Source: Pirellulales bacterium
GTDB taxonomy: Bacteria > Planctomycetota > Planctomycetia > Pirellulales > PALSA-1355
Direction of reading: 5' to 3'
Length of the DNA stretch: 64,000 nt
Assembly: GCA_963733035.1 (NCBI GenBank)
Contig: CAVTBU010000006.1
Span: 192,001-256,000, forward strand
The notes beneath the pieces were generated by a model. The model was not told where the DNA came from. It worked only from the letters and a program-made list of their open reading frames with translations, and did no database searches. The position numbers and the translations under genes are program-made. Positions 1 to 64,000 of the stretch are shown here, piece by piece (positions within the stretch are counted from its first letter, which is position 1; each line of letters opens with the position of its first letter).

Positions 1-547
1 AGAAGCCGTGGGCCTGCACGGGCACGGTCGTTTCGCGCAGCGTTTCGCGCAGGCAGAATTCCAGCCGCCGCCAGCCGCCCAGACTTTGCTCGTCGCCAGT
101 GGCCAACAGCGCCACGTTACCGAGCGGCGGGAAACTCTCGACGTGCAAGTGGACCCGTACCAGCGGCAGGCTGAGCGCCTTGCCGGCCCACACCGCTTCG
201 GCGTCGATCCGGCGGGCCGCCTTGTCGAGGGCCAGGCGAAGTTCGTCCGCCGAGATGTTATAGGCGATCAGACGCGGCCGGCTGAGCATAATCAGCAGCG
301 TCAGGCACAGAATGTAAAACCCCAACAGCAACAGCCACACAAATTCGCCGAAACGCACCGCTGCTTCCTGCGGCATGAAGAGTTGCATTGGGCCGACCAC
401 GACCAGTCCCATCAGCGCCAGCCCCAGCGACAGGGATTCACGCGTGCCGCTGATGAGCAGCGGCCGGCGGGAGAGATTGATCGATCCCAGCAGTATCAGG
501 TAGATGGCCAGCGGACCGAATGCCAGGCAGGCCGAGAATGTATCCAT
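1..547 (-). CDS. Hypothetical membrane protein (runs off left edge)
   Basis: Read by hand from ATG at 547: MDTFSACLAFGPLAIYLILLG..., several hydrophobic segments; co-oriented directly downstream of the M28 gene; missing from the ORF track because it is truncated. Confidence 0.7.
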   Translation of the reverse strand, partial: MDTFSACLAFGPLAIYLILLGSINLSRRPLLISGTRESLSLGLALMGLVVVGPMQLFMPQEAAVRFGEFVWLLLLGFYILCLTLLIMLSRPRLIAYNISADELRLALDKAARRIDAEAVWAGKALSLPLVRVHLHVESFPPLGNVALLATGDEQSLGGWRRLEFCLRETLRETTVPVQAHGF

Positions 548-573
548 AAGGGCGCTCCCTCCGTCGCGGCGAA

Positions 574-1591
574 CTACTTCCGCGTGGCCCCCTTGAGCCA
601 TTCCTGAATAACCCAACCAACTTTGGCCAGCGTCAGTGCCGAGCAATTGCTCGGTACGTCCGCTTCGGTGTGCCAATAGGGATAGTTGAAGTCGATCAGA
701 TCGCAACAGGCGATGCCGCCAATGTCGTGCAACTTGATGTGGTCGTCCAGAATGTCGTAGCGGCGCTCGGTCGAGAACTCGCTGACGCCGAGGCGGCGGG
801 CGGTGCCCCAGATTTGCTGGACGAGGGGTCGCGTGTCGGGCCAACTGAGGCTGTGGCGATCCGGGTAGAGCTGCAGATCGGCATCTCCCACCAGATCGAG
901 CAGCACGCCCCAGCGGTACCGATGGTTTGGCTTTTGATTGGCATAGTCGGCAGCGAAGTACTCAGACCCGATAAAATACGGGTCCCCCTCCTGAAAGACG
1001 AACTCCTCCCCGTCAAAAAGAACGAAATCGACGCCCAGGTCGCCTGGCAACGCCGCCATTTGGTGTGCCAGCTCCATCAAGATTGCCGTGCCGCTGGCCC
1101 CGTCGTTGGCACCGACGAACGTGCCGCGCGGATTGCGGCGATCGCGGTCGGGATAGGGGCGCGTATCGTAGTGCGCAGAGGAGAATCCGCTCGCGGCGTT
1201 CGGGATGCCACTCGACGATCAGGTTGGCCATCGACACCGGCTCGCCCGTATGTGGATGCCTGACGCGAAACTCCTGGCGGCGGACGTTGGCTCCCAGCTT
1301 TTCGAAGTGATCGGTGAGGTGTTTTTGCTGTTCGCTCATCGCGGCCGAACCGCTGGGGCGCGGCCCCAGGGCGCACAACGACTGCAGGTATTGGTAGGCC
1401 CGCTCTCCGTTGAAGGGAATTTGCGAGAGCGTCAGCCGGCTCTTGATGGCAGCGGTGGGTGCCTCGGAACGGCCGTCATAGAACAGCACCACGTAGCCCA
1501 ACAGCAATATGCTGCCGGCAATCACCGCGCCCAGTAACAAGTTTTGGCCGCTGCGCTTGCTGGAAACGACATGGGCAGTGGTCGTGGTCAT
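574..1591 (-). CDS. M28 family peptidase / glutaminyl cyclase-like, split by frameshift near 1170
   Basis: ORFs 1013-1591 (N-terminal TM segment, LGPRPSGS) and 574-1080 (FDGEE, LLDLVGD, DDH, YWHT) join into one M28 protein. Confidence 0.85.
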
Positions 1592-1736
1592 GATCTTATT
1601 CTAGGCCGCCGGCGTCGACGGGCCTAGATCAACGCCCGGGCGAAGCGTTCTTGTGAGCTTGCGCCCCGAGCGATAGAATCGCGGCACTCGTCATTTTCAG
1701 AGAATTCTTGACGCCTTTCACCGCGATTTTGCCACC

Positions 1737-2339
1737 ATGATCAACGTCCAGGAAATCACCGAGTTGCAGGCTCAGACCGTCGCTTTGTGGCACACGCAGG
1801 AGGTGGCCAATCCATATACGGGATTGTTGCAATTGGTCTGCCAGCAACACGCTTACAACTACCTGTTGTGGCACGAGGAAGACATCGCTCGCAGCCCCGA
1901 CGTGGGAGACGTCCGAATCGCGCAGGTGAAGCGGGCCATCGACGGCTACAACCAGCAGCGCAACGACGGCATCGAGCGGCTGGATGCCCATTTCTTGCAG
2001 ATGCTCGCGGATCAGAAGATCGAGCCCCAGAGCGGAGCACGGCAGAATACCGAGACGCCGGGAAGCGCCATCGACCGGCTGTCGATTCTGTCGCTCCGGC
2101 GTTATCACATGCAGGAGCAAGCCGATCGCACCGACGCGAGTGACGAGCATCGTCAGAAGGCGCGTCAGCGGCTGACCGTGATCGACGAACAACATCGAGA
2201 TCTGTCGCGGTCGCTGTCCGAACTGTTGGAAGACATCTTTGCCGGGCGCAAGCGGCTGAAGGTTTACTTTCAATTCAAGATGTACAACGACCCGAGCATG
2301 AATCCCTATCTATATGCCAAAGGGGAGACGAAACCTTAG
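1737..2339 (+). CDS. DUF4254-like protein
   Basis: LWHEEDIARSP...KRAIDGYNQQRND...ETPGSAIDRLSI...QFKMYNDP pattern; next to an LPS glycosyltransferase. Confidence 0.75.
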   Translation: MINVQEITELQAQTVALWHTQEVANPYTGLLQLVCQQHAYNYLLWHEEDIARSPDVGDVRIAQVKRAIDGYNQQRNDGIERLDAHFLQMLADQKIEPQSGARQNTETPGSAIDRLSILSLRRYHMQEQADRTDASDEHRQKARQRLTVIDEQHRDLSRSLSELLEDIFAGRKRLKVYFQFKMYNDPSMNPYLYAKGETKP

Positions 2340-3397
2340 GCCGTCCGTCGGATTGCCGCCTGGCGGCCTAGAATCTGATCGCAGGCGGCGCAGCAGTCCT
2401 CGATCGAGATGGCTTCCATCGATTCGGGTCCGGCGCCGCGGCGCTCGCGGCTGGTGCCCGTCAGGCACATTTTTTGGACCGGAACGTGCAGCGGACCATA
2501 AGGTCCGTTGCGCTCGGCGGGCATGGGACCGAACATACCGACGCTCGGCGTGTCGACGGCCACGGCCAGGTGTAGCGGGCCCGTGTCCGAGCCGACGAAG
2601 AGCGACGCCCGGCGCGTGATGGCCGCCAGCTCGCGCAGCGAAGTCTTGGGAGCGAGAATTCCAAAGCCGGCCGAACCGGCCACGATTTCCTCGGCCCAGG
2701 CGTGTTCTTGGTTGCCGGCCCAGACGACGAGCGAACGCATCGCGTAGCGCTCGCCGAGGTAGCGAGCCACGGCTCCGTAGCGCTCGGCAGGCCAAACTTT
2801 TGAAGGCCAACCGGCCCCGGGATTGATGACGGCGAAACGCGGCTGCAGTTGGAGCGCGGCAATGACCTCCCGGGCCTTGGCCAGATCCGGCGGCGTGTCG
2901 TCGAGATCAAAGCGCACGCGAGGTTTCGAGATACCCAATGGCGCGAGCAGTTCCAGATTGCGGTCGACAACGTGTGTGCCGGCCGGCTCGACTAGTTTGT
3001 TGTTGAGTACGCGGCTCAATTCGCGTCCGTCGTGTCCGTCGTATCCGATGCGCAACGGAGCACCAGAAAGTCGGGCGGCCACGGCGCTCTTCGTGAGGCC
3101 CTGTAAGTCGATGGCGACGTCGAAGCGCAGCGTTCGCAGTTGCCGCCTGAGGCCGAGAACCGTGCGAGGAGATTTGAGCCACTTGCGCGGCACCGATATC
3201 AACTCGTCGAGCGCTCGGTGGTGTCGCAAGAGCTGCGCGGAAACGCCTTCAACGACCCAGCCAATGAAGGCTTGGGGGAGCGCTTCGCGGAGGGCGCATA
3301 GCACCGGCAGGCCGTGCAGCACGTCACCGATAGCACTCAAACGGACGATCAGAATTCGTGGATGCGGTTTTGGCGGCAAGGCGGATTGATGCGGCAC
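2336..3397 (-). CDS. GT9 lipopolysaccharide heptosyltransferase
   Basis: RILIVRLSAIGD, DLQGLTKS and DTGPLHLA motifs; start estimated at GTG 3397. Confidence 0.9.
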   Translation of the reverse strand: MPHQSALPPKPHPRILIVRLSAIGDVLHGLPVLCALREALPQAFIGWVVEGVSAQLLRHHRALDELISVPRKWLKSPRTVLGLRRQLRTLRFDVAIDLQGLTKSAVAARLSGAPLRIGYDGHDGRELSRVLNNKLVEPAGTHVVDRNLELLAPLGISKPRVRFDLDDTPPDLAKAREVIAALQLQPRFAVINPGAGWPSKVWPAERYGAVARYLGERYAMRSLVVWAGNQEHAWAEEIVAGSAGFGILAPKTSLRELAAITRRASLFVGSDTGPLHLAVAVDTPSVGMFGPMPAERNGPYGPLHVPVQKMCLTGTSRERRGAGPESMEAISIEDCCAACDQILGRQAAIRRTA

Positions 3398-3477
3398 GGT
3401 CGATCGACCCGAATGAGAAAGTGGACAAAACTGAGTTTGGGATCTTAGCGGCACCCTACCGCCGGCCCCAATAGCGA

Positions 3478-4281
3478 TTAGGCCCGCGGCAGCACGCTTC
3501 GGGCGGAGATCCAATCGACCAGTTTCGGCGCCAGCAACTGGCCCCAGCGAGCCCAGGCCGAGCGTTCGGAGGTCAGCACCAGCCGCTTGCGGCGCTGCAT
3601 GCCACGTACGATTTGCCGGGCGCATTTTTCGGCAGTGAGCAATTTTCGCTGGTCGAGTGGACTGCTATTGAGGGGCCGTCCTGCCGCGTCGACGGCGCGC
3701 TTGAGGATCTCCGACTGCACGAAGTCGGGTGCGATGATCGTGACGCCAACGCCACTCGTGGACAGTTCAATTCGTAGCGACTCGAAGAATCCGACGACAG
3801 CGTGCTTGCTAGCGGAGTAACCGCTAAGCATTGGCACGCCGATCAATCCGGAGATGCTGGCCATCGCCACGATCAGGCCCCTCGATTGCTTGAGGTGGGG
3901 CAGGGCTGCGTGCGTGCAGGCGACACCCCCCAGATAGTTGACCCGAATGAGTTGATCGATGACGCCGATGTCTGTCAGTTCATCAAACCGCGACCACATC
4001 GCGGCGCCGGCGTTATTAATCAGCACGTCGATGGCGCCGAACTTGTCGACGGCTGCCGCGACCATCGCCCCGCATTGCCGGGGATCGGTGACATCCGTCG
4101 GCACAACGTGCACTTGCGCTCCCCGCTGCCGGCAATTCACGGCCGCCTGTTCGAGCCGAGACGCATCTCGGGCGGCCAGCACCAGGCGCGGATTCTGTGG
4201 TGCAAGTTCCACGGCGAGCGCTCGACCAATGCCGCTCGACGCGCCCGTGATCACGATTACTCGGTCGGCAAACGCCGCCAT
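3478..4281 (-). CDS. Short-chain dehydrogenase/reductase
   Basis: TGASSGIG, NNAG and YSASK motifs. Confidence 0.92.
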   Translation of the reverse strand: MAAFADRVIVITGASSGIGRALAVELAPQNPRLVLAARDASRLEQAAVNCRQRGAQVHVVPTDVTDPRQCGAMVAAAVDKFGAIDVLINNAGAAMWSRFDELTDIGVIDQLIRVNYLGGVACTHAALPHLKQSRGLIVAMASISGLIGVPMLSGYSASKHAVVGFFESLRIELSTSGVGVTIIAPDFVQSEILKRAVDAAGRPLNSSPLDQRKLLTAEKCARQIVRGMQRRKRLVLTSERSAWARWGQLLAPKLVDWISARSVLPRA

Positions 4282-4317
4282 GCGCCGGTCATCCCTGAGA
4301 CGCCAAGTGTTTTGGTT

Positions 4318-6009
4318 CTAGACGCGCTTGCTTAGCTTTTCGGTGAGCCGCTCGAGCGACTGGCTGTGATCCGCCTTGTCGAGCACGACGTGGATCAGAC
4401 TGACATTGCTGGTGTCGGCCCAGGCCGACTTGAGGGCCTGATCGAATTCACCCTCGGTGCGAACCAGGTAGCCGCGTCCGCCGCCATAGACTTCCGGCAG
4501 CTTGTGATAAGCCCAGGGTTGAATTTCGTTGAATTCAAACTTCCCGGGATGCAGGAACCGCTCGGTGCCGTAGCCGCCGTTGTCGAGCACGATGACGATC
4601 GCGGGGAACTTGTGCCGCACTAGCGTGGAGAGTTCTGTGCCGGTCATTTGAAATGCGCCGTCTCCGACGAGTACCACGGTGCGCAAATCGGGTCGGGCCA
4701 TTTGCGAGCCCAATGCTGCCGGCACCGAAAAGCCCATCGAAGTGTAATAGGCGGGGCTGATGAACTCGGTCCGACCGCGAATCACCAACTCGCTGGCCGA
4801 GAACAGAGCGTCGCCGATGTCGGCAATCACGATCGTTTCGTCGTTCAACGTTTCGTTCAAGCGCGCGATCATCCGTGAAATGCGGATCGGTTCCTCCGCA
4901 TTGATAATGAACTTTTCAACGCGATGCGGCAGGTCTGGTAGCTTGCGCTGGGGCGGTTGTGGACGCCGCGCGGCCAGCTCGCGGATGAAGTCCGGCAGCA
5001 GCACGTTATGGAAGTGATGGTGCCGAATTCGCAATTGCTCGCTCGTGGCGTAAATGCATTTGCTTGGATCGAGATTGGCGGTGTAAATCCCCAGGTTAAT
5101 GTCGGTCATGAACGTGCCGAGCAATAGCACGCAATCGCTGTCCTCGATAAACTTCGTCACGGCGTCGTTGCCCATCGCCCCTTCGTACAGGCCGACGAAC
5201 AACGGGTGCGTCTCGGAAATGATGCTCTTGCCGAGCACGGTCGTCGTAATTGGAATCTGCGATCCCTCGGCCAGGGCGAGCAATTCGTCCTGGAGAGCGA
5301 AGCGATGGATCTCGACGCCGCCGACGATCGCCGCCCGCTGGCAACTGTTCAGCCACCGCTCGGCTTCGGAGACCGCCTCGGCCAGGGCCTCGGGGTCGCT
5401 CACCAGGTGTGTATCCTGGAACCGATGCGGCATCTCAGGCACCACGCCCACCATGTCGCGCGGAATTTCGATGTAGACCGGTCGCTTGTAGCGAGCCGCG
5501 GCATGCAATACGCGGTCAATTTCTTGAAACGCCGTCTGCGGGTCGGTCAGTTCCGTACCGGCAATGCACAGCTTTTCGAAGACGTCGTACTGCGTGCGAA
5601 AGTCGCGCACCCGGTGGTGCAATAGCGGATTGTTGTGCCGTTCTTTCAGGCCGGGCGAGCCGGTGATTACGACCACCGGAGATTTTTCGGCATAGGCACC
5701 GGCAACGCTGTTGCACAGGCTCAACCCGCCCACGCAGTACGTAACACAAAGTGCACCCATACCATGAACGCGGGCATAGGCATCGGCGGCGAAGCCTGCA
5801 CAGTCCTCGCGCGTCGTTGTCACGACCTCGAGTGGGCTGCGATCGAGCATTGAATAGAACTGCAGAACATAATCTCCCGGAATGCCAAACACATGGCCGA
5901 TGCCATAGTCCTGAAGGCGGCGAATCAGGTAGTCGCCAATCGACAGACCCGTGACAGCCGCCGGAGGCGCCGGACGCAAGGGACGGACGGCAGTGATTTC
6001 TGTTGCCAT
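4318..6009 (-). CDS. ThDP-dependent alpha-keto acid (indolepyruvate/pyruvate) decarboxylase
   Basis: FGIPGDY, AADAYAR and the GDGAFQMT...N ThDP motif; start estimated at MATEIT. Confidence 0.9.
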   Translation of the reverse strand: MATEITAVRPLRPAPPAAVTGLSIGDYLIRRLQDYGIGHVFGIPGDYVLQFYSMLDRSPLEVVTTTREDCAGFAADAYARVHGMGALCVTYCVGGLSLCNSVAGAYAEKSPVVVITGSPGLKERHNNPLLHHRVRDFRTQYDVFEKLCIAGTELTDPQTAFQEIDRVLHAAARYKRPVYIEIPRDMVGVVPEMPHRFQDTHLVSDPEALAEAVSEAERWLNSCQRAAIVGGVEIHRFALQDELLALAEGSQIPITTTVLGKSIISETHPLFVGLYEGAMGNDAVTKFIEDSDCVLLLGTFMTDINLGIYTANLDPSKCIYATSEQLRIRHHHFHNVLLPDFIRELAARRPQPPQRKLPDLPHRVEKFIINAEEPIRISRMIARLNETLNDETIVIADIGDALFSASELVIRGRTEFISPAYYTSMGFSVPAALGSQMARPDLRTVVLVGDGAFQMTGTELSTLVRHKFPAIVIVLDNGGYGTERFLHPGKFEFNEIQPWAYHKLPEVYGGGRGYLVRTEGEFDQALKSAWADTSNVSLIHVVLDKADHSQSLERLTEKLSKRV

Positions 6010-6360
6010 GACACTCTTCCTCTGTTGCTCTAGGCGAGTTGGCACGCGGTGATGGGGAGTTGGCACGTCGTCGTCGGCTGCACTATGAACCAACGGCGGC
6101 GCGGCGAATTATCCACAAATCAAGGATATGGAACAATTCGGATCTACGGTTTCTTCTACGTAATGAAATCCGCGAGGGGTCGCACGTCGATTGCGAATCA
6201 CGTGAGCGCAAGACCTGTTGCAGACGCGTGTTCGAGCGGGTCGTGCCGCGCGAAATTCGAGCGTTGGAACGCCTCGTCTCGAGCGTCTACCCTGCCACGA
6301 CAGTTGGCGGTTGTGACTTACCGAGCGGTCGGCGCAACAAACGCCCGTGAAAACGACTCT

Positions 6361-6570
6361 TTAGGAACGCCGGTTCGGTTTTTGCGATCGCAAGAGCAGG
6401 GCCCAGAAGCCCAAAAAGATGCCGACGCAGACCAGGACGATCAGGGCACCGAGGGGATTCAGTCCATACCAAAGCACGCCGCCGGCAATATAGAGCCCCC
6501 ATAGCAGCAACCCCGCGAAGATCAGGGTCAGGATCGTTCGTGGCGACATCGGCTGACGAGTGTCGGTCAT
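6361..6570 (-). CDS. Small two-TM hypothetical protein
   Basis: Two hydrophobic helices and a basic tail; GGAGG upstream. Confidence 0.55.
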   Translation of the reverse strand: MTDTRQPMSPRTILTLIFAGLLLWGLYIAGGVLWYGLNPLGALIVLVCVGIFLGFWALLLRSQKPNRRS

Positions 6571-6806
6571 GGTAACGCGGGCCGCAGGAGGGTGATGAGA
6601 TTCAGGCCACAAACGACCCGACTGTTACAACCATAGCTTTTTGCCCCGCCGAAACAAGGGCCGAGAAAGTACCCGAAATCAGGCGTCCGTCCGGAGAATT
6701 CGCACCAACCGGTATTCGCGGATGTCCCTGGTGATAGAATGCAAAATCGCCTCGTCGGCGTTCACTTTGGACGTCGCTTTGCCCGCACTTCAATTCGCGT
6801 CCTACC

Positions 6807-8833
6807 ATGTCCATCCGCAAGGGAAATTCGAAGCCGATGCCGCCCGTTCTCGGGCGAACCGGGGAGGGCGGTTTGCCGGTGGTGGAAGTGCGCCCGCGTC
6901 CCACGCCGCCGTTGCCAATGAGCCGCGCCGAAATGGACGAGCGCGGCTGGGACGAAGTGGACGTGGTGTTCGTGACCGGGGATGCGTATGTCGATCACCC
7001 GAGTTTTGCGATGGCACTGTTGGGGCGGTTGCTCGAAAGTGAGGGCTTTCGGGTGGCAATTCTGAGCCAGCCCGACTGGCGCAATTGCCAGGCTTGGCGG
7101 ACGTTTGGTCGGCCGCGGCTGTTCTTTGCCGTCAGTGCCGGCAACATGGACTCGATGATCAACCACTACACAGCGAATCGCAAGGTGCGCAACGACGACG
7201 CCTATAGTCCCGACGGCGCGATCGGTCGCCGCCCGGATCGGGCCACGCTCGCCTATTGCCAGCGTTCGCGAGAGGCGTACCCTGGTGTGCCCGTGGTGGC
7301 AGGCGGCGTGGAGGCCAGCTTGCGGCGGATCGCGCACTACGACTACTGGAGCGACAAGGTCCGTCGTTCGATTCTGCTCGATTGCAAGGCCGACCTACTG
7401 GTGTTCGGCATGGGGGAGCGGGGGATCCTCGAAATTGCGCGGCGGCTGCGCGACGGCCAAACCGTGCGCGATTTGCGCGACATGCGCGGTGTGGCGTATC
7501 GACTAGGCGCAAGGAAACTCCACCTACGGAAAAGACTCTCGAGCTTCCCAGCTACGAGCAGGTGTCGAGCGACAGGTGGGCTTTCGCCGAGATGACGAAG
7601 ATCGCTCACAATGAAACGAATCCCCATAACGCCAGGCGGCTTGCGCAGTATCACGACCGTGAATGCGTGGTGACCAATCCGCCGGCCTTGCCCCTTTCGC
7701 AAGCGGAGATGGACCGCGTCTATGGGTTGCCCTTTACGCGCAAGCCTCACCCCAGCTACGGCAAGCGTCGGATTCCGGCCTACGAGGTGGTGAGGGATTC
7801 GGTGCAGATCATGCGGGGATGTTTCGGCGGCTGCACCTTCTGTTCGATCACGGCACACGAGGGCCGCATCATCCAAAGCCGCAGCCAGGCATCGATTTTG
7901 GGTGAGATCCGCCAGATGGCGGCCGACCCGCAGTTCAAGGGTGTCGTCAGCGACATTGGTGGGCCGACGGCCAACATGTATGAGATGCGTTGCACGCGAC
8001 CCGACGTGGAGGCCAAATGCCGCCGGCTGAGTTGCGTGCATCCGACGATATGCAAACTGCTCGGTACCGATCATGGGCCGCTCGTACAGCTGATGAAGGC
8101 GGCCCGTCAGGAGCCGGGTGTCAAAAAAGTGCTGGTGGCTTCGGGCATCCGCATGGATCTCGCGCGGCGAAGCCCCGAGTACATGCGCGAACTGGCCGAG
8201 CATCACGTGGGAGGACATTTAAAGGTCGCTCCCGAGCATACCGATGCCAACGTGTTGGCGCTGATGAAAAAACCGGCGACCGAGGACTTCGAGAAATTTG
8301 ACCACGAGTTCAAGCAGGCATCGCGACGGGCTGGAAAGACACAGTTTCTGGTTCCGTATTTCATCGCCAGTCATCCGGGCAGCACGCTTGATTCGATGAT
8401 CGAACTGGCCTTGTTCCTCAAAAGGAACCACTATGAGCCGGACCAGGTGCAGGATTTTATTCCCAGCCCGTTCGACATCGCGGCCTGCATGTACTACGCG
8501 GGGCTCGATCCTTTCTCAAAGAAACCGGTCTATATCGCTCGGCATTTGCGCGACCGGAAGTTGCAGCGGGCTCTGATGCAGTTCTTCAAGCCGGAGAACT
8601 ACTTTGAGGTTCGCCGCGCCTTGGAGCAGGCCGGGCGGCAAGATTTGATCGGCAGCGGCTGCGACTGTTTGATTCCCGAGCGGCCACCCTCGGCCGCGCT
8701 CGACCGGCGGCGAAACCGGGCCAATCGGCAGCTTCGCGAACAAACCAGCGGCGATCACATTCGTGGTGGTCCGGCGGCTGGCTATCGGCCGAAGCGGAAG
8801 ACGGCCGCCAAGCGCAATCGTCGTCGCGACTAA
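6807..8833 (+). CDS. ygiQ: YgiQ/UPF0313 radical SAM protein, frameshift near 7510
   Basis: [10 protein letters not shown] and [11 protein letters not shown] in the first [11 protein letters not shown] and [10 protein letters not shown] in the second. Confidence 0.9.
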
Positions 8834-8858
8834 CTTTGCCGTCATCCCATCGCATTCC

Positions 8859-9714
8859 ATGTTTTCCAGCGACGCCTACGAATTGCTCGATTTCGGCAAC
8901 GGCCGCAAACTCGAGCGTTTCGGCACGTATGTTCTCGATCGTCCGTCGCCGGCGGCCGAGGGACTCGAACGACGACGGCCGGAACTTTGGAGCGCAGCGG
9001 CCGCGCGTTTCCAACGCATCGACGGAGGCGCAGGTTCGTGGGCTTGTCGCGGTTCATTGGCAGCCCCCTGGACGGTGCGGTTTGGCGGAGTCACCCTCGA
9101 GCTTAAGCTCACGGACTTCGGACATCTCGGCATTTTTCCCGAACAGGCTGAGAATTGGGAGTGGATTGCGGAGCAGGTTCGGCAGGCTGGCCGACCCAAG
9201 GTGCTTAACTTGTTTGCCTACACGGGAGCCAGCTCACTGGTTGCGGCGGCGGCTGGGGCCGAAGTAGTGCACGTGGACGCGGCCGCGAATGTCGTCGCTT
9301 GGGCGCGGCGCAATGCCGAGGCGTCGGGTCTGGCCGACGCACCGGTTCGCTGGATCGTCGAAGACGCGACGAAATTCGTCCGTCGAGAGCTTAGACGCAA
9401 GCAGACCTACGATGCCGTGTTGTTGGATCCGCCTGCCTATGGTCACGGCCCCGGCAGTCAGCACTGGAAATTGGACGAGCATTTGGAAGGATTGTTGGCC
9501 ATGTGTTTCGAGTTGTGCCGGGAGCGACGACAATTCATGCTGTTCTCGTGTCACACGGGCGATTTGGCCACGGCCAAGGGCCTGTTGCGGTTCGTTCGAA
9601 GGCAGCATGGTTCTGAAGACGGATGGGTCTCGCGCCAGTGACATGGAACTGGTCACCGCGGCCGGTGACCGGCTGCACGCGGGCGCGGCGGTGCGATGGA
9701 GTCACGACGCGTAA
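8859..9714 (+). CDS. Class I SAM-dependent (RlmI/RlmK-like) RNA methyltransferase, frameshift near 9630
   Basis: YELLDFGNGRKLERFG, VLNLFAYTG and LLDPP motifs; C-terminus continues in ORF 9289-9714. Confidence 0.8.
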
Positions 9715-9731
9715 AACGTCATGGCGGCTTT

Positions 9732-10535
9732 ATGGCGGATCAAACCATTACGAGTTTGCAGAACCCGCGGGTCAAAGAGGCCATTCGCTTGCGCTCTGCG
9801 CGGCATCGTAAGAAGCAGCAGCGATTCCTGATCGACGGCGCAAGGGAACTCTTGCGGGCCATCACGGCTGGTATGCCGCTCTGTGAAGCGTTCATTTGTG
9901 AATCGCTGTGCGCGTCGCCCGACAGTCGTCAGGCGGTGCAACTCTTGCATCAGGGGCGAACCGAGTGTTGGCACGTCAGCGCGGAGGTATTCGCCAAGCT
10001 GTCGTTTGGCGAGCGGCAGGAAGGGGTGCTGGCAATCGCTCACACGCCGAGGCAAGAGTTAGCGACACTTGAAACGAGGGGTTCGGGGCCGATCATCGTG
10101 ATCGAAGGGGTCGAGAAGCCCGGCAACGTCGGGGCAATTTTACGTAGCTCCGATGCGGCGGGAGTTTCGGCCGTGATCGTGGCGGAACCGGCGACGGACC
10201 TACTTAACCCCAATTGTATTCGGGCCAGTTTGGGGGCTGTGTTTACGGTGCCGACTTGTACGACAACCTCCGTGGCGGCGCTTGATTGGTTGCGGCAACG
10301 CGGGGCGAAGATGTTCGCCGCCCGGGTGGATGGTCGAGTAAATTATACCGACTCGGACCTGAGGGGGAGGTGTGCGATCATCTTGGGAAGCGAAGCAGAA
10401 GGACTGTCGACGGTTTGGCAGGCCGCGGACGTGACGGCGATTCACCTGCCGATGTATGGGGTGGTCGACAGTCTAAACGTTGCTGCCGCGGCGAGCGTGT
10501 TGTTATACGAGGCACTTCGACAGCGAGCGGACTAA
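9732..10535 (+). CDS. TrmH/SpoU family RNA methyltransferase
   Basis: EKPGNVGAILRS, LGSEAEGL and DSLNVA SPOUT motifs. Confidence 0.9.
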   Translation: MADQTITSLQNPRVKEAIRLRSARHRKKQQRFLIDGARELLRAITAGMPLCEAFICESLCASPDSRQAVQLLHQGRTECWHVSAEVFAKLSFGERQEGVLAIAHTPRQELATLETRGSGPIIVIEGVEKPGNVGAILRSSDAAGVSAVIVAEPATDLLNPNCIRASLGAVFTVPTCTTTSVAALDWLRQRGAKMFAARVDGRVNYTDSDLRGRCAIILGSEAEGLSTVWQAADVTAIHLPMYGVVDSLNVAAAASVLLYEALRQRAD

Positions 10536-12484
10536 TCGAGCAGCCATTGAGTCATCTCGGACAACCAAGCAAGGTCGAGCGACTCGACAATCTCACTCAG
10601 CGGCTGGCCGATCGACGCATCTTCGAGCATCTGGGCGAGGACCAGGTCGCGAGAACGCACATCCGATGATTGACGTGCCACCAACTGCCAGTCGGGGTCA
10701 AGCTGGATTGCAGTGGATTCGTTGTCGATGCGAATGCGCGGTCGTTGACTGCCGATGCCGAAGCCAACGGCGTTGAGTTCTGACGTGGGGACCGCGACTG
10801 GGGCCGCGGCACTCGTGCTGACGTCGATCAGCGCTAGAAAACCGGTCGATAGGCGAGCAATAATCTGGTCATTTGCATTGACCAGTTGATCGCGATTGAA
10901 GTCGTACGGGCTTGTGATCGGTTCGTCAAAACCAGGATTGAGGCGAACCGCGATTTCGTCGCTGGCATTGGTCACAGCGAGGCCGGCGGGGTCGAATCCG
11001 GCGTCGCCGATACGGTTTCCGAAATAGAACACGTCGGAGGCGGATAGACCGGTATTGGTATCGGAGCCGCCTATCGCGTCATTTCCTTTCAACGTAACTT
11101 CGAGCCAAGTGTTGGAGATGGCGCCATCCGGCCAGGTGATTTCAATCCGGTCGCTGCCACCCACGCCCGCGCCGGATCGCACGGAGATCGATGCGGGGGC
11201 CGGAGCGGTGGCCCAAGTGCCGGGCGAATTGCTGGTGCCGACCTTGAAAGCGAAGTCGCTGGCCGTGATCGTGCCGTGCGTGCTGGCCAGATCAACCATG
11301 ATGCCGTTAATTCCGCGCACGTAATTGGTCACGCTGGCCAAGGTGGCCGAGCCGCTGTCGGGCAAATAGGCCGTCTTGTCCGTGGCGATGGCAAGATCGT
11401 CGGAGGCGTTGATGCTGCTGTTGTTGCCGTCGAAATTCGAGTTGTTGTAAAACACTTGCTGATCAGCCACGCCAATGGTCGAAAGGATTTCATTTCGATA
11501 GGCGGATAAATCGATCATGAGTGTGAAGTTGCCGTAGAGCGCCGTATTGCTCGGCTGACCGCTCAACGGACCACTAATCGCGATCATGAGCCCCGACAAA
11601 ACCCATTTTCCATTGACGAAAGAGAAGACGGCGCCGCCCGAATCGCCGTTGCTGCCTTGCGCTTCATTGGGGAGACCCACCTGCCCGGTAAACGGCAAGT
11701 AGTCGAACTGGGTCGTAAAGCCCGTGATCGTGAGGCTGCCGGCCGTGACGGACAACCCGGTTAGGTCGACGTTGTTTTCTCCCCAACGGACGGCGTGCGC
11801 GCCGGTGATGGAGACGCCTGCGTAGTTGTTGCTGTTCGGATGGGCCGGCTCGGAGATCTCGGTCCAGACCCACGGCGACTGCGTCTTATTCACGCTCCAG
11901 AATAACTGTTGGTTGCGCGTGAGGCCGTTGCCGATCATGAACACGTGACCGCTGGGCGCCGTCGTCGCGATATATGACGAGAGAAGCTCGGGCACTTGCG
12001 GCTCGCCCTCGACGCGAAACATTTTTAGGTCGGTAAGGCTATTGTCAGCGTTGTGAAGTTGATGCACCGACGACATGTCGACGGTGTAGCTCGTGCCGCC
12101 AAAATTAATCGACGACGTCAGCGCCACGTGGCTGGCGGTGATCGCCCATCCGGCCCCCAGGTAGACCACCGTGCCGTAGTTGCCGCTGCTGCTGACGTTG
12201 GCAAAACCCGGCAAGCTCGGATCTCCCGGGCCGCCGGCGGCCAGCAAGCTGGCCGCGTCGGTATTGTCGTTGCCCGCCGCAACCAAGACAGCCGGGTCGG
12301 CAACCGGCGGCGAACTGTCGCCTTGCTGGGTCGCCGATTGGTCGAGGTCAACCAACGGCACCCATGGCGACGTTGTGGAAAGAACGCGACGTTCCTCCAG
12401 TGGTTCGAGGCTCAACGAAACTGCGTTACGAATAGGTGGAGTGCCCAAACGTCGTCGCGCCCACGACAATTGGTTTCGCTTCAT
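10532..12484 (-). CDS. Planctomycete extracellular protein with trypsin-like serine protease domain and dockerin-like C-terminus
   Basis: LEPLEERRVLS motif; ITASHV / TDL / GDSGG triad; YDFNRDQLVNAND repeat. Confidence 0.75.
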   Translation of the reverse strand: MKRNQLSWARRRLGTPPIRNAVSLSLEPLEERRVLSTTSPWVPLVDLDQSATQQGDSSPPVADPAVLVAAGNDNTDAASLLAAGGPGDPSLPGFANVSSSGNYGTVVYLGAGWAITASHVALTSSINFGGTSYTVDMSSVHQLHNADNSLTDLKMFRVEGEPQVPELLSSYIATTAPSGHVFMIGNGLTRNQQLFWSVNKTQSPWVWTEISEPAHPNSNNYAGVSITGAHAVRWGENNVDLTGLSVTAGSLTITGFTTQFDYLPFTGQVGLPNEAQGSNGDSGGAVFSFVNGKWVLSGLMIAISGPLSGQPSNTALYGNFTLMIDLSAYRNEILSTIGVADQQVFYNNSNFDGNNSSINASDDLAIATDKTAYLPDSGSATLASVTNYVRGINGIMVDLASTHGTITASDFAFKVGTSNSPGTWATAPAPASISVRSGAGVGGSDRIEITWPDGAISNTWLEVTLKGNDAIGGSDTNTGLSASDVFYFGNRIGDAGFDPAGLAVTNASDEIAVRLNPGFDEPITSPYDFNRDQLVNANDQIIARLSTGFLALIDVSTSAAAPVAVPTSELNAVGFGIGSQRPRIRIDNESTAIQLDPDWQLVARQSSDVRSRDLVLAQMLEDASIGQPLSEIVESLDLAWLSEMTQWLLD

Positions 12485-13045
12485 TGCGATCCGACTTGCT
12501 AGGGGTAGTGGTTTAGTTTGCCGCCAGCGCACGTCGGAGAGTGGAATTTGCGCGGCGGTCGATGGAAATGGTTTGCGAGTCCGCCGCGGCCCCTGCGGAT
12601 CGGACCTAATAGATCGGTATCAGAAATGCCGCGCCATCCATCTTTGCCAATAAAATACCGTAAACTCGTTTGACAGGGCAAGCGAATTCTTCGGCCACCG
12701 GAAAGTTTGTGTGAGCGTCTGGAATGTGGGTGGAAAATCGTGGCGGTTGGTAAGCTGTCGAGTGGGGTTACCTATTTTCCGTGCAGTGGAGGCATCACGA
12801 TGGACCGGCCGATTCGGGGTGAGGCGGTGCTGAACGAGGACGAACGTCGGATTTTTGAGCGATTAAGGGCCGTTATTTGAGCAGGAGCGACTACGGATGG
12901 CTCCGACGCCGTCTGCCACCAACGCGCCCTGTACCTGAGCCAGCCCGGCGAGCGGGAATCCTGCTGGAAAAACCACCCAAACGAACCACGATCGTGACGC
13001 TCGCACGAATTGACGAATGCTCCCGCCAGCGCTGGCGACAGTGGC

Positions 13046-13270
13046 TCAGGTTGTGCGGTAGGGAGGTCGGGCGCTTCGTCGGAAACGTCCGGCAAGCAAA
13101 ACACCGGCGGGGAGCGATGCGATGGAGAGCGCCCAACTCGACGGCTCCGGAATCTGTGCGATCCATGCTTCCGTCTGTCCGTTCGGGTTGAATCCAGTGC
13201 CGGTAATCGTGTGTCCGTCGGCCGAGACTCCCCAGGCGATAGTCAGCTCCCAATGACTCAGCGCGATCGC
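13046..13270 (-). pseudogene. Remnant C-terminus of a PEP-CTERM protein
   Basis: GVSADGHTITGTG...EAWIAQIPEPSSWALSIASLPAGVLLAGRFRR: PEP motif, hydrophobic stretch and basic tail, with no N-terminus of its own. Confidence 0.6.
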
Positions 13271-13290
13271 CCTCGCGAGCGGTGCAGCAG

Positions 13291-16200
13291 TTATCGGTTG
13301 AACAGGAACGCAGGGCTGTTGATCAGTGCCCACGCAAGATCCTGCGCCGGTCAACCGGACGTTCTTTTGTTGCTCGGCGGCACTCGTGACGGCGTCGCGG
13401 AGGCGAACCCACTGGGTATCGAGCGAGCGGTGATATTCGGTCACCTGGGCTCGCAAGTCCGCTCCACGCTCCTCGGGTTTGATGGCCAGAATCTGCGCAA
13501 TGTTCTCCGGCAGGCTCGATGCGCCCGCGGGCGACGGACTGGCCGAGACTGCGAAGCGAAACTTGCCGATCGTGTGCGTTTCGTCGTACTGATGGTCGAG
13601 CGTGACGACCAATAGCGAGGGCGCATCCAAGTTTAGCGGCTCTTTGAACTCAAACACCGCGGAGTGGTTCTTGCCGAACTCGGGAGCGACAGCCCAGCCC
13701 GTACCGGGGTTTCCGTCGACGGCTCCGGCCACGGCGTAACCCTCCTGCGAGAAATCGGCCATGTTGGCGCCGAACTCGACCGGCTTGGTCTGGCTTGCAT
13801 CGGACGCCGGAGCGATGGTGGCTTTCAATTCCGAAAGCACGAGATTGCCATTGGTGGCGCGTCCCGGACCATGCGCGGGTAGTTTGTCGTCGGCGAGCAG
13901 CTCGAGTCGGAGCCCCGTCAACGGACCGGCCGGCACGGGCAGCGTGACCGTGTAGGTGCCCTTGCCGTTGCTCCCCTCGACGAGCACCGAATGATCCGCC
14001 TGTTTTGCGAAGGTGGCGTTCATGCTGGATTGCATTGCGCCGGGCTTGAGCGTGGTCCAGGTGGGAGCGACTTGGGTCGATTCCCACGCGGCCTGCTTCT
14101 CGTCGAGTTGCTTCTGGTGGGCGTTCAGTTTGCTCTGCAGTTCAAGCACTTCGCCGGCGCTGGCATGCAGGGCCGCAATGCCGGTGGTGATCTCCTCCGG
14201 CTTGGCGGGCCGATTGAGAATCCTGAGGAATAACTCGTTGACCACCTTCGCGTCGTCCGACTCGGCGGCGACAAGTTTGGTGATCGCATTCTCGGGGTTG
14301 GCAATGGCATCGGCGATGGTCGGGCCGTTGACGAGCGTCATCACGGGGCCCAGCATCATGCCGCTCGAGCGTTCACATTCGCACGCGCTTTCACGCGCCG
14401 GCCGTCCGAAGACTTCGAAGAAGCCGCTGGGGAGCGACAGTCCGACGTCGGGAAGTTGTGTGGCCCGATAACCGACTGGTACACCCGGCAAGCTGCTCTG
14501 CGAACCGGTGACTCGCTGGATCGTGTCGTATAGCACTTCGGCCGGCAGGCGGCGGGCCACGGCGTGCGAATAGTTGATCGTGTCGTCTTCATTCCAGCGG
14601 TTCGTCTCAAGCGAAAGCTGATAGGTGCGCGACTTGCAGATCAGCTTCAACACGTGTTGCATGTCGAAACCGCTATCGACAAATTCGCGGGTCAGGTAGT
14701 CGAGCAGTTCCGGATTCGTCGGCGGGTTGCCAGCGCGGATGTCGTCGATCGGTTCGATGATGCCGCGGCCGAACAGATAGCCCCATAGCCGATTGACGTA
14801 GCTTTTGGCGAAGTACTGGTTTTCCTTGGACGTGACCCAGCGGGCCAGTTGTTCGCGGCGCGACGCCTCCTGGCTCACGGCATCCGGGAGTTCATAAGGG
14901 AACTTGGGCGCTGCCGGCTGGCCGGTGCCTCCGTGAGTGACTTCGCCCGAACCGGTGTCGAAAATATCCTCAACCAGTGGGGCGCCACCTTCTACTGCGG
15001 TCTGACCGATGGTCTTGCCGTCGGCGGCGGGGTCGGCCTTGCGACCAACCTGGGCAAAGTACGCGGCCAAATGAAAATACTGCCCCTGCGTCCAGCGTTC
15101 GAAGGGATGATCGTGGCAGTGGTTGCAGTTGAAACGCACGCCAAGGAACAACTGCGTCGTGTTTTCCATCAGCTCTTCGGGCGTGCGAAGCACTTTGTAG
15201 TAGGCTGCCGGTGGATTCTCGAGCGTGGAGCCGCTGGCCGTGAGGATGGTGTACACGAACTTGTCGTACGGCATGTTCTGCGAAACGGCCTGCTTGATCC
15301 AGCCGCGCAGAGCGAATGCGCCTTCCTCGCCCAGGAATTTGCGATTCACCTGCAGCAGGTCGCTCCACTTGTTCGTCCACAACTCGACGTAGTCGCCGCT
15401 GCCCACGAGCTGGTCGACCAGTTCATCGCGTTTGACCTTCGCGTCGCGCTCGTCGGCGACAAAGGCTTGCACCTCGTCAATCGTGGGGGGCAGGCCAACC
15501 AGGTCGAGCGAAACGCGGCGAATGAATTCGGCGTCGGTGCACAACTCGCTTGGCATCGACTTCACTCGCTTGAGTTTGTTGTCGACCAGTTCGTCGACTG
15601 GATTGTTGACCGGCACGTCCTGCCACTCGTAGCCGCTGCGGTCGCCCATAATGGTAAGCGTGCTGGCGGTGTAGGCGCCCTCGAAGCGGGCTAGCACCGG
15701 GGCCTCGCCGCGGCGAATGGCTGTGATCAGTCCCGACTTGTTCGGTTCGGCCACTTCGGTGTTGCCACTCTCGATGAAGGCTTCCAGCGTTACGTCGCGC
15801 ACCGAGCCGTCGCTGTAACTGGCCAGTACGCTCATCTGCTGGGTCATCTCCGGCAGCGGCACGATCGGGTTCTTGGGGAAAATTTCGATCGACGTCACCC
15901 GGGGGCTGTCGAGGTCGAGCTTCAGACCGTCGGCAATCCAGGCGCGGATGGTCTCGTAGTAGGGTTCGCCGGGCTGAGTGAGCACGCCGCCGACGTGCGG
16001 GATGACGCCCGACGGCTTCAGCAGCATCAGGCTTTGATCGGGGGCGGCCCGATTGATGCGCCGGCCGGCCACGTCGTCGGTCAGTGCACGATGATCGAAC
16101 AGCGGGTCGTAACCGCGCAGCGAGAGCTTGAAGCCCCCCTTGCCGGCCAGCGAGCCGTGGCAGGTGCCGGCGTTGCAGCCGAGCTTGGACAGCACGGGCA

Positions 16201-16603
16201 TCACGTCGCGCACGAAGCTCGGCTGGAACTTGGTTGTCTGGCCGGCTACGGTCAGCGGCACGGCAATGGATTTGTCGCCGAGCGAAAAGGTGACTTTTCC
16301 TGCGCCGTCTGTTTTGGGGCGAACCAGTAGCGACGGCGAGACCGAGGCCAGATCATTTTCGACCGTCGACTCGACCATTCGCGTCGCGTCAAGCGAAGAG
16401 CCATCGGACAACTTGGCCGTGATGAGGACCTGCGAGTAGGCGTACTTGTGGTCGAGATTGAGCGCCGCGGGTTGGGCTTCCAACGAAACGACCTGCGCGC
16501 CTGCGGGCAGGTGCTCGGTGGGAGCGGCCACAACGGAACTGCTCACCAGCGACGACATCCCCACGACCAGAACGATTGCCAGCCAGTTTCGCTTCATACC
16601 CAT
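13291..16603 (-). CDS. DUF1549/DUF1553 (PSD1/PSC) planctomycete protein, frameshift near 13350
   Basis: CNAGTCHG, CNHCHDHPF and RESACECER motifs; the family C-terminus QDLAWALINSPAFLFNR* lies in another frame and ends at 13291. Confidence 0.88.
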
Positions 16604-16660
16604 GATCTTCCTTATATTGCCCGAGGGCGGTTAGTCCTGGATTGCCTGGGAGCAAGGGTG

Positions 16661-18091
16661 TCACTTGTTGGCGGCCACTTCGGCCGAGCCGAGCGGCACG
16701 GGCGAAAACTCCTTGATGAGCTTGCCGCTGGCGGCGTCGTTGAGCCGCACCATGCCATCAAAGCCGGCTGACGCCACGACGTTGCCGGCTGTGTTGAAGC
16801 AGACGGCATAAATGCCGCCGTGTTGTGCTTCCATCTTCGCCAGCAGCTTGCCGCTGTCGGTTTCGTAGACGCGCACTTCGCCGCTGCCGTCGAGGCTGCT
16901 GCCAACCACGAAGCGGCTGCCGTCGGTATTGAATCGCACGTCGTAGATTCGCCCGGGAGCTGCTTCGTAGGCTTTGATCAGGTTAAAGTCGTCGCCGATC
17001 TTGCGGTCCTTGGTTCGCAGCATCTGGTAGGTTTTTGGCACGCCGTCGGCCCCGCCAATCAGCAACTCGTCCTTCTGCGGGTGGCGATCGACGGCGTTCA
17101 AGCCCCCTTTAAGGGCGCCGGGCGTGATGCTCGTGATGTTATCGACGAACCGCTGGGTGGCCACCTCGACGAGCTTCATCGAGCGGTCACGGCTCACCGA
17201 GATCAGGTAGTTGCCTTCCTTCGAGAAGACCGTGTCGAGCACCCAGTCGTTGTGAGCGCCCTGGTAGAGCACCTGCTTGCCGGTGGCGGCATCGACCGCC
17301 CGCAAGGTGTTGTCGGCGCAGCCGAAGGCGATCTTGGTTCCGTCAGACGACCAACTGGCGCCGTAGATCGTGTCGTAGGTGACGGGTAAGGCGTATTTCA
17401 ATGCGTGCGTGTCGACGTCCCATACTTGCAACTCACCCAGCCGGCCGGGCGATCCGCCGGCCACCGCCAGCAGCTTGCCGTCCGGCGAGAAGGCAACCGC
17501 TTCGATCCGCTCGGCCTGGCCAACCAGGCGGGCGACCAGTCCGGAACCGTCTGCCTTGTGTAGCAGCGTTTCGTGGTAGCCGCTGACGGCCAGCAGTGTG
17601 TCGTCGGGTGAGAAGTCCAAGGCCGTCAGTACCGGCGGCGCTTCGTAGACCGGCGGATGTTCGGCGTCTATCGTGTCGCGCACCGATGCGGGCGTATCGT
17701 CAACCGCTCCCTCGGCGATCCACTGGGTGATCTTCTTGACGTCGGTGTCGGCCAGCGGAGGTTTGTCCTTGGGCATCGAAGCCTTGCCCTCGGCCGGCGT
17801 GATCTGTTCGATCAGATAGCTTTCGTCCGGCTTGCCCGGAACGATGGCGGCCAGTTCGCTTTCGCCCCCTTTGAGCAGCCCGTCGCGATTGGTCATCACG
17901 TAGTCGCCTTCCGCCTTGGCTGGCTGGTGGCAGCCCTGGCAATTCGCTTGCAACAGCGGGCGGACATCGCGGAAGTAGCTGACCTTGCCACCGGCAGCCG
18001 CGGGCTTGGCATCCTCCGCCGAGGCAGAGCCAATGGCGCTGAGGCAACAAGCCGAAAAGAGGAGCGCCGCACGTGCAACGGATCGGGTCAT
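16661..18091 (-). CDS. Planctomycete cytochrome c domain + WD40 repeat protein
   Basis: Signal peptide, CQGCH heme motif, repeated FSPDG/WD-type blades. Confidence 0.88.
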   Translation of the reverse strand: MTRSVARAALLFSACCLSAIGSASAEDAKPAAAGGKVSYFRDVRPLLQANCQGCHQPAKAEGDYVMTNRDGLLKGGESELAAIVPGKPDESYLIEQITPAEGKASMPKDKPPLADTDVKKITQWIAEGAVDDTPASVRDTIDAEHPPVYEAPPVLTALDFSPDDTLLAVSGYHETLLHKADGSGLVARLVGQAERIEAVAFSPDGKLLAVAGGSPGRLGELQVWDVDTHALKYALPVTYDTIYGASWSSDGTKIAFGCADNTLRAVDAATGKQVLYQGAHNDWVLDTVFSKEGNYLISVSRDRSMKLVEVATQRFVDNITSITPGALKGGLNAVDRHPQKDELLIGGADGVPKTYQMLRTKDRKIGDDFNLIKAYEAAPGRIYDVRFNTDGSRFVVGSSLDGSGEVRVYETDSGKLLAKMEAQHGGIYAVCFNTAGNVVASAGFDGMVRLNDAASGKLIKEFSPVPLGSAEVAANK

Positions 18092-18253
18092 AAAAGCACC
18101 CAGGTCGAGCCGGAGGTTGGAGGTTCAGGCGGGGGAGGGCGCGTGGAAACACCCAGGATCCGAATATACACACCCCAGGGGCCGGTTGGCAAGAAAATGG
18201 GTAGTGGGTCAGTCTAATCCAGGATTCTCGGAAATAGCTTCCCAGGTCGTGAT

Positions 18254-18463
18254 TTACCGGCGTATCGAGTTGCCTATGACTGCTCCGCCGATCATCAGCA
18301 CGACAAATTGCACTAAACTGGCAAGCACTGCCGCAACGATGGTCAGTTCACTATAGGATGACGCCCATCGCACTAAAAGCATGCCGGCGGAGAGCCCCAG
18401 AATCATGCCCAATGCAGCACCAGCCGATTCGAAAACTGCATTGCTCTTGGGGGGCTTGCTCAT
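18254..18463 (-). CDS. Small membrane hypothetical protein
   Basis: 69 aa with two hydrophobic segments. Confidence 0.4.
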   Translation of the reverse strand: MSKPPKSNAVFESAGAALGMILGLSAGMLLVRWASSYSELTIVAAVLASLVQFVVLMIGGAVIGNSIRR

Positions 18464-18563
18464 ACGGCCAGTATAGCCGGGGAGAGAGCGGGTCTTCTAC
18501 AAAGAAGGCTTACGAAGAGTCTTTGCTTTGCGTGTTGATCGCAAGTGACGCAGGCAATTCAAA

Positions 18564-18887
18564 CTAACCCTTGCACTTCTTGCAGTTCAATTGCTCGTCG
18601 GGGATCAGCAGGTCTTCCAGCACGCGGCCGCCGAGGATGGTTTCTTCGATGATTCGCGGTACGTCGTCGGGCGTGACGTGGCCGTACCAGATCGCTTGTG
18701 GGTAGATAACCACGGTGGGGCCAAGGTCGCACTGGTCGAGGCAGCCGGCCGAGTTGGCCCGCACCAGGGGCGTGAGGCCGCGCCGCTTGAGTTCCTTTTT
18801 GAACGTGCTGCGGAGCTTCTCCTTGCCGTCGCGGTCACAACTGCCGGATTTGCAACAGACGAAGATATGGCTCGTGAACTTCGGCAT
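18564..18887 (-). CDS. Thioredoxin-like [2Fe-2S] ferredoxin
   Basis: HIFVC...SC...GCLDQCDLGPTVVIYP...WYGHV. Confidence 0.88.
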   Translation of the reverse strand: MPKFTSHIFVCCKSGSCDRDGKEKLRSTFKKELKRRGLTPLVRANSAGCLDQCDLGPTVVIYPQAIWYGHVTPDDVPRIIEETILGGRVLEDLLIPDEQLNCKKCKG

Positions 18888-18916
18888 CGGTTGCGGGTGC
18901 CCTTAGAGGTGAAAAC

Positions 18917-19231
18917 TCACGATGGAGCGAGCGCCGGCCACTGTGGATCGAATTTGATCATCGGCGGTGCGTTCGACTGGGGCGAGATCGGGGCGGCTCG
19001 GCCGGCCGGTGCGAACGGCGGAAACCCAAGCGACATGAAATGCTCGTGCACTTGCCGCTGCCGCCTGCTGGCTTGCTGGTGCTGCACGCAAACCGCGATC
19101 ACGAGCGTCAGCCAGGTGATCGCGGCCAACAGGGTGCGTAGTCGAAACTGGTGCCGTCGGGTGGCCTTGCGGTGCGTCATATGCACCATCATACCGCCCC
19201 GGTCCAGCTGAGACTGGTCCAGATAGACCAC
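18917..19231 (-). CDS. Small hypothetical protein with planctomycete QFRLRTLL-type N-terminal motif
   Basis: QFRLRTLLAAITWLTLVIAV segment; start uncertain. Confidence 0.4.
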   Translation of the reverse strand: MVYLDQSQLDRGGMMVHMTHRKATRRHQFRLRTLLAAITWLTLVIAVCVQHQQASRRQRQVHEHFMSLGFPPFAPAGRAAPISPQSNAPPMIKFDPQWPALAPS

Positions 19232-19287
19232 CCGATGGGTCCCGGCGTGGGCAGGGATTCAAACCTCCCAGGCCGCGATGTTCGTTT

Positions 19288-19851
19288 TCACAAATGCGCA
19301 TGGCGACCGACAAGCTTCACCGTGCTCGCCTGAGGGCCCTTTTCGCCCAGTTCCTCGACATAGGTCACTTCGGTTCCCACGACAAGTCGGGCAAACTCGC
19401 CGTTGACCAGGCTATTGGCATGGAAGTAAATCTCCCGACCGTCGGGCGTGAGGATGAAGCCGTAGTGGCTGCCGGCAAACAGTCGCGCGACGCGGGCATG
19501 AGGAAGCGGCTGATGATGCTTAACCCGCGCCTTGCGCTGGCGAACGAAGTCTTCCAATTGCCGGGCCGCGGCATCGAAGGCATGTGCCAGGGCGACGTTC
19601 AGATCTGCGTGTTCCGGCTGTTGAGAGGGTTCGCGGTTGACGACGATTTCGCGTCCCGGAACCGTCAGATCGATTCGGACCTGGTACAGGTTGCCGGTTG
19701 CGTGCTGCCGATGCGGCATGTCGAGCACCACGCGGCAGGCAACGATCCGATCGTAGAGACTCTCGAGACGGGCCAGATGCTGTTCGACGTTTTTGGCGGT
19801 TTTGTTGGAATGGGGCACACTGCGAAACGCGATTTGCAGCGGAGTTTGCAT
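19288..19851 (-). CDS. HPF/RaiA ribosome-associated domain fused to cold-shock domain
   Basis: MQTPLQIAFR...CRVVL...VRIDLTVPG N-terminal domain; YGFI...IYFH...GEKGPQASTV cold-shock domain. Confidence 0.85.
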   Translation of the reverse strand: MQTPLQIAFRSVPHSNKTAKNVEQHLARLESLYDRIVACRVVLDMPHRQHATGNLYQVRIDLTVPGREIVVNREPSQQPEHADLNVALAHAFDAAARQLEDFVRQRKARVKHHQPLPHARVARLFAGSHYGFILTPDGREIYFHANSLVNGEFARLVVGTEVTYVEELGEKGPQASTVKLVGRHAHL

Positions 19852-20043
19852 GACGGCTCCTGAACAGGGCGCGATGGGAAGTAGCCGGGGCGAGAATTGA
19901 TCGCGGCCAAAGCCCCGCAAGCGCGCCCCGCTACGGATCTCGCGGCAATGGCGAGACCACCTTATATTCTAGGGCAGCCGCACGGCGGATAGCGGCCCGG
20001 TTGTTCAACTCGCTCTGGCTTGAGAAACGAAAGGGGGAGAACC

Positions 20044-20625
20044 GTGGCGGTTACACCGAAGATACTGGCCTTTGCCGGCAGCACCCGGCGAGGGTCCTGG
20101 AACCGCAGCTTGATTCGGATCGCCGCGGCCGGCGCCCGGGAGGCAGGGGCCGAAGTCACGCTGATCGAGTTGGAGGACTATTCGCTGCCGCTGTTCAACC
20201 AGGATGATGAAGCGGCCAAGGGTCTGCCGCCCGCGGGCCGCAAGCTGAAGGATCTGTTCCTTTCGCATCAGGGATTGTTGATTGCTTCGCCCGAGTACAA
20301 CAGTTCGGTCACGGCCCTGCTCAAGAACACGATCGACTGGGTCTCGCGCCCCGTGGAAGGACAACCCCCGTTGGCCGAGTTTGCCGACAAGTCCGCCGTC
20401 ATCATGAGCGCGTCGCCCGGAAGCCTGGGAGGCCTGCGTGGGCTGGTTCACTTGCGGGCCATCCTGGGGAACATTGGCGTGATCGTTCTGCCGGCCACGC
20501 TTTCGATTTCGGGCGCCCATCAGGCGTTTGCCGACGACGAAACCCTGGTCGACCCGAAACAGCATGCACGTGCTGGCAGCCTGGGGGCCACGCTGGCAAA
20601 ATACCTGGCCCGGCTCGGCAGCTGA
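20044..20625 (+). CDS. NADPH-dependent FMN reductase
   Basis: ILAFAGSTRRGSWN, SPEYNSS, LKNTIDW, SPGSLGG. Confidence 0.9.
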   Translation: MAVTPKILAFAGSTRRGSWNRSLIRIAAAGAREAGAEVTLIELEDYSLPLFNQDDEAAKGLPPAGRKLKDLFLSHQGLLIASPEYNSSVTALLKNTIDWVSRPVEGQPPLAEFADKSAVIMSASPGSLGGLRGLVHLRAILGNIGVIVLPATLSISGAHQAFADDETLVDPKQHARAGSLGATLAKYLARLGS

Positions 20626-20743
20626 GCCGCTTTACGGCGGTGTGTACTTGCTTCAACCGACTTGGCGGATGAAAATACATCCCGGCTGGCCGCGCTCATC
20701 AGTTTCCGCGCGCGAAAGCGAATTTGCCGAAGGACGATCACCC

Positions 20744-21363
20744 GTGTTCGACGCCGACGCTTCCCTCTCGGACACCGATTTGATGGCCCGCGTGCAACGC
20801 GGCGAGACGGAATTGTTCGCCCAACTCGTCGCGCGTTACGAGGCGCCGTTGCGCCGGTGGCGCGCAGTCGGCTGGGACGTGCGGACTGGGCGGACGACGT
20901 CGTGCAGGAGACGTTTTTGGCGGCGTTCAAGTCGCGAAGGACGTACGACGCACGTTTCAGCTTTCGCACCTGGATGTGGACGATTTTGCTTCGTCAGTGC
21001 CACGGGCACTATCAACGCCGGCAGCGCAGCATTTTGGTCGAGCCTCACTGGCCCGAAGATCACGAGCTTGCCAAGAACAGTGGAGCCGACGGCACGCCGC
21101 TTGCTCAACTGTTGGCGAAGGAGCGGTCGGCGCAGCTTGAGCTGCTGCTCAAGCAACTGCCGCTTTCGCAGGCCGACGCTCTCCGGCTACGTTTTTTTGG
21201 GGAACTGAAATTTCACGAAATCGCCGATGCCATGCAGTGCAGTCTGAACACGGCCAAGAACCGCGTTCGCTCGGGGCTGATACGCATGGCGGAGCTACTT
21301 GAGTCGACCAGCCTGTCTGGAGTGCGGGGTGGGTCGCATCAGCAGGAGTCTGCCGAGTCATGA
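20744..21363 (+). CDS. ECF RNA polymerase sigma factor, frameshift near 20858
   Basis: SDTDLMARVQRG...(shift)...DDVVQETFL...FRTW...EIADAMQCSLNTAKNR. Confidence 0.85.
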
Positions 21364-22070
21364 ATTGTGATCAGGTTTTCGACATCCTTACCCGCGGCCC
21401 GTTTCCCACCGGCACCTCGTGCGACGTTCACGTTGAGGCTCATTTGAGCGAGTGCCCCGAGTGTCACCGTCTTGCCGAGGCATTGCGGCCGGCGGTGGAG
21501 TTGTTTCAAGAAGCCGTGGATCCGGAGGAGAGCCGCGACCTGCCGGGATATTGGTGCGCCGTTTCCACCGAGCGGCAGAGTCCCGCGCTGTCGTATGCGC
21601 GCGAAGTCGAGTCCCATGCAGTTGCGCCACAAGTGGAGACCAATGCACCGGCGCGGCATTTGTCGGCGCTGAACATGTGGCGCATGGCCGCCATGTTGGC
21701 GATTGGCATCACGACCGGAACGCTGTTGGCCACGGGCGGCTTGAACGGCTACTGGCCGCCCAAGAGCCTCAGCGGGGCGCTCGCGCCCGCCGCGCCCAAT
21801 GACCAAACGCCGCGCGTGACGCGCGCCGATTGGATGGAGTTGGCCTCGTTGCCGGCGGCCTGTTATCGGCACAAGCCCGACCGCACCGCTCGATATCGGT
21901 TGCGAGACGATCAGTTGCTGGCCAGCGCAAACTTGGAGAACCTTAGTTGTTGCTCGGGCTGCCACAATGCGGCGTCCGATAAGGTGCCCAGTTCGGCAAC
22001 GGTGAAAGTCTCGCGTAGTTGTCAGCATTGTCACGCGGAAGCGACCGAGCACCTGATCTCCGCCCGCTAG
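21360..22070 (+). CDS. Putative zinc-finger anti-sigma factor with C-terminal CxxCH motifs
   Basis: Overlaps the sigma stop (ATGA); HLSECPEC ZAS motif, a TM segment, then CSGCH and CQHCH. Confidence 0.7.
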   Translation: MNCDQVFDILTRGPFPTGTSCDVHVEAHLSECPECHRLAEALRPAVELFQEAVDPEESRDLPGYWCAVSTERQSPALSYAREVESHAVAPQVETNAPARHLSALNMWRMAAMLAIGITTGTLLATGGLNGYWPPKSLSGALAPAAPNDQTPRVTRADWMELASLPAACYRHKPDRTARYRLRDDQLLASANLENLSCCSGCHNAASDKVPSSATVKVSRSCQHCHAEATEHLISAR

Positions 22071-22246
22071 CCGTCCTGCCTTGCGAGTCGGCATTTCGCC
22101 CGCGTTCTGGCGAGGGCAGCATTTACAGCCGCGCGTCGTGTAGCCACACTGGTAGCTCGCTCGGCGGCCGTGCATCGGTTGGCACCGGCGCGAGCGATAC
22201 GACACTTTGAGATTTGCTTCCTAAGAAGAAACGCGGGAGACACACC

Positions 22247-22912
22247 ATGAAGAAATTGTTCACACCAGCGGCCATGCTATTGGCGATCGCAGCGCTGGCC
22301 GTATCGACCAGTTCGGCTCTGGCCGATGATGAAGGAGCGGGCTGGATCAGCTTATTCGACGGCAAGTCCCTCAGGGGCTGGCAAGCCAACGAAAACTCCC
22401 AGCAGTGGAAGGTCGAAGACGGCAAGATCGTGGCCTCCGGCCCGCGCAGCCACCTGTTTTACGTTGGCGATGATCCCGACCATCCGCCGCAGTTCGAGAG
22501 TTTCCACTTCAAGGCCGACGTAATGACCACGCCAGGTAGCAACTCGGGCATCTATTTCCATACCGATTGGAACGAGGAAAAGAAGCACCACCGATTCCCG
22601 CAGACCGGCTTTGAGGCGCAGGTCAACAATTCGCACACCGACCCAGTGCGGACGGCCAGCATCTACCACCTGAAGAAGAACTTTGTGCCGCCGGCCAAGG
22701 ACAACGAGTGGTTTACCGAGGAGATTGTCGTCGACGCCAAGCAGAAGACGATCAAAACATACGTGAACGGCAAGCTGATCGAGGAGTATCACGAGCCGCC
22801 AGGCAAGACCGGTGCGCTGGAAGTCCTCGGCAAGGGAACATTCGCCTTCCAAGCCCACGACCCCAAGAGCACGACGTACTACAAGAATATTCGCGTCAAG
22901 AAGTTGGATTAG
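22247..22912 (+). CDS. DUF1080 (3-keto-disaccharide hydrolase-like) protein
   Basis: Signal peptide, WISLFDGKSL.GW, NSGIYF, FAFQAHD, YKNIRVK. Confidence 0.88.
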   Translation: MKKLFTPAAMLLAIAALAVSTSSALADDEGAGWISLFDGKSLRGWQANENSQQWKVEDGKIVASGPRSHLFYVGDDPDHPPQFESFHFKADVMTTPGSNSGIYFHTDWNEEKKHHRFPQTGFEAQVNNSHTDPVRTASIYHLKKNFVPPAKDNEWFTEEIVVDAKQKTIKTYVNGKLIEEYHEPPGKTGALEVLGKGTFAFQAHDPKSTTYYKNIRVKKLD

Positions 22913-23256
22913 CGTGCAGTTCGCCAGCGCAATTCGTGCTCTTCTTTATCTTCTGATTCAGCCCAGGGGTTGCAGCGGGCCGGGTCCCAGGCGGTGCCAT
23001 GGTCCATTGTCGTCTGCCAGGAAACACCTCGGTTGGCGGCTCGCATTCTTACCGGATTGCGTGGCCGAAAATGTGCCTTGCCGGCGGAAAACCCAGACCA
23101 GGGCAGGACGTTTTCCCGGGCTTTTCCTTGCAAAGGGAAAACTGGGTAAGTAGCATGTGTTTCTTGTTATAATGCATTATGCGCGGGGTTGGCTAAAGGT
23201 TTGCCAGCCCTGGTTTTTCGGCAGAGATTCCCCGCAGAGAAGAAGAGTCGTTCGCC

Positions 23257-24015
23257 ATGCTGAACAAAGTTGTATGCATCGTCGGAGGTGTGTTGGCAAT
23301 CGGCTGTTGGGGCTCCTCGGCCTCGGCCCAACAGGCCGTGATGGATGAGTTTTATGGCACCGGCGTCCACAATTTCTACGACCGTGACTTTTTTCAGGCG
23401 ATGCAGAATCTGTCGGTTGCCATCGACGGCGGCTCGCAGGACCCCAGGGCCTACTACTATCGCGGCCTGGCGCGGATGCGGTCAGGGGATGTGCAAGGTG
23501 CCCATGCCGACCTGCAAAAGGGATCGGCCCTGGAAACGGCCGACGTCGACCAATTTTACCCGGTGGCCAAATCGCTCGAACGGATCCAAGGTTCGGAGCG
23601 CAGCACGTTGGAACGCTATCGGGCGCTCGCGCGAGCGCAAGCACGTCAGCGCCAATTGCGCCGCGACGCGGTGCGTTATGAAGAACGTCGCCGCCATGAG
23701 GCACAGGTCTTGCGTTCGGTACCGGTAGGACCACCGCCTGCCGCGCTTGGTGTCGCTCCGGCCACCGCCGTTGAAGCTCCGGCACCGGCAGACGCGGCGC
23801 CGGCCGCGGCTCCCGCCGCCGCTGCGACGCCGATGCCCCCAGCGGCTGGCTCGCCGTTTGACGCCCCGGCCGGCGCACCTGCCGAAGCGCCCACCGACGA
23901 CCCGTTCGCACCTGCGGCGGATGCTCCGGCCGCGGCTGACGACCCGTTTGGCGCGACGATGCCCGCCGACGATCCGGCAGCCGCGGAGGATCCGTTCACC
24001 GACGATCCGAACTAG
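23257..24015 (+). CDS. Secreted TPR-like protein with Pro/Ala-rich DDPF tail
   Basis: Signal peptide, DPRAYYYRGLA, repeated DDPF. Confidence 0.75.
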   Translation: MLNKVVCIVGGVLAIGCWGSSASAQQAVMDEFYGTGVHNFYDRDFFQAMQNLSVAIDGGSQDPRAYYYRGLARMRSGDVQGAHADLQKGSALETADVDQFYPVAKSLERIQGSERSTLERYRALARAQARQRQLRRDAVRYEERRRHEAQVLRSVPVGPPPAALGVAPATAVEAPAPADAAPAAAPAAAATPMPPAAGSPFDAPAGAPAEAPTDDPFAPAADAPAAADDPFGATMPADDPAAAEDPFTDDPN

Positions 24016-24211
24016 CCCAGGACAAGATTGCCGCGACAACCAACCAAACCAAGATTCACGCCTCGAGGCTTTTCCCGACGAGTCGATACGCTGGCGAACG
24101 GGGAAAGCCACCGGCCGCATTGGCAGCCTTAGTGAACAGGTGGCCGGCGCGGTTGCCCGCCGCCTACGGTTTAGCCTGAACCATCGAGTAACCTCCTGGA
24201 GACGTCACACC

Positions 24212-27092
24212 ATGCTCCGGCACCTGGTGCGTTTCGGTCGTCCCGCGCTAGTTGCGGCGGCCTTCTGGATGATGGCCGCGATTGCCTGGTCGGCACCGCG
24301 CATTGATCGACTTTCGCTGCGGGGCCTGCAAGCCGGTGGGATCACGACCCTGGTGATTGAAGGGGCTGACTTGCTTCCCGAGCCGAAGTTGCATCTCACG
24401 GCTCCGGGCGTCAGCTACCAACTGAAGGATGGCGCCACGCCGCAGCGGCTGGAGGCCGAGTTTACCGTCGACGGCGGTTGCCCGGCCGGAATCTATCTGT
24501 TGCGCGCGGCGTCGGCCAGCGGCATTTCCGAGGCTGCCGCTTTGGGAATTGACAATTTGCCGCAGCTCCCGTTCGCACCGCAGGTGAGCGTGCCGAGCAT
24601 TGCGCTATCGGGCGCTCTGTCCGGAAACCAGGTCTTGTCGACGACGGTCGAGGGAAAGAAGGATCAAAGGCTCTTGGTCGAGGTCGAAGCCCGGCGGCTG
24701 GGATCGAAGCTCGATCCGGTGATTCACGTGTACGACAATCGCCACACGCAGTTGATCTGGAGCGGAGGCCTACCGGCCATTGGCGACGATGCCCGTTGCG
24801 AGGTGACGTTGCCGTCCGATGGCCAGTACACCATTGAGCTGCACGACGCGCTATTTCGCGGCGCCAGCCCCGGCTTCTTTCGTCTGAAGATTGGCGACTT
24901 TCGCTATGCCGATTTGGTGTATCCACTGGCCGTGCAGCAGGGCGTGGCAGCCAAGTTCGAATTCCTCGAGACCAACTTGCCCGCCGACGCGCGAGCCGAC
25001 GCCACGTTGACCCTGGGTGACGGAGTGCCATCGGACGTTCTTCCCGCACCTTGGCCAGCCGAAACTCCTTTGCTGTCCGGAACGCGACCGGCGGTCATCG
25101 TGAGCGATCACGCGGAGATCGTTGAGGCTGCTCCGGCCGACAAAATACAGGAAATTGTAGTGGCGCCCGTGGCGATCAACGGCCGGATTGGCGTTAAGGG
25201 AGAACAAGACCGCTATCGGCTGGCCGTGACGCCGGGACAACAACTGCGATTTGACGTCCTGGCGCGTCGCGCGGGCTCAGCGCTAGATGGCGTGCTCTCG
25301 ATCCAGAAGGAAGACGGAGCCGAACTAGCCACGAACGACGATCGACCCGGCACGAGCGATCCGGGACTCGACTTCAAAGTTCCGGACGGCGTTAGCGCCG
25401 TTGTGGTGGCGCTGCGCGATTTGTATGGCAACGGAGGTGCCGAACACGTGTATCGCATCGCCATCGACGTGGCCGGTTCGCCGGACTTTACCCTGTCCAT
25501 TGCCAGCGATCGCGCTTTGGTGCCGAAAGACGGCTCGGCGCTCGTTCGCGTGCTCGTCAAACGCGCCGGCTATCCGGGACCGATCGATCTCAAGTTTCCC
25601 AATCTTCCGCCGAGCGTTTCGATTACGGGCAATCAGATTCCCGCTCGGGCCAGCGAAGCACTAGTGACGCTGAGTGCGCCAGGACTCGCTCCGGTTCAGT
25701 CCGTGACGTCCGTGGTGGGAGCGAACGCGGGCGAGAAGGTATCCATCCATCGGCGCGGAGGTGCCCGGGGGCGAGGTTGCCAAGGACCAACCGTGGCTTG
25801 GCGACTCATTGGCGGTCGCCGTGACGGTGCCCAGCCCGATCCAGCTCACCTGGGATCTGTTGGCCAGCGACGCCAAACTGATGCAGGGCTCGAAGCTCGC
25901 GAACAAGGTGCGCCTGCAACGTGCCGAGGGAGTGAAGGGGGCGGTGCGGCTCTCGCTGCTCACGACGCAAAAAATGCCGCGCAAGAAGATTAAGGAGAAC
26001 AATCAGGAGCGCGAGGTCGACGACGTGGAGCGAGCCTTGCGATTTGACGGGGCACCGACGATTGCCGCCGATCAAGCGGAGGCGGCACCCGCGATCACCG
26101 TGCCCGGTGATTTGCCGCGCATCGACTATGACCTGGCCATTCAGGCCGAACTACTGGGAGAAGATAACAAGACCGTATTGGCGACGGTTGTCACTCCGGC
26201 CCGACGCTTGACGACGATTCCGCCGGTCACGGTGGAACTGGCAAGTAAGGCTCTCGAGGCCCGCGCCGGCGCCGGCCCCACGGGCCGCGTCACCGGCAAG
26301 ATCGTGCGGGAGCCTGGTTTTGCGCTGCCGGTTAATGTTACGCTTGCCGGCCTGCCGGAGGGGCTGACGGCTCCGACCGTCACCTTGGCGGCGGATCAAT
26401 CGGAGTTTGATTTCCCCGTTAACTTTCCCTATGGAACCGCGGCGGGTGAACTCAAGAACGTGAAGATGTCGGCCATCTGTCTCAACGATCCGGCGGATCC
26501 GAAGACGGTCGTCTTCACCGCGGCGTTGGATCTGCCGGTGACGGTCGTGCCCGGCAGCAAACCACCCGAGCAGCCGATGGTAATCTTTGAGGATCAACCG
26601 GAGTTCGTGGCCAACCTTAATCAGGGAGGCGGCCAGGCCTCGCTTGATAGCGAGCAGAAGTACTCCGGCACGGCCAGCGTAAAGGTGACACCCGACCAGC
26701 GATTCAATCCGGCGCTGCCCGGCTTGGGCATCAAGATCCGAGAGAATCCCGGGGCGGGCGAATATCGCTATTTGCGTTTCGCGTGGCGGAAGCAGGGAGG
26801 ACAGGCAATTTGTTTGCAACTCAATCACGATGGCCAGTGGGGGCCGACTGACGGCAAATCTGCCAGCTTCCGCTACCACGCCGGACCAGCCGGACCGTGC
26901 TTCGGCGCTTCGCTGGCGATCGATGCCGCGGTGCCCGAAGAGTTCGACGTGGTGACACGCGATCTGTTCGCCGATTTTGGCGAATTCACGCTGACCGGGA
27001 TCGCACTATCCCCGGTCGACGGCGATTTCGGCCTGTTCGACCATATATACCTGGGCAGCAGCGTCGACGATTTCAAGCTGGTGAAGCCGTAG
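24212..27092 (+). CDS. Planctomycete PPC (pre-peptidase C-terminal-like) domain protein, frameshift near 25755
   Basis: Repeated xARRxGSxLD and D.Y motifs; two overlapping ORFs join into one. Confidence 0.75.
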
Positions 27093-27103
27093 ACGGCGCG
27101 CAT

Positions 27104-27820
27104 CTAGCCGTCGCCGTCGGCCACGAAACGATAGCCGGTGCCTCGGACGCTGAGAAAGTGGCGGGGATTGGCGGGGTCTTCCTCAAAGTATTTCCGCAGG
27201 TTGACGATGAAGTTGTCGACCGTGCGCGTGGTCGGCATGTGCGACAAGCCCCATACGTGTTCGAGTAGCTCCGCGCGGGTGACGACCGAGCCTTCGTTCT
27301 CGACGAAGTACCGCAGCAGTTTCATTTCCGTGTGCGTAAGCCGAACGGGTTCGTCGCCTACCATAACTTGGAAGGTGTCGAAATTGACTTGGGCGCGGCC
27401 GAAATTGTAAACCGGGTCGATCTCCCTGGGCTTGGCTGCCGGCAGCGATGCTGGACGCCGGGCAAGCAGATTCCGGGTCATGCTCAGCAGCTCTTCCAGC
27501 TCGAACGGCTTTTGCAGGTATTGGTCGGCACCCACGTCATAGCCTCGCACGCGATCCTCGACCAACGTTCGTGCACTGAGTATGAGCACCGGCACGTTGT
27601 TTCCCTTTTGCCGAACGGCCTCGCAGACGGCATAACCACTCATGCCCGGCAGCATCAGGTCGAGAATTACCAGGTCGGCAGGGTGATCGCCGTTTTCGAG
27701 CAGCTTAAGGGCCGAGGGACCGTCGCCGGCTGTGGTGACTTCATATCCCTCGGCTTCCAGGTTGTATTTAATGCCGAAGGCCAAGTGCTCTTCGTCTTCG
27801 ACGACGAGGATGTGTTTCAT
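27104..27820 (-). CDS. OmpR-family response regulator
   Basis: ILVVEDE, LDLMLP, TRTVDNF, VRGTGY. Confidence 0.92.
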   Translation of the reverse strand: MKHILVVEDEEHLAFGIKYNLEAEGYEVTTAGDGPSALKLLENGDHPADLVILDLMLPGMSGYAVCEAVRQKGNNVPVLILSARTLVEDRVRGYDVGADQYLQKPFELEELLSMTRNLLARRPASLPAAKPREIDPVYNFGRAQVNFDTFQVMVGDEPVRLTHTEMKLLRYFVENEGSVVTRAELLEHVWGLSHMPTTRTVDNFIVNLRKYFEEDPANPRHFLSVRGTGYRFVADGDG

Positions 27821-27858
27821 CGTTAGGCATCTGGCGAGGGGAACAAAACGCGGCGCGA

Positions 27859-28842
27859 TCACGTGGCGCCGGCATCTATTCTATCGCTTGCCGCCGCTTG
27901 CGAAACGTCGGCTGCGGACGTCAAGGACGACGGCGGTTTGCTACCGGCCGGTCGCCGGGCCGGCAATTCCACCTCGAAGATTGTGCCGCTGCCCTGCGGC
28001 CGCTCGCGTACGGTGATCTTGCCGTGCAGTCGCTTGACCAGCGTGCGGACGATGAACAGTCCCAAGCCGGTTCCCATTTGAGAGCGTTCAAGCTCACTGC
28101 CGAGCCGGACGAAACGGCCGAAGATCTTCCGCCGCAATTTCGCGGGAATGCCACGGCCGTTGTCGGCGATGCGGGTCACGATTCTGTCATCGGCGGCGAA
28201 TTGCGAATCGATTTGTACTTCCGGCGAGGCACCACCGTATTTGACCGCGTTGTCGACCAGGTTGCGAAACAAGATTTCCAGATCGATCGGTCTGGCTCGC
28301 ACGATGGCCTCACTGGCGGCTAGCCGCACGGTTTCGAGCGGCAGGTGATAGCGCAGGCAGACTGTCTCGGCGCAACTGGCCAGCACGGCGGACAGGTCGA
28401 CGTCGATCAGGTCCGTTTCGACTGGTTGCTGGTCGAGTCGCGCGGCGTCGAGCATGTGATTAATGAGCGTGTCGAGTCGTTGCACGTCCTCGAGCATGAA
28501 CCGATAGAAATCTCCCCGCTGCTCGTCGGTGACGGTTCGTCGCGACAACGTCTGAAGGTAGAGCTTGAGTGAGGCGATCGGACTTTTCAGTTCGTGGCTC
28601 ACGCTATCGATGAAGTTGCTCTGGCGCTGCGAGAGACGGATCCCCTTGATCGAGATGAACAGGTACAGCACGACCCCCACCAACACGAGCCCCAGGAAGC
28701 TTGGTCCCAGCACCGCCACCGTCCAAAACAGGCCGGTGTTTTCGATTTCGACCGAGAGAATGACCCAACCCACGATAAGCGCGACGACTAGCGCGCTCAT
28801 GACGATTGCTAGCGTGATGGGCCATCCGTAAGAAGGTCGCAT
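27859..28842 (-). CDS. Sensor histidine kinase
   Basis: Two TM segments, SHELKSP, NLVDNAVKY, DNGRGI, GTGLGL. Confidence 0.92.
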   Translation of the reverse strand: MRPSYGWPITLAIVMSALVVALIVGWVILSVEIENTGLFWTVAVLGPSFLGLVLVGVVLYLFISIKGIRLSQRQSNFIDSVSHELKSPIASLKLYLQTLSRRTVTDEQRGDFYRFMLEDVQRLDTLINHMLDAARLDQQPVETDLIDVDLSAVLASCAETVCLRYHLPLETVRLAASEAIVRARPIDLEILFRNLVDNAVKYGGASPEVQIDSQFAADDRIVTRIADNGRGIPAKLRRKIFGRFVRLGSELERSQMGTGLGLFIVRTLVKRLHGKITVRERPQGSGTIFEVELPARRPAGSKPPSSLTSAADVSQAAASDRIDAGAT

Positions 28843-29438
28843 GCGAGTGCTCGTGCCTATTTGCAAGCAGGGGAATCGGGGATATGCCACGCACGGGCGA
28901 CAACATTGGGCAGCGTTGCCTGCGCACCAATGTACCACAATCGCCGACAGGTTTTTGCCACTTGGCATGCCGGCTGCACTAGGGCAGATGCCGCCCATAC
29001 CGGGGCGGGCGAATTCTTTTGTCTGCTAGCAAATCGATTCGCCGCCGCACGCAAGACTTACGCGTGTAGCCGGTGGGCCTGACCGGGGCCGCGGCAGGAA
29101 ACTGCGATTGTAAGATTTGGAACCTCGGGACAAGATGTTGCACAGCCTTGGCCATGGAACGGCCGGGCCCTGACGTTGTGTCCCGCCGTCGCGTCGCTTC
29201 TAGCGGCATTGGCAGGAGGCCGAATGCCGATCGCGAACGCGACCCCATCGCCGCGCTGTTCAACACGGAGGTTGCTCAAGCGATCCTTTTTCAGGCGCTC
29301 GTCGATTCTACGCGCCTGTTGCCCGCCATCGCCGGGTTGGACGCTCCGGGCTGCCGCTGCGCTGATCGCATCGGGCGACACAGAGTACGACTCGCCGACA
29401 GGGATGTTGGCACGATTGAATTTTCCATGGAGGGAAAA

Positions 29439-30867
29439 ATGGTCTCGGTGCAGATAGCGGCCCTGGTCGCGGCTTTATCGGCCTCGGGTGATACCGTACT
29501 CTTGGATTTTCATGCGGCTTGGTGCGGACCCTGCCAGGCGATGAAAGGAACGATCGACGGACTGGAGCGTGCGGGTTACCCGGTGCGCCGCGTGAACGTC
29601 GATCAAGAGCGCCACCTGGCCCAGCAATACAATGTCCACAACATTCCCTGCTTCGTGCTGTTGGTTGACGGCCAAGAAGCCGGGCGCGTGACCGGCGCAG
29701 TCAGCCAGGCGGAACTCGCCTCGATGTTTGCCCGTGCGGGAGTCGGCCGCAGCGCACAAGTCCAGCCGACGGTTCGCGCTCAATCGCCGGACGCACCACT
29801 TGCTAGGTTTTCACTACCAGGACGCCCCGCCCGCGTGGCGGCACGCGATGCGCGGCTAAATCCGAAACCCCAGCCGATCCCGCCGCGAGGCATTGAAACC
29901 AGCGGCCGGGCGGATGCCGTTTCGCCGCAGGATCTGGTTGAGTCGAGCGTCAGGCTCACCATCAGCGATCCGACCGGCGCGTCCTACGGATCCGGGACCT
30001 TGATCGATGCCCGAGCCGGCGAAGCCTTGGTGCTCACGTGTGGCCATATTTTTCGCGACTCACAAGGGAAAGGACAAGTCACCATCGACCTGCTCGGTCC
30101 GGCGCTCCGCAGAAGCTACCGGGTAGAGTAGTCAGCTACGATCTGAAGACCGATGTTGGCCTGGTAAGTTTCAAGCCGGGCGTGCCGGTGCGCGTGGCGC
30201 CGCTTGCGCCCGGGGCTACACGGCCGCCAAGGGAGACCGCGTGGTCACGGTGGGCTGCAACAACGGTGGTCCGGCCACGGCTGAACAAACGACGGTAACG
30301 GCGATTAACAAGTTTCTCGGCCCGCCAAACCTGCAAGTGGCCGGCCTGCCGGTGCAGGGGCGAAGCGGCGGCGGTCTATTTACGTCCGATGGGCGCGTGA
30401 TCGGCGTGTGCAACGCGGCTGATCCGACCGACAACGAAGGGCTCTACGCGGCGTTGGCGGTCATTCAACAGGAGCTCGATGAAGTGGGCCTCACGGCCAT
30501 CTATCAACAGCCCGCGCCTGCGGCACAGCCGGCCGCGAGTCCAGCGGCGATTGCACCCCAGGTTGCCGTGGCCGCGCTAAATCAATTGCCGGGGCCGGTG
30601 CCGCAGCAAGTTGCCGAACAGGCGCTAGAGGGCCTGGAACCGGCGGCTCTGGCCGAACTGCGCAAAGCCGGCTCGGGCGCCGAAGTGATTTGCATCGTTC
30701 GCCCACTTTCCGACCCACGGGCGAAGAGCGAGGTGATCATGCTCGATCGCGCGTCGCCTGCCTTCTTGCAGCAGTTGGCGGTTGATCGGGAAGCACAACA
30801 ATCACGACATCTCACGTCGCTCAACGTGCCCGCCCAGGCTCGCGAGAGCAAGCAAACGCGTCGTTAG
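29439..30867 (+). CDS. Thioredoxin + trypsin-like peptidase domain protein, frameshifts near 30100 and 30215
   Basis: WCGPC thioredoxin motif; LTCGH, DVGLV and QGRSGGG in successive frames. Confidence 0.8.
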
Positions 30868-31004
30868 GATTCGCACGGTTCGAGGCAAACTGGAAACATT
30901 ATGGCCACTTCGGCCCCCTGGGGTTGAAGTGGCCTCTATTTTTGGCGACATTTCGGCTGGTATCAAGTATGTTCACCGCGGCGCGCGAGGAGTCGGACCA
31001 CACG

Positions 31005-31623
31005 ATGAAGCTGTATTGCGTGCGCCACGGCGAGACCACCTACAACCTGGACCATCGCATCCAGGGACAATTCGACAGCGAGCTCTCTGAATTGGGGCGC
31101 CGGCAGTGCCAAGCCGTGGCCGAGAGGCTGGGAAGCATGCCCTGCGATTCCGTGATTTCCAGTCCGCTCCGCCGCGCGCGAAAGCGCCCGATACATTGCC
31201 GACAAGCTCGGCATGGAGGTCAAGCTGGAACCGCGACTGATGGAGATCAACGCCGGCATTTTTCAGGGACACAACTGGGCCGAACTCGAAGAGAAGTATC
31301 CCGAGGAGACCGCGCGGTGGCGGAGCCACGACGCTGACTATCGGATTCCCGGCGGAGAGTCACGCCGCGACCTGATGCAGCGGAGCGGTGCAGCCTTTCG
31401 CGCCATTCGCGAGTTGGGTTATGCCAGCGTGATCGTGGTGGCGCACGGCGGGTCGCTGGGCGCGGCTTTCAAAAGCCTGCTTGGAGTGCCACCGGCGCGC
31501 AGCCCGTTTGAACTTGGCAACGGCTCGATCAGCACGGTGCACTGGGAAGCGGAGTTCAAATTGCTGACGCTAAACGAGACGACGCATTTGCATGGGTTGG
31601 ATTCCGGTGGGGGCGATTTGTAG
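31005..31623 (+). CDS. Histidine phosphatase family protein, frameshift near 31180
   Basis: RHGET, SSPLRRA, GES, VAHGG. Confidence 0.85.
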
Positions 31624-31727
31624 CGAGCACTAGGTTCTGCGCGAAGTGGCCCGCCATTCCGCGCCTCTCTCCCGAAGTCGGAGAGAGGTGCGACGTGGAA
31701 TAAAAACAAATCAGTCACACATGGCAA

Positions 31728-32219
31728 TCAAGACTTGCCCTGCGAATCCAGCCAGGTTTGGTCGAGTTCGAAAATGGCCTCGATCTCGGTGGTGATGTTC
31801 CCCGGGAGCGAGCCCATGCCGACGGCGCTGCGCGCTCCGACGCCGGCATCGTCGCCCCACACATCGCGGAACAGTTCGCTGCAGCCGTTGATCACGCGCG
31901 GGTGATCGGTGAAATCCGGGGCCGCGTTGACCATACCAAGTACCTTGACCACTTTCGTCACGTGATCGAGACTGCCGAGATACTCGCGCAGGGTCGAGAG
32001 GATCGCCAGGCCGGTCTGCCGCGCCGCAGCAATGCCCGCCGCCATATCGGCTTCGGTGCCCACGCGGCCGGTCAACATGGTTTTGTCGGTTTTCAAGGGA
32101 CCGTGGCCCGAGACATAGCACCACTTGCCGGTGATCACTAGCGGCTTATAGACTCCGGCCGGTTTGGGGGCGGGAGGAAGTTCGAGATTTAGTTCGGTAA
32201 TGCGCGAGTCGGCGCTCAT
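31728..32219 (-). CDS. RidA family protein
   Basis: YVSGHGP, VINGCSELF, ARSAVG, EIEAIFE. Confidence 0.88.
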   Translation of the reverse strand: MSADSRITELNLELPPAPKPAGVYKPLVITGKWCYVSGHGPLKTDKTMLTGRVGTEADMAAGIAAARQTGLAILSTLREYLGSLDHVTKVVKVLGMVNAAPDFTDHPRVINGCSELFRDVWGDDAGVGARSAVGMGSLPGNITTEIEAIFELDQTWLDSQGKS

Positions 32220-32242
32220 GTTCGGGAGTCTCCAGTTCAGGG

Positions 32243-32932
32243 TTAATTGCTCTTGGCCGGTGGCTTGACCGTGCGGCCGTGAAGTTCGATGTCGTCGAAA
32301 TTACCCAGGTCGTCAAATGCACCAAGGCCAATGCGGCCCCAGACGAACGTCGTGTCGTCGGCCACCATCACCGGTTCGCTCATGTCGTCAAAATACACGT
32401 CGATGCGGCCGGTACCCACGTCGCGAGTAATTCGCACGTGGTGCCAGTCGTTGTCCCAGTTTGTGCCGGGCGTGGTTTTGGCCGAAATCTTCACGCGCGG
32501 CGCGTCGTTCACGATGAAGATCTGGTTGGCATGGTCGTCCGTCTTCTTGCCAAAGTGCACGTAGTAGAAGTGCGACGGATCCTGATAGCCGAACACCAAT
32601 ACCAGGCTGCGATGTCCATAATCGGGCACCGTGCTTTGCAGCCTGGCGTCGAGCACGAAATCGCTGACGACGACGTCCTTCAGCAGCGAGATGTTCACCG
32701 GGCTGCGATACGGCGGCTTGTAGTTGCTGTCTTTGACCAGGCTGTAGGCGTGGCCTTCGCGGGTTTCGATCACTTTCCACGAGAGGGGATCGGTCGGCTG
32801 CCACCGGTCGGCGCCGTGTTCGAAGTCCTCGTGGAAAACCAGCGGCAACTCGGCCACCGCGGGCGCGCAGACGCCAAGAACAATCACCAGCGCGAGCACA
32901 CAAACGACCTGCGCGGATTTGAACGGCTGCAT
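32243..32932 (-). CDS. Secreted beta-sandwich (DUF1080/LamG-like) hypothetical protein
   Basis: Signal peptide; WHHVRITR and GRIGLGAFDD. Confidence 0.7.
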   Translation of the reverse strand: MQPFKSAQVVCVLALVIVLGVCAPAVAELPLVFHEDFEHGADRWQPTDPLSWKVIETREGHAYSLVKDSNYKPPYRSPVNISLLKDVVVSDFVLDARLQSTVPDYGHRSLVLVFGYQDPSHFYYVHFGKKTDDHANQIFIVNDAPRVKISAKTTPGTNWDNDWHHVRITRDVGTGRIDVYFDDMSEPVMVADDTTFVWGRIGLGAFDDLGNFDDIELHGRTVKPPAKSN

Positions 32933-32944
32933 GTGGGGCTCCTC

Positions 32945-33820
32945 TCAGTCGATAATCTTGTTCAGCGGATACTCGACAATACCCCGCGCCCCGGCGGCCT
33001 TCAAGCGGGGGATGATGTGGCGCACGATCGACTCCTCGAGAATCGTATTCACGTCGACCCACTCCTCGTCGGACAGGCTCGATACGGTCGGTTGTTGCAG
33101 GGCCGGCAGCAGCGACAGCACCTGCTTGAGCTGCTCGCGGGGGACATTCATCATCAGCCCCACCTTGCCTTCGGCCGCCATCGCACCGTTGAGCATCAGC
33201 ACGATGTCATCGATCTTTTGCCGCTTCCAGGCGTCGGCATACGATTGGTGATTCGCAATGAAGCGTGGTGTGCTAGTGAGCACTTCGTCAAGAATCCGCA
33301 AGTTGTTGGCCCGTAACGAGCTGCCGGTTTCGGTCACTTCGACGATCGCGTCGGCCAACTTGGGCGGTTTGACCTCGGTGGCGCCCCAACTGAACTCGAC
33401 CTTGGCCTTGACGCCGTGATTTGCGAGGTAACGCTCGGTCAGTCCGACGGCTTCCGTGGCGATCCGCTTGCCGGCGAGTTCTTGCACCGTCTTGATTGGC
33501 GAGCTTTCCGGCACGCACAGCACCCAGCGGACGGGGCGGCGACTGACCTTGGAGAAAACCAACTCGGCAACTTCGTGCACGTCGGCCCCGTTTTCCACGA
33601 TCCAATCGTGACCGGTCAGGCCGGCGTCGAGCACGCCGTCTTCGACATAGCGGGCCATTTCCTGCGCACGAATGAGCATGCACTCGATGTCGTCGTCGTC
33701 GATCGACGGGAAGTAGCTCCGCGAGCTGAACGTGATCTTGTAGCCGGCGCGGCGAAACAGTTCGGCCGTGGCTTCCTGCAAGCTGCCGGCCGGAATTCCT
33801 AGCTTCAAACAATGCGACAT
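32945..33820 (-). CDS. hisG: ATP phosphoribosyltransferase (long form)
   Basis: [31 protein letters not shown]. Confidence 0.95.
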
Positions 33821-33877
33821 GATGTCCGAACTTGGGGTTGAGTATGGATGCGGTTGCGAAGGAACGAAGGTCGCCGG

Positions 33878-34273
33878 CTACTTTTTTTTGTAGACTTCTG
33901 CTGGATCGAACACGCGCGTGCCGATGGTTTTCAGGCCTTCCGGCGTTACTTGGCGGAAGAAGCAACTCGAGTAGCCCTCGTGGCAGGCAGCTCCTCCAAT
34001 TTGATGAACTTTGAGCAGGATGGTATCGGCGTCGCAATCGAAGTAGATGCCTTTCACCTCCTGCACGTTGCCGCTTTCCTCGCCTTTGCGCCATAGCTTG
34101 TTGCGGCTGCGGCTAAAGTACACGGCGCGGCCCGTGGCCAGCGTCTCGGCGTAACTCTCGGGGTTCATATAGGCCAGCATCAGGACCTCCCCGGTTGCCT
34201 CATCCTGAGCAATCGCCGGCAACAGGCCGTCGCCCTTGGCAAAATCGGGGGCAGCGGATTCGGAATTCGACAC
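33878..34273 (-). CDS. hisI: Phosphoribosyl-AMP cyclohydrolase
   Basis: LMLAYMN, SRSR.KLW.KGEESGN, DCDAD, ACHEG..SCF. Confidence 0.95.
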
Positions 34274-34571
34274 GGGATAGGACTCCTCGCGGTTCGGCAG
34301 CCAGCGGTGCCCGCAGGGCGCCGCGGAAAAACGCTCAGTTTACCCGGCGATTGAGGTACATCCAAGGAGGCGACGTGAAGGGTGGTGCAGCGGCAGTGTC
34401 GTCACTTTCCACATTGCAGGCGTGGATGGGACTTGACCGGCGGCTGTTGGGCGCCCCCTCTTGTGGTTACAATCGGGGTCTGGGAGTGCTTCCCGCGCCG
34501 CGATTCGATCTGGCGCGAGCGCGTCCGATCTCTTCCCATGCTCGGCCATTGAGGAGCAACGACGGATGCAA

Positions 34572-35861
34572 ATGGCATTGGTTTCAGTGCGACAAATCGC
34601 ACGCGTCTTGGCTCTGTGTTTGCCGTTGGTTGCGAGCCTGGGCCATCTCCGCGCCGACGACCCGCAGCCGGCTTCCGAGGAATCCAAGTCCGCTTTCGAC
34701 AACGAAAAACTGATCAAAACACTGCAGGATTCCATTGGGTCGACGGTCAACGTCGAGTTGAAGAGCGGGACGTCGTTCGTCAGGGCCACATTGCTGCGCG
34801 TGGCCTTCGACCGCAAAAAGGGTCTGATTCGGAGCGTGGGATTGCGCGATGCCGACACGGGCAAGTCGCAAAATATTGGCTTTGCCGCGATCAACAAGAT
34901 CCGACTCGATCGCGAGACCATCTACACCGCGCCGGTCGGCCAACCGCGCACCGCGGCCGATCGACGCGCCAGCCTGCGAGCCGAGCGAGCCGCCGAAGCG
35001 CGATCCGAATGGGTTGAGCGGGCCAAGAAGAACGGCGTTGAACCGTGGCCGGAACTGACGCAGGAAGAACACGAAGCAGCCATTGAAGAATATCGCAAGC
35101 TGATGGAGGAGGTTTCGAAAGCGATGCCGGGGATGTCCCTCTATGAGACGCACGAGTTTCTGTTCTTCTCGAACATTCCGGCAAACCAGATCGCACCCTA
35201 CACCACTGCGCTCGATGCCATGCACGACATGATGTGTCAGATGTATGGGATTAAACGTGGAGAACCGGTGTGGAAGGGCAAGTGCCTGGTGATGGCATTT
35301 CTCAATCAGGCGGAGTTTTTGCGATTCGAACAAACCTTCCTGCAAAATAACGACGCCCGAGGTGCCTATGGCCTCTGTCATTCGTACAGCGACGGACGCG
35401 TGATCATTTCCTGCTACCGGGGCGATCGGCCCGAGGATTTTGCCAAGATGCTTGTCCACGAGACGAGCCACGGGTTCATTCATCGCTATCGAACGCCCGT
35501 GCATCCTCCGTCGTGGGTGAATGAGGGGATGGCCGATTGGATCGCGGCGAGGCTGATCGCGACGAGTCGCTCAGTGCCGGTGCGCGAATTGCGTGCGCTA
35601 CAAGTCATGCGTCAAACCGGCAGCATGGGGGGCGGGTTCTTCAAGCCTCGAGGCAACATCGAAGCCTGGCAATACGGGATTGCCTCCAGCATGACGGACT
35701 TCCTGATCCGTCAGAACTCGGCTGCCTATACGCGTTTCATCCAGGGCATCAAGGAGGGCCTGACCTGGGAGAAAAGCCTGCAAGAGTACTATCAGGCAAC
35801 ACCGGAGGAGTTGGTCGCGGCTTACGGCCGAGCGATTGGCGTGCCGAATCTACGGCAGTGA
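34572..35861 (+). CDS. Secreted HExxH zinc-metallopeptidase-like protein
   Basis: Signal peptide; LVHETSHGF...PSWVNEGMAD gluzincin pattern. Confidence 0.7.
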   Translation: MALVSVRQIARVLALCLPLVASLGHLRADDPQPASEESKSAFDNEKLIKTLQDSIGSTVNVELKSGTSFVRATLLRVAFDRKKGLIRSVGLRDADTGKSQNIGFAAINKIRLDRETIYTAPVGQPRTAADRRASLRAERAAEARSEWVERAKKNGVEPWPELTQEEHEAAIEEYRKLMEEVSKAMPGMSLYETHEFLFFSNIPANQIAPYTTALDAMHDMMCQMYGIKRGEPVWKGKCLVMAFLNQAEFLRFEQTFLQNNDARGAYGLCHSYSDGRVIISCYRGDRPEDFAKMLVHETSHGFIHRYRTPVHPPSWVNEGMADWIAARLIATSRSVPVRELRALQVMRQTGSMGGGFFKPRGNIEAWQYGIASSMTDFLIRQNSAAYTRFIQGIKEGLTWEKSLQEYYQATPEELVAAYGRAIGVPNLRQ

Positions 35862-36010
35862 ACGATCGAGGGCTTCGTTTTTGCCCACCCCATTAGGTGT
35901 TTCAAGGTCGTAGACTTGACCGGCGCGCTTGCGGCTGGGCAGAATTGCATGATTCGAGTGGCGGCTCGGAGTTTCGACTCAGTACTCCCCGGGAGCCGAG
36001 CGGTTCGCAC

Positions 36011-36971
36011 ATGATTGAATACGATCGCAAAGATTGGATCGGCAATTTGTTCTCCTATCGCGGCACCGCGCTGCGAAGGGCCGGCAAACGCGTGCTGGTG
36101 ATGACGATCTATGCGGTCATCGTGCAGGCCGTCTATGAACTTGGCGTCCATTATGAAATCGGCGCTGGCGGAAACGACACGGCTCTGAAAGGCTTCTTTG
36201 GGCTGAACCCCGCACAGCACGCGGTGCTCGGGTCGCTACTCGGCTTTTTGATCGTGTTTCGGATGAACGCCTCCAATAACCGCTATTGGGAAGGGCGTTC
36301 GGCCTGGGGGAGCATCATTAATGCCAGCCGCAACCTGGTCCGCGTTGGTGTGGCCCATACGCACGCTGGTGCCGAACTAGCCGACCTGGTGGCCGGTTAT
36401 GTCATCAGCCTGCGGCGATCGCTCCAGGGCAATATCGACATGGAGGAGACCGACGTCTTCCTGCCGGACGAGTTGCGCGCAGGCCGAGCGTTTCGGCAAT
36501 CCGCCTACCTGCGTGGCGTTTGCCATCTCGGCTTGGATTGAACGGGAGTATCGAGCCGGGCAACTCGAATCGCAGTTGGTCCGGCACATGGAAGATCAGC
36601 TGTCGAAGCTGGTCGACTCGCAAGGTGCCTGCGAAAAGATTCGCAAGACGCCGATGCCGTTTGTCTACGTGGTAATGATCAAGCAGCTGATCCTGGTCTA
36701 TCTGCTCACGTTGCCGTTTGCCGTGGGGAAGGAATGCGGCTGGTGGTCGCCGGTCGTGATGGCGATCGTCGCGCTTGGGCTATTCGGCATGGAAGAAGCC
36801 GGCGTCGAAACCGAAGACCCCTTTGGCACGGACGACAACTGCCTGGACATGGTGACCTATACATTGACCATCGCCCGCGACACGGGGCAAATGGCCGCCG
36901 GAAAGCCGGTGCCGCAGAATCGCGAAGTACTAATCGAATCGATCAGCAACGGCGACAGCGAAACCGGCTAG
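36011..36971 (+). CDS. Bestrophin family channel, frameshift near 36475
   Basis: FR.N.S..RYWEGR..WG, CEKIRKTPMP, EDPFG.D.N. Confidence 0.88.
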
Positions 36972-37443
36972 CGTCTCAATCGTGAACGGAACACGCGGAC
37001 TTCCGTCGAATTGGGGTGGCTCCAACACCACGCGCTCGTCAAGGCATCCTGCCGTGGCAACCGCGAAAGCAGCTAACGAACACGTTAGCTATCGGACGCA
37101 AACCACTTGAATGCGCAAATACGAACGGATCGTCTGCGCGCGGTGAAGCGGTGGGATAAAGCGTTACAAATGAGTAAGCCGCGTCTGGGGTACCGCGTTT
37201 GCTTCCCTGCCAGCGCACGAAAGCGATTGCTGTTTTCAGGTGCAATCTGCCTTGACAGGTTGCGGCGCGTGCCTAGTTGCACGGCACTCTACGCTGGCGG
37301 CGTCGCTCTTGTCAGCAAGTTTCGTCCCTGGTAATCAGACTCTCGGCAGAGCCCGGAGACATTTTCGATTTCCACCTGGGAATCAACGGACCTGAGCCTG
37401 ACTCGAACGTGTTGAACGACGTGAATTAAGCGAGACAACGAAT

Positions 37444-40400
37444 ATGATCGCACGGTACCGACCTGATGAATCCAACCAATCCAAACCGGGCGCCAACCAG
37501 CAGTCGGCTCAACTAGAACGCCTTTGCGCGGCGATCAGCAAGGCCGCCGAACTGTTGCCGACGTCCGGGCCGATCACGTCGTTCGCATTCTTAAACACCT
37601 TGCAGGCTCTCGAGAATTTGAGTTTTGAAGAGGGCATTGAGCGCGGAGCGACACTCTTTGGTTGCCAGCCGTGGCTGCCGGAAGAATCCTATCGGTTGTT
37701 CATGGCCAATCGTCGCATCGATGCCGAAGATCTGGCCACCGTGCTCTATGAAAGTCTTCGCGAAGAGGGAGCCGTGCCTGTGGGTGGGCTCTGTTCGCGA
37801 TATGATTTCCGCCTCGCGATGCTTAAGTATTCACTCCCCGCGGGTTCGCCGGAGGAACTGCGCTGGTACCTGGACGATAGCCAGGCACTCACCCGGTTCC
37901 GCCAGGATACTTCCGCAGAGACGAAGCGCCAGTTGCGTGACGAGACACGGCAGTGGTTGATGACCGAAGTGGCAACTGCAACGGAGAAAGTTGACCCGTC
38001 GGCCGACCCCTACGCGATGATGCTGGCCGATCTGGCACGCGAACTCAAGGCATCCGAGCTTGGCTATTGGACCAAGTCGGATGCCGAGTTGGACGCGATC
38101 TGCTTGCAGTCTTTGTGGCGCATCTGTACCGACCAAAGTGAACAGCTCGAACTTTCTCCAGTCCCCAAGCGGGCACCCCTCCGCGTGCGCGATCTGCTGT
38201 TCGACGCAACGGGCGAAGACAGCGATCTGTTGGTCCACGAGACGTTGATTCGTTTTTGTGCGGCGTTCACGGACCAGGGATTGGCCGATTGGCCCTTACC
38301 CGGCAAGGAGGAGGGCTTCTACCAGGCATTCTTGCAGCTCTATCGCGATCAGGCTGGATTACCCAACCATTGGATGCAAAGTCTCGCCGGCGAGATCGAC
38401 AGGTTAACGAGCTGTCAAATCGATCCCCTCGAATCGATACGCGAATCGTTGAGCATGTTGGGCTACTCCGAGGAGGAGTGGCCAGAAGTCATGCAAGCCA
38501 CGCTCTTGGCTTTGCCGGGTTGGGCCGGACTCATCCGGCACATGGAAGTGCGAGCGGACCGCTTTGCATTCCCCGCTCCGTCTGGCACGCTGTTGGGCTA
38601 CTTGGCCATTCGGCTGATTTTGGAGCGACAGGCACTCGCACACCTCAGCCGGAATACGCCGTTTGAAGTGTCGCAGTTAAACCAGCTGCGCGGCAAGCTG
38701 CTGCGGTCTCGGGTCAGCCCTGTGGATTCGCTCGGCTTCGGACGTGCGTTCGCAGTCTTTCAACTGGCGCAACTCTTGCGATGGTCGCCCCCCCGGCTGT
38801 CAAGATTGTCCGCCGATGATTGGAAATCGTTGGTCGAGGAGGTCGAGGCTTTTGGAAACGTCCAGCGCCGCCAACTCTTGCATCGGGCTTACGAACGACA
38901 TTTCGAATGCCAGGTGCTCGACGCGCTGTGGTCTTATGGTCAGCGTGCGACGACGCGATTGGCCGCGCCCGGTTTTCAGGCGGCGTTTTGTATCGACGCG
39001 CGCGAAGAATCGTTTCGGCGGCATATCGAGGAGGTAGGACAAAACGTCGAGACCTTTGGCGTGGCCGGCTTTTTTGGCGTGCCGATGTATTACCGGGGAG
39101 TGGCCGATGCCCATTTCGTGCCCCTGTGCCCCATCGTGATCAAGCCCGGCCATTGGGTTACAGAAGAAGTTGTTTACCCGCTGGGCGACGCGCATCGTCG
39201 TCGGAGTAACGTCCGGCGCCTGCTGGGAACCGCCGCCCACCGATTGCACATGAGTAGCCGCGGAGTTGCCCACGGCGCGGTGGTAACTGCCGGGCTGGGC
39301 GTGCTGGCGTCGGTCCCCTTGATTGCACGCGTGTTGTTTCCGCGAGCGACTGGCCGCGTTCGCAGCGTGGCCGGACGCATTGCACGGGCACCTTCGATGA
39401 CGCGATTGCGATTGCACCGTAGCGAAGCGGAGCCAGGACCCGAAAACGGTCACATCGGTTTTACGACCGACGAAATGGCGAATCTGGCCGAGCGCACTTT
39501 GCGCGAAATCGGTTTGACGTACGGCTTCGCGCGGTTGGTCGTGTTTTTTGGACACGGGTCCACATCGGTCAACAATCCGCACAAGTCGGTCTACGATTGC
39601 GGCGCTTGCACGGGAAATCCTGGCGGGCCGAACGCGCGCGCCTTGGCCGCCATGCTGAACGACGGCCACGTGCGAAACGTTTTGGCCCGACGAGGCGTGG
39701 AAATTCCTCGAGACACTTATTTCCTGGGTGGCATGCACAACACGAGTGACGACTCGGTGGCGTTCTTCGATCTGCAGGCCCTGCCTGCCTCTCACATTGG
39801 TGACTTTGAGGAATTGAAACATGTGCTCGCAGAAGCCTGCAACCGCAACGCGCACGAACGCTGCCGACGTTTCGACTCGGCTCCCTTGAGTCTGTCATTT
39901 TCGGCCGCGAAGCGACACGTTGAAGAGCGGTCGATGGATTTAGTGCAAGCCCGACCAGAATTTGGCAACGCATCCAACGCGATGTGCATCGTGGGCAGGC
40001 GACAACGCTCGCATGGACTTTTTCTCGACCGAAGGTCGTTCCTGATGTCTTATGACCCCGCCCAAGACGATGCCGAGTTCAATATACTAGAGAGAATTCT
40101 GAACGCCGTCGTACCAGTTTGCGAAGGCATCAACATGCAGTATTTTCTGTCCAGCATCGATTCGAGCGGCTGGGGATGCGGTTCAAAATTGCCGCACAAT
40201 ATCACCTCGCTATTGGGCATCATGGACGGGGCAGCCAGCGATTTGCGTTCCGGATTGCCGTGGCAGGGGGTTGAGATTCACGAACCCATGCGGCTGCTTT
40301 TCGTTGTCGAAACCACACCTGAGGCGATGCGTAAAATTATGCAGCGCAATCAGGCGATCGGGCGGATCCTGCGCAACGGATGGGCGCGGTTGGCGGTTCT

Positions 40401-40610
40401 TTCGCCCACGTCGAACAATATCGTTGTGTATACCGATGGAGAATTTCGGGCATACGAACCGTCGGCGGCGCAACTACGGAGGCCGAGTCGTCGACTGGCT
40501 GGTACCAGGGATGGCGTGACAACCTGGACATTGCCGTGATTGAGCGGCCCGCTGATCGGCAGGACGAGGCCAAGGCTTCGGAAGAATCGTCGGTGTCGAC
40601 GCAGTCCTGA
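37444..40610 (+). CDS. dabA: DUF2309/UPF0753 inorganic carbon pump subunit DabA-like, frameshift near 40480
   Basis: FCIDAREES, GHGS and DCGAC Zn ligands, HEPMRL; C-terminal WYQGWRD is in the shifted frame. Confidence 0.85.
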
Positions 40611-40725
40611 CGCGCGGTCGAGCGACGCCAACGAGACAGGACGGGAACCATCCCGATTCGGGGCGCGGTTCCCGTCCTGCATTTTTTGCGATTGGCTCGA
40701 AAGCCATCTCAAGGTTACCAGGGGA

Positions 40726-41235
40726 TCATTCCACCGACTTCGTAAGCGATTGTTCCTGCAGGAACGGAAGCAGATCGGTGTGGTGTCCGATCATCTTCCA
40801 CTCGCCGTTCTCTTTGCGAAACACGTTGGTGGCTCGGATCGAAACTGCCTCTGGCTGACCCTGGCCATCCAGATTGTTGCCTTGTTCGTAGCACTGCACC
40901 ACGGCCAGGTCATCTCCAGCCGTGATATGCAGGTCGCGGGGTTCGACCCGACCGCCGAGTTTCAAGGCGGCCTGCGCTTCCCATTGCGCGCCCACTTGTT
41001 CCCAGCCGATCTGGAATCCACCGTCGGGGCCGAGGTAGGTAACGTCATCGGCGTGCGACCAGACCTCTTGCATAGGTGCGACGTCGCCCGTGAACATTGC
41101 GTTGAGACCCGTGTAGAATTTGGCCACCACTTGCTCGACCGCTTCTGTGTTTTCCGCATAGGAGTCGGCTGGCTCGGCATACGCCGCGCCTGCCATAAGA
41201 AATGCCGTCGAGAGAATCAGCGTCTTTGCGTGCAT
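40726..41235 (-). CDS. Secreted SnoaL/NTF2-like protein
   Basis: Signal peptide; RATNVFRKENGEWKMIGHH. Confidence 0.8.
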   Translation of the reverse strand: MHAKTLILSTAFLMAGAAYAEPADSYAENTEAVEQVVAKFYTGLNAMFTGDVAPMQEVWSHADDVTYLGPDGGFQIGWEQVGAQWEAQAALKLGGRVEPRDLHITAGDDLAVVQCYEQGNNLDGQGQPEAVSIRATNVFRKENGEWKMIGHHTDLLPFLQEQSLTKSVE

Positions 41236-41485
41236 AAAACTATCCTTCTTGAGATGTGACGAGAAAAATCGTTGTACCGCCGCACCATCGATGCCAGCGA
41301 GGCGAGCAACGCCGTACGAAGTTCGAGCCGGCATTTGGCCGTCGGCTCCGGCATCGACTTCTTCCATCTGAAGAGTAGCTTGCCGATTCTGAGCGGTCGT
41401 TTCCCTCGATTTTCGCCGTTTCAACGAGACGAAACCGCCGCCAACGGCCTGCGGGCACTAGGCAGACCGGTCGGCCGAGCGGGAC

Positions 41486-42133
41486 TCAATCGGCTTGGTC
41501 TTCGAGGCCGCGCAAACTTGCCAATTCGTTGTCGACGGCTTGCCTGGTCATGGCCTCAAAGGCCGGCAGCGTTCGCAGCGATCGGGCCGTGGGATAGATA
41601 ATTGATCTGGAATGCGGCGTGCCGTCTTTGGCAGGCGGATCGCACTCGAGATAGTCTTCCTCGATCAGTCGGCACAGGGCTGGCATGATTTGTTTGGGTG
41701 TTTTATCCAGATAGGCGGCGATCGCGTCGGCTTTTGGACGATAGTGCCTCTCCTCGCCGTCCAAATACATCACTGCCAGGTCCAGCACGTACGAGACGAT
41801 TTCCCGGCCAAGCCGCGTCAACGCGTGCTGGGCGTGATTGGCCGAGGTTTGCGATTCCTCCTGGTCGGGCTGACATTCCGCACAGGCAGTCAGTCGGCCA
41901 CCGGTCTGCTCCACGGCCCAGTCGGCAAGCTCCGTCGCATCCAGCGAGCACGCCTTGATATGCGCACCGGTAGTCAGGCGAGCGCGTTTGTGGGACTTGA
42001 TAATGGAACACGTCGCCCGGTGCAGAATCAGATGATTCTTCGTCGGCTTGCGTTTGCTGTCGACGACATATCCTTGGCGATGGCGCGACAGCCACGAAAC
42101 GTACGCGGCGTCGTCATTGATGATGATCAGCAT
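41486..42133 (-). CDS. Hypothetical protein
   Basis: 215-aa ORF; DDAAY..WL..H..GYV...LHRATC...KAC N-terminus and a possible winged-helix C-terminus. Confidence 0.6.
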   Translation of the reverse strand: MLIIINDDAAYVSWLSRHRQGYVVDSKRKPTKNHLILHRATCSIIKSHKRARLTTGAHIKACSLDATELADWAVEQTGGRLTACAECQPDQEESQTSANHAQHALTRLGREIVSYVLDLAVMYLDGEERHYRPKADAIAAYLDKTPKQIMPALCRLIEEDYLECDPPAKDGTPHSRSIIYPTARSLRTLPAFEAMTRQAVDNELASLRGLEDQAD

Positions 42134-42459
42134 CGCAGTCGCGGGTCACGTGAATTCTGTTGGTTTTTGGGGCAGCCTCATTGTCTTATCTTATGCTAAA
42201 CGGGTTGGACTATGAGTAACATTTCAGAGCTCATTTGTGCGACAGATTCCAGAAATCTAGGTAGCGGCGCTCGCGGCTCTGTACCACGTGACCGAATGTC
42301 AACCGAAGCCGCACGTTTGTTTCGATCGGCGAACAAGTGGGATACAATCGGAGGCGCGCGGCTGTGGGTGACGTGCGATTTGGACCCCCGCTTCGTGTCG
42401 TATTATAGCGCGATGAGCCGACAACAATATCCTTGCCGTCGTTTTTGCGGAGCCCGGTC

Positions 42460-43883
42460 GTGGACAATTATTCGGACTATGATGGCCTGGGTTTGGCCGA
42501 ACTTGTCGCAAAAAAGCAAGTGTCGCCGACCGAGCTGGTCGAGGCCGCAATCGCTTGCATCGAACGGCACAACCCGATCTTGAACGCGGTTGTCTACCAG
42601 GGCTTTGATGACGCTCGCGCTCGCGCCAAAAGTGAACTACCGGACGGCCCGTTCAAGGGCGTGCCGTTCTTGATCAAGGACCTGGCCATGCCAGTCGCTG
42701 GCTGGCCGCGCACGTCAGGAAGCCGGTTCGCTGCCAGAATTGTGGACAACGAGGACGGCGGACTCACCGCGCGCTACCGCGCCGCCGGCGTCATCCCGAT
42801 TGGTAAGACCAATACACCGGAATTTGGCATCACGGGCACCACCGAGAGTGCTTATCTTGGACCATGTCGCAACCCCTGGAACTCGCGACATATTGCTGGC
42901 GGCTCGTCTGGCGGATCGGCTGCGGCGGTTGCAGCGGGCATGGTGCCCATGGCGCACGCGTCGGATGGACTGGGCTCAATCCGAATTCCAGCGGCGTGCT
43001 GCGGCCTCGTGGGCCTGAAGGTCACCCGCGACCGCAACCCGAATCTTCCCGATGGCTACGACTATGTGGTCGGGCAGGTGGTCGATCATGTGGTGACCCG
43101 GACCGTACGCGACTCGGCCGCCATGCTGGACGCCACCGGCTATCCCGAACCCGGCTCTCCATACGCGAACCCACCAAAGTCGGGACCGTATCTACGGGAG
43201 GTCGGCCGCAGTCCTGGCCGGTTGCGGATCGCCTGGTCTGCTAAGACTCCCAGCGGCCGCCCGATCAGCGATGAGGTGCAAGCGGCGCTGTGCGCACCGC
43301 TGAGCTCTTGAAACATCTCGGCCACGACGTGATCGAGCGTGGCCTCGGCATCGACTACCGAGCACTCTATGCCGCGCGCGCTCCGGTCGGCGCGGCCAAC
43401 TTTGCCGCCGGCATGGCTCGTCTTATCGAACAGATCGGTCGCGAACCCGAGCCCGACGACCTTGAGCCACTCACCTGGCAGGTACTAGAGGCCGGACGCA
43501 ATGTGACCGGCGTCGAAGCTCTTCGTGCCATGCATGAAATACGAATGCTCAATCGCAAGACGCTGTTGGCGTTCGAGGACATTGACGTTTATTTATCGCC
43601 TGTGATGGGAGAGCCGCCGCCGGAGATCGGCCACATCGATCCGGTTAACTTGGAGCCGCGCGAACTGTACCGTCGCCAGAACCGCGTTTTCCCATTTACC
43701 CCGACGTTCAATTTCTCCGGCCAGCCTTCGCTGTCGTTGCCGCTGCAGATGTCGGCCAGCAATTTGCCCATCGGAATGATGTTTACCGCCAAATATGCCG
43801 ACGAAGCCACCCTATTCCGGCTGGCCAGCCAGTTGGAAAAGGAAGCACCGTGGGCGGCCCGCCGTCCGCCCATTTGGGGCTAG
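42460..43883 (+). CDS. Amidase signature family protein, frameshift near 43290
   Basis: GVPFLIKD, GGSSGGSAAAV, DGLGSIRIP. Confidence 0.9.
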
Positions 43884-44312
43884 CTGAGGCTCGGCAAGCG
43901 CACTCGGGTGGGCGGAAGGGACCAGCACGCCTAACTCGCGACCAATGCAAAAGCCCGGGTTTGCCGAGTCCTGCGACTGCTCGCGACAAGTATGGGACAC
44001 ATTCCACGGGGAGCCGAACAACGAGCAATCTCGCGAGGCACCGATAGCGTTCTGGGCAGTTTTTGCAAGCGCCTTCGCTCCCGCGGCCGTCGCTTAATCC
44101 GGTGTCGCGGCCAGGAGTTTGACCTTCTAACTTAGCAGGGTCGCGTGCAAATCCGCCACACAACGAGGACCCTCATCCACAAGGCCCCTTGCTGGCAGGT
44201 CTTGAGTACCGACACGCATGACTGGTTCCATGTCTGTGGCCCGGGAAATCCAGTTTCGACCGAGATTTTTTTGAACCAACGTCGCTCGGCGCAACCTTAG
44301 AATACCAGTACG

Positions 44313-44879
44313 ATGCGCGACCATGCCCAACAGGCCGTGACCGAGCTCTTGGTCTTGCGAGCGCAAGCGGGCCATGCCGACGCGCTATCGTTGCTGGTGC
44401 GCGACTGGCACGATCGGTTGGTCCGCCACGCACAGCGACTAACTGGCCACGAGGAGGCGGGTCGTGACGTGGTGCAAGAAGCCTGGATCGACGTGTCACG
44501 CGGTTTATGGGCTCTCGACGATCCCGCTCGCTTTGGCGCATGGGTGTTTCGGATTGTCACCAGGCGATCGGCGTTGTGGATTCGTCAGGAGCAGCGTCGT
44601 CGTCGACGCGAAAAGTCGACCCACGCCGCCAGTCCGACCGCATCGTCGCCGGGCGATCATCGCGAGGCCGGGCGGCGAGCCGAGGCAATCGACGATATGC
44701 ACCACGCCTTGAAAAGACTATCTACCGAAGACCAAGCTCTTCTTGAACTCCGCTATTTGCACGAATTCTCAATTGATGAAGTCGCAATCGCACTTGACAT
44801 TCCATCGGGCACGGCCAAGTCACGACTGTTTCATGCCCGGCAACGCTTAAAAGAGGAACTCCAGAGGGTACCCAAATGA
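44313..44879 (+). CDS. ECF RNA polymerase sigma factor
   Basis: DVVQEAW, FGAW, EVAIALDIPSGTAKSRL. Confidence 0.9.
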   Translation: MRDHAQQAVTELLVLRAQAGHADALSLLVRDWHDRLVRHAQRLTGHEEAGRDVVQEAWIDVSRGLWALDDPARFGAWVFRIVTRRSALWIRQEQRRRRREKSTHAASPTASSPGDHREAGRRAEAIDDMHHALKRLSTEDQALLELRYLHEFSIDEVAIALDIPSGTAKSRLFHARQRLKEELQRVPK

Positions 44880-45244
44880 CACACTCAGAAGACAAACTCG
44901 TTGAGGCGCTCAAGCGGCTCGATTTGGAAAGCGGCGATGATGTGGAGACCCTTTCGGGCGTGGTCGCTGACATGGTGCGCAATCAGTCGCGGTATCTTGT
45001 CGCACTGCCGTGGATCTTCACGTTCGTGTTCCTGGGAGTGGCTGTTTATTCGGCCGTGCGGTTTTTCGCCACCCAAGAGCCTAAAGAGTGGGTGCTTTAT
45101 GCCACGTTGTTTCTAACGGCCATGATCGTTGTGGCAATCTTTAAGTTGTGGTTCTATCTGGTGTGGGTCCGCAATTCGATACTCCGCGAGATCAAGCGTA
45201 GCGAACTTCGCCTGCTCGTCGCCCGATCGTCGAAGGCAGAGTAA
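44876..45244 (+). CDS. Membrane putative anti-sigma factor (DUF6768-like)
   Basis: ATGA overlap with the sigma gene; two TM segments; KLW...RNSILREIKR.EL. Confidence 0.7.
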   Translation: MTHSEDKLVEALKRLDLESGDDVETLSGVVADMVRNQSRYLVALPWIFTFVFLGVAVYSAVRFFATQEPKEWVLYATLFLTAMIVVAIFKLWFYLVWVRNSILREIKRSELRLLVARSSKAE

Positions 45245-45255
45245 AGTGAATACCG

Positions 45256-45328
45256 TGTCCTTGCCAGGAATTGAACCTGGTCCTCGGCCTTCGCACGGTC
45301 GTATGGGAATCCGACAAACCCCAAGGAC
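45256..45328 (-). tRNA. Diverged tRNA-Arg(GCG) copy, possibly a pseudogene
   Basis: Reverse complement closely resembles 59122-59194; T-arm CCAGGTTCAATTCCTGG. Confidence 0.55.
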
Positions 45329-45407
45329 GTTTGATGTCTCGCTCTGGAACCGGCCAGCAGGCGAGCACTCCGGGGTGATCCACGAGGACGAACGTCTTGT
45401 TTCAAGG

Positions 45408-45657
45408 TGTCTCAGGTGGGACTCGAACCCCTAGCGCAAACCCCGGGGAACACCGCCAAATCGCAACTCGCGATGCACAAAACGGCGCAGTTGCCGCACG
45501 GGGGCAGTTGGACGCGGAAAGGGATGCCCAGGTCAGCCCTTTGAGCCAGGCCAAAATCGACGTCGCCCTCGTGGTCGTCATTCAAGCCTGGCCGCACCTG
45601 CCCGAGGCGATTCGGAAGGGGATCCTGGCGCTGGTGCGGGTGGCGGACGGTCCGTGA
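45408..45657 (+). repeat. Left copy of ~240-bp direct repeat beginning with a tRNA T-arm-like fragment
   Basis: GGACTCGAACCCC...GCACAAAACGGCGC...AAATCGACGTCG.CCTCGTGGTCGTCAT.CA.GCCTGGCCGCACCTGCCC.AGGCGAT; matches 61362-61610. Confidence 0.85.
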
Positions 45658-45821
45658 TCTTTCTGCTTCGAATACGTCATTCATGTCGCGGATCCGTTCG
45701 TGCATGATCATCCTTGCGATGTATGTGTGACGCTGGACTGTGACCACATACTAAATAGCGAGTCGCAATTGCGTCGTGAAGCAAACCGACTGCTTTCAGC
45801 AAAGTAACTCACTTTCGGCGA

Positions 45822-46017
45822 TTGAAAGCAGGCCAGGCGTCGTGCTACCTTTCTGTTACTCAACGATGCACTCGTTGGGCCGGTCATCCTGAGTGACCGG
45901 GGTATCCGAAGAGCTCGACAGCACGTCCTCGTCCAAGTAGGCACCTGACAACGAGTATCCAGAGAGCCCGTAATCGGCATGCGCTGCAACAGCGCGCCGA
46001 CTACGGGCTCTTTTTTT
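45822..46017 (+). promoter_or_regulatory. Conserved leader: putative promoter, structured RNA and intrinsic terminator (copy 1)
   Basis: TTGAAA-18-TACCTT with extended TG; core nearly identical to 57892-58088(-); ends GAGCCCG...CGGGCTC-T7. Confidence 0.75.
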
Positions 46018-46048
46018 GTGGGGTTGTCTATCAGGGAGATTCAACGCC

Positions 46049-47413
46049 ATGTATCGCGACCGTCAATACTTGGGAACTAATGAACTAAGGAACAGCACCG
46101 CGCAGAGTCGAGCCCACCTGTTTGCGCAAACGCTGCTCGGCAACCAGAGTCCTGCTCCAGTGGCCGGTTCCATGCAATCACATCACGCAAGCGACGCTCT
46201 CGAGTTTGTGGCGAGCATCTCAGGCCGAGCACTCGACAGGTTGCGCCAAGTTCGAGCCATCTCGGCACAGGCTCAACGAGATCGAGAGTTGCTCGAATGG
46301 CTGGCCTTGATTTCGGACGGGCACGACCGCAAGTTGCGGGAAATTCAGCTCCTGGAAGTGGAACGGCAACTAGTCGAGCAGCGCTCTGAGCACCGCAGCG
46401 ACTTGCTTGACCTGCAAGAGGCGGAATGGGACCCCGCCAAACATCCTCGTCGCGGCTCGGCGCCTAATCCAGGGTGGTTCGCGACAACAGGAGGGACGGG
46501 GACGGGTGCCGGTTCGTCAACCCCTGGTCGCGCAACCGGTGGCGAATCTAGCAGTGGAAGCGAGGCTTCTACCGTTTCTAAACCTTCGGCCACTGCGCCA
46601 AAGAGCACCAAGCTTGATACACCATCAGAGCCGACCAAGCCTTCTCGCGATGGGGTACCGGCGGTACAAGCCGTCTACTCAGGGCGGAGACAGATAGCAG
46701 CGCAACAAGCGGCGTGGCCGTCACCGGTCGGGCATCACTGGGTGCCGATCGGCGTGATTCAGCATCCCGACATCCGTCCATTCTTGTCAGATGAGGCCGC
46801 CCAATACGCAGCCGGAGCATACTCTGGCCCCACCAGTCCACACCACGGAAACAGGACATATGGCGACGTTGCCCATCCCAAGTACAGTGCGGAAGTACGG
46901 AAGGAACTGAGGGCGTTCATTGACGCGCGCGGCATCAAGAAAATGACGGCAAAGGATATGGCAGAGTTTACAGACTTGATTAAGGGCGGACGCGGCGCAA
47001 ACGGAAAGCCAAATAAGGTGATTGCTTCTTTTAACAAGGCCATCAAGGGAATCGTCCCCAAGGGCACGAAGCCTCTCTCATCAATGGACGAGATCATGGC
47101 TGCAGGAGCCAAGCATATGAGGCACTCCCGCTTCAAGCTGTTGGCCGCAGGCGCGGTCATCTCCGGTGTTCTTGGCGAGGTAATCAACCAGCAAGTGAAT
47201 GTCTTGGATGTGGCCGCGAACAGCGGTCATTATCGCCGCGCGCTAAAGGCCCTTGAAGAGGGCGACCTAAGTAAAGCGCATAGCCTACTCATCGGCGATG
47301 GCAATAGCTTGTATCACGAGATACTCGGCCAGGTCGGTGCTCACGCTGCCCTGAATTTCAAGAAGGCTATGGAACGCGTATTCGAGATGGCAAGAAATCA
47401 AGACTATAGGTGA
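46049..47413 (+). CDS. Polymorphic toxin-like protein with HNH/AHH-like C-terminal nuclease
   Basis: GGGAG SD; LFAQxxLG / RDRELLEW / EWDPAKHPR N-terminus; low-complexity linker; GHHWVP...HH...HPKY C-terminus. Confidence 0.65.
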   Translation: MYRDRQYLGTNELRNSTAQSRAHLFAQTLLGNQSPAPVAGSMQSHHASDALEFVASISGRALDRLRQVRAISAQAQRDRELLEWLALISDGHDRKLREIQLLEVERQLVEQRSEHRSDLLDLQEAEWDPAKHPRRGSAPNPGWFATTGGTGTGAGSSTPGRATGGESSSGSEASTVSKPSATAPKSTKLDTPSEPTKPSRDGVPAVQAVYSGRRQIAAQQAAWPSPVGHHWVPIGVIQHPDIRPFLSDEAAQYAAGAYSGPTSPHHGNRTYGDVAHPKYSAEVRKELRAFIDARGIKKMTAKDMAEFTDLIKGGRGANGKPNKVIASFNKAIKGIVPKGTKPLSSMDEIMAAGAKHMRHSRFKLLAAGAVISGVLGEVINQQVNVLDVAANSGHYRRALKALEEGDLSKAHSLLIGDGNSLYHEILGQVGAHAALNFKKAMERVFEMARNQDYR

Positions 47414-47478
47414 AGACTTTGCACCGTTGCCATAGCGTCGCTCGAAGCACAACTCACGGCATAACTCAATCAGGCGCT

Positions 47479-49070
47479 CTAATGACTTTCGTCCAGACTC
47501 AGCAAGACTCGCCCGATATGAGTCGCCAGCAACGAGTGGCCCGAACTTTCATCGCATGAGTGGCCTGCGGTATGCCAGCGGCTGCGTGGCCCGTCCACAA
47601 CGAGCCAACCCGGCTTGCCTAGGCGCAATGCGCGCGCCAGTGCAATCAATCGCTGAGGATATCCCAGCTCCTGAGAAAACTCAGCCACTAGCGTAATGGT
47701 CACCGAATCACAGTCCTGAAACGAAGATGGAGGCATCAAATGATCAAACTCATTGGAATGCTCAGCAATCGACACTTCCGAGATCATTCCAAGATTTCTC
47801 ATCTCCCAATAGCAGTGGACTGCATAGACATCGTCGGGAGGTCGATCACAGAGATCGTTTGAAAAGAGGCACAACGTTACACTCCCCACCATTCCGACTC
47901 CGACATCGTAGCCATGATAAGCTGTCGAGTCGTTCATACGGTACCTGATCAGCCACACCTCTTTCGGCTCGCGTGTGGGCGGCCAAGCCACTGTTCGGTG
48001 ATCGACAATTTTCAGTTCGTCGGGCGCACGGCCGAGCTCGTTCGGATGGGCGAGCCAATCGGCGAAGGCCGCCATGGCTTGGAAGTTCGGCAATTGGCAC
48101 TCGGAAGGAATGTAACCGCCCTGTTCGAGATCTCTGAGGCACTGTTGTGCTCGGGCAGAATACCTCGCATCACGACAACATCGCGTCAGCCACGCGAATC
48201 CAGCTTGGCGACCTAGTTTGGCCGCTGCATGCGCGCAGCCATTTGCACATCAAGGTCCACATGGTCTAAGGCTAAGGCCATAAGCGCATCTCGCCCGGAG
48301 GTACGAAGATACGGCAACGCCACGGCTGCACTTTGTGCATAGCTGACGTGCTCGCTGTCGGTCAACCACTTCTCAAGTTGTTCAATCCCTTTTGGTGTAT
48401 CAAATGGATGTGCACTGCAAACTCCGTCGCGACACGCGCTATTAGAACAATCGAGGAGGGCCACGGCGAGAAAGCCTGTCGGCCGTAAGTTGCTCAATTT
48501 AACGAGCAGGCGTTTGCGTTCCGGATGATCGTTTTCATACCGTGCGAGTATGACGCTCCATAGGCTTGAATCTGGCGCAAAAGCCTTTCGTGCCGCTCGT
48601 ATCACCGCATCGGTACCCTCGCGCGTACAATACATCGCCAACACGTCCAGGGCGAACAATACGTCGTCGGCCGGGTGGTGGGCCGGTGTACGCAAGCCTT
48701 CGTCGACCACTTTCAGTAGAAGGTCGCCCCCCTGCTTCGCAAGGATTGCGAAGGCGGGACACTCGGCGCTCTCAACCAAATCAAACAAGTGAATTAGTGA
48801 ACTCAGTGCAGACCGGTTCACATCCATTGGAGGCAGATCCAAAATCCACTCCAGGACATGGCAAATAGCTTCCGCGTCAATACGCGACTTGATAGGTTGC
48901 TCGCCCAGCTTCCACAGTTCGTCACTGACGCTTGCACCATGCTCCATTCCGCGTCTCAGTGCTAAAATCAGAGGCGTGTGTGTTGAGAAGTCGTCGAATC
49001 TCATCATCGGTCGGTCACCAAATCCAAATCTTCTGCCCAACTTAATGCTAGCCGAATATGTCGGGTCCAT
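47479..49070 (-). CDS. HEAT-repeat-like hypothetical protein, frameshift near 48235
   Basis: The frame of ORF 47479-48093 extends upstream (AHAAAKLGRQAG...) into ORF 48213-49070. Confidence 0.7.
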
Positions 49071-49238
49071 CAGCAGTCAGAGAGCTCAACGCATATCTCG
49101 ACCTGGCTCGAACCGGCAAGATTTTCAGATTTCCCCATGAACCCACGAAACCCTTCCGGCGTCTAAGGTGTCGACAGGGTCGAGGCCGTGTTGGCGTCCG
49201 ACTGCAGTTGTGACAAGCTTTTACGGGTTGTTCCTTCC

Positions 49239-49319
49239 ATGATGTTCTTACGGCCAAGACTGTTCCAAGAACACGTAGCCGGGAGTTATTGCGCAGCACA
49301 AACGATTGCTGCAAGGTAA
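49239..49319 (+). CDS. Putative 26-aa leader peptide of the tRNA array
   Basis: MMFLRPRLFQEHVAGSYCAAQTIAAR*; rich in A/T-ending and AGR codons; overlaps alternative hairpins. Confidence 0.5.
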   Translation: MMFLRPRLFQEHVAGSYCAAQTIAAR

Positions 49320-49375
49320 TTCCCCCGCGCTACCGCTACGCTTGTGACGCTTGGCCTTTAGGTCTGCTGGCTGCC

Positions 49376-49409
49376 AAAGCCCGATGTCACAAGGACATCG
49401 GGCTTTTTT
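49376..49409 (+). terminator. Intrinsic terminator upstream of the first tRNA (attenuator)
   Basis: AAAGCCCGATGTC-ACAAG-GACATCGGGCTTT followed by a T-run. Confidence 0.85.
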
Positions 49410-49455
49410 GTTAGCCTCATGTCGCGCGACAGCGGGAACCAAACAACAAACGAAT

Positions 49456-49527
49456 GGGTCGGTAGCTGAGACGGTTTAGCGGTGGCCTGAAAAGCCGCAG
49501 ACGAGGATTCGAGCGCCTCCCGACCCA
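49456..49527 (+). tRNA. tRNA-Phe(GAA), irregular T-loop
   Basis: Anticodon arm GTGGC-CTGAAAA-GCCGC. Confidence 0.7.
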
Positions 49528-49563
49528 CTGCGCTCTGCGTGCGCGCTGACGGAGAACACTCAC

Positions 49564-49636
49564 GGCTCGTTCGTCTATCGGTTCAGGATACTGCCCTTTC
49601 AAGGCGGAGAGGTGGGTTCGATTCCCACACGAGCTA
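49564..49636 (+). tRNA. tRNA-Glu(TTC)
   Basis: CTGCC-CTTTCAA-GGCGG; GGTTCGATTCC. Confidence 0.9.
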
Positions 49637-49654
49637 CTGAAGCAACAAAATCAT

Positions 49655-49726
49655 CGGGCTGAAGAGGGACGGCGCCTCGCGTGCCTTGGGAGCACGAGAC
49701 AGTCGGTTCGACTCCGACCTGCCCGA
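49655..49726 (+). tRNA. tRNA-Pro(TGG)
   Basis: CGTGC-CTTGGGA-GCACG. Confidence 0.8.
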
Positions 49727-49736
49727 CTTGCGTGAC

Positions 49737-49808
49737 GGTAGTTGAGGGCTGGTTGCCCAAACCCGGCTGATAACCAGGTGGCGCTGAGTTCGATTCTCAG
49801 AACTACCA
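49737..49808 (+). tRNA. tRNA-Ile(GAT)
   Basis: Loop CTGATAA; GGTAGTT/AACTACC acceptor. Confidence 0.75.
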
Positions 49809-49887
49809 CTGAACGAGAGATCACAAGAAGGAGAAACGACGTTGGCAACTCGCATGCGACTCAAACGCATACGCCCACTCCACATTC

Positions 49888-49959
49888 GGGGTCGTGGCGT
49901 AACGGCAGCGCTTCCGCCTTTTAAGCGGGAAGGTAAGGGTTCGACTCCCTTCGGCCCCA
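49888..49959 (+). tRNA. tRNA-Lys(TTT)
   Basis: TCCGC-CTTTTAA-GCGGG. Confidence 0.88.
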
Positions 49960-49987
49960 CTGCGTTGGCTTCGGCCAGCGATCGCGG

Positions 49988-50060
49988 CGGCGCGTAGCTC
50001 AGTGGTGAGAGCAGGTCTCTTATAAGGACCAGGTCGAGGGTTCGATTCCCTCCGCGCCCA
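49988..50060 (+). tRNA. tRNA-Ile(TAT), rare anticodon
   Basis: Canonical TAGCTCAGTGG D-arm; GGTCT-CTTATAA-GGACC. Confidence 0.88.
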
Positions 50061-50092
50061 CTGTGCGCGCAGAAACGAGGAACAACACGAAC

Positions 50093-50165
50093 GGGATCAA
50101 GGTGCTAGCGGCAGCATGCCTGGCTCTTAACCAGGTCGGTGAGGGTTCAAGTCCCTCTGATCCCA
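50093..50165 (+). tRNA. tRNA-Lys(CTT)
   Basis: CCTGG-CTCTTAA-CCAGG. Confidence 0.88.
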
Positions 50166-50168
50166 CTG

Positions 50169-50264
50169 GAAACAGGCGAGAGGCACGAGGCCACAGGCTA
50201 GAGGGCGACCTTGAACCTCTACTGCTGACCTCTGGTCTCTCGCCTCAGGCCTCTGGCCTGTTTC
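50169..50264 (+). repeat. Heptamer-repeat palindromic hairpin (REP-like)
   Basis: GAAACAGGC (nnnAGGC)x3 ... (GCCTnnn)xn GCCTGTTTC. Confidence 0.7.
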
Positions 50265-50294
50265 GATCTTTGACAATTCGACCAGCGATTCGAC

Positions 50295-50361
50295 GCGCCC
50301 ATGATGTAGCGGTAGCCTGCTGCCTTGCCATGGCGTGCGGGTTCAACTCCCGCTGGGCGCT
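50295..50361 (+). tRNA. tRNA-Gly(GCC), shortened (variable region deleted)
   Basis: GCGCCCA/TGGGCGC acceptor, loop TTGCCAT, only ~67 nt. Confidence 0.65.
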
Positions 50362-50368
50362 TCAATTT

Positions 50369-50442
50369 CAGGGTGTGGGATAGCCTGGTAGTCCGCCTGC
50401 GTCGGGAGCAGGAGAGCGTCGGTTCAATTCCGACCACCCTGA
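50369..50442 (+). tRNA. tRNA-Pro(CGG)
   Basis: CCTGC-GTCGGGA-GCAGG. Confidence 0.88.
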
Positions 50443-50480
50443 CTTTTTGAGAACGCTCTGACCGGTACAATGAGCGAATC

Positions 50481-50798
50481 ATGAATTGGCTTACGCCGTG
50501 GACTCCGATTGTCGAAAGCGATCGCGCGGAAATGCTGACTACCGAACTTCGTCGCGAAGTTGGAGTCGGCCACGTGCTGTTCGGCATTCCGGTAAAACCA
50601 ATTGCAATTCGCCAAGATTGCGACGACGTGCTCTTCGAGCTTCTTGATGGCTCGGGCCGATTCGCCGTCACTCACTTGACGTACGCTCAGCATCCCGAGC
50701 CAGATTCGCAATGGCCTGCAACTCGTCTCTGTGACGATTTGACTCAATTCGAGCGGAGCATCATGCACGTCGATCATTCGACCGCGACCGGCTTATAG
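50481..50798 (+). CDS. Small hypothetical protein inserted in the tRNA array
   Basis: 105-aa ORF filling the gap between two tRNA-Pro genes; EL.RE...GH.L...RQDCDDVLF...VTHLTY. Confidence 0.7.
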   Translation: MNWLTPWTPIVESDRAEMLTTELRREVGVGHVLFGIPVKPIAIRQDCDDVLFELLDGSGRFAVTHLTYAQHPEPDSQWPATRLCDDLTQFERSIMHVDHSTATGL

Positions 50799-50815
50799 CG
50801 ATCGACTCCAGCTCG

Positions 50816-50889
50816 GAGGGTGTAGCGAAGCCTGGCATCGCGCAAGCTCGGGGAGCTTGAGATCGCAGGTTCAAATCCTGCCACCCTGA
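50816..50889 (+). tRNA. tRNA-Pro(GGG), C33
   Basis: CAAGC-TCGGGGA-GCTTG. Confidence 0.8.
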
Positions 50890-50908
50890 CTCGAACGTCG
50901 TCGATTGT

Positions 50909-51457
50909 TCAGCGCTTCCAAATCGTTACGTCGCTGCTGATCGCGATCAATAGCGTTCGGCCAGTGTACGAAAAGCCAAACCCGCGAAGCTCACGCTCAA
51001 TGGCTAGTTTCCAGAATCGTGAGGCAGGTGGATAGATGCTCTCGTACTTGCCAAGAAGCAAAAGACTTGTGTCCGGCCAATCGATGGACAAGGCTTCGAC
51101 GCCCCATCCGTCATCGGTCTGAGTCGGGAGGCCACCACCGACAAGTCCACAGACGCGAATCTCCCTTCCATCAAGTGGACCAAATCCGATGGCAGTCATG
51201 GCGTCTTTGCCGAACCACGATTCTTGATCTGATTCGTCACGATCTCGAGCGACTTTTTCGCCGGTGCGGCAATCGATGATTCCACGCCCTTGAGACGACA
51301 GTACCAGTAGCAGTTCAGAGTCGTCCGCAAAACCAATCTCAGTAAGTCCGCCAATTGCGACGGACGCGACGAACGACCATGGCTCTGGCGGAGCGGTGAC
51401 CGCAGCACGGCGAATTTTGTCTCGCACAGGTTCGAGGTGGTCCATAAGGTTTGCCAT
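50909..51457 (-). CDS. Hypothetical protein antisense within the tRNA array
   Basis: 182-aa ORF that fills the inter-tRNA gap exactly. Confidence 0.7.
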   Translation of the reverse strand: MANLMDHLEPVRDKIRRAAVTAPPEPWSFVASVAIGGLTEIGFADDSELLLVLSSQGRGIIDCRTGEKVARDRDESDQESWFGKDAMTAIGFGPLDGREIRVCGLVGGGLPTQTDDGWGVEALSIDWPDTSLLLLGKYESIYPPASRFWKLAIERELRGFGFSYTGRTLLIAISSDVTIWKR

Positions 51458-51500
51458 GGGTTCATAGGATGGCTCGCCAGTATACCGGATTGATCAATAT

Positions 51501-51575
51501 TGCGGTGGGGCCTGTGTTGGTACAGGCAGGCGCCTGTTAAGCGCCCCTTCGCAGGTTCGATTCCTGCCGCCGCAG
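51501..51575 (+). tRNA. tRNA-Asn(GTT)
   Basis: GGCGC-CTGTTAA-GCGCC. Confidence 0.88.
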
Positions 51576-51587
51576 CTTTCTAGGGAC

Positions 51588-51671
51588 GGAAGGGCAAGCC
51601 AATGGGCGATGGCAGCTGTTTCGAAAACAGTCGAGCGATGAGCCTTGAGGGTTCGACTCCCTCTCCTTCCG
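51588..51671 (+). tRNA. tRNA-Ser(CGA)
   Basis: GCTGT-TTCGAAA-ACAGT; long variable arm. Confidence 0.88.
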
Positions 51672-51675
51672 CTTC

Positions 51676-51747
51676 GTGCTCTTGGCCGATCGGCAGAGGC
51701 GTCAGCCTTCCAAGCTGAACAGGCGGGTTCGATTCCCGCAGAGCACT
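51676..51747 (+). tRNA. tRNA-Gly(TCC)
   Basis: TCAGC-CTTCCAA-GCTGA. Confidence 0.88.
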
Positions 51748-51760
51748 TTCGATCAATCAT

Positions 51761-51831
51761 TCGGGGATCGGCTAATGGTCGGCCGCCTGGCTTTGAACCA
51801 GGCTATGGTAGTTCGAATCTACCTCCCCGAG
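51761..51831 (+). tRNA. tRNA-Gln(TTG)
   Basis: CCTGG-CTTTGAA-CCAGG. Confidence 0.88.
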
Positions 51832-51840
51832 CTTGGAAGA

Positions 51841-51887
51841 CTACCGCCCTGCGCTCGATTGCCGCCCGGCAATCGTGCTCGGTTGCT
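51841..51887 (+). repeat. 47-nt hairpin mini-element (copy 1) inside a tRNA remnant
   Basis: CTACCGCCCTGCGCTCG-ATTGCC-GCCC-GGCAAT-CGTGCTCGGTTGCT, followed by a T-arm/acceptor 3' half. Confidence 0.8.
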
Positions 51888-51925
51888 GGTTTGATTCCTT
51901 CTCCCCGAACTCGGTGACAAAACAT

Positions 51926-52000
51926 TCCGGGGTAGCTGCTGCTGGTAGTGGCGCCTGGCTCTGAACCAGGAGGTCGTTGGTTCGATTCCAACTCCCGGAG
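51926..52000 (+). tRNA. tRNA-Gln(CTG)
   Basis: CCTGG-CTCTGAA-CCAGG. Confidence 0.88.
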
Positions 52001-52020
52001 CTGTTTCGAACGACACGATC

Positions 52021-52106
52021 GGAAGTCATCCGGCCGGATGAGGAGCCTGTCTTGAAAACAGGTGGCGGCCTCGCGCCGCTTGTGGGTTCGAGTCCCACGG
52101 CTTCCG
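52021..52106 (+). tRNA. tRNA-Ser(TGA)
   Basis: CCTGT-CTTGAAA-ACAGG; long variable arm. Confidence 0.88.
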
Positions 52107-52134
52107 CTCAACAGGTCGATTCGTTCAGCAACAC

Positions 52135-52205
52135 AGTCCCGTGGTCCAACGGCAAGACTCCTGCGTCACATCCAGGAAACGATGGTTCAACTCCATCCGG
52201 GACTA
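52135..52205 (+). tRNA. tRNA-Val(CAC)
   Basis: Loop GTCACAT; one stem mismatch. Confidence 0.75.
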
Positions 52206-52211
52206 CTCGAT

Positions 52212-52285
52212 GTCCAGGTACGCCAATTGGCAGAGCGGCACGGCTTAAACCCGCGCGGATGCCGGTTCGACTCCGGCCTTGGGCA
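52212..52285 (+). tRNA. tRNA-Leu(TAA), short variable loop
   Basis: CACGG-CTTAAAC-CCGCG. Confidence 0.8.
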
Positions 52286-52295
52286 CTGTCAACGC

Positions 52296-52368
52296 GGCTC
52301 GGTCGGCAACGGCAGACCACCTTGGCTTAGAACCAAGGATGCTGTGGGTTCGAATCCCACCTGAGCTA
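52296..52368 (+). tRNA. tRNA-Leu(TAG), short variable loop
   Basis: CTTGG-CTTAGAA-CCAAG. Confidence 0.85.
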
Positions 52369-52382
52369 TTTAGTAGAGACTC

Positions 52383-52457
52383 GTCCTCGTGGAGTAGTCT
52401 GGAGTGCTCGCCTGCCTGTCACGCAGGAGATCACGGGTTCAAATCCCGTCGGGGACG
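52383..52457 (+). tRNA. tRNA-Asp(GTC)
   Basis: CCTGC-CTGTCAC-GCAGG. Confidence 0.92.
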
Positions 52458-52539
52458 CCTTTTGATTGTTGTACGCGAAATCGTCTGTGGCGCGGAGTGT
52501 TCCGCAACGCCTCGACGAACTGCAACGCAACGTAAATCT

Positions 52540-52613
52540 GGCACGGTACGCCAATCGGCTGAGCGGCGAAGCTCAAACCTTCGTGTCTGCGGGTTCGACT
52601 CCCGCCTGTGCCA
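52540..52613 (+). tRNA. tRNA-Leu(CAA), short variable loop
   Basis: CGAAG-CTCAAAC-CTTCG. Confidence 0.85.
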
Positions 52614-52619
52614 CTGTTC

Positions 52620-52706
52620 GGGTTGTGCTCCTCGTGGCGGCCTGTAAAGCCGTTGTCACAAAAGAAGCGAGGTGGGCGACGAATGGTTCGATTCCTTCAC
52701 AACCCA
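52620..52706 (+). tRNA. tRNA-Tyr(GTA)-like, lacking a D-arm, long variable region
   Basis: GGGTTGT/ACAACCC acceptor; GCGGC-CTGTAAA-GCCGT. Confidence 0.65.
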
Positions 52707-52711
52707 ATTGA

Positions 52712-52784
52712 GGCCCGCTCGTCTATCGGTTGAGGACGCCAGCCTCTCAAGCTGGAAGGACGGGTTCGATTCCCGTGCGGGTCA
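52712..52784 (+). tRNA. tRNA-Glu(CTC)
   Basis: CCAGC-CTCTCAA-GCTGG. Confidence 0.9.
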
Positions 52785-52790
52785 CTGTAT

Positions 52791-52873
52791 GGCCAAGTGG
52801 TGTAACTGGTAAACACGCGACGCTCAGAACGTCGTGCCCTTGCGGCGTGGGAGTTCGAGTCTCCCCTTGGTCA
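52791..52873 (+). tRNA. tRNA-Leu(CAG), long variable arm
   Basis: CGACG-CTCAGAA-CGTCG. Confidence 0.9.
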
Positions 52874-52890
52874 CTGAAATATTGAATTGA

Positions 52891-52959
52891 CGCAGGTGAG
52901 CCAGTGCTCAGCCGAGTTTCATAAGCTCAGCCCGTCGGGTGCGACACCCGAACCTGCAA
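52891..52959 (+). tRNA. tRNA-Met(CAT), initiator-like C1:A72, degenerate
   Basis: Loop TTCATAA, short D-arm, T-loop TGCGACA. Confidence 0.6.
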
Positions 52960-52964
52960 CTTAC

Positions 52965-53040
52965 GGCCGGGTACGCAAACTGGCAAAGCGACGAGGTCGA
53001 GAGCCTCGTGATTTTGTGAGTTCGACTCTCACTCCGGTCA
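52965..53040 (+). tRNA. tRNA-Leu(GAG), C33, short variable loop
   Basis: CGAGG-TCGAGAG-CCTCG. Confidence 0.8.
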
Positions 53041-53069
53041 CTTGAATGAGATTGCGGCCAAAACTGATC

Positions 53070-53507
53070 CTACAGTGCGAGCACGCGGCACACCTCTCGA
53101 ATCCAGATCTCACCGATCCATTCCAGGTCGGCATACGGAGAGATGCGTGAAGCGGTCCAGCCGCTTTCGTCGAGTACTCGCATCATGCCGGGTGCCGCCA
53201 AGGCGTTCGTTGTGTGGATGATCACTGGGCATGTCGGCGGTTTCGTCGCGAGAAAGTCGGCCACATCGCGTCCGGTGCCGGGGTCACGCATGACACCGCC
53301 GATCAATCGGTTGGGTCCGAGATCGTGATCGAGGCAGATGAGAATCGGTTCGCCGCAGTGAACCTTCAGCCAGACGATCATATCTGGTGCATTGTCGAAC
53401 ACAATTGATTCATGGCCTGGGCAGCGACTTGCGAGGCACGGCAACATTGCGGCGATCCGTTCCGGCTCGTCGTCAAGAATTGCGACTACTTTTGATTCGC
53501 TTGCCAT
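53070..53507 (-). CDS. Cyclic-phosphate-processing receiver-like domain protein
   Basis: ILDD...ICLDHDLG...GTGRDVA...VIIHTTN pattern. Confidence 0.75.
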   Translation of the reverse strand: MASESKVVAILDDEPERIAAMLPCLASRCPGHESIVFDNAPDMIVWLKVHCGEPILICLDHDLGPNRLIGGVMRDPGTGRDVADFLATKPPTCPVIIHTTNALAAPGMMRVLDESGWTASRISPYADLEWIGEIWIREVCRVLAL

Positions 53508-53533
53508 GTCAACAAGTCTAACAAATCACATTC

Positions 53534-53606
53534 GATCCCGTGGTCCAACGGCTACGACGCCTGGATGACACCCAGGAGGCAGATGGTTCAACTCCATCCG
53601 GGATCA
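53534..53606 (+). tRNA. tRNA-Val(GAC)
   Basis: CCTGG-ATGACAC-CCAGG. Confidence 0.85.
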
Positions 53607-53616
53607 TTTGCGAATC

Positions 53617-53688
53617 GGTCTGTAGGTGTGTTCGGCGGCACACCTCCTCGGTAAGGAGGAAGGCCGGGTTCGACTCCCGGACGGACCT
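53617..53688 (+). tRNA. tRNA-Thr(GGT), C33
   Basis: CCTCC-TCGGTAA-GGAGG. Confidence 0.82.
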
Positions 53689-53757
53689 TCAACCGAGCAC
53701 GCGACATAGGCGTGCCGCGAGCGCAGGGCGAAAGGAATCGAGATGGATAGAAGTGAG

Positions 53758-53795
53758 GGGCTGCTGGTCCAACGGCAAGACGCTTGGATTGAAGT
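53758..53795 (+). pseudogene. 5' half of a tRNA-Ala-like gene, 3' half replaced by a hairpin
   Basis: GGGCTGCTGGTCCAACGGCAAGACGCTTGG resembles the start of the next tRNA-Ala; no T-arm follows. Confidence 0.6.
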
Positions 53796-53837
53796 CAGCG
53801 TCGATGGCAACGGCGGATCGACGCTCGTCAAATACAT

Positions 53838-53908
53838 GGGCTGCTCGTCCAACGGGAAGACGCCTGGCTTGCAACCAGGAAATCGGGGTTCGACTCCCCG
53901 GCGGTCCA
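53838..53908 (+). tRNA. tRNA-Ala(TGC)
   Basis: G3:U70; CCTGG-CTTGCAA-CCAGG. Confidence 0.9.
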
Positions 53909-53919
53909 CTGAATAAAAC

Positions 53920-53990
53920 GGGCTCATGGTCCAAAGGGAAGACATCAGGCTGGCAGTCTGAAGATCCGGGTTCAATTCCCGGTGAGTCCA
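53920..53990 (+). tRNA. tRNA-Ala(GGC)
   Basis: G3:U70; TCAGG-CTGGCAG-TCTGA. Confidence 0.88.
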
Positions 53991-54008
53991 CTGATACGGG
54001 AAACCTTT

Positions 54009-54311
54009 TTACATCGGAATACCGGCATCAATCGCAGCTTGTCGATTGTGGCCGGGTTCGAGAAGTGTCGTTCCTTGATAGACCTCGACGTTCGCGTCCA
54101 TGAGATCAGAAAGAGGCAGCTCAACATAGACCTGGGTATTACGGTCGGTCTCGACAACGTTGAACCACGGTTGTGCAACGAAACTGCGCACCTGGATTTC
54201 CAGTGACTCGCCGGGCAACAGCGTGAAGTCGTGAGGCCACGGCTCGACCCAAATGACGCGCAATTGCGCTTCGTCGTTGGTCACGCCGATCTTTGCGAAG
54301 AACTCACTCAT
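54009..54311 (-). CDS. Small hypothetical (immunity-like) protein
   Basis: 100-aa ORF in an inter-tRNA gap; VIWVEPW..DFTLLPGE. Confidence 0.6.
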   Translation of the reverse strand: MSEFFAKIGVTNDEAQLRVIWVEPWPHDFTLLPGESLEIQVRSFVAQPWFNVVETDRNTQVYVELPLSDLMDANVEVYQGTTLLEPGHNRQAAIDAGIPM

Positions 54312-54443
54312 TACCCTAGCGTATTGCGGAAGCGTACGACAAACAAGTGATTCGGAAGGTAGATGCTATGGCAGCGGCGAGGGACTGCGTTAGGCTCCGA
54401 GTCACGAGGGATTGTTTTATCCGTTGTTTTGAGGAGCTCAATC

Positions 54444-55622
54444 ATGGCCACTCGACCGCAAGACTGCAGCACAACGAAGCCAGTACTGTTCCTGGGTCTC
54501 GAATTAGGGCAGCGAACCTGGAAGTTGGGGTTCACCGTGGGTTTGGGTCAGAAGCCGCGGCGACGTGAGATCGCTGCCGGTTGCATTCAGGCACTGAAAC
54601 GAGAGATCAATGAGAGTAAGCAACGTTTTGGTCTGCCTGCGGATGTGGAGGTGATTAGCTGTTACGAGGCAGGCCGTGATGGGTTTTGGCTGCATCGTTG
54701 GCTGGTGTCTGAGAACGTCACAAACTTGGTGGTTGACTCGTCTAGCATTCAAGTGCCGCGGCGGCAGCGACGGGCCAAGACCGATCGTCTGGATTTGGAA
54801 CAATTGTTGACCATGTTGGTGCGCTGGCATCAGGGCGAGTCGAAAGTCTGGAGCGTGGTGACGGTGCCGAGTGAAGCGGAAGAGGACGTTCGGCATTTGC
54901 ATCGCGAGTTGGAAACGCTGCGGGCGGAACAGACCAGCCACATCAATCGAATCAAGGGGCTGTTGATCGGTTGCGGCGTGGTGATTGATGTGAACCGCTG
55001 GCTACCGAAACGGCTCAAAGCAATACGGCTTTGGAATGGCTCGCCGTTGACCAGCGATTTGCGGCAACGGGTATTGCGGGAGTTCGAGCGGATGCAGGTG
55101 GTCAATCGACAGGTTCGCGAGCTGGAAAAGGAGCGTGCCGCCCGGATTCGCAGCAACGAAACTGACAAGAGCGTCGCCCAGGTGCGGACGTTGTTGGGCG
55201 TGAAGGGCATCGGCGTCAACAGCGCGTGGATGTACGTGCAGGAGGTGTTTGGCTGGCGAAAGATCAAGAATCGTCGTCAATTGGGTGCGCTCGTGGGGCT
55301 GACCGGCAGTCCGTATAGCAGCGGCAACTTGGAGCGCGATCAGGGAATTACAAAGGCTGGAAACCGCCGGATGCGAACAATGGCTGTCGAAATCGCCTGG
55401 GGATGGTTGGCATTCCAACCCGGCAGCGATCTGAGCCGTTGGTATCACGATCGATTCGCGGCCGGAAACAAGCGTCTTCGTCGCATTGGAATTGTGGCGC
55501 TGGCAAGAAAGCTGTTGGTGGAGTTGTGGAAATACCTGGAGACCGGCGTGCCGCCTTGCAACGCGGAGCTGACCGAGTGGGAGGACAAGATTCACTACAC
55601 CCCTTCCCTTACGCCGGCGTAG
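54444..55622 (+). CDS. IS110 family transposase/recombinase
   Basis: LGLELG, CYEAG, KTDRLD, GIG, SSG and ITKAGN motifs; GAGGAG SD. Confidence 0.92.
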   Translation: MATRPQDCSTTKPVLFLGLELGQRTWKLGFTVGLGQKPRRREIAAGCIQALKREINESKQRFGLPADVEVISCYEAGRDGFWLHRWLVSENVTNLVVDSSSIQVPRRQRRAKTDRLDLEQLLTMLVRWHQGESKVWSVVTVPSEAEEDVRHLHRELETLRAEQTSHINRIKGLLIGCGVVIDVNRWLPKRLKAIRLWNGSPLTSDLRQRVLREFERMQVVNRQVRELEKERAARIRSNETDKSVAQVRTLLGVKGIGVNSAWMYVQEVFGWRKIKNRRQLGALVGLTGSPYSSGNLERDQGITKAGNRRMRTMAVEIAWGWLAFQPGSDLSRWYHDRFAAGNKRLRRIGIVALARKLLVELWKYLETGVPPCNAELTEWEDKIHYTPSLTPA

Positions 55623-55629
55623 CGATTGG

Positions 55630-55860
55630 ATCGGTGCGAGTATGGAGCGTCTGAACGACTGACGTCGAGACTGGAAAGCGACCGAGTATCCGGCGGGTAC
55701 GAGTTAGGCTCACCGAAAGGTAGATGGGATCGCTTTCATTATGGCTTCCCGAGAGCGTCCAGGACGCATAGGGCATAGGGTGATCGGCGATGATGCCGGC
55801 ACGGATAGAAGCTAGTCGTTGGCCTCGGCCACAACGATCAGCGGAAGCCGCCAGTCATGA
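55630..55860 (+). ncRNA. Candidate bridge/seek RNA of the IS110 element
   Basis: Contains AAGGTAG (target left flank + core) and ATAGAAG (element right end + core); boundaries approximate. Confidence 0.6.
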
Positions 55861-56218
55861 CGTTGAACCGACAGAAGAAGTGTTTTGAGGAATGGCAGGA
55901 CAAATGAATGTGCATCCCAGCACGGCTCCAGCCGCGGCGTGCGGCCAGAGCCGTCACGGAATCATTCACCCGCCCTGACCTGGCTATCCCTTGTTGGGTT
56001 GCTCTTCAGCAGAGCTCAACTCCGTTTCACCAGGCAGGCGAAAGTATATCACGACTCAACGTTGGATGAGGAGCTTGACAGGTGCGCATCCATAGAAGCC
56101 GGATACGGTTGGCCGGGCCGCTCTGCTAAGGCGGTTCCCGCTCGTCGGGATGAGGGTTCGAATCGGGCACCGCGGCAAAGCCGTGGTCTACCTTCCGCTG
56201 GTGAAAAGGCTCCTCCAA

Positions 56219-56581
56219 TCACTTCGCCTGTTCCACGTCGATCGCGGCCCGCAGCTCCTCAACATTCGCGAATTGTTGAAGTGGAAGATCGAACGAGTAG
56301 TCGAGATCAATGATTCGAAGGGGGATGCCGAGATGCCTTTGAACGATCAGCGCGGCACTTAGGGCGGCGTCTGTCATCCCCGATATCGAGATCGCGTCGC
56401 GTTTCCGGCTGAGGTCGACCATCGTGAAGTCGTCGCCCTCAGAATAGTCCGCTTCAATTGGGATTCCGATGGACGTATTATATCGAATCTCACCGAATCC
56501 CCTGACCGACTTGAAAATGTCTTGCAACGCCTCGACGGTAAATAGCCGTTTGTCGTCGCTGAACAGCAGAAGACTTTGCAT
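56219..56581 (-). CDS. Putative cognate immunity protein
   Basis: 120-aa acidic ORF starting 16 nt after the toxin stop. Confidence 0.65.
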   Translation of the reverse strand: MQSLLLFSDDKRLFTVEALQDIFKSVRGFGEIRYNTSIGIPIEADYSEGDDFTMVDLSRKRDAISISGMTDAALSAALIVQRHLGIPLRIIDLDYSFDLPLQQFANVEELRAAIDVEQAK

Positions 56582-56596
56582 AGCAATTACGTACTC

Positions 56597-57867
56597 CTAG
56601 GGCTCGAGTCGCACCTTGCCGGGCACGGATAGTTCCTTGAGCAGGGCTTCAAAAGCTGACTTCGCCTCGGGCGAGTTGGTGATGATTTCGATTGATTTAA
56701 AAGGCGTTTCGCCACTCTTGATAATTGTGCGAACTCTCGTCAAATCGTCACGCACTTTGTCCAGAATCACGGCCCGGATGTCCTCTCGGATAGATGAGCC
56801 GGGCACATAAGGACTCTTGCCGGCCTTCGCTACGTGCTTCGCTTCAAGAATTATCGTATCCCGGTATCCATCGATTGCAAAAGACTGGCCGCCGCCTGAT
56901 ATCGTGTAGTTGTAGGGGCCGGTCTGCTTGATTTCATATTGACTCGCTGCCGATTTCGTGGGTGTAGGCTTGCGAGGAAGCTTCGCGACGAAGTCATCAA
57001 GAGTGCCTCCCACTTTTCCAGGAACTTTGCGAAGCGCCCTGCCGAGCACAGCCTTCCCGAGTCGCAGGATTGCCGGTGCGGCCACGACGGCGGATGCAAT
57101 TTCAAACTCAATGCCGGTTGACTGCAAACCACTCGGTGTGCCGCCCCTGGCTACGGCATGCCCGACTTCCTCGATACCCTTGCCACCGACGATCGTCTCT
57201 GCCGGGGTGAACGCCGAATGCTGTTTCGCTGGGCGTGATAGCTCTTAATGCGTTTCGGCAATTCCTTGATTTGGCGACGGGTGTGATCCAATGCATTCTT
57301 TGTCTGCCACCAAGCGTGTGCCAGGTCCAGCATGTGTGAGTCGGAACCGTCGGACTCGTCGCTTCCGCCGCTACCGGGCCCCTTGCTGCGGGGTGAGCGA
57401 CTCTTGCCGGTGTTGATTCCGCCCCCACCGCCCCCCTTATTGATCCACTGCCCGCCGATCGGCGTTCCCTTGGGCGCCCGGGGATGATCGGCCTCGTTCC
57501 ATTCGACAACAAGTGAGTCTGATTCAGTGAATCGCTCGATCGCATGCCACGTCCTGCTGTCCCGTGCCTCGATCTGTTGAATCGCACGCAGTTTGTCTTC
57601 CGCCTCGGCCGAGATCTGAGCTGCCCATTCCAGAAGCTCACGATCGCGACGAGCGTTGGCTTCGGCGGATTGCAGCTCGCGCAGCTCCTTTGCCTGTCGA
57701 TACGAGAATCGTGCTAGCCGCCCCAACTCCTCGCGTTGAGCTTTCGCCTGTGCCTCGGGAGGCATCATTCGTGGAATCGGCCTACCGAGAATCGCTTGTG
57801 CAAATAGCCAACCTTCGCTGGGCTGCGAAACTCCGGCGACATCCCGTGTCTTTTTGTAACGGTCCAT
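56597..57867 (-). CDS. Polymorphic toxin with restriction-endonuclease-fold (Tox-REase-2-like) C-terminus, frameshift near 57240
   Basis: N-terminus LFAQAILG / RDRELLEW / EWNEADHPR; C-terminus YE...IDG...LEAK...SPY...EIITN (PD-D/ExK); GAGGAG SD. Confidence 0.75.
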
Positions 57868-57891
57868 GACGCTCCTCTTCATGGGTGCGAG

Positions 57892-58088
57892 AAAAAGAGC
57901 CCGCACCCGGTGCGCGCTTCGCAAGCGCGCACCGATTACGGGCTCTTTGGATACTCGTTGTCAGGGGCCTACTGGCACGAGGACGTGCAGTCGAGCTCTT
58001 CGGATACCCCGGTCACTCATGGTGACCTTGCCCAGCGATCAGCTCGCCGATTGATTCGGAACCTAGCACAAAGGGCGGCCTAGTTTCT
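57892..58088 (-). promoter_or_regulatory. Conserved leader: putative promoter, structured RNA and intrinsic terminator (copy 2)
   Basis: TAGAAA-18-TAGGTT with extended TG; shares TGAGTGACCGGGGTATCCGAAGAGCTCGAC...CCTGACAACGAGTATCC...GAGCCCGTAATCGG with copy 1. Confidence 0.75.
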
Positions 58089-58179
58089 AGTCGAAGATTT
58101 AATGGAGTGATTGGTCTGAGCAAATACGTCGCGCGAACCGTGCGGCGTGGATCTGTTTCCTTTTCTAATGTCTCAGCTC

Positions 58180-58269
58180 GCCTCGATGGTGAAACGGACG
58201 ATCACTCCTTGCTTCTAACAAGGCCCGGTATTTCTGGGAGACGCGGGGGTTCGAATCCTGGTCGGGGCA
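58180..58269 (+). tRNA. tRNA-Arg(TCT), degenerate (insertion in variable region, weak T-stem)
   Basis: GCCTCGA/TCGGGGC acceptor; CCTTG-CTTCTAA-CAAGG. Confidence 0.6.
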
Positions 58270-58279
58270 TTTTGAAGAA

Positions 58280-58312
58280 GAGTGGTTGGTGGTCAGTGGC
58301 TAGTGGTCAGTG
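58280..58312 (+). repeat. Short heptamer tandem repeat (AGTGGTY)n
   Basis: AGTGGTT GGTGGTC AGTGGCT AGTGGTC AGTG. Confidence 0.65.
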
Positions 58313-58368
58313 AAGCAAGGGGCGGCGAACACAAAGCGTGCTCGTCTGTCCTACCTGTGGCCTGTGGT

Positions 58369-58415
58369 CTACCGCCCTGCGCTCGGCAGATGCCCATCTG
58401 CCGTGCTCGGTTGCT
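58369..58415 (+). repeat. 47-nt hairpin mini-element (copy 2) inside a tRNA remnant
   Basis: CTACCGCCCTGCGCTCG-GCAGAT-GCCC-ATCTGC-CGTGCTCGGTTGCT followed by GGTTCAATTCCT. Confidence 0.8.
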
Positions 58416-58616
58416 GGTTCAATTCCTCGGCGAGGCACTGAGAAGGCGGCGAGTTGAATGATCATGTTGCGAGCGATCCTAACAGCGTTGAGACGATTCC
58501 TGTTTGGCCAGCCTGTGGCCAGCAGGGTGACCGCGAAGAAACCGTCGGCAGAAGCCGTCGCGTGTGCGGTCGTTCATTCGACGACGTCGGCGGATCGCAA
58601 CGAAGGGAGGCCTACC

Positions 58617-59108
58617 ATGAACGCAGCCTATGACAAACTATGCGAACACCTGACCAACCAGAACGTCGGCTTTTGGTCGCGCAGCGAGGACTTGTCGATC
58701 TGCACCGACTTTCGGGGCGAGGTCGGTACGTACCGGATCTTCGCTCGGATTGATGCTGATGACAGCTTGTTCCAGGTCTTCGGTCATTCGCCGGTTCGCG
58801 TTCCGCCAGGCTCGCGGCCGGCGATCGCCGAGGCCGTGGCGCGGATCAACTGCGGTCTGAAGGTCGGCAAGTTCGAGATGGATTGTGACGAGGGCGAGCT
58901 GCGGTTCCAGGCGGCCCAGATCCTGCCCGACGACGATCTCGACGAGCAGACGATTCGGCGACTGATTGGTACGACCATGTCGATGTTGAACATTTACCTT
59001 CCGGCCATCTTGTCGGTCATCTACGGCAACGAACTGCCGAAGGATGCCGTCAGACACGCAGAGCCCGGGCGGTATGTGTCCGACGAAAACGAGCGCGGTG
59101 AGGCCTGA
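58617..59108 (+). CDS. YbjN-like (CesT-fold) protein
   Basis: GGGAGG SD; AEAVARIN.GLKVGKFEMD..EGELRF. Confidence 0.75.
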   Translation: MNAAYDKLCEHLTNQNVGFWSRSEDLSICTDFRGEVGTYRIFARIDADDSLFQVFGHSPVRVPPGSRPAIAEAVARINCGLKVGKFEMDCDEGELRFQAAQILPDDDLDEQTIRRLIGTTMSMLNIYLPAILSVIYGNELPKDAVRHAEPGRYVSDENERGEA

Positions 59109-59121
59109 TCACCGCGCATTT

Positions 59122-59194
59122 GTCCTCGGAGTGTGCCGGATTCGCACGCGACCCTGCGAAGGTCGAGGACCAGGTTCAACTCCTGGCGAGGACA
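59122..59194 (+). tRNA. tRNA-Arg(GCG), rare anticodon
   Basis: CGACC-CTGCGAA-GGTCG; GTCCTCG/CGAGGAC acceptor. Confidence 0.85.
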
Positions 59195-59241
59195 TTTTGG
59201 AATGTCGCGGGATTGTGTACCGTAGTAGCGGGAGACACTCA

Positions 59242-59706
59242 ATGAACTTGCAGCATGAAAATCACGGTCCCTTGCCGACGCGCGAGGACATTAATGTCTT
59301 CGACTCGCTTGACGAACGTTGCGCTTGCGATCACTTTTTGGGCAAGAACATGGACGAGGCTCAGGCACTGTTCAGTGATAATTTCTTGCGTTACCAGGAG
59401 GATTTGGTGTTTATGGGGCCTCGTGCCTTCCGCTTCTACGTTCATGCTGCCATGCAATACCTCATGAGCCCCGATGCCTCAGGTGACGGCGATGCCGCCA
59501 ACAGTTTCGCAGGGCTACTTGAATTCAGACTTGAACATGAGAGGAACGAAGTGCAGCCAGTGGCAGGTGAGCTAGCGCGGATATGCAATTACCTCTTCGA
59601 AAATATTAGTCGATTCGAATGTGAGCCATCCATCTATGGCGATGTTGGCGCTCGTTATGCAGCTCTGAATAGCGCGCTCGAACAACTCGCCACGACACAG
59701 CCCTAA
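59242..59706 (+). CDS. Hypothetical (immunity-like) protein
   Basis: GGAGA SD; SLDE..A..HF.GK...EDL.FMGPRAF.FY. Confidence 0.65.
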   Translation: MNLQHENHGPLPTREDINVFDSLDERCACDHFLGKNMDEAQALFSDNFLRYQEDLVFMGPRAFRFYVHAAMQYLMSPDASGDGDAANSFAGLLEFRLEHERNEVQPVAGELARICNYLFENISRFECEPSIYGDVGARYAALNSALEQLATTQP

Positions 59707-59750
59707 CCCAACATGGTCCGGCTCGTGCAGCAGCATCAATTCTCAAATCT

Positions 59751-59822
59751 GACGCTGAAGCCAGACGGCGTGGCAACTGCCTGCAAAGCAGTTCACAGCG
59801 GGTTCGACTCCCGCCGGCGTCT
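59751..59822 (+). tRNA. tRNA-Cys(GCA)
   Basis: ACTGC-CTGCAAA-GCAGT; U73. Confidence 0.88.
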
Positions 59823-59967
59823 TTCAACGAAGTCAGAAAGGAGATTGAAGCGAGGTTGATTCAGCCGGTTCCAGCGGCGCGCGGTGGCTCGTCCTTGATG
59901 AAAGGCGATTGCTACACGTGTGTTCCGTGAATGGGTTCTGCAGAAGGCTGCGTCTACCGCAACCAAC

Positions 59968-60039
59968 AGATGGTTAGCTCAGTGGGTAGAGCACCAGACT
60001 TTGCATCTGGCTGTCACGGGTTCGACTCCCGTACCAAAC
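59968..60039 (+). ncRNA. tRNA-like RNA with incomplete acceptor stem
   Basis: Canonical D and T arms; CCAGA-CTTTGCA-TCTGG; only 4 bp of acceptor stem. Confidence 0.55.
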
Positions 60040-60439
60040 GCGGCGAAAGCCGCCCGAGGGGCGCCGGTCAGCGCCGTCCAACCGCCCGCGGGGGCGGGCA
60101 AGCCTAGGTCTGCCGCTGGCATTGTGCTCGCATGGCGCGGTTTCGCGTCGTGACGTGTCACATGTCGGTGGCAACACAAGACGGTGCCTTGCAGTGCGCA
60201 GATTCCGCTTGTGCGAGTCCTTGGCAACGACGAACCGACGCCGTTGGCAATGCGAGAGCCATGCTCACGCAGCGCCTTCGGCTGAGCCAAACTGGCGCCT
60301 TGGATAGCACAAGCTCAAGCGCACTCCGCATACGGATGTGGGACCGACGTCTCGCTTCGCCCCCAAGGGCATTTTTATGCGAACTAACTCGGTGGCTCGG
60401 ACGTCCAATACGTTCATGCACCGAGAGGAGGAATAAACA

Positions 60440-61354
60440 ATGAATATCTACATCATCAAGACCATCAAGATCCGCAGCTACGAAATGGGTCTGTACTTCC
60501 GCGACGGCGAGTTCCGTGGCTTGCTGCGCGAAGGTCGCCACTGGTTCGTAGATCCGCTGGGGAAGGCCAAGATCGAGGTCGTATCGCAGCGGCAGCCGTG
60601 GCTGGCGCACGAGAAGCTCGACGTGATCTCGCGCTCGGGTGCGCTCGAGGACCGCGCGGTGGTGCTGGACCTGAAGGACTACGAACGGGCTTTGGTCTGG
60701 ATCGATGGTCACTTCAGCCACATCCTGCCGCCGGGCCTGTACGCCTACTGGACGGCTCTGCGTGACGTGAAGGTCGAGGTGGTCGATGCCCGCAAGGCGC
60801 GGTTCGAGCACCCGGATCTGAAGGTCATCCTGCAGTCGCCGCTGGTGGACCGTGTGCTGTCGCTGGCGACGGTGCAGGCGCACCACATGGGCGTGTTGTT
60901 CATCGACGGCGACTTCGTCGAGACGTTGCCGCCGGGCCGCTACGCCTTCTGGAAGAACCTGGCTCAGGTCAAGTTCGTCGAGGAGGATATGCGCGAGGCG
61001 ATGTTCGACGTGGCCGGCCAGGACATCATGACGGCCGATAAGGTGACGCTGCGAATGACCGAGCTGATGGAGAAGTTCCCGGTCCACGTGGTGTGCGGCT
61101 GGACCGGCAACAGCGAGGCGATCGCGCTGAAGCACTACCTCCAGGTCACCGACGACCATTTCGAGCGGGCCGTGCGGGGCGAGGCCGAGATCGGGCCGGA
61201 AGTCACGCCGACTGTTACCAACACTCTCGCCAACACAACGGCGCAAAAGCGGCGCAGCATGCGCACGCAGGGGGTAGCGGCGAGCAGCAGGCGGCTCAGG
61301 GCACCAACGCAAAAGCCCCGGGATTGCCGGGGCCTGCGACTTCCCGCGATATAG
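60440..61354 (+). pseudogene. Truncated slipin (SPFH/band-7) gene fused to the C-terminal remnant of a tyrosine integrase
   Basis: Slipin to GQDIMTADKVTLRM (~61057), then TELMEKFPVHVVCGWTGNSEAIALKHYLQV; AGGAGG SD. Confidence 0.78.
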
Positions 61355-61361
61355 CGAACAC

Positions 61362-61610
61362 TTGTTCACGCGGGGAGTCGAACCCCCAGCGCAACTCTCG
61401 GGAAACTCGGCCAATTCCCAACCCCGCGGCGCACAAAACGGCGCCGTCGCCGCACGGGGCAGTTTAGACGCCGAAATCAGCCCCCAGGGCGCCGCTTTGA
61501 GCGATGGCCAAATCGACGTCGGCCTCGTGGTCGTCATCCAGGCCTGGCCGCACCTGCCCCAGGCGATCGGGAAGGGGATCCTGGCACTGGTGCGGGCGGC
61601 TGAGAGCTGA
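61362..61610 (+). repeat. Right copy of ~240-bp direct repeat
   Basis: Matches 45408-45657; both copies encode IDVxLVVVIQAWPHLPxAIxKGILALVR. Confidence 0.85.
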
Positions 61611-61649
61611 TTCGCGCCCCAAGTTCATCTCATGACTTGAAAGGCCTGA

Positions 61650-62360
61650 CTACTCTGAACCAAGCCGATACCCGATGCCTGGCTCGGTCAGTAGATACTG
61701 GGGGCGGGAGGGGTCGGACTCGATCTTGCGGCGCAGGTGGGCCATGTAGACGCGGAGGTAGTGCGTCTCGAACACGCTGTCGGGGCCCCAGACTTCCTTG
61801 AGGAGCTGCCGGTGGGTGACGAGCTTGCCGCCGTGGCGGATGAGGGTCGTCAGCAGCCGATGCTCGATGGGAGTGAGGTGCACCTCCTTTTCGCCGACGA
61901 AGACCTGGTGTCGGCCGAAGTCGACGCGCAGCTCGCCAAGGGTGAACACGGGGGCGTCTGCTTCGGAAACTTCTGGCAACCGCCGCAGCGCCACTCGGAC
62001 GCGGGCCAGTAGTTCGCCGACGCCGAACGGCTTCGTCAAGTAATCATCCGCGCCACTGTCGAGTGCCTTGATCTTGTCGGCCTCGTTTCCGCGCGCGGAC
62101 AGGACGATGATCGGGACATTCGACCACTGGCGCAGCTTGCGAATCACCGACAGCCCATCGATGTCCGGCAAGCCCAGGTCCAGCAGCAGCAAGGCGGGCT
62201 TCTCGTCCTTCGCTTTCTGCAGCCCATCCTCGCCTGTCGGCGATTCCAGCACACGATATCCACTGCCGAGCAACGTGGCTCGCAGGAATCTGCGAATCTC
62301 TGCCTCATCCTCGATGATGAGGATTCTTGGGAATTGAGCCGGGACTGGTTCCTTAACCAT
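61650..62360 (-). CDS. kdpE: KdpE response regulator
   Basis: LDLGLPD, ALDSGADDY, THRQLLKEVWG, HYLRVYMAHLRRK.E.DP.RP. Confidence 0.92.
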   Translation of the reverse strand: MVKEPVPAQFPRILIIEDEAEIRRFLRATLLGSGYRVLESPTGEDGLQKAKDEKPALLLLDLGLPDIDGLSVIRKLRQWSNVPIIVLSARGNEADKIKALDSGADDYLTKPFGVGELLARVRVALRRLPEVSEADAPVFTLGELRVDFGRHQVFVGEKEVHLTPIEHRLLTTLIRHGGKLVTHRQLLKEVWGPDSVFETHYLRVYMAHLRRKIESDPSRPQYLLTEPGIGYRLGSE

Positions 62361-62366
62361 TTTGCA

Positions 62367-64000
62367 TCAGGACGTAAGGCTGCCTGGGCCGGCGGATTGC
62401 TGCGGCGTTGTTGCGTTCACTATCTCAACGTCCCGCGGCGGTGGGCCATCGGACACGAACTCCAGGCGAAACGCGGCACCACCCCCTTCGCGATTTCGGG
62501 CGCTGCGCGCCCGCCATGAGCATCCATGATGGCACGGCAGATTGCCAGTCCCAGCCCCGCCCCGCGCGAATCGGACTTGGCGTCCTCGCCACGCTGGAAC
62601 CGCTCGAAGATCCGCTCCTCGTCCCCTGGCTTCAATCCAGGGCCGTGATCGGCGATCTCCAAAATCGTCTTACGTCCGTCTTGCCAGGCACGGATCTCAA
62701 TGGCCGTTCCGGCCGGCGTGTACCGGCAAGCATTGTCCAACAAGTTCACGATGGCCTGCTCGACCAGGACGGCGTCTACGTGCGCGAGCAAAACTTCGGG
62801 CGGCAGATTGACGTTTACGGGCCGATTCGCGAGCGTCCGATCGAGCCGCCGCAGGGCCGAGGCGACGATCTCTTCGACCGGCTGCCATTCCTTGCTGATT
62901 GCCGGCTTTTCGGAGGACGAAAGCTGCGTCATTCGCAGGATGTTCTCCACCAGCCGCGACAGGCGATCGGATTCTTCGAAGACGGTCTCCAGCAGTTCGC
63001 GTCGCGTCGGTTCGTCCATCGATGTACCACCGTGCAGGAGGCTGCTGGAAGCCCCGACGATCACGGCCAGCGGAGTGCGCAAGTCATGCGAAATGGAGGA
63101 AAGCAGCGTGCTGCGAATCCTCTCCGTCTCCGCCTGTAGATGCGCCTGGTCCGACTCAAGCGTGAGCCGATCGCGCTCGATCGCCAAGGCAACCTGCGTC
63201 GAGTAGTTTTCCAGGATTTGCCGGTACTCGGGCAGGAGAAGTTTAGCGGCGTCGCTGTGGCGAACCGCCAAGACACCCATCGTTCCGCTGGGAGATTGGA
63301 GCGGAAGGTAGAGCGCCCGGGCGGAGGGCAAAGTATCGGTGCCGTGGCCAGCCGGCTGGCCGTGGTCAAATACCCACTGCGCGACGGCAATCTCGGACGG
63401 ATCGGCGGCGAATCGAGCGCGGTGGTCCAGGATCGGCTGTAACTTGCCGGCACGCGACAGGAATACGGCCGTGTCGCCGCCGAGGAACTCCGAGACGGCA
63501 CGTTCCGTTTCTGCCGCGATGAAATCTTCGCCCACGATGCCGGTAAGCTTGCGGCCCAAGCGATAGAGGGCCTCGATGCGTCGTTCGTTTCGCCGGGCGG
63601 ACTCGGCCTGGCGTCGGACCCGCGCCGTTAGAGCCGCAATACTAAGCCCTGCAACGAGCATCACCGCAAACGTGATCAGATACTGTGTGTCGTTGACAAC
63701 CACGGTGTAATACGGCTGGGTAAAGATCACATCGAACAGCGCGACCGACACGACCGACGCCACGATCGAGGGGCCTCGCCCATACCGGAACGCGACGAAC
63801 ATCACGCCCAGGAGGTAGGTCATCACCAGATTGGCTTCGGTCAGGCCTGCGCGATGCCAAAGTAACGAGACGGCAGTGCACGCTGCCAGAACGATTGCCG
63901 TTCCGATCCAAGCACGCCACCGAAAACCAATCGTAGACGGAGTGGACGGCGGCGCATGCGGCACCAGCTCGGCGGTTCCGTGGATCACGTACACGTCAAT
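62367..64000 (-). CDS. kdpD: KdpD sensor kinase (partial; frameshift near 62510)
   Basis: 4-TM DUF4118 region, GAF (G.GTDTLP), SISHDLRTPL, GLGLAIC; true C-terminus (SARNREGGGAAF) is in the shifted frame. Confidence 0.92.

Follow-up and report, generated by a model that had tools for sequence, protein, structure and literature searches.

Two inverted loci in a 64,000-nucleotide stretch of a Pirellulales genome (the window) carry toxin genes, A and B, which their sequences place in a previously undescribed polymorphic-toxin family of uncultured soil Pirellulales (MAGs). On balance, we think it probable that this new family is held under a leader terminator that is relieved in trans and is common to the toxins and a phage-like gene cluster elsewhere in the genome. 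The leader is not toxin-specific, and its core ties the toxins to a phage-like cluster that is found order-wide. The features discussed are collected in Table 1.

Table 1. Features of the two toxin loci, in positions of the window.
Feature	Position	Strand	Remarks
Promoter-like element A	45822..45851	+	TTGAAA 45822-45827; spacer GGCCA 45831-45835; TACCTT 45846-45851
Leader RNA A	45852..46017	+	R1 covariance model 125.7 bits; fold z-score -4.6
Leader A, P1 hairpin	~45859-45879	+	
Leader A, P2 hairpin	45882-45898	+	
Leader A, core	45900 to 45960	+	GGGUAUCC (45900-45907), GAGCUCG, variable P3 hairpin, CGAGUAUCC
Leader A, intrinsic terminator plus T-run	45961-46017	+	
Gene A ribosome-binding site	46034-46038	+	GGGAG, from sequence
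Toxin gene A	46049..47413	+	454 aa; the genome's only uninterrupted N-domain copy
Gene A N-domain	46049-46489	+	residues 1-~147, from sequence; Gly/Ser linker next
Immunity-like gene (immB) of REase-2 toxin	56219..56581	-	120 aa; homologues after REase-2 toxins; no Pfam family
Toxin gene B, C-terminal piece	56597..57244	-	other frame; rest of pre-toxin module and Tox-REase-2 (IDG...EAK)
Toxin gene B, N-terminal piece	57151..57867	-	238 aa; N-domain, Gly linker, pre-toxin start; stop after frame change
Leader RNA B	57891..58058	-	P1, P2, core, P3, terminator; R1 143.3 bits
Promoter-like element B	58060..58089	-	TAGAAA 58089-58084; GGCCG 58080-58076; TAGGTT 58065-58060

The toxin family and its local copies

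The preliminary description had assigned both genes a polymorphic-toxin architecture and had listed N-terminal motifs and a linker common to them; LFAQxxLG, RELLEW, KLRxIQ and EWxxxxHPR and the Gly-rich linker are all present in genes A and B. The conserved N-domain is an all-helical region of ~145 aa in which PPSEAWLFAQAILG is followed by two REELExLAxxS..H..LR repeats. A disordered junction motif, EW(D/N)xxxHPRxxxGxxxGGxW, comes next, then a Gly-rich linker, an optional pre-toxin module and a swappable C-terminal toxin, and the cognate immunity gene is placed after the toxin gene. A profile search with the N-domain returned 259 cluster representatives at E<=1e-3 (146 at <=1e-10), in which the matched stretch is N-terminal or nearly so; the exception is five giant proteins that match the junction motif alone. 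The C-termini of the relatives are variable, not invariant, which bears out the proposed architecture: when the C-terminal parts of 70 family members of 240 aa or more were scanned against Pfam, 58 gave no match and 12 did, namely WHH in six (one also colicin-DNase), DddA-like in three, and PT-HINT, DUF4951 and GNAT plus SAM-lyase in one each. The REase-2 domain occurs in gene B, in the C5 copy described below and in one further relative (P0004). The N-domain itself is unlike the described families. It matched no family in Pfam or PHROGs, hence no known secretion or trafficking domain was recognised, as had been stated before; in PDB there was no sequence at E<=1 and no fold match to its model, which is moderately confident (pLDDT 66.5). 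No signal peptide was seen by eye in the toxins.

The C-terminal toxin domain of gene A bears GHHWVP, and the C-terminal part of this domain is modelled as a helical bundle. Across 16 relatives of gene A, the G and the first H of the GHH are invariant and the second H is kept in at least 90%. The earlier designation of this domain as HNH/AHH-like goes back to the GHHWVP motif and finds no further backing: gene A has no Pfam match, Pfam AHH was matched by one of the 16 relatives at E 0.27, and Foldseek and VIA-align aligned the C-terminal helical bundle of the toxin model alone, leaving residues 12-130 effectively uncovered and recovering no HNH fold. There is no co-directional ORF downstream of gene A. 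A conserved ORF of 308-325 aa follows gene-A-type toxins at two other loci (L094 and L091), and a tblastn search for it in this genome gave nothing significant (best E 0.39). The ECF sigma gene beside gene A is not a conserved neighbour.

Gene B had been described as a single ORF, 57867-56597. However, this span measures 1271 nt, which is no multiple of 3, and it is read in two frames: the N-terminal part stops at 57151, and the C-terminal frame is open from 57244, with TTG at 57127 as its first start codon. Aligned with P0008, an intact relative, frame 0 accounts for residues 1-213 and the second frame for residues 263-321; therefore, about 49 codons have been deleted and the frame has changed. 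Read in this way, gene B is a broken copy. The Tox-REase-2-like end ascribed to it stands, as PF15646 is matched over profile positions 4-129 of 129 with E 1.4e-6 and 28.9 bits, above the curated cut-off of 27.6 bits. Its DG and [DE]xK motifs (FAIDGYRDTIILEAKHV) can be read from the sequence with the motif list of Zhang et al. 2012 (PMC3482391), a paper whose passages on Tox-REase-2 record the domain from Actinobacteria only.

The gene downstream of gene B was likewise rightly called immunity-like, to judge from gene order: homologues lie directly 3' of REase-2 toxins in four other loci (L008, L100, L118 and L109), the last of which has four tandem copies. A third leader with its toxin gene is located elsewhere in the same genome (C5:1451819-1453345), and a SUKH gene follows the C4 copy. 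Of the genome's four N-domain genes, three are interrupted, one by a deletion with a change of frame, one by a frameshift and one by an in-frame TAG; because of these interruptions, and because gene A is without the immunity ORF of its relatives, the local copies may be decaying.

The leader RNA and its shared core

An identical promoter-like layout had been noted before both genes, and it was read again in both copies as TTGAAA or TAGAAA, an 18-nt spacer with GGCCA or GGCCG, and then TAnnnT. The same layout precedes both toxin-type and general-type leaders in other genomes; a generic sigma-70 scan did not call promoter-like element A. The leader that follows is ~165 nt long, and the last of its four helices is an intrinsic terminator located 15-35 nt 5' of the ribosome-binding site. 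The two local leaders contain an inverted repeat of 116 nt (45882-45997 and 57912-58027) that is 87% complementary, versus 35% identity between the N-domain proteins, in agreement with the earlier statement that the leader is more conserved than the coding part. Leader B differs from leader A by compensatory changes in P1 and in the inner terminator stem. Covariation is seen in all four helices: among 28 leader sequences, 92.2% of cells are paired and double changes occur at 21 pairs, compared with 9.6+-2.0 in shuffles (0 of 500 shuffles as high). A search of the entire window with Rfam 15 at gathering score recovered tRNAs alone and no leader family, and for 45600-46200 the best matches were three miRNA models at E 3.8-7.3. 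This genome holds three copies of the leader, and BLAST located it in 19 of 33 genomes of the family. Of 29 leader loci, 24 have an N-domain gene directly 3', and of 29 planctomycete loci that were located by protein alone, 20 have the leader immediately before the gene. The toxin-type P1 and P2 hairpins were seen nowhere but ahead of N-domain genes or what remains of them.

The preliminary description had regarded the leader as the toxin family's own. Instead, the order has a widespread cassette, which also heads a phage-like capsid cluster and other genes, and the toxin leader is a variant of it that has gained two hairpins at the 5' end. The core of this cassette, GGUAUCC-GAGC-hairpin-GUAUC-AGAGCCCG terminator, usually comes with the leaders' promoter and consists of two GGUAUC-N-GAGC units; a small hairpin follows the first, and the terminator follows the second. 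The core model R2 has matches in 84 of 151 genomes of the order; 92.8% of the cells of the core are paired, with 13 double-change pairs versus 7.6+-1.5 in shuffles. A regular-expression search of the 6.6-Mb genome gave exactly five core-plus-terminator sites, three being the toxin leaders. The fourth (C6:451386-451462) has the promoter and heads the phage-like cluster, which contains TerS, TerL, portal, head-decoration and capsid genes, and the fifth (C6:460041-460119) is without promoter and precedes the protease-like and capsid genes. No Pfam integrase hit was obtained within 40 kb at the cluster, which may be a domesticated phage cluster of the gene transfer agent type.

The capsid gene has full-length matches of 34-66% identity in 106 of 151 genomes (70% of the sample), representing 73 of 95 genera. 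In about 41 genomes, according to a hand cross-tabulation, an R2 match and a capsid gene share a contig and strand, with the match 1.4-2.8 kb and/or 10-18 kb upstream of the capsid gene; a promoter-less internal core before the protease-like and capsid genes is present here, as it is in L066 and L067, and the position of the matches indicates the same for many other genomes. If a match to the capsid, TerL or protease-like gene is counted as the cluster, 11 of the 14 toxin-positive genomes of the order sample have it. Three genomes that are 96-99% complete (G017, G001 and G027) have intact toxins and leaders, no capsid or protease-like homologue, and distant TerL matches or none. G017 has five toxin matches free of in-frame stops and seven leader matches; at the syntenic site it has lost the ParB-to-glycosyltransferase block. 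The association of the toxins with the cluster is not obligatory.

Control and release of the toxins

The promoter-like element, the conserved structured leader and the intrinsic terminator ahead of the ribosome-binding site have the layout of an attenuator, and the control through the leader envisaged earlier is best read, from the predicted structure and terminator, as terminator control. We propose that transcription from the conserved promoter would by default stop at the strong terminator of the leader, leaving the toxin silent, and that one trans-acting signal would relieve termination at every core site. The likeliest such signal would be an RNA-binding antiterminator recognising the GGUAUC units beside each terminator, and relief would switch on the toxins and the phage-like cluster together. 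In our best reading, the conditional terminator would make the toxins members of a domesticated phage-like element's regulon; as the same leader heads both, the toxins and the cluster are probably under one switch. Recognition at the RNA level, separately for each terminator, is favoured because the promoter-less internal copies keep the core beside a terminator. No alternative antiterminator helix is evident, and the sole alternative pairing found by eye, of the first GAAGAGCUCG with the 3' arm of the terminator, would not obviously block termination. The conditionality of termination, the signal that would relieve it and the manner in which the toxin would exit the cell are what we infer from these features. 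As to exit, we lean by analogy towards release with the phage-like element, or by lysis linked to it, rather than obligatory packaging in capsids.

The delivery by phage particles put forward in the preliminary description was not borne out. In its most explicit form, modelled on proposals made for MuF toxins and polyvalent proteins, this idea would have the N-domain and its HPR junction act as a capsid-targeting or processing signal, and the toxins would be packaged in phage-like (GTA-like) heads and delivered with the particles. In keeping with the earlier remark that HPR motifs occur in phage-associated toxins, EW(D/N)ExxHPR..G..GGxF/W recurs between the domains of giant MuF/LPD polyvalent proteins (Phage_Mu_F, LPD1, Acb1 and ART), 6-8 times per protein in the stretches matched by the profile. 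Packaging would also accord with the regulatory core common to the toxins and the packaging and capsid cluster, and with toxins that have neither a signal peptide by eye nor a known secretion domain. However, Phage_Mu_F has no match in gene A, gene B or 70 relatives, the HPR motif is in no protein of the phage-like cluster of this genome, and the toxin genes are unlinked to the cluster (gene A is ~213 kb away). Because the three toxin-bearing genomes above are without the cluster, which in G017 is deleted at the syntenic site, capsid delivery is speculative, and we consider it unlikely.

We likewise doubt a processive, lambda-like late antitermination, in which a Q- or N-like factor or a put-like RNA would modify RNA polymerase at the leader, a counterpart of the lambda 6S transcript, such that later terminators would be read through too. 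The conserved promoter with GGCCA in its spacer, the short structured leader, the strong terminator and the phage late-type genes all fit such a mechanism, as does an inverted GTGGCC half-site upstream in 9 of 23 loci, but the second, promoter-less core and terminator inside the cluster would then be needless.

A somewhat smaller chance is given to a riboswitch, in which the core (with P1 and P2 in the toxin type) would serve as aptamer and the terminator as expression platform, the ligand being a small molecule, for instance a nucleotide involved in stress or signalling. Conserved unpaired GGUAUCC, GAAGAG and UAUCCAGAG flank covarying helices directly before the terminator, no Rfam family was matched, and the two repeated units of the core resemble tandem-module riboswitches. 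Nevertheless, the very small core is built as a near-direct repeat and does not resemble a pocket-like junction, and there is no evident alternative pairing by which the terminator could be switched. Nor do the genes downstream, which encode toxins, phage-like proteins and acidic or Pro-rich proteins, have a metabolic theme in common. Least probable is a stand-alone small RNA, either a type III-style RNA antitoxin or an RNA that binds the conserved N-domain, for although the order of promoter, structured RNA, terminator and toxin gene and the restriction of P1 and P2 to the N-domain genes agree with it, the core also precedes non-toxin genes and sits promoter-less inside an operon, the toxins are not ToxN-like RNases and protein immunity genes are present.

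Comparison with known systems

The family resembles the polymorphic toxin systems surveyed by Zhang et al. 2012 (PMC3482391) in its conserved N-module and variable C-terminal nucleases and deaminases (WHH, DddA-like, colicin-DNase and REase-2), in the PT-HINT pre-toxin of one member, and in having immunity genes downstream, SUKH and tandem copies among them. It differs from them in its N-domain, for which Pfam, PHROGs and PDB gave no match to a described trafficking domain, and in a dedicated terminator-bearing leader, which does not appear in the passages of that paper describing such systems. MuF polymorphic toxins and polyvalent proteins (Jamet et al. 2017, PMC5576092; Iyer et al. 2017, PMC5512222) are similar in the junction motif W(D/N)ExxHPR..G..GGxF/W, which is not mentioned in the passages searched in the two papers, and in toxins tied to a phage head or packaging context, whereas the toxins described here have no MuF domain and are scattered outside the packaging module. 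With the HPR junction motif as the only common feature, identity with MuF toxins or polyvalent proteins was rejected. A type III toxin-antitoxin system (ToxIN-like) was rejected as well, the toxins being REase-2, WHH and DddA-like and the leader consisting of two 16-nt units, not an array.

Phages offer several precedents for control at a terminator, such as the lambda PR'-tR' late leader with Q, N/nut and HK022 put, and HutP, LicT and ANTAR-type proteins act as local antiterminators. As in these systems, a promoter is separated from phage late genes by a short leader that would be terminated constitutively, and conserved RNA elements adjoin the terminator. In contrast to them, the core recurs here at a second terminator inside the cluster, no helix that could act as antiterminator is evident and no homologous factor is known.

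S-type pyocins and colicins are modular nuclease toxins that are soluble, lack a signal peptide and come with immunity genes, and S-type pyocins are made alongside R/F pyocins under the same upstream regulatory box (PrtN/P-box) as the particle clusters. There is no sequence similarity between them and the family described here, and the shared box in our case includes an RNA core and a terminator, not a DNA site alone. No lysis gene or regulator was identified, and the cluster is not a tailocin because capsid, portal and terminase genes are present. Even so, the helical N-terminal part and Gly-rich disordered stretch recall the receptor and translocation domains of these bacteriocins, and in both cases modular toxins share an upstream regulatory box with a distant phage-derived cluster.

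Toxin genes with a common N-terminal domain

The preliminary description had read genes A and B as two inverted members of one polymorphic toxin family, and they do share the N-terminal motifs LFAQxxLG, RELLEW, KLRxIQ and EWxxxxHPR..G..W followed by a Gly-rich linker (35% identity). The two-gene observation is thus real, as judged from the shared N-termini and upstream arms, but gene B is not a single gene, being open in two frames (Table). Its first frame aligns with residues 1-213 of an intact relative, P0008 (60% identity), and its second with residues 263-321 (81% identity); therefore, gene B has lost about 49 codons and changed frame. This genome holds four N-domain genes, of which the third, on contig C5, has a leader, a REase-2 domain and an immunity homologue, yet is frameshifted, and the fourth, on contig C4, contains an in-frame TAG, lacks a leader and precedes a SUKH immunity gene; gene B and these two other copies are damaged. 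Like the C5 toxin copy, an amidase gene and a protease-like gene of this assembly are split between two frames. Single-base indel errors in the assembly are probable, and because other genes are also split, the single-base frameshifts may be such errors; lone frameshifts should therefore not be taken as pseudogenes without reads. The 49-codon deletion in gene B is not an assembly error.

Features of the toxin loci, their surroundings and the phage-like cluster (plain coordinates are window positions; C5 and C6 are contigs of this genome, C6 carrying the window; L numbers are loci)
Feature	Position	Strand	Description
Gene A	46049-47413	+	Intact ORF, 454 aa; RBS GGGAG at 46034-46038
Gene B, N-terminal piece	57867 to stop at 57151	-	238 aa
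Gene B, Tox-REase-2 piece	57244 to 56597	-	Open in a different frame from the N-terminal piece
Third N-domain gene	C5:1452002		
Split C5 toxin copy	L008:1495-2968		
Immunity-like ORF	56219-56581		
Arm upstream of gene A	45882-45997		
Arm upstream of gene B	57912-58027		
Antisense ORF across leader A	45856-46050	-	
Antisense ORF across leader B	57910-58083	+	
ECF sigma and DUF6768 membrane protein	44313-45244		Directly upstream of leader A
Split amidase gene	42433-43883		
tRNA array	49456-59822		Continues to C6:268483 outside the window
cREC_REC domain protein	53070-53507	-	Within tRNA array
IS110-family transposase	54363-55622		Between tRNA array and gene B
YbjN-like gene and neighbour	58458-59706		
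Paralogue of these	C6:266977-267776		16 kb downstream, in array continuation
Phage-like cluster	C6:451335-~475000 (L076, L077)	+	About 195 kb downstream of the window; TerS, TerL, portal, protease-like, decoration, capsid
Leader at cluster head	C6:451335-451463		
Core and terminator in cluster interior	C6:460041-460119		Just before protease-like gene; promoter absent
Split protease-like gene	C6:460136-461058		

The Tox-REase-2 assignment of the gene B C-terminus holds, with a Pfam match just over the cut-off and both DG and EAK motifs present. The ORF beside it, described as immunity-like, has homologues in four further loci, each time directly after a REase-2 toxin; one of these loci contains four copies in tandem. 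The AHH/HNH assignment for gene A is supported neither by Pfam nor by fold searches (Foldseek best E about 1; VIA-align best Z 7.7, confined to the helical C-terminal bundle); a GHH motif is nearly invariant among the relatives. This toxin domain has 13 close relatives, mostly also with a WDxxKHPR junction motif, and a conserved ORF of 308-325 aa follows gene-A-type toxins in two loci (L094 and L091), for which tblastn gave no significant match in this genome.

The N-domain matches no Pfam or PHROGs family, no PDB entry by sequence and no fold (Foldseek against PDB, best E 7). Its AlphaFold model predicts, with moderate confidence (pLDDT 66.5), four long helices and a disordered HPR region, and the alignment contains the internal repeat REELExLAxxSxxHxxxLR twice. 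A profile search of 1.84 billion cluster representatives returned 259 matches at E<=1e-3, placed at or close to the N-terminus in all but five giant proteins (P0107, P0144 and P0152-P0154; 1.5-2.5 kaa). These match the junction motif only, with 6-8 matched stretches each, and carry Phage_Mu_F, LPD1, Acb1 and ART domains with the motif sitting between domains; they are phage polyvalent proteins. The stretch WDxxKHPR..G..W, separate from the rest of the N-domain, was also seen in alphaproteobacterial proteins (L110, L111 and L113; Xanthobacteraceae or Alphaproteobacteria MAG records).

As had been anticipated, the searches recovered variable C-termini and no described delivery domain in Pfam, PHROGs or PDB. 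When 70 family members of >=240 aa were surveyed with Pfam, 58 had no C-terminal match and the other 12 differed in kind: WHH in six (one also colicin-DNase), DddA-like in three, and PT-HINT, DUF4951 and GNAT plus SAM-lyase in one each. The N-domain genes are a new polymorphic-toxin family. It occurs in 14 of the 151 sampled genomes of the order, in three families, and all members found come from uncultured MAGs, those of the planctomycete loci identified through protein alone being Planctomycetia or Pirellulales MAGs. The family adds an uncharacterised N-terminal module in a phylum where interbacterial weapons are barely known. It also provides an entry point to W(D/N)ExxHPR..GGxF, the as yet unexplained junction motif that phage polyvalent proteins carry and for which the literature searched offered no name; in the same literature, searches on the HPR motif, planctomycete polymorphic toxins and planctomycete gene transfer agents yielded nothing relevant.

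Toxin genes, immunity-like ORFs and an IS110-family transposase (Transposase_20, DEDD_Tnp_IS110) are interleaved with a supernumerary tRNA array. The window holds 30 tRNA genes, 27 of them within 49456-53991, with 14 more just downstream and 96 genome-wide, and every anticodon of the array also occurs elsewhere in the genome. A stand-alone cREC_REC (cyclic-phosphate processing receiver) domain protein is encoded within the array, and local GC skew is strong (0.16-0.23) at the transposase. A 92%-identical paralogue of the YbjN-like gene and its neighbour lies inside the array continuation, which indicates segmental duplication of the array region.

A leader RNA ending in a terminator

The arms upstream of genes A and B are 87% complementary across 116 nt, and the predicted folds of both leader copies are much more stable than those of shuffled sequence (z -4.6 and -4.9). 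At the Rfam gathering score, the whole window matched tRNAs only, and at E<=10 the region 45600-46200 gave only chance miRNA matches. An alignment of 28 copies displays the order P1 hairpin, P2 hairpin, core, variable P3, long terminator and T-run. The core consists of GGGUAUCC-GAAGA-GCUCG, a variable P3 loop or hairpin and then CGAGUAUCC; in the terminator, the outer stem AGAGCCCG/CGGGCUCU is conserved and the inner stem covaries. In this alignment 92.2% of cells are paired, against only 34-45% in slid controls, and double changes occur at 21 pairs, shuffles giving 9.6+-2.0.

BLAST detected the leader in 19 of the 33 genomes of the taxonomic family. An N-domain gene directly follows it in 24 of 29 leader loci; conversely, it lies just upstream in 20 of the 29 planctomycete loci found by protein alone. 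Antisense ORFs across both copies were rejected as coding, as inspection by eye revealed non-conservative changes and a frame lost in the C5 copy. A generic sigma-70 scan called no promoter at the leader. An inverted half-site, (G/C)TGG(C/T)(C/T), the mirror of the spacer GGCCA(C), is located some 11-17 nt upstream of TTGAAA (for example, in L034, L025, L017 and L022); it was seen in 9 of 23 leader loci examined and at none of the TAGAAA-type promoters, copy B included. A dimeric DNA-binding regulator may use this half-site as its operator. The ECF sigma and DUF6768 membrane protein were considered as regulator and set aside; other toxin loci do not have them as conserved neighbours, so their position is probably coincidental.

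An order-wide cassette and a phage-like cluster

R1, the covariance model of the leader, also returned weaker matches, both in other families and at one further site of this genome. These share the promoter layout TTGAAA-N2-GGCCA-N10-TAnnnT, the core GGUAUCC-N2-3-GAGCC-hairpin-GUAUC-N2-AGAGCCCG and a terminator, lack P1 and P2, and precede non-toxin genes: a YiiX/phrog_1128-like gene, a prohead-protease-like gene (phrog_29592, weakly phrog_207), genes for helical proteins of about 145 aa, and genes for acidic or Pro-rich proteins. The leader had been presented as the toxin family's own, a view that does not survive, as the core also heads non-toxin genes and the motif connects the toxins to an order-wide phage-like cluster.

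The further R1 match in this genome forms the head of that plus-strand cluster. A regex search of the whole 6.6-Mb genome found exactly five core-plus-terminator sites: three toxin leaders, the cluster head and the cluster interior. A second model built from cores alone, R2, retained the covariation (92.8% of cells paired; 13 double-change pairs against 7.6+-1.5 in shuffles) and matched 84 of the 151 genomes. When the best 150 of 243 R2 matches were cross-tabulated by hand with capsid genes, at least about 41 genomes had a match that shared contig and strand with the capsid gene and preceded it by 1.4-2.8 kb and/or 10-18 kb. Two IMG/VR contigs have the same promoter-core-terminator head followed by YiiX-like and trypsin-like genes. 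The covariation-supported leader-terminator motif is undescribed; absent from Rfam, it occurs, with clear covariation, in over half of the genomes sampled from the order and is therefore ready for biochemical testing.

The cluster runs from a phrog_1128-like gene through trypsin-like peptidase, ParB-like, GNAT, TerS, TerL and portal genes to protease-like, head-decoration and capsid genes, and then to genes of unknown function. Its capsid protein, mostly single per genome, occurs in 106 of 151 genomes, which cover 73 of 95 genera, with full-length matches at 34-66% identity. A Pfam scan of 40 kb gave no integrase match, the cluster proteins of this genome lack the HPR motif, and one literature search found no paper on the cluster. 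The cluster may be a domesticated, GTA-like element. The leader links scattered toxin genes to a capsid cluster that about 70% of the order has conserved, which suggests a regulon shared by a domesticated phage element and bacteriocin-like toxins.

A putative switch and possible routes of toxin delivery

Upstream of the toxin genes come first a promoter-like element, then the structured leader and finally, immediately before the RBS, a strong intrinsic terminator, and the same core adjoins the terminators of the phage-like late-type cluster. Termination at the leader would be the default state, relieved at these sites by one common trans-acting signal. A protein binding the two GGUAUC units could antiterminate, the second unit abutting the base of the terminator stem. 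Because the promoter-less internal copies keep the core a short fixed distance from their own terminator, the sequences lead us to favour local, RNA-level antitermination; processive antitermination of the lambda type and a riboswitch rank lower. The searches found no factor, ligand or alternative helix for the leader switch.

For delivery, a pyocin-like arrangement, in which soluble toxins are co-regulated with a phage-derived element, appears to fit the present analysis at least as well as loading into capsids; the toxins would perhaps be released alongside that element. Loading of the toxins into phage-like particles is an attractive idea, as the toxins share the HPR junction motif with phage polyvalent proteins and the regulatory cassette with the capsid cluster, but the evidence is against obligatory loading. 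A capsid match is present in 9 of the 14 toxin-positive sampled genomes, and two toxin-positive genomes with fragmented assemblies (G123 and G136) have TerL and the protease-like gene. Three genomes that are 96-99% complete (G017, G001 and G027) are toxin-positive without a capsid or protease-like homologue, their TerL matches being distant or absent. What remains at the syntenic site of G017 is the leader, the YiiX-like and the trypsin-like gene, the M20 peptidase gene and u180, a distal gene whose function is unknown, and the block from ParB to the glycosyltransferases is missing; with this block gone, the genome still has five toxin matches without in-frame stops.

The most far-reaching reading, which we regard as improbable, joins a domesticated, vertically inherited phage-like particle system of Pirellulales and scattered modular nuclease and deaminase toxins under one RNA-level antitermination switch, with the toxins loaded into particles or released with them. 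Its switch would be new, with tandem GGUAUC units next to each terminator gating both the cluster operons and the toxins, and the toxins carry the HPR junction motif also present in phage polyvalent proteins that are packaged in heads. If this were true, toxins and particles together would constitute an interbacterial weapon, a capsid-based counterpart of the pyocin regulon.

Follow-up and report, generated by a model that had tools for sequence, protein, structure and literature searches.

The stretch of DNA analyzed here (the window, 64,000 nucleotides from a Pirellulales bacterium) carries two copies of a leader element, copy A at 45857-46017 on the forward strand and copy B at 58050-57892 on the reverse strand. 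Copy A is preceded by a putative promoter (45822-45851), which comprises a -35 box TTGAAA (45822-45827), an 18-nt spacer with AGGCCA, and a -10 box TACCTT (45846-45851) after TGc. Downstream of it, the MFE folds contain the hairpins P0 (45859-45879) and P1 (45880-45900; GGTCA..TGACC), both of which occur only in the long form of the element (family f1). These hairpins are followed by repeat unit 1 (45901-45917), composed of the head GGUAUC (45901-45906), a 4-nt linker and the tail GAGCUCG (45911-45917). In the next hairpin, P2 (45913-45956), GCUCG of the unit 1 tail pairs with CGAGU at the start of unit 2, and a variable insert of 34 nt lies between these two strands. Repeat unit 2 (45954-45970) has the head (A)GUAUC, a 4-nt linker and the tail GAGCCCG (45964-45970), which is at the same time the 5' arm of an intrinsic terminator (45961-46017). 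This terminator consists of the lower stem AGAGAGCCCGUA / UACGGGCUCU, a G+C-rich upper stem and a run of seven U residues (46011-46017) located 31 nt before the ATG at 46049. The ATG belongs to P0001 (46049-47413, forward strand; ribosome-binding site GGGAG at 46034-46038), a protein of 454 aa in which an N-terminal domain shared with related proteins is connected by a Gly-rich linker to a C-terminal domain without a known family.

Copy B, together with its putative promoter, occupies 57892-58089 of the reverse strand. The promoter boxes are TAGAAA (58089-58084) and TAGGTT (58065-58060), and they are followed by P0, P1 (58027-58011), unit 1 (58008-57992), P2, unit 2 (57954-57939) and the terminator, the U-run of which spans 57896-57892. 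The end of the element at 57892 is 24 nt before the ATG (57867) of P0002 (57151-57867, reverse strand), a protein of 238 aa that has the same N-terminal domain and Gly-rich linker as P0001 but ends early. Directly after P0002 lies an ORF (56597-57127, reverse strand) that matches Tox-REase-2 (PF15646, E 1.4e-06). The toxin reading frame behind copy B is split between P0002 and this ORF, as a result of either a broken gene or an indel in the assembly. An amidase gene in the window is split likewise.

The pairwise alignment of copies A and B had a mean column identity of 83% over 292 columns. The leaders themselves are 86% identical, whereas the N-terminal protein domains of the two genes behind them are only 35% identical, which indicates that the RNA is the more constrained part. 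The 30-nt identical block (TGAGTGACCGGGGTATCCGAAGAGCTCGAC) described in the sequence-only reading of this locus is present in both copies, and the hairpin GGTCA..TGACC is retained in the A/B alignment with differing loops. Retained as well is the terminator, GAGCCCGTA...T(A/G)CGGGCTC-Tn, the upper stem of which differs on both sides between A and B. Of the 16 positions of the internal near-repeat noted in that reading (GTATCCGAAGAGCTCG / GTATCCAGAGAGCCCG), 13 match, and the second unit does fall on the terminator's 5' arm. When up to 3 mismatches were allowed, the unit 2 18-mer had two occurrences in the window, compared with 0.03 expected from 100 shuffles. Both copies fold more stably than shuffled sequences (z = -4.80 for copy A and -6.12 for copy B), and none of 200 shuffles was as good.

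No known Rfam family matches the element. With Rfam 15 at gathering thresholds, only 25 tRNAs were matched in the whole window and nothing on the element, and relaxing the search to E≤10 over 45600-46200 returned just three chance matches to miRNAs at 14-15 bits. A description of the motif was not found in the articles searched, and no paper joining Pirellulales with antitermination was found. PMC11109978 and PMC8632094 contain no mention of planctomycetes (planctomyc, pirellula, gemmat). The element is a real, conserved RNA that is absent from Rfam 15. Its earlier description as a candidate novel riboswitch or antiterminator thus held in part: the leader is structured, missing from the catalogue, equipped with a terminator, conserved and covarying, but the riboswitch label goes beyond the data.

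For searches in other genomes, the long-form covariance model (R1) was built from the long form, of which 30 copies were aligned (alignment A2), and the core model (R2) from 89 realigned cores (alignment A6; three reverse-strand matches to terminators were left out). A third long copy is present elsewhere in the genome of origin (10 contigs), where it precedes a third toxin paralogue. R2 detected six copies in this genome, namely the three toxin leaders, one copy before the gene of a 191-aa protein and two before a gene for a 256-aa acidic protein; the latter two copies are mutually identical and have an interrupted U-run. A seventh, degenerate copy was spotted by eye. One of the four toxin paralogues of this genome has the promoter box and lacks the leader.

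The element was found by blastn in 19 of the 33 genomes of the family. R1 matched 40 of 151 sampled genomes of the order, with the weaker matches keeping only the core. R2 matched 66 of these 151 genomes, which belong to 44 of the 95 genera, and 2-10 copies in a single genome are common. Among 150 genomes from the rest of the phylum, R2 gave one doubtful match (35.8 bits), and inspection revealed a single repeat with no gene behind it. Two weak R2 matches (L133 and L124) were also rejected on inspection for lack of the repeats. Related loci are present in Pirellulales, Lacipirellulaceae and Thermoguttaceae, including the cultured Botrimarina colliarenosi Pla108 and Aeoliella straminimaris ICT_H6.2.

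The collected homologues made it possible to follow up the covariation suggested earlier from the two copies, and both P2 and the terminator were found to covary strongly. In A2, 92.5% of cells can pair in the structure composed of P0, P1, P2 and the terminator, with compensatory changes in 18 of 46 pairs; none of 500 shuffles was as good, and slid controls paired in 33-48%. In A6, the paired fraction is 95.2%, and compensatory changes are seen in 16 of 23 pairs (slid controls, 36-49% paired). The covariation of P2 is evident in 88 sequences at columns 20/60, which are UA in 44 and CG in 36, and at columns 21/59, which are CG in 51 and UA in 32. In the terminator, compensatory changes occur in 11 of 14 counted pairs of A6. 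P0 (5 of 8 pairs compensatory in A2) is missing from the minimal forms of the element, and P1 (3 of 7 pairs) is partly deleted in the third copy of the genome of origin.

The core consists of two direct repeats, GGUAUC-N4-5-GAGCYYG, that are nearly invariant in the 89 sequences. Unit 1 reads GGUAUC, 4-5 nt, GAGCYYG, and unit 2 reads GUAUC, 4-5 nt ending in A, GAGCCCG. The P2 loop between them ranges from 6 to 35 nt and is conserved neither in length nor in sequence. The terminator is part of the MFE structure in 86 of the 89 full-length homologues. In the genome of origin, GAGCCCG...CGGGCTCTTT occurs only at the three toxin leaders, which indicates that the sequence of the terminator, beyond its shape, is under constraint. 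A PyrR-like motif in unit 2 (UCCAGAGAG) was considered and rejected because the linker is not conserved in the wider family. Attenuation by a leader peptide was rejected as well: there is no conserved leader ORF, and the lengths of the P2 insert are not multiples of three.

The two repeats are complementary crosswise, head against tail, if one A bulges and one G pairs with U. The rod that this permits would comprise a 6-bp helix with a bulged A, a purine-rich internal loop of 4x4 to 5x5 nt contributed by the two 4-5 nt linkers, and a 7-bp helix, again with one A bulged, that is capped by the P2 loop. On A6, 97.1% of the cells of the rod pair, and the helix between the unit 1 head and the unit 2 tail (head1:tail2) pairs in 95.3%. 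Formation of this helix would sequester the 5' arm of the terminator, and the two pairings would then be mutually exclusive. The head1:tail2 helix is nearly invariant; changes on both sides are limited to two sequences at pair 9/73 (L091 and L098, where U9 to C is accompanied by A73 to G) and one at pair 10/72, and these may represent a single event. Positions 17 and 73 vary between A and G only, opposite an invariant U. A possible antiterminator helix is suggested by the complementarity of nearly invariant bases.

For copy A, the calculated energy of the terminator fold was -72.6 kcal/mol, and that of the full leader with the rod enforced was -56.6 kcal/mol, i.e., 16 kcal/mol less stable. When the 3' arm of the terminator was blocked, the rod became the MFE structure of copy A (-53.6 kcal/mol). 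When the transcripts were truncated ahead of the 3' arm, 54 of the 89 cores had the rod helix in their MFE structure; with 60 nt of upstream sequence added, which for the minimal forms includes untranscribed DNA, only 25 of the 89 did. A short rival pairing between GGU of unit 1 and AUC of unit 2 fits the alignment equally well.

The promoter layout TTGAAA/TAGAAA-N17-18-TAnnnT, often with TG before the -10 box, is conserved ahead of the element in related genomes. In most of 30 loci, a promoter of like type precedes a leaderless 60-aa ORF (see below), at a distance of ~7 nt from its ATG, which argues that the promoter is real; it is putative and is assigned on the basis of this conservation. 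A consensus scan called neither the promoters of copies A and B nor the large terminator; the terminator is absent from the list of this simple scan because its stem has a bulge. The spacer box TTGAAATCGGGCCA recurs throughout the genome; of the matches listed (80 of 111), at least 12 are exact. It was therefore rejected as a regulon-specific operator and points to a generic promoter type rather than to a component of the switch.

In the minimal forms, the predicted transcript start lies 10-20 nt before unit 1. The distance from the U-run to the start codon is 15-50 nt in most loci, which leaves no room for another promoter, so expression of the gene requires readthrough of the terminator. The locus thus has the generic layout of an attenuator leader: a promoter, recognized by conservation, a G+C-rich hairpin with a U-run, and a close ORF on the same strand without space for a second promoter.

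Of the 30 long-form copies, 24 lead into an intact ORF with the shared N-terminal domain, one is itself cut by a contig end, four seem disrupted and one stands before a gene for another protein. The shared domain is characterized by the motifs AWLFAQxLLG, RELLEW and KHPR, is followed by the Gly-rich linker, and matched no Pfam or PHROG family. Thirty-five relatives of P0002 align with it over the N-terminal 34-91% only, and two of them carry PF14428. Pfam assigned the C-termini of 8 of the 28 proteins scanned, to WHH (2), DddA-like deaminase (3), AHH (1) and Tox-REase-2 (2). A shared N-terminal module combined with varying C-terminal toxin domains is the arrangement of polymorphic toxins, and by their domain content the genes downstream of the long-form leaders are classed as such. 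The sequence-only reading, which spoke of toxin transcription, is supported in this respect by the WHH, AHH, DddA-like and Tox-REase-2 domains.

The minimal forms of the element precede other genes. By eye, these encode the 191-aa protein, ~100-aa proteins with one membrane helix, ~150-aa proteins, acidic low-complexity proteins and a phrog_29592-like protein. The 191-aa protein has a weak likeness to the ClpP/crotonase-like phrog_1128. When the search was started from this gene (185,579 species genomes), an R2 match was present upstream on the same strand in 72 of the 80 best loci of the 191-aa family, and two of the eight remaining loci have almost no upstream DNA.

In the genome of origin, the leader before the 191-aa gene heads a phage-derived cluster. 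The 191-aa gene is followed on the same strand by genes for a trypsin-like peptidase, a 286-aa ORF, a ParB-like protein, a GNAT-containing protein, TerS, TerL and a lambda-type portal. Behind the portal gene lie the leaderless 60-aa ORF, a degenerate leader with its own terminator, and genes for a phrog_29592-like (scaffold-like) protein, a head-decoration protein and the major capsid protein. Most of 30 loci in other genomes keep the 60-aa ORF together with the leader, and in many genomes an R2 match lies 8-18 kb upstream on the same strand. The sequence-only reading had named phage infection as a possible signal; this was a guess, and the data point instead to co-regulation with a resident phage-derived gene cluster.

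Two proteins are candidates for a trans-acting factor. The first is the 60-aa protein, which is encoded within the cluster and is single-copy in 67 of the 151 genomes. Protein and motif were both present in 50 of these genomes, the motif only in 16, the protein only in 17, and neither in 68. The 60-aa protein was thus not found in 16 of the 66 motif-positive genomes, one of which (G017) has eight leader copies. A 30-member HMM found nothing better than E 0.1 in G017, G027, G001, G097 and G101, and we therefore rejected the 60-aa protein as an obligatory factor. Its assignment to DUF2292/YezD was rejected as well: Pfam gave no match at E≤1, and PF10055 found nothing in the genome. A literature search on DUF2292/YezD gave nothing relevant. 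In the predicted model, which is confident (pLDDT 83.8), the protein is composed of a helix and a beta-hairpin, and comparison of this model with the PDB gave no match at E≤0.001. The second candidate factor is a protein with an HTH and a zinc ribbon. In some of the genomes its gene comes first after the leader, ahead of the 191-aa gene. Of the 151 genomes, 92 encode this protein, among them 57 of the 66 that carry the motif; in the genome of origin its gene is located elsewhere, without a leader. The genomes are related to one another, so these overlaps between motif and proteins are not independent evidence.

The conservation of the element, the covariation of P2 and terminator, the association with genes, and the possibility of an alternative helix are all observed. 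From these we infer termination, competition of the rod with the terminator, and a factor that decides between them. The toxin mRNA would begin with this leader, which would belong to a family of cis-acting attenuators that is spread through the order in multiple copies. Transcription would start at the sigma-70-like promoter, and the tail of unit 1 would pair with the head of unit 2 to form P2. By default, the very strong terminator would form and a short RNA of ~100-160 nt would be made, so that the toxin gene would stay off. In the alternative fold, the quasi-two-fold-symmetric rod (head1:tail2, internal loop, tail1:head2) would hold the 5' arm of the terminator. This rod would be stabilized by a factor acting in trans, for which a dimeric protein that binds RNA is the likeliest candidate, and the polymerase could then read into the gene. 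As the same leader heads operons of the capsid and packaging cluster, the toxins would be switched on together with the cluster. The leader is probably a shared on/off gate for toxin and phage-derived genes across one planctomycete order. That this gate is a factor-dependent antiterminator/terminator switch, RAT/LicT-like in shape, that co-induces toxins with the phage-derived cluster is a reading we hold with belief and doubt in about equal measure.

Other readings of the same leader need to be weighed against this switch. It is unlikely, although the architecture invites the idea, that the element is a small-molecule riboswitch in which the rod is the aptamer for a metabolite or signaling nucleotide and the bound ligand stabilizes the helix that captures the terminator's 5' arm. 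The overlap of the closing helix with the terminator arm and the conserved bases of the internal loop are typical of terminator-type riboswitches, and a gene for HD_4, a hydrolase of the RelA/SpoT type, lies directly upstream of one leader copy in two genera, which would suit an alarmone. However, no Rfam family matches, and the controlled genes (toxins, capsid cluster, small membrane proteins and acidic proteins) have no metabolic theme in common from which a ligand could be deduced. Moreover, the core in its minimal form is one bulged hairpin, and its two-fold pseudo-symmetry would fit a dimeric protein no less well. The pairing originally proposed, in which units 1 and 2 compete for the 3' arm CGGGCUC of the terminator, appears very improbable. 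The unit 1 tail (GAGCUCG or GAGCCUG) can indeed pair with CGGGCUC over 7 bp, including one G-U pair, in nearly all sequences, because both tails are alike. This pairing would nevertheless disrupt P2, which covaries, and a G+C-rich helix would still stand next to the U-run; such a helix is no antiterminator. Unit 2 is also much nearer to the 3' arm, and the alignment favors pairing of the unit 1 head (GGUAUC) with the unit 2 tail (GAGCCC).

The terminated product of ~100-160 nt might itself be functional as a stand-alone sRNA, either as a two-site sponge for a protein or as an antitoxin resembling ToxI of type III systems, with incidental readthrough. An own promoter, a strong terminator, two repeated sites and multiple copies would be in line with such an sRNA, and the order of repeats, terminator and toxin gene recalls toxI-toxN. 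We nonetheless consider it distinctly unlikely: the element always has the same orientation and lies 15-50 nt before a start codon with a ribosome-binding site, leaving no space for a further promoter; it also precedes non-toxin genes, and the toxin ends are DNases or deaminases rather than RNases of the ToxN/AbiQ type. A constitutive attenuator or insulator would keep dangerous genes at a low level and block readthrough from upstream, with the repeats serving folding or RNA stability and with no regulated switch. Although no alternative fold comes near the terminator in stability, and no factor or ligand has been found, we see little chance of this. Terminator sequences normally drift, and the constitutive attenuator leaves unexplained both the near-invariance of ~25 nucleotides outside the terminator over 44 genera and the invariant sequence of the lower stem with the complementarity of heads and tails.

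The antiterminator/terminator switch can be compared with several known systems. In the RAT hairpins bound by BglG, SacY and LicT in Bacillus and E. coli, a quasi-two-fold-symmetric leader hairpin overlaps the 5' arm of a terminator, and a dimeric protein stabilizes this weak hairpin and thereby causes readthrough. This system is the closest in shape and logic, since both have an imperfect, quasi-symmetric hairpin over the 5' arm of the terminator. Unlike RAT, the planctomycete rod has no sequence likeness to it, is interrupted by a variable hairpin insert, and controls toxin and phage-derived genes rather than sugar utilization genes. The element is not a member of the RAT/LicT family, because the genome contains no CAT_RBD protein (PF03123, no matches; the control was positive in 4 of 14 known genomes) and there is no Rfam hit. 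Leaders regulated by ANTAR proteins have two hexaloop hairpins; the P2 loops of the element are 6-35 nt long and unconserved. A search for ANTAR (PF03861) matched neither the genome nor any control genome and is therefore uninformative.

Phage lambda controls its late genes through the pR'-qut-tR' region and Q, and its N protein acts in antitermination through nut; the stx toxin genes lie behind tR'. The planctomycete loci resemble this late control in having a promoter, a short leader and a strong terminator before capsid genes, in placing toxin genes under the same gate, and in having a small cluster-encoded protein, here the 60-aa ORF, as a candidate factor. In contrast to lambda, the conserved element is a covarying RNA structure and not a DNA Q site with a pause or boxA/boxB, and the gate is copied before many dispersed genes rather than one operon. 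Q/qut involves a promoter DNA element at a fixed position and a pause signal at a constant spacing from the start site, whereas the stretch between the -10 box and unit 1 varies here by ~50 nt between the long and minimal forms, and the spacer box is of a generic type in this genome. The conserved loop of boxB in N/nut likewise has no counterpart, as the P2 loop varies in length and sequence. The GCUCUUU in the 3' arm of the terminator resembles boxA, but it reads GGGCUUUUU in many copies.

In type III toxin-antitoxin systems, the toxI repeats, a tandem array of 36-nt units, are followed by a terminator and toxN. The likeness lies in a repeat-bearing RNA, a terminator and then a toxin gene. 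The element differs in having two 17-nt units that pair with each other, in being linked to polymorphic toxins of the DNase and deaminase kind, and in leading non-toxin genes as well. ToxN was not found by Pfam, and the toxin ends are WHH, AHH, DddA-like, Tox-REase-2 or without a family. A very small sensing domain and conserved nucleotides that overlap the terminator stem are also features of the HMP-PP (thiS) riboswitch class, according to the abstract of PMC6478431; compared with that class, the element has no Rfam riboswitch match, and its gene context suggests no ligand.

A more far-reaching proposal, which we put forward as rather doubtful, is a dispersed regulon of Pirellulales in which a small protein from a domesticated capsid and packaging cluster reads the antiterminator RNA and activates the cluster and the scattered toxins together. 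If true, toxin production would be coupled to particle production or lysis, and the gates would form a chromosomal, multi-copy counterpart of the Q-dependent control of Shiga toxin. The toxins might then be delivered by particles, as proposed for MuF-linked toxins. Toxins linked to MuF capsids are listed in PMC3482391, the consulted part of which does not list planctomycetes for that route.

The element is a defined RNA of ~90 nt with dozens of natural variants. To our knowledge, very little is known about gene control in Planctomycetota. The leader joins three topics that are usually separate, namely intrinsic-terminator switches, interbacterial polymorphic toxins and a conserved phage-derived cluster. 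The factor, if found, would define a new pair of antiterminator and RNA and explain how many toxin genes are kept silent until a common signal.

The phage-derived cluster of the window's own genome (G000) that is headed by the leader occupies nucleotides 8344–19851 of locus L121 (G000:C6:443000-462900) and contains peptidase, ParB-like, GNAT, TerS, TerL, portal, scaffold-like, decoration and capsid genes. Upstream of this cluster are conserved chromosomal neighbours (MoCF_biosynth, Exo_endo_phos and HD_4), which recur in L122, a locus from another genus. In L122 the leader is retained together with the genes for the 191-aa protein and the peptidase; head genes were not found in the 13 kb scanned downstream. 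A gene for a BRCT-MerR-TPR protein (L121 1671–3065) precedes the leader-headed cluster by ~5 kb.

Two protein families were considered as candidate factors for the leader. The 60-aa ORF (L121 16809–16991) is leaderless, with its ATG 7 nt past the -10 box, and is present as a single copy in 67 of the 151 sampled Pirellulales genomes. The protein is predicted to fold into one helix and a beta-hairpin, and family and fold searches with it returned no match. The second family, which combines an HTH with a CxxC...CxxC zinc ribbon, was found in 92 of the 151 genomes, with members at L185 861–1430 and at G000:C5:1733199 (L214 1501–1932). Its gene is the first behind the leader in a subset of genomes, whereas the G000 member has a gene for an HtrA/trypsin-like protease behind it.

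G000 also carries two identical leaders on contig C5, at 1083218–1083302 (+) and 2648221–2648305 (-). Their identity extends at least 90 nt upstream, and the 256-aa acidic protein genes downstream of them are nearly identical. This pair is a recent inverted duplication, with the copies ~1.56 Mb apart on one contig.

The two toxin leaders of the window, which are mutually inverted, flank most of a tRNA array. This array was called by ARAGORN as 30 genes at 49456–59822, all on the plus strand, 25 of which were also called by Rfam. It is interrupted by an ORF with a cREC_REC domain (53070–53507, -) and by an IS110-family transposase gene (54363–55622); the copy-B toxin locus forms a third interruption.

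Several genes are each represented by a pair of ORFs that overlap or adjoin, namely the amidase gene (42433–43311 and 43290–43883) and the copy-B toxin gene (57867–57151 and 57127–56597); the third toxin gene (L003 1645–2580 and 2492–3118) is also split. Because the genome assembly consists of 10 contigs and is 92% complete, the split amidase and toxin genes may equally well reflect assembly indels or real pseudogenes. Copy A is closely preceded by an ECF sigma factor gene, which is followed by an overlapping DUF6768 membrane-protein gene (44313–45244); no sign of linkage of the sigma factor gene to the leader was seen in other genomes. The gene at 37444–40539 encodes a DabA-type inorganic carbon transporter subunit (PF10070, E 3.8e-237) and seems to belong to the normal chromosomal complement.

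The 14-mer TTGAAATCGGGCCA, which comprises a -35 box and a conserved spacer element, occurs many times across G000, for example at C6:451339, C6:459771, C7:162384 and C7:164180. At least 12 exact copies were present among the matches listed (80 of 111 loose matches in this genome). TTGAAATCGGGCCA appears to mark a type of strong promoter that is common in this lineage.

Follow-up and report, generated by a model that had tools for sequence, protein, structure and literature searches.

Long tRNA arrays occur widely, pass between genomes and phages, and as a rule stay silent. To our knowledge, control of their expression is known in one cyanobacterium only, where it acts via promoter repeats, and we are aware of little study of gene regulation in Planctomycetes. 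Among leader-peptide systems, the trp leader terminates transcription when no ribosome is present, while termination at tnaC and toiL is Rho-dependent. PMC8421152 describes a long array (L-array) in Anabaena sp. PCC 7120 that was horizontally transferred, is normally silent, is switched on by impaired translation and has RNA-repair genes associated with it. Direct repeats that span the -10 box and start site of a sigma-70 promoter are credited there with its control, together with a presumed repressor, and Planctomycetes are named among the phyla with L-arrays. PMC4807772 likewise reports planctomycetes with degenerate, horizontally acquired tRNA clusters, including tRNA-Ile(UAU).

Here we analyse a 64,000-nt stretch of a contig from a Pirellulales bacterium (the window), in which a short leader open reading frame (ORF) and an intrinsic terminator stand before such an array. 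Judging by the comparative sequence evidence, the site is likely to be a ribosome-dependent transcription attenuator heading an array of spare tRNA genes that has spread horizontally, an element that probably lets the tRNA block be transcribed only when translation falters.

Organization of the locus

The tRNA array occupies 49456..59822 on the plus strand and comprises 30 tRNA genes predicted by ARAGORN, running Phe-Glu-Pro-Ile-Lys-Ile-Lys and so on to Cys; protein genes and an IS110 transposase gene lie between them. Also embedded in it are a cREC_REC (cyclic-phosphate processing receiver) gene on the opposite strand, an ORF with a Tox-REase-2 domain and a YbjN-like gene. The host genome holds 52 dispersed tRNA genes that form a full set, so that the array tRNAs are supernumerary; 44 more tRNA genes lie at C6:241456-268483 (contig coordinates) behind two leaders. 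Being supernumerary and horizontally spread, the array is an L-array in the sense given to the term in PMC8421152. On the other side of the spacer a minus-strand ORF (48213-49070) without a Pfam match diverges, and the plus-strand terminator of the spacer therefore ends no upstream gene. Further upstream in the window, genes for a bestrophin (35897-36971) and an amidase (42433-43883) look split.

The leader ORF of the window copy (49239..49319, plus strand) reads MMFLRPRLFQEHVAGSYCAAQTIAAR from the ATG at 49239 to a TAA at 49317-49319. Its 26 codons and 16 different amino acids are as described in an initial annotation of this DNA, and the codons called atypical there are truly rare by the host genome's own usage: TTA makes up 2% of Leu codons, AGA 2% and AGG 3% of Arg, GTA 8% of Val, AGT 10% of Ser and CCA 14% of Pro. 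The base pairings proposed from the single sequence are likewise present, namely GGCCAAG (49252-58) with CTTGGCC (49350-56) and CGTAGC (49274-79) with GCTACG (49335-40) for strands 1 and 2, CTTGTGAC (49341-48) with its complement GTCACAAG (49386-93) for strands 2 and 3, and a 13-bp terminator whose last T lies 46 nt before the start of tRNA-Phe at 49456. Overall, a 216-nt stretch folds to a minimum free energy (MFE) of -82.8 kcal/mol as against -64.4 +/- 4.8 in 200 shuffles (z -3.8, 0/200 as good).

Contrary to the initial reading, however, the 26-codon ORF is a frameshifted derivative. Compared with its 91%-identical relative L002, the window copy has 2 nt fewer in a GCGCGC tract after codon 18, and its frame consequently runs into the TAA at 49317-19, 22 nt short of strand 2. 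In its canonical form the ORF is 31-45 codons long and stops at a UGA within strand 2, which in the window would be the TGA at 49345-49347. In the second leader copy of this genome, the same GCGCGC tract has lost 1 nt and the ORF stops after 24 codons. This 1-nt deletion is shared by copy L006 of another genome and is thus not an assembly error of the host genome; the 2-nt deletion of the window copy could still be one. Five of the 51 full copies are frameshifted, both host-genome copies among them, and all five retain at least the first 17 codons, the shifts coming after codon 17. It follows that some hosts can do without the stop position, or else that the five copies are in decay. Under the model set out below, strand 2 would remain free when a ribosome stops at 49317-19; the window copy might then leak, let transcription through constitutively, or depend on pairing within the RNA alone.

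Distribution of the element

The 390-nt spacer was matched in 27 of 61 relatives, in 20 of 33 genomes of the family and in 56 of 401 sampled genomes of the order, a patchy occurrence of the leader and its homologous arrays. A second copy of the spacer lies in the same genome 20.7 kb downstream, beyond the window. Using an nhmmer profile search over fetched loci, we obtained 52 distinct copies, 51 full and one truncated (L012), and all full copies share an ECF-type promoter motif, the conserved ATG, an open frame and a nearly invariant terminator. A strict pattern, applied to 400 genomes sampled from the whole phylum, matched one other genome. This one is from a different family within the class, and its copy has the same anatomy with an ORF that ends at the same TGA.

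Larger collections were scanned by pattern as well. Genome contigs (596 Gb) gave at least 119 stretches, for which volume the pattern is too short; among the matches listed, 16 matched the spacer by blastn, 4 of those only over the pattern itself, and the named true matches among those listed are all from Pirellulales or other Planctomycetota MAGs. A metagenome sample likewise gave at least 119 pattern matches, and among the matches listed 28 are real by profile, 16 of them holding the 5′ part. In all 16 the ORF ends at the strand-2 TGA, and these ORFs add lengths of 41 and 43 codons that are absent from the genome set. Of 14 IMG/VR pattern matches 13 are due to chance, and the ORF of the remaining copy again ends at the strand-2 TGA. 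The spacer was not found in the plasmid collection, and the phage collection yielded nothing beyond a 59-nt tRNA match.

In the fetched DNA, tRNA genes lie downstream on the same strand in 45 of 51 copies, mostly in the order Phe-Glu-Pro-Ile-Lys. The first tRNA begins within ~55 nt of the U-run in 35 copies and only ~3-6 nt after it in three, which leaves no space for a separate promoter; copies whose tRNA follows within a few nt lack the terminator-to-tRNA spacer. Between terminator and tRNA-Phe in the window, a search for a second promoter met only GGAACC (49434-49439) with no -10 partner. The embedded YbjN-like gene is 68% identical to a gene directly after the leader in four other loci, so that the leader there heads a protein gene too, and in a fifth locus a YbjN-like gene, apparently split, lies ~790 nt after the leader. 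All occurrences found, other than the truncated L012 and a partial match (L018), are at a tRNA array or at this embedded gene.

Some weak hints of transcription come from Logan contigs of relatives in RNA libraries (shares 0.09-0.17), libraries that may contain DNA; the contigs give no depth, starts or ends, and uncovered parts are uninformative. One such contig spans ORF, terminator, tRNA-Phe and tRNA-Glu, a second runs from the terminator into tRNA-Phe, and a third, of 168 nt, starts at about the end of the -10 motif.

A conserved ECF-type promoter motif

Upstream of the leader ORF, a promoter-like motif at 49139..49166 (plus strand) consists of a -35 element GAACC (49139-49143), a 16-nt spacer and a -10 element CGTCTAA (49160-49166). 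We take AAC in the -35 element together with CGT in the -10 element to be the hallmark of ECF sigma promoters. A YGAACC-N15/16-CGTCTA-like motif is present at 51 of 52 homologous loci, yet has only 8 matches in the 6.6-Mb genome, three of which are on the same contig and correspond to the two leaders and a degenerate remnant. Transcription is predicted to start a few nt past 49166, giving a 5′ untranslated leader at 49167..49238 (plus strand), and in 49 of 51 copies the ATG lies 61-92 nt past the -10 motif. An ECF sigma gene 4.3 kb upstream (44313-44879) was considered as the partner of this motif and rejected: it has a homologue in 9 of 33 family genomes (E 1e-20), just one of them within 8 kb of a (partial) leader match.

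Evidence for translation of the leader frame

Alignment of the relatives, suggested at the outset as a check, shows that ORF start and frame are kept. The start codon is ATG in 49 of the 51 copies, GTG in one and ATA in one. From this conserved position 46 of the 51 ORFs run for 31-45 codons, all to one TGA in strand 2 (CGC TTG TGA C). The ATG-to-TGA distance falls into ten length classes between 93 and 135 nt, all multiples of three, and the 5 other ORFs show four lengths, all out of frame. An open frame +0 is seen in 48/51 copies, compared to 2-30/51 for the other five frames.

The consensus peptide is MMFLRPSSIQERIG.GYSA...P.HPLRL, with the C-terminal end ...P-L-R-L-UGA. Near this end Pro(-4) is encoded by CCG in 23 copies, CCT in 10, CCC in 5 and CCA in 4, and Leu(-3) by CTG in 18, TTG in 17, CTA in 6 and CTC in 3, while Arg(-2) is CGC in 43, CGT in 2 and CGA in one. 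Variability is highest at third codon positions (1.14 bits versus 0.83 and 0.88). Because Pro and Leu near the end vary synonymously, the alignment indicates that the leader frame is translated, and it argues that selection on the residues before the stop acts on the amino acid rather than the codon. No clear Shine-Dalgarno (SD) sequence had been noted in the single copy, and among the homologous leaders a GGAG/GAGG/AGGA core indeed occurs upstream in just 4 of 51. By a crude count such a core precedes 28% of 2231 long ORFs of the host genome, versus a background of 10%; this genome thus makes little use of one.

Codon choice in the leader is unusual at particular positions. The rare codon TTA (2% of Leu codons) stands at codon 4 in 28 of 43 copies and the rare ATA (4% of Ile codons) at codon 13 in 23 of 43; codon adaptation of the leader is 0.545 versus 0.704 +/- 0.089 for genes. 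The array encodes tRNA-Leu(UAA) and tRNA-Ile(UAU), the readers of these TTA and ATA codons. Over the whole leader ORF, array-cognate codons are not enriched (0.664 versus 0.660 in the genome's genes), and for leader codons 2-13 the value is 0.84, a weak figure as the copies are related. It may be RNA pairing rather than decoding that fixes the TTA and ATA codons. The broader proposal that any depleted or cleaved tRNA would be sensed is thus not borne out at the level of codons, since codon matching is absent over the ORF as a whole.

Three mutually exclusive pairings

Of the three pairings read from the window, 2:3 and 3:4 are kept across relatives and 1:2 is probably so, with 86.5% (1:2), 93.5% (2:3) and 98% (3:4) of alignment cells paired. 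Strand 1 (49252..49258, plus strand) is GGCCAAG, spans codons 5-7 and has strand 2's CTTGGCC as its partner. Of the 8 pairs in the 1:2 helix, 4 have changed on both sides. At Pro codon 6 the third base covaries with the non-coding base opposite it (AU in 21 of 51 copies, GC in 12, CG and GU in one each); in the remaining 16 copies this position is unpaired, with an A.C mismatch. Between strands 1 and 2 the MFE structure has a long hairpin, P2, inside the ORF (49275..49333, plus strand), whose length varies among relatives; insertions lengthen its tip and stay in frame. The predicted fold of this segment is more stable than that of shuffles (mean z -2.4, below -2 in 30 of 51 copies).

Strand 2 (49341..49356, plus strand) is CTTGTGACGC. 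It forms the 5′ strand of the antiterminator, contains the canonical TGA (49345-49347) and pairs with strand 1 through TTGGCC. The TGA lies inside CUUGUGACGC in 46/46 in-frame copies, and GTGAC together with CG just upstream is invariant in 51 sequences. The antiterminator pairs CUUGUGACGC with GUGUCACAAG and has a GGCC extension that competes with strand 1. When this helix is slid out of register, pairing drops to 29-44% of cells. Changes in it are mostly U-A to U-G or G-U to A-U, with true compensation at 2 of 14 pairs; covariation is scarce because both strands hardly vary.

The intrinsic terminator (49376..49409, plus strand) has a stem at 49376-49406 (13 pairs, 7 of them G-C), a loop of 5 nt at 49389-49393 and a T6 run at 49404-49409. 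Part of its 5′ arm together with the loop (49384-49393) is at the same time the 3′ strand of the antiterminator. Five of its 13 pairs are compensatory. The base of the stem covaries freely (A-U in 26 copies, G-C in 20), while the upper 5′ arm and loop are nearly constant, a fixity that is unusual for a terminator stem and fits a triple constraint of R-L-stop coding, strand 3 pairing and 3:4 pairing. For the whole terminated structure, 0 of 500 shuffles reached the observed covariation score, a control that overstates significance for related sequences. RNAalifold predicts the terminator alone from the raw alignment and the other helices once gap-rich columns are removed, and the antiterminator when the 3′ arm of the terminator is removed. 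In the MFE structure of the window copy, strand 2 is paired with the 5′ UTR (49206-49218), not with strand 1. A local hairpin of this fold, GUUCUU/AAGAAC, was discarded as it is absent from a more distant subgroup (alignment judged by eye). A scan for terminator-like sites was not enriched overall (15 found, 12.7 +/- 3.4 expected), and the leader site comes first in its list.

In order to compare ribosome positions, RNA was folded under masks representing ribosome footprints. A footprint covers ~15 nt on either side of the P site, and the predictions shift with the bounds chosen. With a ribosome on the stop codon, so that strand 2 is covered, the terminator is predicted in 51/51 copies. With a ribosome over strand 1 or over codons 1-11, the antiterminator is predicted in 48/51 or 45/51, depending on bounds; with no ribosome and the nascent RNA extending to the terminator loop, it is predicted in 29/51 or 34/51, depending on the 5′ bound. 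The attenuator geometry originally read from the single sequence stands in that a translated leader, a terminator and an exclusive antiterminator precede the tRNA array. Its logic has to be revised: as the canonical ORF stops at the UGA inside strand 2, the conserved logic would be that a ribosome on the stop codon masks the antiterminator, and not only that a ribosome sits on strand 1.

Model and alternative explanations

We propose the following model. Transcription would begin at the ECF-type promoter and produce a leader of ~240 nt encoding a short peptide, canonically of 31-45 residues, whose UGA lies within CUUGUGACGC, the segment able to pair with GUGUCACAAG. If a ribosome is on the UGA as polymerase makes the terminator, strand 2 would be hidden, the terminator would form and the array would stay silent. 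If translation is slow, absent or stalled early (over strand 1, codons 5-7), the antiterminator would form instead, and read-through would reach the tRNA genes and the embedded YbjN-like gene. The key pairings in this model are CUUGUGAC:GUCACAAG and GGCCAAG:CUUGGCC. We infer the direction of the switch from the strand-2 stop codon, which is the best-conserved feature and points to a logic in which translation completed in step with transcription turns the array OFF, and translation that is late, stalled or absent turns it ON. Classical trp logic (no translation, OFF) would apply to the minority of copies for which 1:2 is predicted to win without a ribosome. Candidates for slowing the ribosome are TTA4 and ATA13, where a stalled ribosome would cover strand 1, and the array tRNAs that read them are candidates for feedback. 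Selection of P-L-R-L before the UGA suggests that the nascent chain matters, and this chain perhaps slows release, holding the ribosome on strand 2. In vivo, promoter and terminator would have to be active as their sequences suggest.

A wider reading, which we put forward tentatively as a possibility somewhat short of even, takes the element to be a general sensor of translation failure. The leader would be a test peptide of 31-45 codons, and leaving it unfinished, for whatever cause, would release a complete spare tRNA set along with embedded RNA-damage-linked genes (the cREC receiver and the YbjN-like gene). P-L-R-L-UGA would then be a built-in termination pause on the antiterminator in healthy cells, TTA and ATA would provide feedback via tRNA-Leu(UAA) and tRNA-Ile(UAU), and the frameshift variants would be constitutively open alleles. 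Possible triggers under such a reading include tRNA cleavage by anticodon nucleases, starvation and ribosome poisons.

The conservation of amino acids at both ends of the peptide exceeds what a mere 'ribosome ruler' would need. In keeping with this, the leader could be a free-standing small gene, for a trans-acting protein or an sRNA with its own terminator, with the tRNAs transcribed by read-through or from another promoter and no regulated switching. Its own promoter motif and strong predicted terminator would suit such a gene, and trans-acting leader peptides exist, peTrpL reportedly being one. We consider this unlikely all the same, for the stop always lies in the strand complementary to the 5′ arm of the terminator (46/46) and that complementarity is kept, the first tRNA begins a few nt past the U-run in several copies, and the element is confined, L012 and L018 aside, to tRNA arrays or the embedded gene. 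The same conservation, of P-L-R-L before the invariant UGA and of the R-P-S and E-R positions, could also mark an arrest peptide of the TnaC or Erm-leader kind, in which a stall with a specific small molecule or ribosome-targeting antibiotic, rather than general slowness or lack of tRNA, flips the switch. We know of no arrest motif that is recognisable in the leader peptide. Leader ORFs that sense ribosome-targeting antibiotics are known, and in PMC8421152 translation inhibitors induce the array of a cyanobacterium. Stalling at the UGA would, however, hide the antiterminator and lower expression, and the R-L-stop nucleotides are fixed by RNA pairing as well, so that we give an arrest peptide a small chance.

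Much of the peptide conservation does coincide with paired RNA segments, and the leader is strongly structured and lacks an SD sequence, as would be expected of a switch made of RNA alone, with a protein, tRNA or metabolite as its ligand and an open frame that is incidental or RNA-stabilising. At least ten in-frame length classes without a stop and the synonymous variation at Pro(-4) and Leu(-3) are unexpected in non-coding RNA, though, and no Rfam family, T-box or riboswitch was found at 49071-49455 with E up to 1. The sole Rfam match in the spacer is STnc390, an unrelated sRNA model, on the terminator, with 28.7 bits against a gathering score of 50, and no T-box or other cis-regulatory Rfam family was found in 48000-61000 at E up to 1. 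An RNA-only switch therefore appears very improbable to us, and the ribosome-dependent attenuator remains our preferred reading.

Comparison with known systems

The proposed mechanism is explicit, differs from the promoter repeats of the cyanobacterial array and is readable from sequence, with comparative support that is unusually strong. It would extend leader-peptide attenuation from the supply of amino acids to the supply of the decoding machinery, and would make the element a compact natural sensor of translation capacity. The conserved promoter motif offers in addition a handle for finding the responsible sigma factor in Planctomycetes. In a full-text search of largely non-subscription literature, we found no description of leader-peptide attenuation of tRNA genes or arrays.

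Like the L-array of Anabaena, the array described here is long, supernumerary and horizontally spread. Unlike there, the conserved element is a leader ORF with terminator and antiterminator, and PMC8421152 contains neither the word 'attenuation' nor 'leader peptide'. With the erm and cat leaders, bmrCD, toiL-topAI and tnaC the element shares a conserved peptide and, under the proposed model, the principle that the position of a ribosome on a short upstream ORF decides the downstream transcript; it differs from them in that its target is a tRNA array, its predicted termination is intrinsic and its peptide carries no recognised arrest motif.

There is likeness, too, to attenuators such as trpL, hisL, pheL and thrL, which have a short translated leader and four strands with 1:2, 2:3 and 3:4 alternatives, the 1:2 helix being a probable counterpart here. 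As in amino-acid operon attenuators generally, an intrinsic terminator stands before the regulated genes, the stop codon lies at strand 2 and a finished leader would favour termination. In contrast to those attenuators, the targets here are tRNA genes and not biosynthetic enzymes, the leader has no run of one regulatory codon, the peptide ends are conserved as amino acids and the promoter is of ECF type. The trp leader differs further, as about two thirds of the copies here default to the predicted antiterminator without a ribosome, so that no translation would mean ON. The class of mechanism is thus classical, while its target, its peptide family and its promoter are new.

Additional copies of the leader and array

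The leader that heads the supernumerary tRNA array is not confined to the window. On the same contig (C6) of the same genome, a second leader copy and a second array, partial in content, occupy C6:261827-268483, the start of which is included in locus L021. This leader shares 79% identity with the window leader, and its ORF has only 24 codons as a result of a 1-nt deletion. The tRNA genes that follow are ordered Cys-like chimera, Leu, Leu, Val, Ala, Ala, Arg, His, Trp, Thr, Arg, Arg, Arg and Cys. The start of the opening ‘tRNA’, the Cys-like chimera, resembles tRNA-Phe, a likeness suggestive of a deletion derivative. The same contig also carries a degenerate remnant at C6:7639-7800, which lacks the leader ORF but retains the leader’s promoter motif and a strand-2-like CGCTTTTGACGCC, together with a terminator-like hairpin and the 3′ fragment of a tRNA.

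A canonical leader copy was found at locus L195, on a 94-kb IMG/VR contig classed as viral, where a 33-codon ORF ending in HPLRL-TGA is followed by tRNA genes in the order Phe-Glu-Pro-Pro-Ile. Judging from this locus, the array may also be carried by phage or prophage, or else the contig may be misclassed.

Frameshifts at the GCGCGC tract

In alignment A1, which compares the leader copies, all four frameshifts of the clade nearest the window fall in or beside a GCGCGC tract, located in the window copy at 49291-49296, after codon 18 of the leader ORF. Their sizes are –2 in the window copy (L001), –1 net in L003, and –1 in both L021 and L006. The tract may be a mutational hot spot, or frameshifting there may be a recurrent route to opening the switch. 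Whether the 2-nt deletion in the window leader is genuine has also to be considered in light of two apparently split genes elsewhere in the window, a bestrophin-family gene (35897-36971, + strand) and an amidase gene (42433-43883, + strand), each present as two overlapping ORFs that each encode half of the Pfam domain. These are either frameshifted genes or the product of assembly indels.

Protein genes within and upstream of the array

Several protein genes are embedded in the array. A YbjN-family gene (58458-59108, + strand) has 68% identity to genes lying directly 3′ of the leader at L011, L013, L015 and L016, and at a fifth locus, L008, a YbjN-family gene is apparently split and lies ~790 nt downstream of the leader. 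The array is split between tRNA-Ala and tRNA-Arg by an IS110-family transposase gene (54363-55622, + strand) and by a Tox-REase-2 domain ORF (56597-57127, – strand). An ORF at 53070-53507 (– strand), within the array but on the other strand from the tRNA genes, has a cREC_REC (cyclic-phosphate processing receiver) domain (Pfam PF20274, E 1e-10), and a tie to RNA repair signalling is possible.

Upstream of the array by 4.3 kb, an ECF sigma factor gene precedes a DUF6768 gene (44313-45244, + strand). In other genomes, no linkage of homologues to arrays was found, save in genome G014, where one lies <8 kb from a partial leader match.

Unusual tRNA genes

Four + strand matches to Rfam tRNA or tRNA-like models received no ARAGORN call: 50295-50361 (34.7 bits), 52619-52706 (24.3 bits), 52893-52961 (26.8 bits) and 59971-60036 (51.1 bits). 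They probably represent tRNA genes of the array that are degenerate or atypical. Among the array genes are a tRNA-Arg with anticodon GCG (59121-59195, + strand) and a tRNA-Ile with anticodon UAU (49988-50061, + strand), both anticodons being uncommon among bacteria. An Ile(UAU) gene has been reported in planctomycete tRNA clusters (PMC4807772).

Follow-up and report, generated by a model that had tools for sequence, protein, structure and literature searches.

A partly decayed spare tRNA array in a Pirellulales bacterium and a candidate ribosome-mediated attenuator in its planctomycete relatives

Among the closest described systems is the trn operon in Anabaena sp. PCC 7120 (Santamaria-Gomez et al. 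2021, PMC8421152), where supernumerary tRNA genes form a long array on one strand and the housekeeping tRNA genes are dispersed. The same source describes the cyanobacterial L-array as induced by ribosome-targeting antibiotics and as an aid to survival. Degenerate tRNA clusters of Planctomycetes, with a canonical tRNA-Ile(UAU) among weaker tRNAs, were described by Kim et al. (2016, PMC4807772). Two surveys, PMC4758250 and the supplement of PMC8421152, also list clusters of this phylum, the latter giving arrays of 26 and 10 tRNAs for Rhodopirellula baltica SH 1 and of 23 for Pirellula sp. SH-Sr6A. The kind of array was thus already reported in the phylum, and the new point here is the leader upstream of it. 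A conserved gene order, an embedded HNH gene, a leader ORF and an attenuator are not described in the available passages of PMC4807772, PMC4758250 and the supplement of PMC8421152. Mycobacterium and phages have similarly dense units with over 20 tRNA genes, which lie on mobile or variable DNA (PMC5966550, PMC6409571). No colinearity of the array with phage or plasmid records was found and no phage genes were seen around it.

The array studied here lies in a window of 64,000 nucleotides, the whole stretch of DNA analysed, from a Pirellulales bacterium (GCA_963733035.1, contig CAVTBU010000006.1). We regard it, with some reservation, as probably belonging to a mobile spare tRNA operon of planctomycetes (about 40 tRNA genes and an HNH endonuclease) that is present here in two overlapping copies, both partly decayed, and that carries a ribosome-mediated attenuator in intact relatives. 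A sequence-only reading had claimed a large co-oriented tRNA array, and analysis with ARAGORN confirmed a real array of about 30 genes on this planctomycete chromosome, an extra set in partial decay. ARAGORN called 30 tRNA genes, all on the plus strand between 49456 and 59822, in addition to which there are five remnants (Table 1); 25 hits in the window passed the gathering score of the Rfam tRNA model. The 30 tRNAs that the reading had placed in 49456-53990 are reached only with three remnants added (Gly(GCC), Tyr-like and CAT), ARAGORN giving 27 of its 30 within 49456-53991 (4,536 bases, approx. 6 per kb). Likewise, 16 of the 18 claimed amino acids were supported by ARAGORN, and 18 only when the Tyr-like and CAT remnants are included. 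His and Trp genes are indeed missing from the window. Both are present in block B, the second, overlapping array copy just beyond the window end (window-equivalent positions 73557 and 74281). Arg(GCG), Cys(GCA) and a tRNA-like piece without a full acceptor stem were found; a copy of this piece with the same score follows block B. Both Ala genes keep G3:U70.

Table 1. Features of the tRNA array and its leader in the window.
Feature	Position	Strand	Remarks
ECF-sigma-like motif, putative promoter	GAAC 49139-49142; CGTCTA 49160-49165	+	17-base spacer
Leader ORF, frameshifted	49239-49319	+	26 codons; stop TAA 49317-49319
Ancestral leader ORF, C-terminal part	49279-49347	+	+1 frame; ends ...PLRL, TGA 49345-49347; matches intact G257 leader
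Element 1 (antiterminator 5' strand)	49341-49356	+	contains conserved stop-codon position
Intrinsic terminator	49376-49409	+	13-pair stem, 5-base loop (tool parse; manual 12-pair/7-base-loop parse used elsewhere), then T run
Element 2 (terminator 5' arm and loop)	49376-49394	+	alternative partner of element 1
Phe(GAA)	49456-49528	+	first of seven-tRNA group; ARAGORN/Rfam
Glu(TTC)	49564-49637	+	ARAGORN/Rfam
Pro(TGG)	49655-49727	+	ARAGORN/Rfam
Ile(GAT)	49737-49809	+	ARAGORN/Rfam
Lys(TTT)	49888-49960	+	ARAGORN/Rfam
Ile(TAT)	49988-50061	+	ARAGORN/Rfam
Lys(CTT)	50093-50166	+	last of seven-tRNA group; ARAGORN/Rfam
Gly(GCC) pseudogene	50295-50361	+	4-base deletion in anticodon arm; 34.7 bits
Pro(CGG)	50369-50443	+	followed by 372-base spacer absent in relatives (joint 50443 to 50817)
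Pro(GGG)	50816-50890	+	
Antisense ORF	50909-51457	-	182 aa
Eleven-tRNA group	51501-52614	+	
Asn(GTT)	51501-51576	+	
Ser(CGA)	51588-51672	+	
Gly(TCC)	51676-51747	+	
Gln(TTG)	51761-51832	+	
Gln(CTG)	51926-52001	+	
Ser(TGA)	52021-52107	+	
Val(CAC)	52135-52206	+	
Leu(TAA)	52212-52286	+	
Leu(TAG)	52296-52368	+	
Asp(GTC)	52383-52459	+	
Leu(CAA)	52540-52614	+	
Tyr(GTA)-like remnant	52619-52706	+	long variable arm; 24.3 bits on Sec model, E 0.49; no ARAGORN call
Glu(CTC)	52712-52785	+	ARAGORN
Leu(CAG)	52791-52874	+	ARAGORN
CAT-anticodon tRNA remnant	52893-52961	+	Met CAT at same position in G037 and G016
Leu(GAG)	52965-53041	+	ARAGORN
Antisense ORF, cREC_REC domain	53070-53507	-	145 aa; cyclic-phosphate-processing receiver; PF20274, E 1.1e-10
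Val(GAC)	53534-53606	+	ARAGORN/Rfam
Thr(GGT)	53617-53688	+	ARAGORN/Rfam
Ala(TGC)	53838-53909	+	ARAGORN/Rfam
Ala(GGC)	53920-53991	+	ARAGORN/Rfam
1,811-base repeat	54354-56164	+	99.9% identical to block B copy; ends in 5' 71 bases of Ser(GCT)
IS110-family transposase ORF	54363-55622	+	within 1,811-base repeat
2-kb insert truncating Ser(GCT)	56165-58179	-	joint 56144 to 58180 in relatives, tRNA 3' end between
Antisense ORF in 2-kb insert	56219-56581	-	
Antisense ORF in 2-kb insert	56597-57127	-	Tox-REase-2 domain
Antisense ORF in 2-kb insert	57151-57924	-	
Arg(TCT)	58180-58269	+	17-base insertion at variable loop/T-stem junction; 31.8 bits vs 52.8 for block B copy
ORF, YbjN domain	58458-59108	+	216 aa; insert that relatives lack (joint 58441 to 59122)
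Arg(GCG)	59121-59195	+	ARAGORN; Rfam 25.8 bits, under gathering score
Cys(GCA)	59751-59822	+	unit's last gene; ARAGORN/Rfam
tRNA-like element	59971-60036	+	canonical D and T arms, TTG triplet in loop, approx. 4 acceptor pairs only; Rfam 51.1 bits, model positions 4-67
SPFH/Band 7 gene, truncated	60392-61060	+	residues 1-223 at 88% identity; full 386-aa copy after block B

The genome contains 96 tRNAs, 44 of them in C6:241456-268483. The other 52 are dispersed over 6.65 Mb, on average about one per 128 kb, and carry 46 anticodons. Because of this separate housekeeping set, the array is supernumerary. It duplicates 34 anticodons of the dispersed set and adds solely Arg(GCG), which agrees with the proposed backup pool and shows that these are not the genome's only copies. 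The array tRNAs are also far from the usual consensus, as had been stated: the Rfam score medians, counted by hand from the score table, were approx. 52.8 bits for 39 array hits and approx. 66.3 bits for 46 dispersed hits. The reported lack of encoded CCA is true for all 44 array tRNAs, but only one of the 52 dispersed tRNAs encodes it; the trait is genome-wide and therefore carries no weight. Within the array, Ile(TAT) reached the highest score with 67.2 bits. Together with Leu(TAA) and Arg(TCT), it could point to a supplement for rare A/T-ending codons of recently acquired, AT-richer genes, as proposed for the planctomycete tRNA-UAU (PMC4807772). Such a role is very unlikely given the 34 duplicated anticodons with Arg(GCG) as the sole addition, and a terminator as gate would be odd for constitutive needs.

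The same gene order was found in 10 relatives' loci with 23-38 tRNAs each. Array tRNAs had a median identity of 62% to housekeeping tRNAs with the same anticodon (42 pairs), and a median best identity of 91.5% to array orthologues outside the genus (n=44). The flanks of the arrays differ among relatives while the positional orthologues stay similar. An HNH gene occupies the gap between His and Trp (13 rows from 12 relatives' genomes, 66-97% amino-acid identity). Long tRNA arrays of this type are known as "L-arrays"; the present one is their planctomycete form and has an HNH endonuclease embedded in it. It shares with the Anabaena L-array a patchy distribution, a link to HNH endonucleases and RNA-repair genes such as rtcB near some copies (PMC8421152), and short class-I-like Leu tRNAs occur in both. 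In contrast, the gene order differs, there is no colinear DNA match and the position of the HNH gene inside the array, between His and Trp, is unlike that in cyanobacteria. A Nostoc plasmid with an array of 20 tRNAs encodes an adjacent HNH protein of 37% identity, and the leader model described below gave no match at this Nostoc array. Mapping in Anabaena placed control at direct repeats spanning the -10 box and the transcription start (PMC8421152), whereas the planctomycete arrays are preceded by a leader ORF with terminator and antiterminator.

Of 401 genomes searched by BLAST within the order, 45 have this leader. A covariance model detected full-length leaders in another 3 genomes within the class, where all 7 copies precede tRNA arrays. 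The layout is kept in 38 leaders across the class: a promoter motif, an ORF of 29-62 codons with its stop inside the antiterminator 5' strand, and a strong terminator. In 33 of the 38 leaders the motif is found at a similar distance, 201-288 bases, from where the T run ends. In this genome, its strict form occurs at the two array leaders only, besides 3 looser sites, and it may well act as a promoter of ECF-sigma type. The neighbouring ECF sigma gene (44313-44879), a possible source of the cognate sigma factor, has a different -10; no sigma gene stands beside the arrays in 8 relatives' loci. Contigs from relatives' RNA libraries cover multi-tRNA stretches, one of them from the terminator to Phe, although such contigs do not show transcription.

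Both alternative helices are conserved. In the terminator helix, 98.4% of cells are paired and its covariation score was reached by none of 500 shuffles. For the antiterminator, 88.8% of cells across the 38 leaders are paired compared to 26-44% with the partner slid. Compensatory changes occur at five antiterminator pairs, with 15 doubly changed cells (reached in 0/500 shuffles) and a covariation score reached by 2/500 shuffles; this covariation is modest, and the 38 leaders are related, for which shuffles overstate the support. When the nascent RNA was folded without constraints, element 1 paired with the terminator 5' arm and loop in 38/38 leaders. The leader in the window is predicted to fold into the antiterminator as nascent RNA (-25 kcal/mol) and into the terminator at full length (-33.8 kcal/mol).

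In 30 of the 38 leaders, an ATG ORF of 29-62 codons has its end exactly within element 1, while 8 are without this arrangement. The stop is TGA, except for TAA in leader G495c, where the paired base is changed too. Among 24 matched ORFs, all length differences are multiples of three. The entropy at codon positions 1, 2 and 3 is 0.49, 0.66 and 0.90. TTA and ATA are each present in 20 of 24 leader ORFs from GC-rich genomes. They make up 16% of the Leu and 51% of the Ile codons, compared to 2% and 4% in long ORFs of the present genome, whose codon usage is here applied to other genomes. The ORF thus looks translated. There is no clear Shine-Dalgarno motif upstream of the ATG. Variable hairpins lie in the first third of the leader transcript.

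A switch that senses a protein, a small RNA or a metabolite instead of the ribosome, with the ORF as a by-product of RNA constraints, would fit these two features. It would also fit the near invariance of element 1, because of which the conserved ...PLRL could reflect RNA sequence alone; RNA and peptide constraints are inseparable there, since element 1 overlaps the ORF's C-terminus. However, neither helix includes the N-terminal half of the ORF, which is still conserved with third-position changes, indels preserve the frame, and distant AT-rich leaders with diverged peptides have their stop codon at the same spot. The leader also matches no Rfam family. A signal other than the ribosome appears rather unlikely on these grounds.

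The leader is read here as a ribosome-mediated attenuator by which slow translation would turn the array on. In trp-type attenuators of amino-acid operons, a short upstream ORF precedes an intrinsic terminator that competes with an antiterminator, only one of the two being able to form, and the position of the ribosome decides between them. The intact operon of the relatives would start at the ECF-sigma-type promoter with a leader of about 240 bases, its ORF rich in the host's rarest codons and its stop inside the antiterminator 5' strand; the antiterminator 3' strand is the 5' arm and loop of the terminator, approx. 50 bases before the first tRNA. In healthy translation, a ribosome at the stop codon would cover element 1, the terminator would fold and the array would stay off. 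Where ribosomes are slow, stalled or absent, as under starvation, antibiotics or a cleaved or scarce tRNA pool, pairing of element 1 with element 2 would let RNA polymerase read through, and spare tRNAs would be made, presumably to the benefit of the cell. Read-through upon slow translation would be shared with trp and with yxjB, the tylosin-responsive, antibiotic-induced leader of Bacillus subtilis (PMC6851288). Unlike in these, tRNAs would be controlled instead of enzymes or resistance genes, the ORF has no run of a single regulatory codon but a mix including the rarest codons TTA and ATA, and the stop codon itself lies within the antiterminator strand. As for the stress induction that had been proposed for the array, we infer it from the relatives' conserved leader-peptide attenuator and from what is published on the cyanobacterial array (PMC8421152).

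Insertions and deletions are eroding the array in this genome, and its partial decay was recognised correctly before. Thr(CGT), expected immediately upstream of the Gly(GCC) pseudogene, is missing; relatives' RNA contigs have 4 extra bases after 50334 compared to this pseudogene. The position of the Tyr-like remnant is that of Tyr in 6 relatives' arrays, and the CAT tRNA is damaged as well. Ser(GCT), described before as split, is actually 3'-truncated: its 5' 71 bases (56094-56164) match the intact copy, the match stops there and no 3' half follows the 2-kb insert. Arg(TCT) is degenerate as described, with the insertion relative to a 73-base copy in block B. In the region of the 1,811-base repeat with its IS110-type element, relatives join 53912 to 56098. 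In the window leader ORF, the first 20 codons match the relatives' conserved leader peptide before the loss of two bases from a short CG tract puts the rest out of frame; an assembly error at this tract is possible. Both leader ORFs of this genome are out of frame, so the attenuator cannot work here as described. Since both reach an early stop and several tRNAs are broken, the gate has probably been lost and would be stuck open whenever the promoter fires.

The damaged genes, the two frameshifted ORFs and the low tRNA scores would also suit an inert relic, horizontally acquired, silent and decaying, with promoter and terminator carried along and an incidental short ORF; planctomycete clusters were called degenerate and possibly dispensable (PMC4807772). 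This reading is improbable. The positional orthologues are highly similar across genera despite differing flanks, the HNH gene is well conserved across the class, and the stop is kept in element 1 through in-frame length changes, once as a TGA-to-TAA change with a compensating partner. These three observations point to purifying selection on array and leader.

As the sequence-only reading had proposed, the array could also counter tRNA-cutting nucleases if anticodon nucleases from phages, toxins or rival bacteria did not cut its divergent tRNAs, which would then replace the damaged pool. This is no true alternative to the attenuator, as ribosomes would stall once tRNAs are cleaved. In 27 of 42 comparable tRNAs the 7-base anticodon loop is unlike that of the housekeeping tRNA, several having A at position 37 instead of the host's G, but 15 loops are identical to the host's. 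RNA-repair or damage genes recur within arrays or next to them: cREC_REC in this genome and in relative G018, RtcB upstream of the leader in G015, Ro60/TROVE in G022 and, in block B, HEPN AbiV. However, these neighbours vary by genome and are mostly inserts absent in relatives. Mycobacterial arrays were called a putative anti-defence system (PMC12803027). This role is conceivable but doubtful. The cREC_REC insert itself is absent from most relatives (joint 53042 to 53533), and the copy inside the G018 array is 62% identical. The 182-aa antisense ORF showed no family match and no homologue in relatives' arrays. The 553 bases before Cys(GCA) (59197-59750) are an insert, too, which relatives lack.

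ARAGORN called 30 tRNA genes at 49456-59822 of the window, all on the plus strand, in agreement with the large tRNA array proposed by the sequence-only reading. Of these, 27 intact genes were packed into 4,536 bases (49456-53991) on the same strand. They form a tRNA array unit as defined in PMC4758250, i.e. at least 20 tRNA genes at a density of at least 2 per kb. With the Rfam tRNA model, 25 matches above gathering score were obtained in the window, two of which (50295-50361 and 59971-60036) were not called by ARAGORN. A solitary weak match, barely above gathering score with 30.8 bits, was located on the minus strand at 45256-45328, 4 kb upstream of the array, and had no ARAGORN call. The genome (6.65 Mb, 60% G+C, 10 contigs) contains 96 ARAGORN tRNAs. 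As 44 of them are clustered at 241456-268483 of contig CAVTBU010000006.1 (C6), the array runs on beyond the window end, while the other 52 are scattered (dispersed set).

The earlier suggestion of a backup set held against the possibility that these are the only copies, given the fact that the 52 dispersed tRNAs with 46 anticodons exist besides the array. Among the 35 array anticodons, Arg(GCG) was the sole one absent from the dispersed set. Array tRNAs were 53-75% identical to dispersed tRNAs with the same anticodon (median 62%, 42 pairs) and had a median identity of 91.5% with their best positional orthologues in the arrays of other genera. The array is supernumerary and a conserved lineage of its own. 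Its sequences are indeed far from the consensus, with a median Rfam score of approx. 52.8 bits (39 array matches) vs. approx. 66.3 bits for 46 dispersed ones. The top-scoring array tRNA was Ile(TAT) with 67.2 bits, which parallels PMC4807772, where excerpts describe degenerate tRNA clusters for many planctomycetes and, in these clusters, a tRNA-Ile(UAU) that is canonical; its supplement, two files apart, yielded no matches. The absence of an encoded CCA was correct for the array (0/44), but not specific to it. It is a trait of the genome, as 51 of the 52 dispersed tRNAs lack CCA likewise, the sole CCA-encoding tRNA genome-wide being tRNA-Trp. The base after the discriminator was C in 31/44 array and 35/52 dispersed tRNAs, and in most tRNAs of both sets this C was followed by T.

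Remnants are indeed present, namely a Gly(GCC) gene that has lost 4 bases, a Tyr-like piece, a piece with CAT anticodon, and damaged Ser(GCT) and Arg(TCT) genes. Ser(GCT) had been read as split; the gene is damaged, but it is truncated at its 3' end and no matching 3' end was detected beyond the 2-kb insert. The Arg(TCT) of block A, the array copy inside the window, carries a 17-base insertion (58180-58269). Insertions of 17-20 bases occurred in three array tRNAs in all, the others being Ala(GGC) and Phe of block B, a second overlapping copy just past the window end, and two of the three share their position at the junction of variable loop and T stem. Four of the five array Leu tRNAs measure 73-77 bases with a short variable loop, are class-I-like and have kept A73; the dispersed Leu tRNAs measure 83-87 bases. 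Just after Cys, each block closes with a tRNA-like element. Its D and T arms are very canonical, but its acceptor stem has only about 4 pairs, and it may represent a former integration target or a signal for processing.

Ten loci of relatives with 23-38 genes each showed the same gene order. It reads Phe, Glu, Pro, Ile, Lys, Ile(TAT), Lys, Thr, Gly, Pro, (Pro), Asn, Ser, Gly, Gln, Gln, (Ser), Val, followed by Leu, Leu, Asp, Leu, Tyr, Glu, Leu, (Met), Leu, Val, Thr, Ala, Ala, Ser, Arg, His and, after a gap, Trp, Thr, Arg, Arg, Arg, Cys. Within the His-Trp gap, an HNH endonuclease of 198 aa is encoded on the same strand as the tRNAs (66-97% identity in 12 relatives' genomes). Its ORF is present in block B, just past the window, and the corresponding segment was lost from block A. 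Contigs from four RNA libraries of relatives (88-99% alike) join across 50443-50817, 53042-53533, 53912-56098, 56144-58180, 58441-59122 and 59197-59751 of the window. Such contigs are informative on sequence joins and not on transcription, starts or termination, and missing contig cover over inserts carries no meaning. According to these six joins, the ORFs between the tRNAs here (cREC_REC, IS110, Tox-REase-2, YbjN and unknowns) are inserts. The ORF at 59044-59706 overlaps tRNA-Arg(GCG) with its first third and was matched by relatives only there, so that its start is doubtful.

An SPFH gene lies downstream of the array in three relatives (G039, G403 and G015) and of both blocks here. The flanking genes were otherwise unlike among eight relatives, including one of the same genus. 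With the leader present in 33 of 187 genera and differing flanks, the distribution is patchy and the context variable. A phage or plasmid origin was rejected, since megablast and blastn against phage and plasmid collections returned only single-tRNA matches and no colinear array. Membership in a phage tRNA cluster was likewise not indicated, as Pfam detected no phage structural or replication families in the neighbouring ORFs.

Blocks A and B are paralogous, as seen by BLAST of block against block. Both have the leader, several tRNAs, an IS110-type segment of 1,811 bases (99.9% identity), the YbjN ORF and the downstream SPFH gene. Block B comprises a disrupted Phe, Leu(CAG), Leu(GAG), Val(GAC), Ala(TGC), a damaged Ala(GGC), Ser(GCT) and Arg(TCT), as well as His, Trp, Thr(TGT), Arg(CCG), Arg(TCG), Arg(GCG) and Cys. 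Between the blocks, a two-component gene pair is encoded along with additional ORFs, and three more large minus-strand ORFs are located past the window end; the layout resembles that of a kdp-type operon. The G+C content was 0.56-0.58 over 44-60 kb of the window vs. 0.60-0.64 outside. The genome is that of a planctomycete, as it encodes 44 PSD1 domains, which were absent from all 14 control genomes, and a planctomycete-type ECF sigma family. A cyanobacterial host was rejected, since no photosystem reaction-centre family was found in the genome. No tmRNA gene was detected by ARAGORN in the 10 contigs. An amidase gene consists of two overlapping ORFs (42433-43311 and 43290-43883; profile positions 1-257 and 261-444), probably owing to a frameshift.

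Coordinates of the leader, of unusual tRNAs and of neighbouring features (window positions unless a locus is named; L001 is the extracted locus with block B)
Feature	Position	Strand	Remarks
Promoter motif GAAC-N17-CGTCTA	49139-49165		leader, window
Leader ORF start	49239
CG tract in leader ORF	about 49288-49296; L001: about 5996-6010
Element 1	49341-49356
Terminator	49376-49409		13-pair stem and T run; about 46 bases before tRNA-Phe
tRNA-Phe start	49456
Short Leu tRNAs	52212-52286; 52296-52368; 52540-52614; 52965-53041
tRNAs with 17-20-base insertions	58180-58269; L001:7265-7353; L001:6190-6281
tRNA-like element after Cys	59971-60036; L001:12633-12698		ends each block
OmpR-type response regulator	61650-62360	minus	between blocks
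Histidine kinase	from 62420, into L001	minus	between blocks; DUF4118, GAF and HisKA domains
Block B	70190-76703		window-equivalent positions
HEPN AbiV ORF	L001:11748-12407		block B, between Arg(GCG) and Cys; another insert there in block A
Mrr-type endonuclease domain ORF	L001:14296-14676		after block B
BrxL-like Lon protease	L001:16689-18356		after block B; E 3.6e-221, profile positions 168-677 only
Relic leader, third copy	G000:C6:7637-7756 (L079:838-957)		this genome (G000); 42.9 bits, full model length

The part of the locus that merits follow-up is the conserved leader; the array in this window is more ordinary, a decayed, duplicated member of an already known array type, and its putative gate is probably broken. 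A stretch of approx. 330 bases preceding tRNA-Phe is conserved, both between blocks A and B and among relatives. Samples of 401 and 151 genomes were surveyed for the leader within Planctomycetota, and by BLAST the stretch was found in 45/401 sampled genomes of the order and in 28/301 high-quality ones. A covariance model was built from 31 leaders. Outside the order, full-length matches representing leaders were confined to a single family of the same class, where three genomes had them (G403 with one, G470 and G495 with three each), and all seven were located in front of tRNA arrays. The full-length matches examined in other classes (loci L087-L090) were dismissed as plain terminators after ordinary ORFs, and the remaining matches elsewhere cover the terminator part of the model only. 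A third, shortened and degenerate copy in this genome, in which the helices follow immediately on the promoter motif, is fused to a 3' piece of an array tRNA resembling Arg(TCG) and looks like the relic of another array. No Rfam family matched the leader at E up to 1 apart from an unrelated sRNA family below threshold (49360-49415, 28.7 bits vs. a gathering score of 50). A T-box or another curated RNA leader was therefore rejected, with no family match above gathering score.

Two mutually exclusive helices can be drawn in the leader. The terminator helix was paired in 98.4% of cells, and its covariation score was reached by none of 500 shuffles. Its loop is nearly invariant, which is uncommon in terminators and appears to be due to the ability of loop and 5' arm to pair with element 1, the 5' strand of the antiterminator. 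Across 38 leaders, this alternative helix was paired in 88.8% of cells vs. 26-44% with a slid partner, and five of its pairs were changed on both sides. The 15 doubly changed cells were reached by 0/500 shuffles and the covariation score of 0.188 by 2/500; the clearest compensatory changes come from distant AT-rich leaders. When folded unconstrained without the terminator 3' arm, the nascent RNA paired element 1 with the terminator 5' arm and loop in 38/38 leaders. For the leader of the window, the nascent form folded into the antiterminator with -25 kcal/mol and the full sequence into the terminator with -33.8 kcal/mol.

An ATG ORF of 29-62 codons was present in 30 of the 38 leaders, with its stop codon lying within element 1. 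This codon is TGA, replaced in one leader of G495 (G495c) by TAA with the paired base changed too; a leader of G470 (G470c) has the same TAA at this position, but no ATG start. The predicted peptide starts with M(M)FLRPS.IQERI and ends with PLRL in most of the order. It has diverged in the distant family, yet ...LRL is retained before the stop. Lengths of 33, 35, 36, 42 and 44 codons among 24 matched ORFs differ by whole codons, and the entropy at codon positions 1, 2 and 3 was 0.49, 0.66 and 0.90 (raw values, 18 aligned codons of 23 leaders). Codons that are rarest in this genome abound in the leader ORFs: of those in GC-rich genomes, 20 of 24 contained TTA and 20 of 24 contained ATA. TTA made up 16% of Leu and ATA 51% of Ile codons in leader ORFs, compared to 2% and 4% in the long ORFs of this genome (AGA: 2% of Arg codons), whose usage and not that of each host served as baseline.

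With an intrinsic terminator between ORF and tRNAs and an alternative helix containing the stop codon, the leader has the layout of a putative ribosome-mediated attenuator, in which transcription, translation and switching are all inferred from sequence. A ribosome reaching the stop codon would cover element 1, and the terminator would form. A slow, stalled or absent ribosome would leave element 1 free, so that the antiterminator would form first and transcription would enter the array.

The conserved ATG ORF is seen in relatives; in this genome both leaders are out of frame, block A by -2 and block B by -1 bases in the same short CG tract. Two other leaders of the clade are also shifted at the tract (G262, -1) or near it (G024, -1), which amounts to 4 out of 11. 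The shifted stops fall 26 and 57 bases short of element 1. This is too far upstream for a terminating ribosome to mask it, and the model thus predicts constitutive read-through. The CG tract may be a hotspot of mutation, or it may act as a crude on/off switch, and the shifts in this genome could also stem from an assembly error. The out-of-frame leaders, the damaged tRNAs and the inserts jointly indicate a decaying array, or possibly an array that is no longer gated.

The promoter motif was found by pattern match at a consistent distance in 33/38 leaders. ECF-sigma promoters have an AAC-containing -35 and a CGT-containing -10 element at a spacing of 16-17 bases. The motif resembles this consensus and is regarded as a putative ECF-sigma-type promoter. 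The ECF sigma gene at 44313-44879 (with DUF6768) was considered as the array's sigma factor and found no support, as the sequence upstream of it has the same -35 element and a different -10 element. No sigma gene adjoined the array in eight relatives' loci. Genome-wide, the strict motif occurred only at the two leaders and three looser sites, with no recognisable sigma gene after the latter, and it was absent upstream of the genome's rtcB.

Long supernumerary tRNA arrays exist in several phyla, with the Anabaena array as the one case studied for its use. Planctomycetes are listed among these phyla in excerpts of two surveys (PMC4758250, PMC8421152), the latter with arrays of 26 and 10 in Rhodopirellula baltica SH 1 and of 23 in Pirellula sp. 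SH-Sr6A. According to PMC8421152, the Anabaena array is induced by ribosome-targeting antibiotics, helps survival and shares its regulation with an HNH gene and rtcB via promoter repeats. The attenuator reading would fit this induction by translational stress, but through a different device. In the literature searched, no account of the control of tRNA arrays by leader peptides or attenuators was found, and a conserved leader-peptide attenuator before this array family appears to be undescribed. If true, it would offer a second, mechanistically transparent answer as to how such arrays are used, besides the Anabaena promoter repeats: the ribosome itself would signal failing translation and thereby set free a spare pool of tRNAs. 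It is conceivable, though rather doubtful, that such operons are self-sensing: a TTA/ATA leader would gauge decoding, the stop-in-antiterminator switch would respond with a full tRNA set, and CG-tract frameshifts would flip gated into constitutive arrays as a crude heritable switch. The alternative set would need neither inosine-34 (Arg GCG for ACG) nor lysidine (Ile UAU).

The linked HNH endonuclease, a feature of cyanobacterial arrays, is present also in planctomycete arrays. A homologue with 37% identity is encoded on a Nostoc plasmid immediately before an array of 20 tRNAs, where Leu(CAA) and Leu(TAG) are also short (75-76 bases) and the leader model had no matches. Four other plasmid HNH homologues had no tRNAs within 8 kb. 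Anticodon loops were unlike the host's in 27/42 comparable tRNAs, often with A37 for G37. In place of the host's Arg(ACG) and of what is presumably a lysidine tRNA, the array has Arg(GCG) and Ile(TAT), respectively. These features fit a foreign, self-sufficient pool and are compatible with the putative escape from anticodon nucleases.

Genes of defence type (HEPN AbiV, the Mrr-type endonuclease domain ORF and the BrxL-like Lon protease) are located within and downstream of block B. PADLOC, applied to 21 ORFs, reported only AbiV, BrxL, generic HNH matches and weak Csm5-like noise on the Tox-REase-2 ORF. RNA-repair-type genes near arrays comprised cREC_REC (here and in the relative G018), RtcB just upstream of the G015 leader and Ro60/TROVE (G022); a weak RNA-ligase match was seen near the array of G004. 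RtcB of this genome is encoded in two overlapping frames (G000:C5:873071-874377, loci L096/L097; profile positions 1-228 and 213-426). The one of G015 likewise consists of two ORFs (L014:11799-13176), and RtcB has either been disrupted twice or is decoded in some unusual way.
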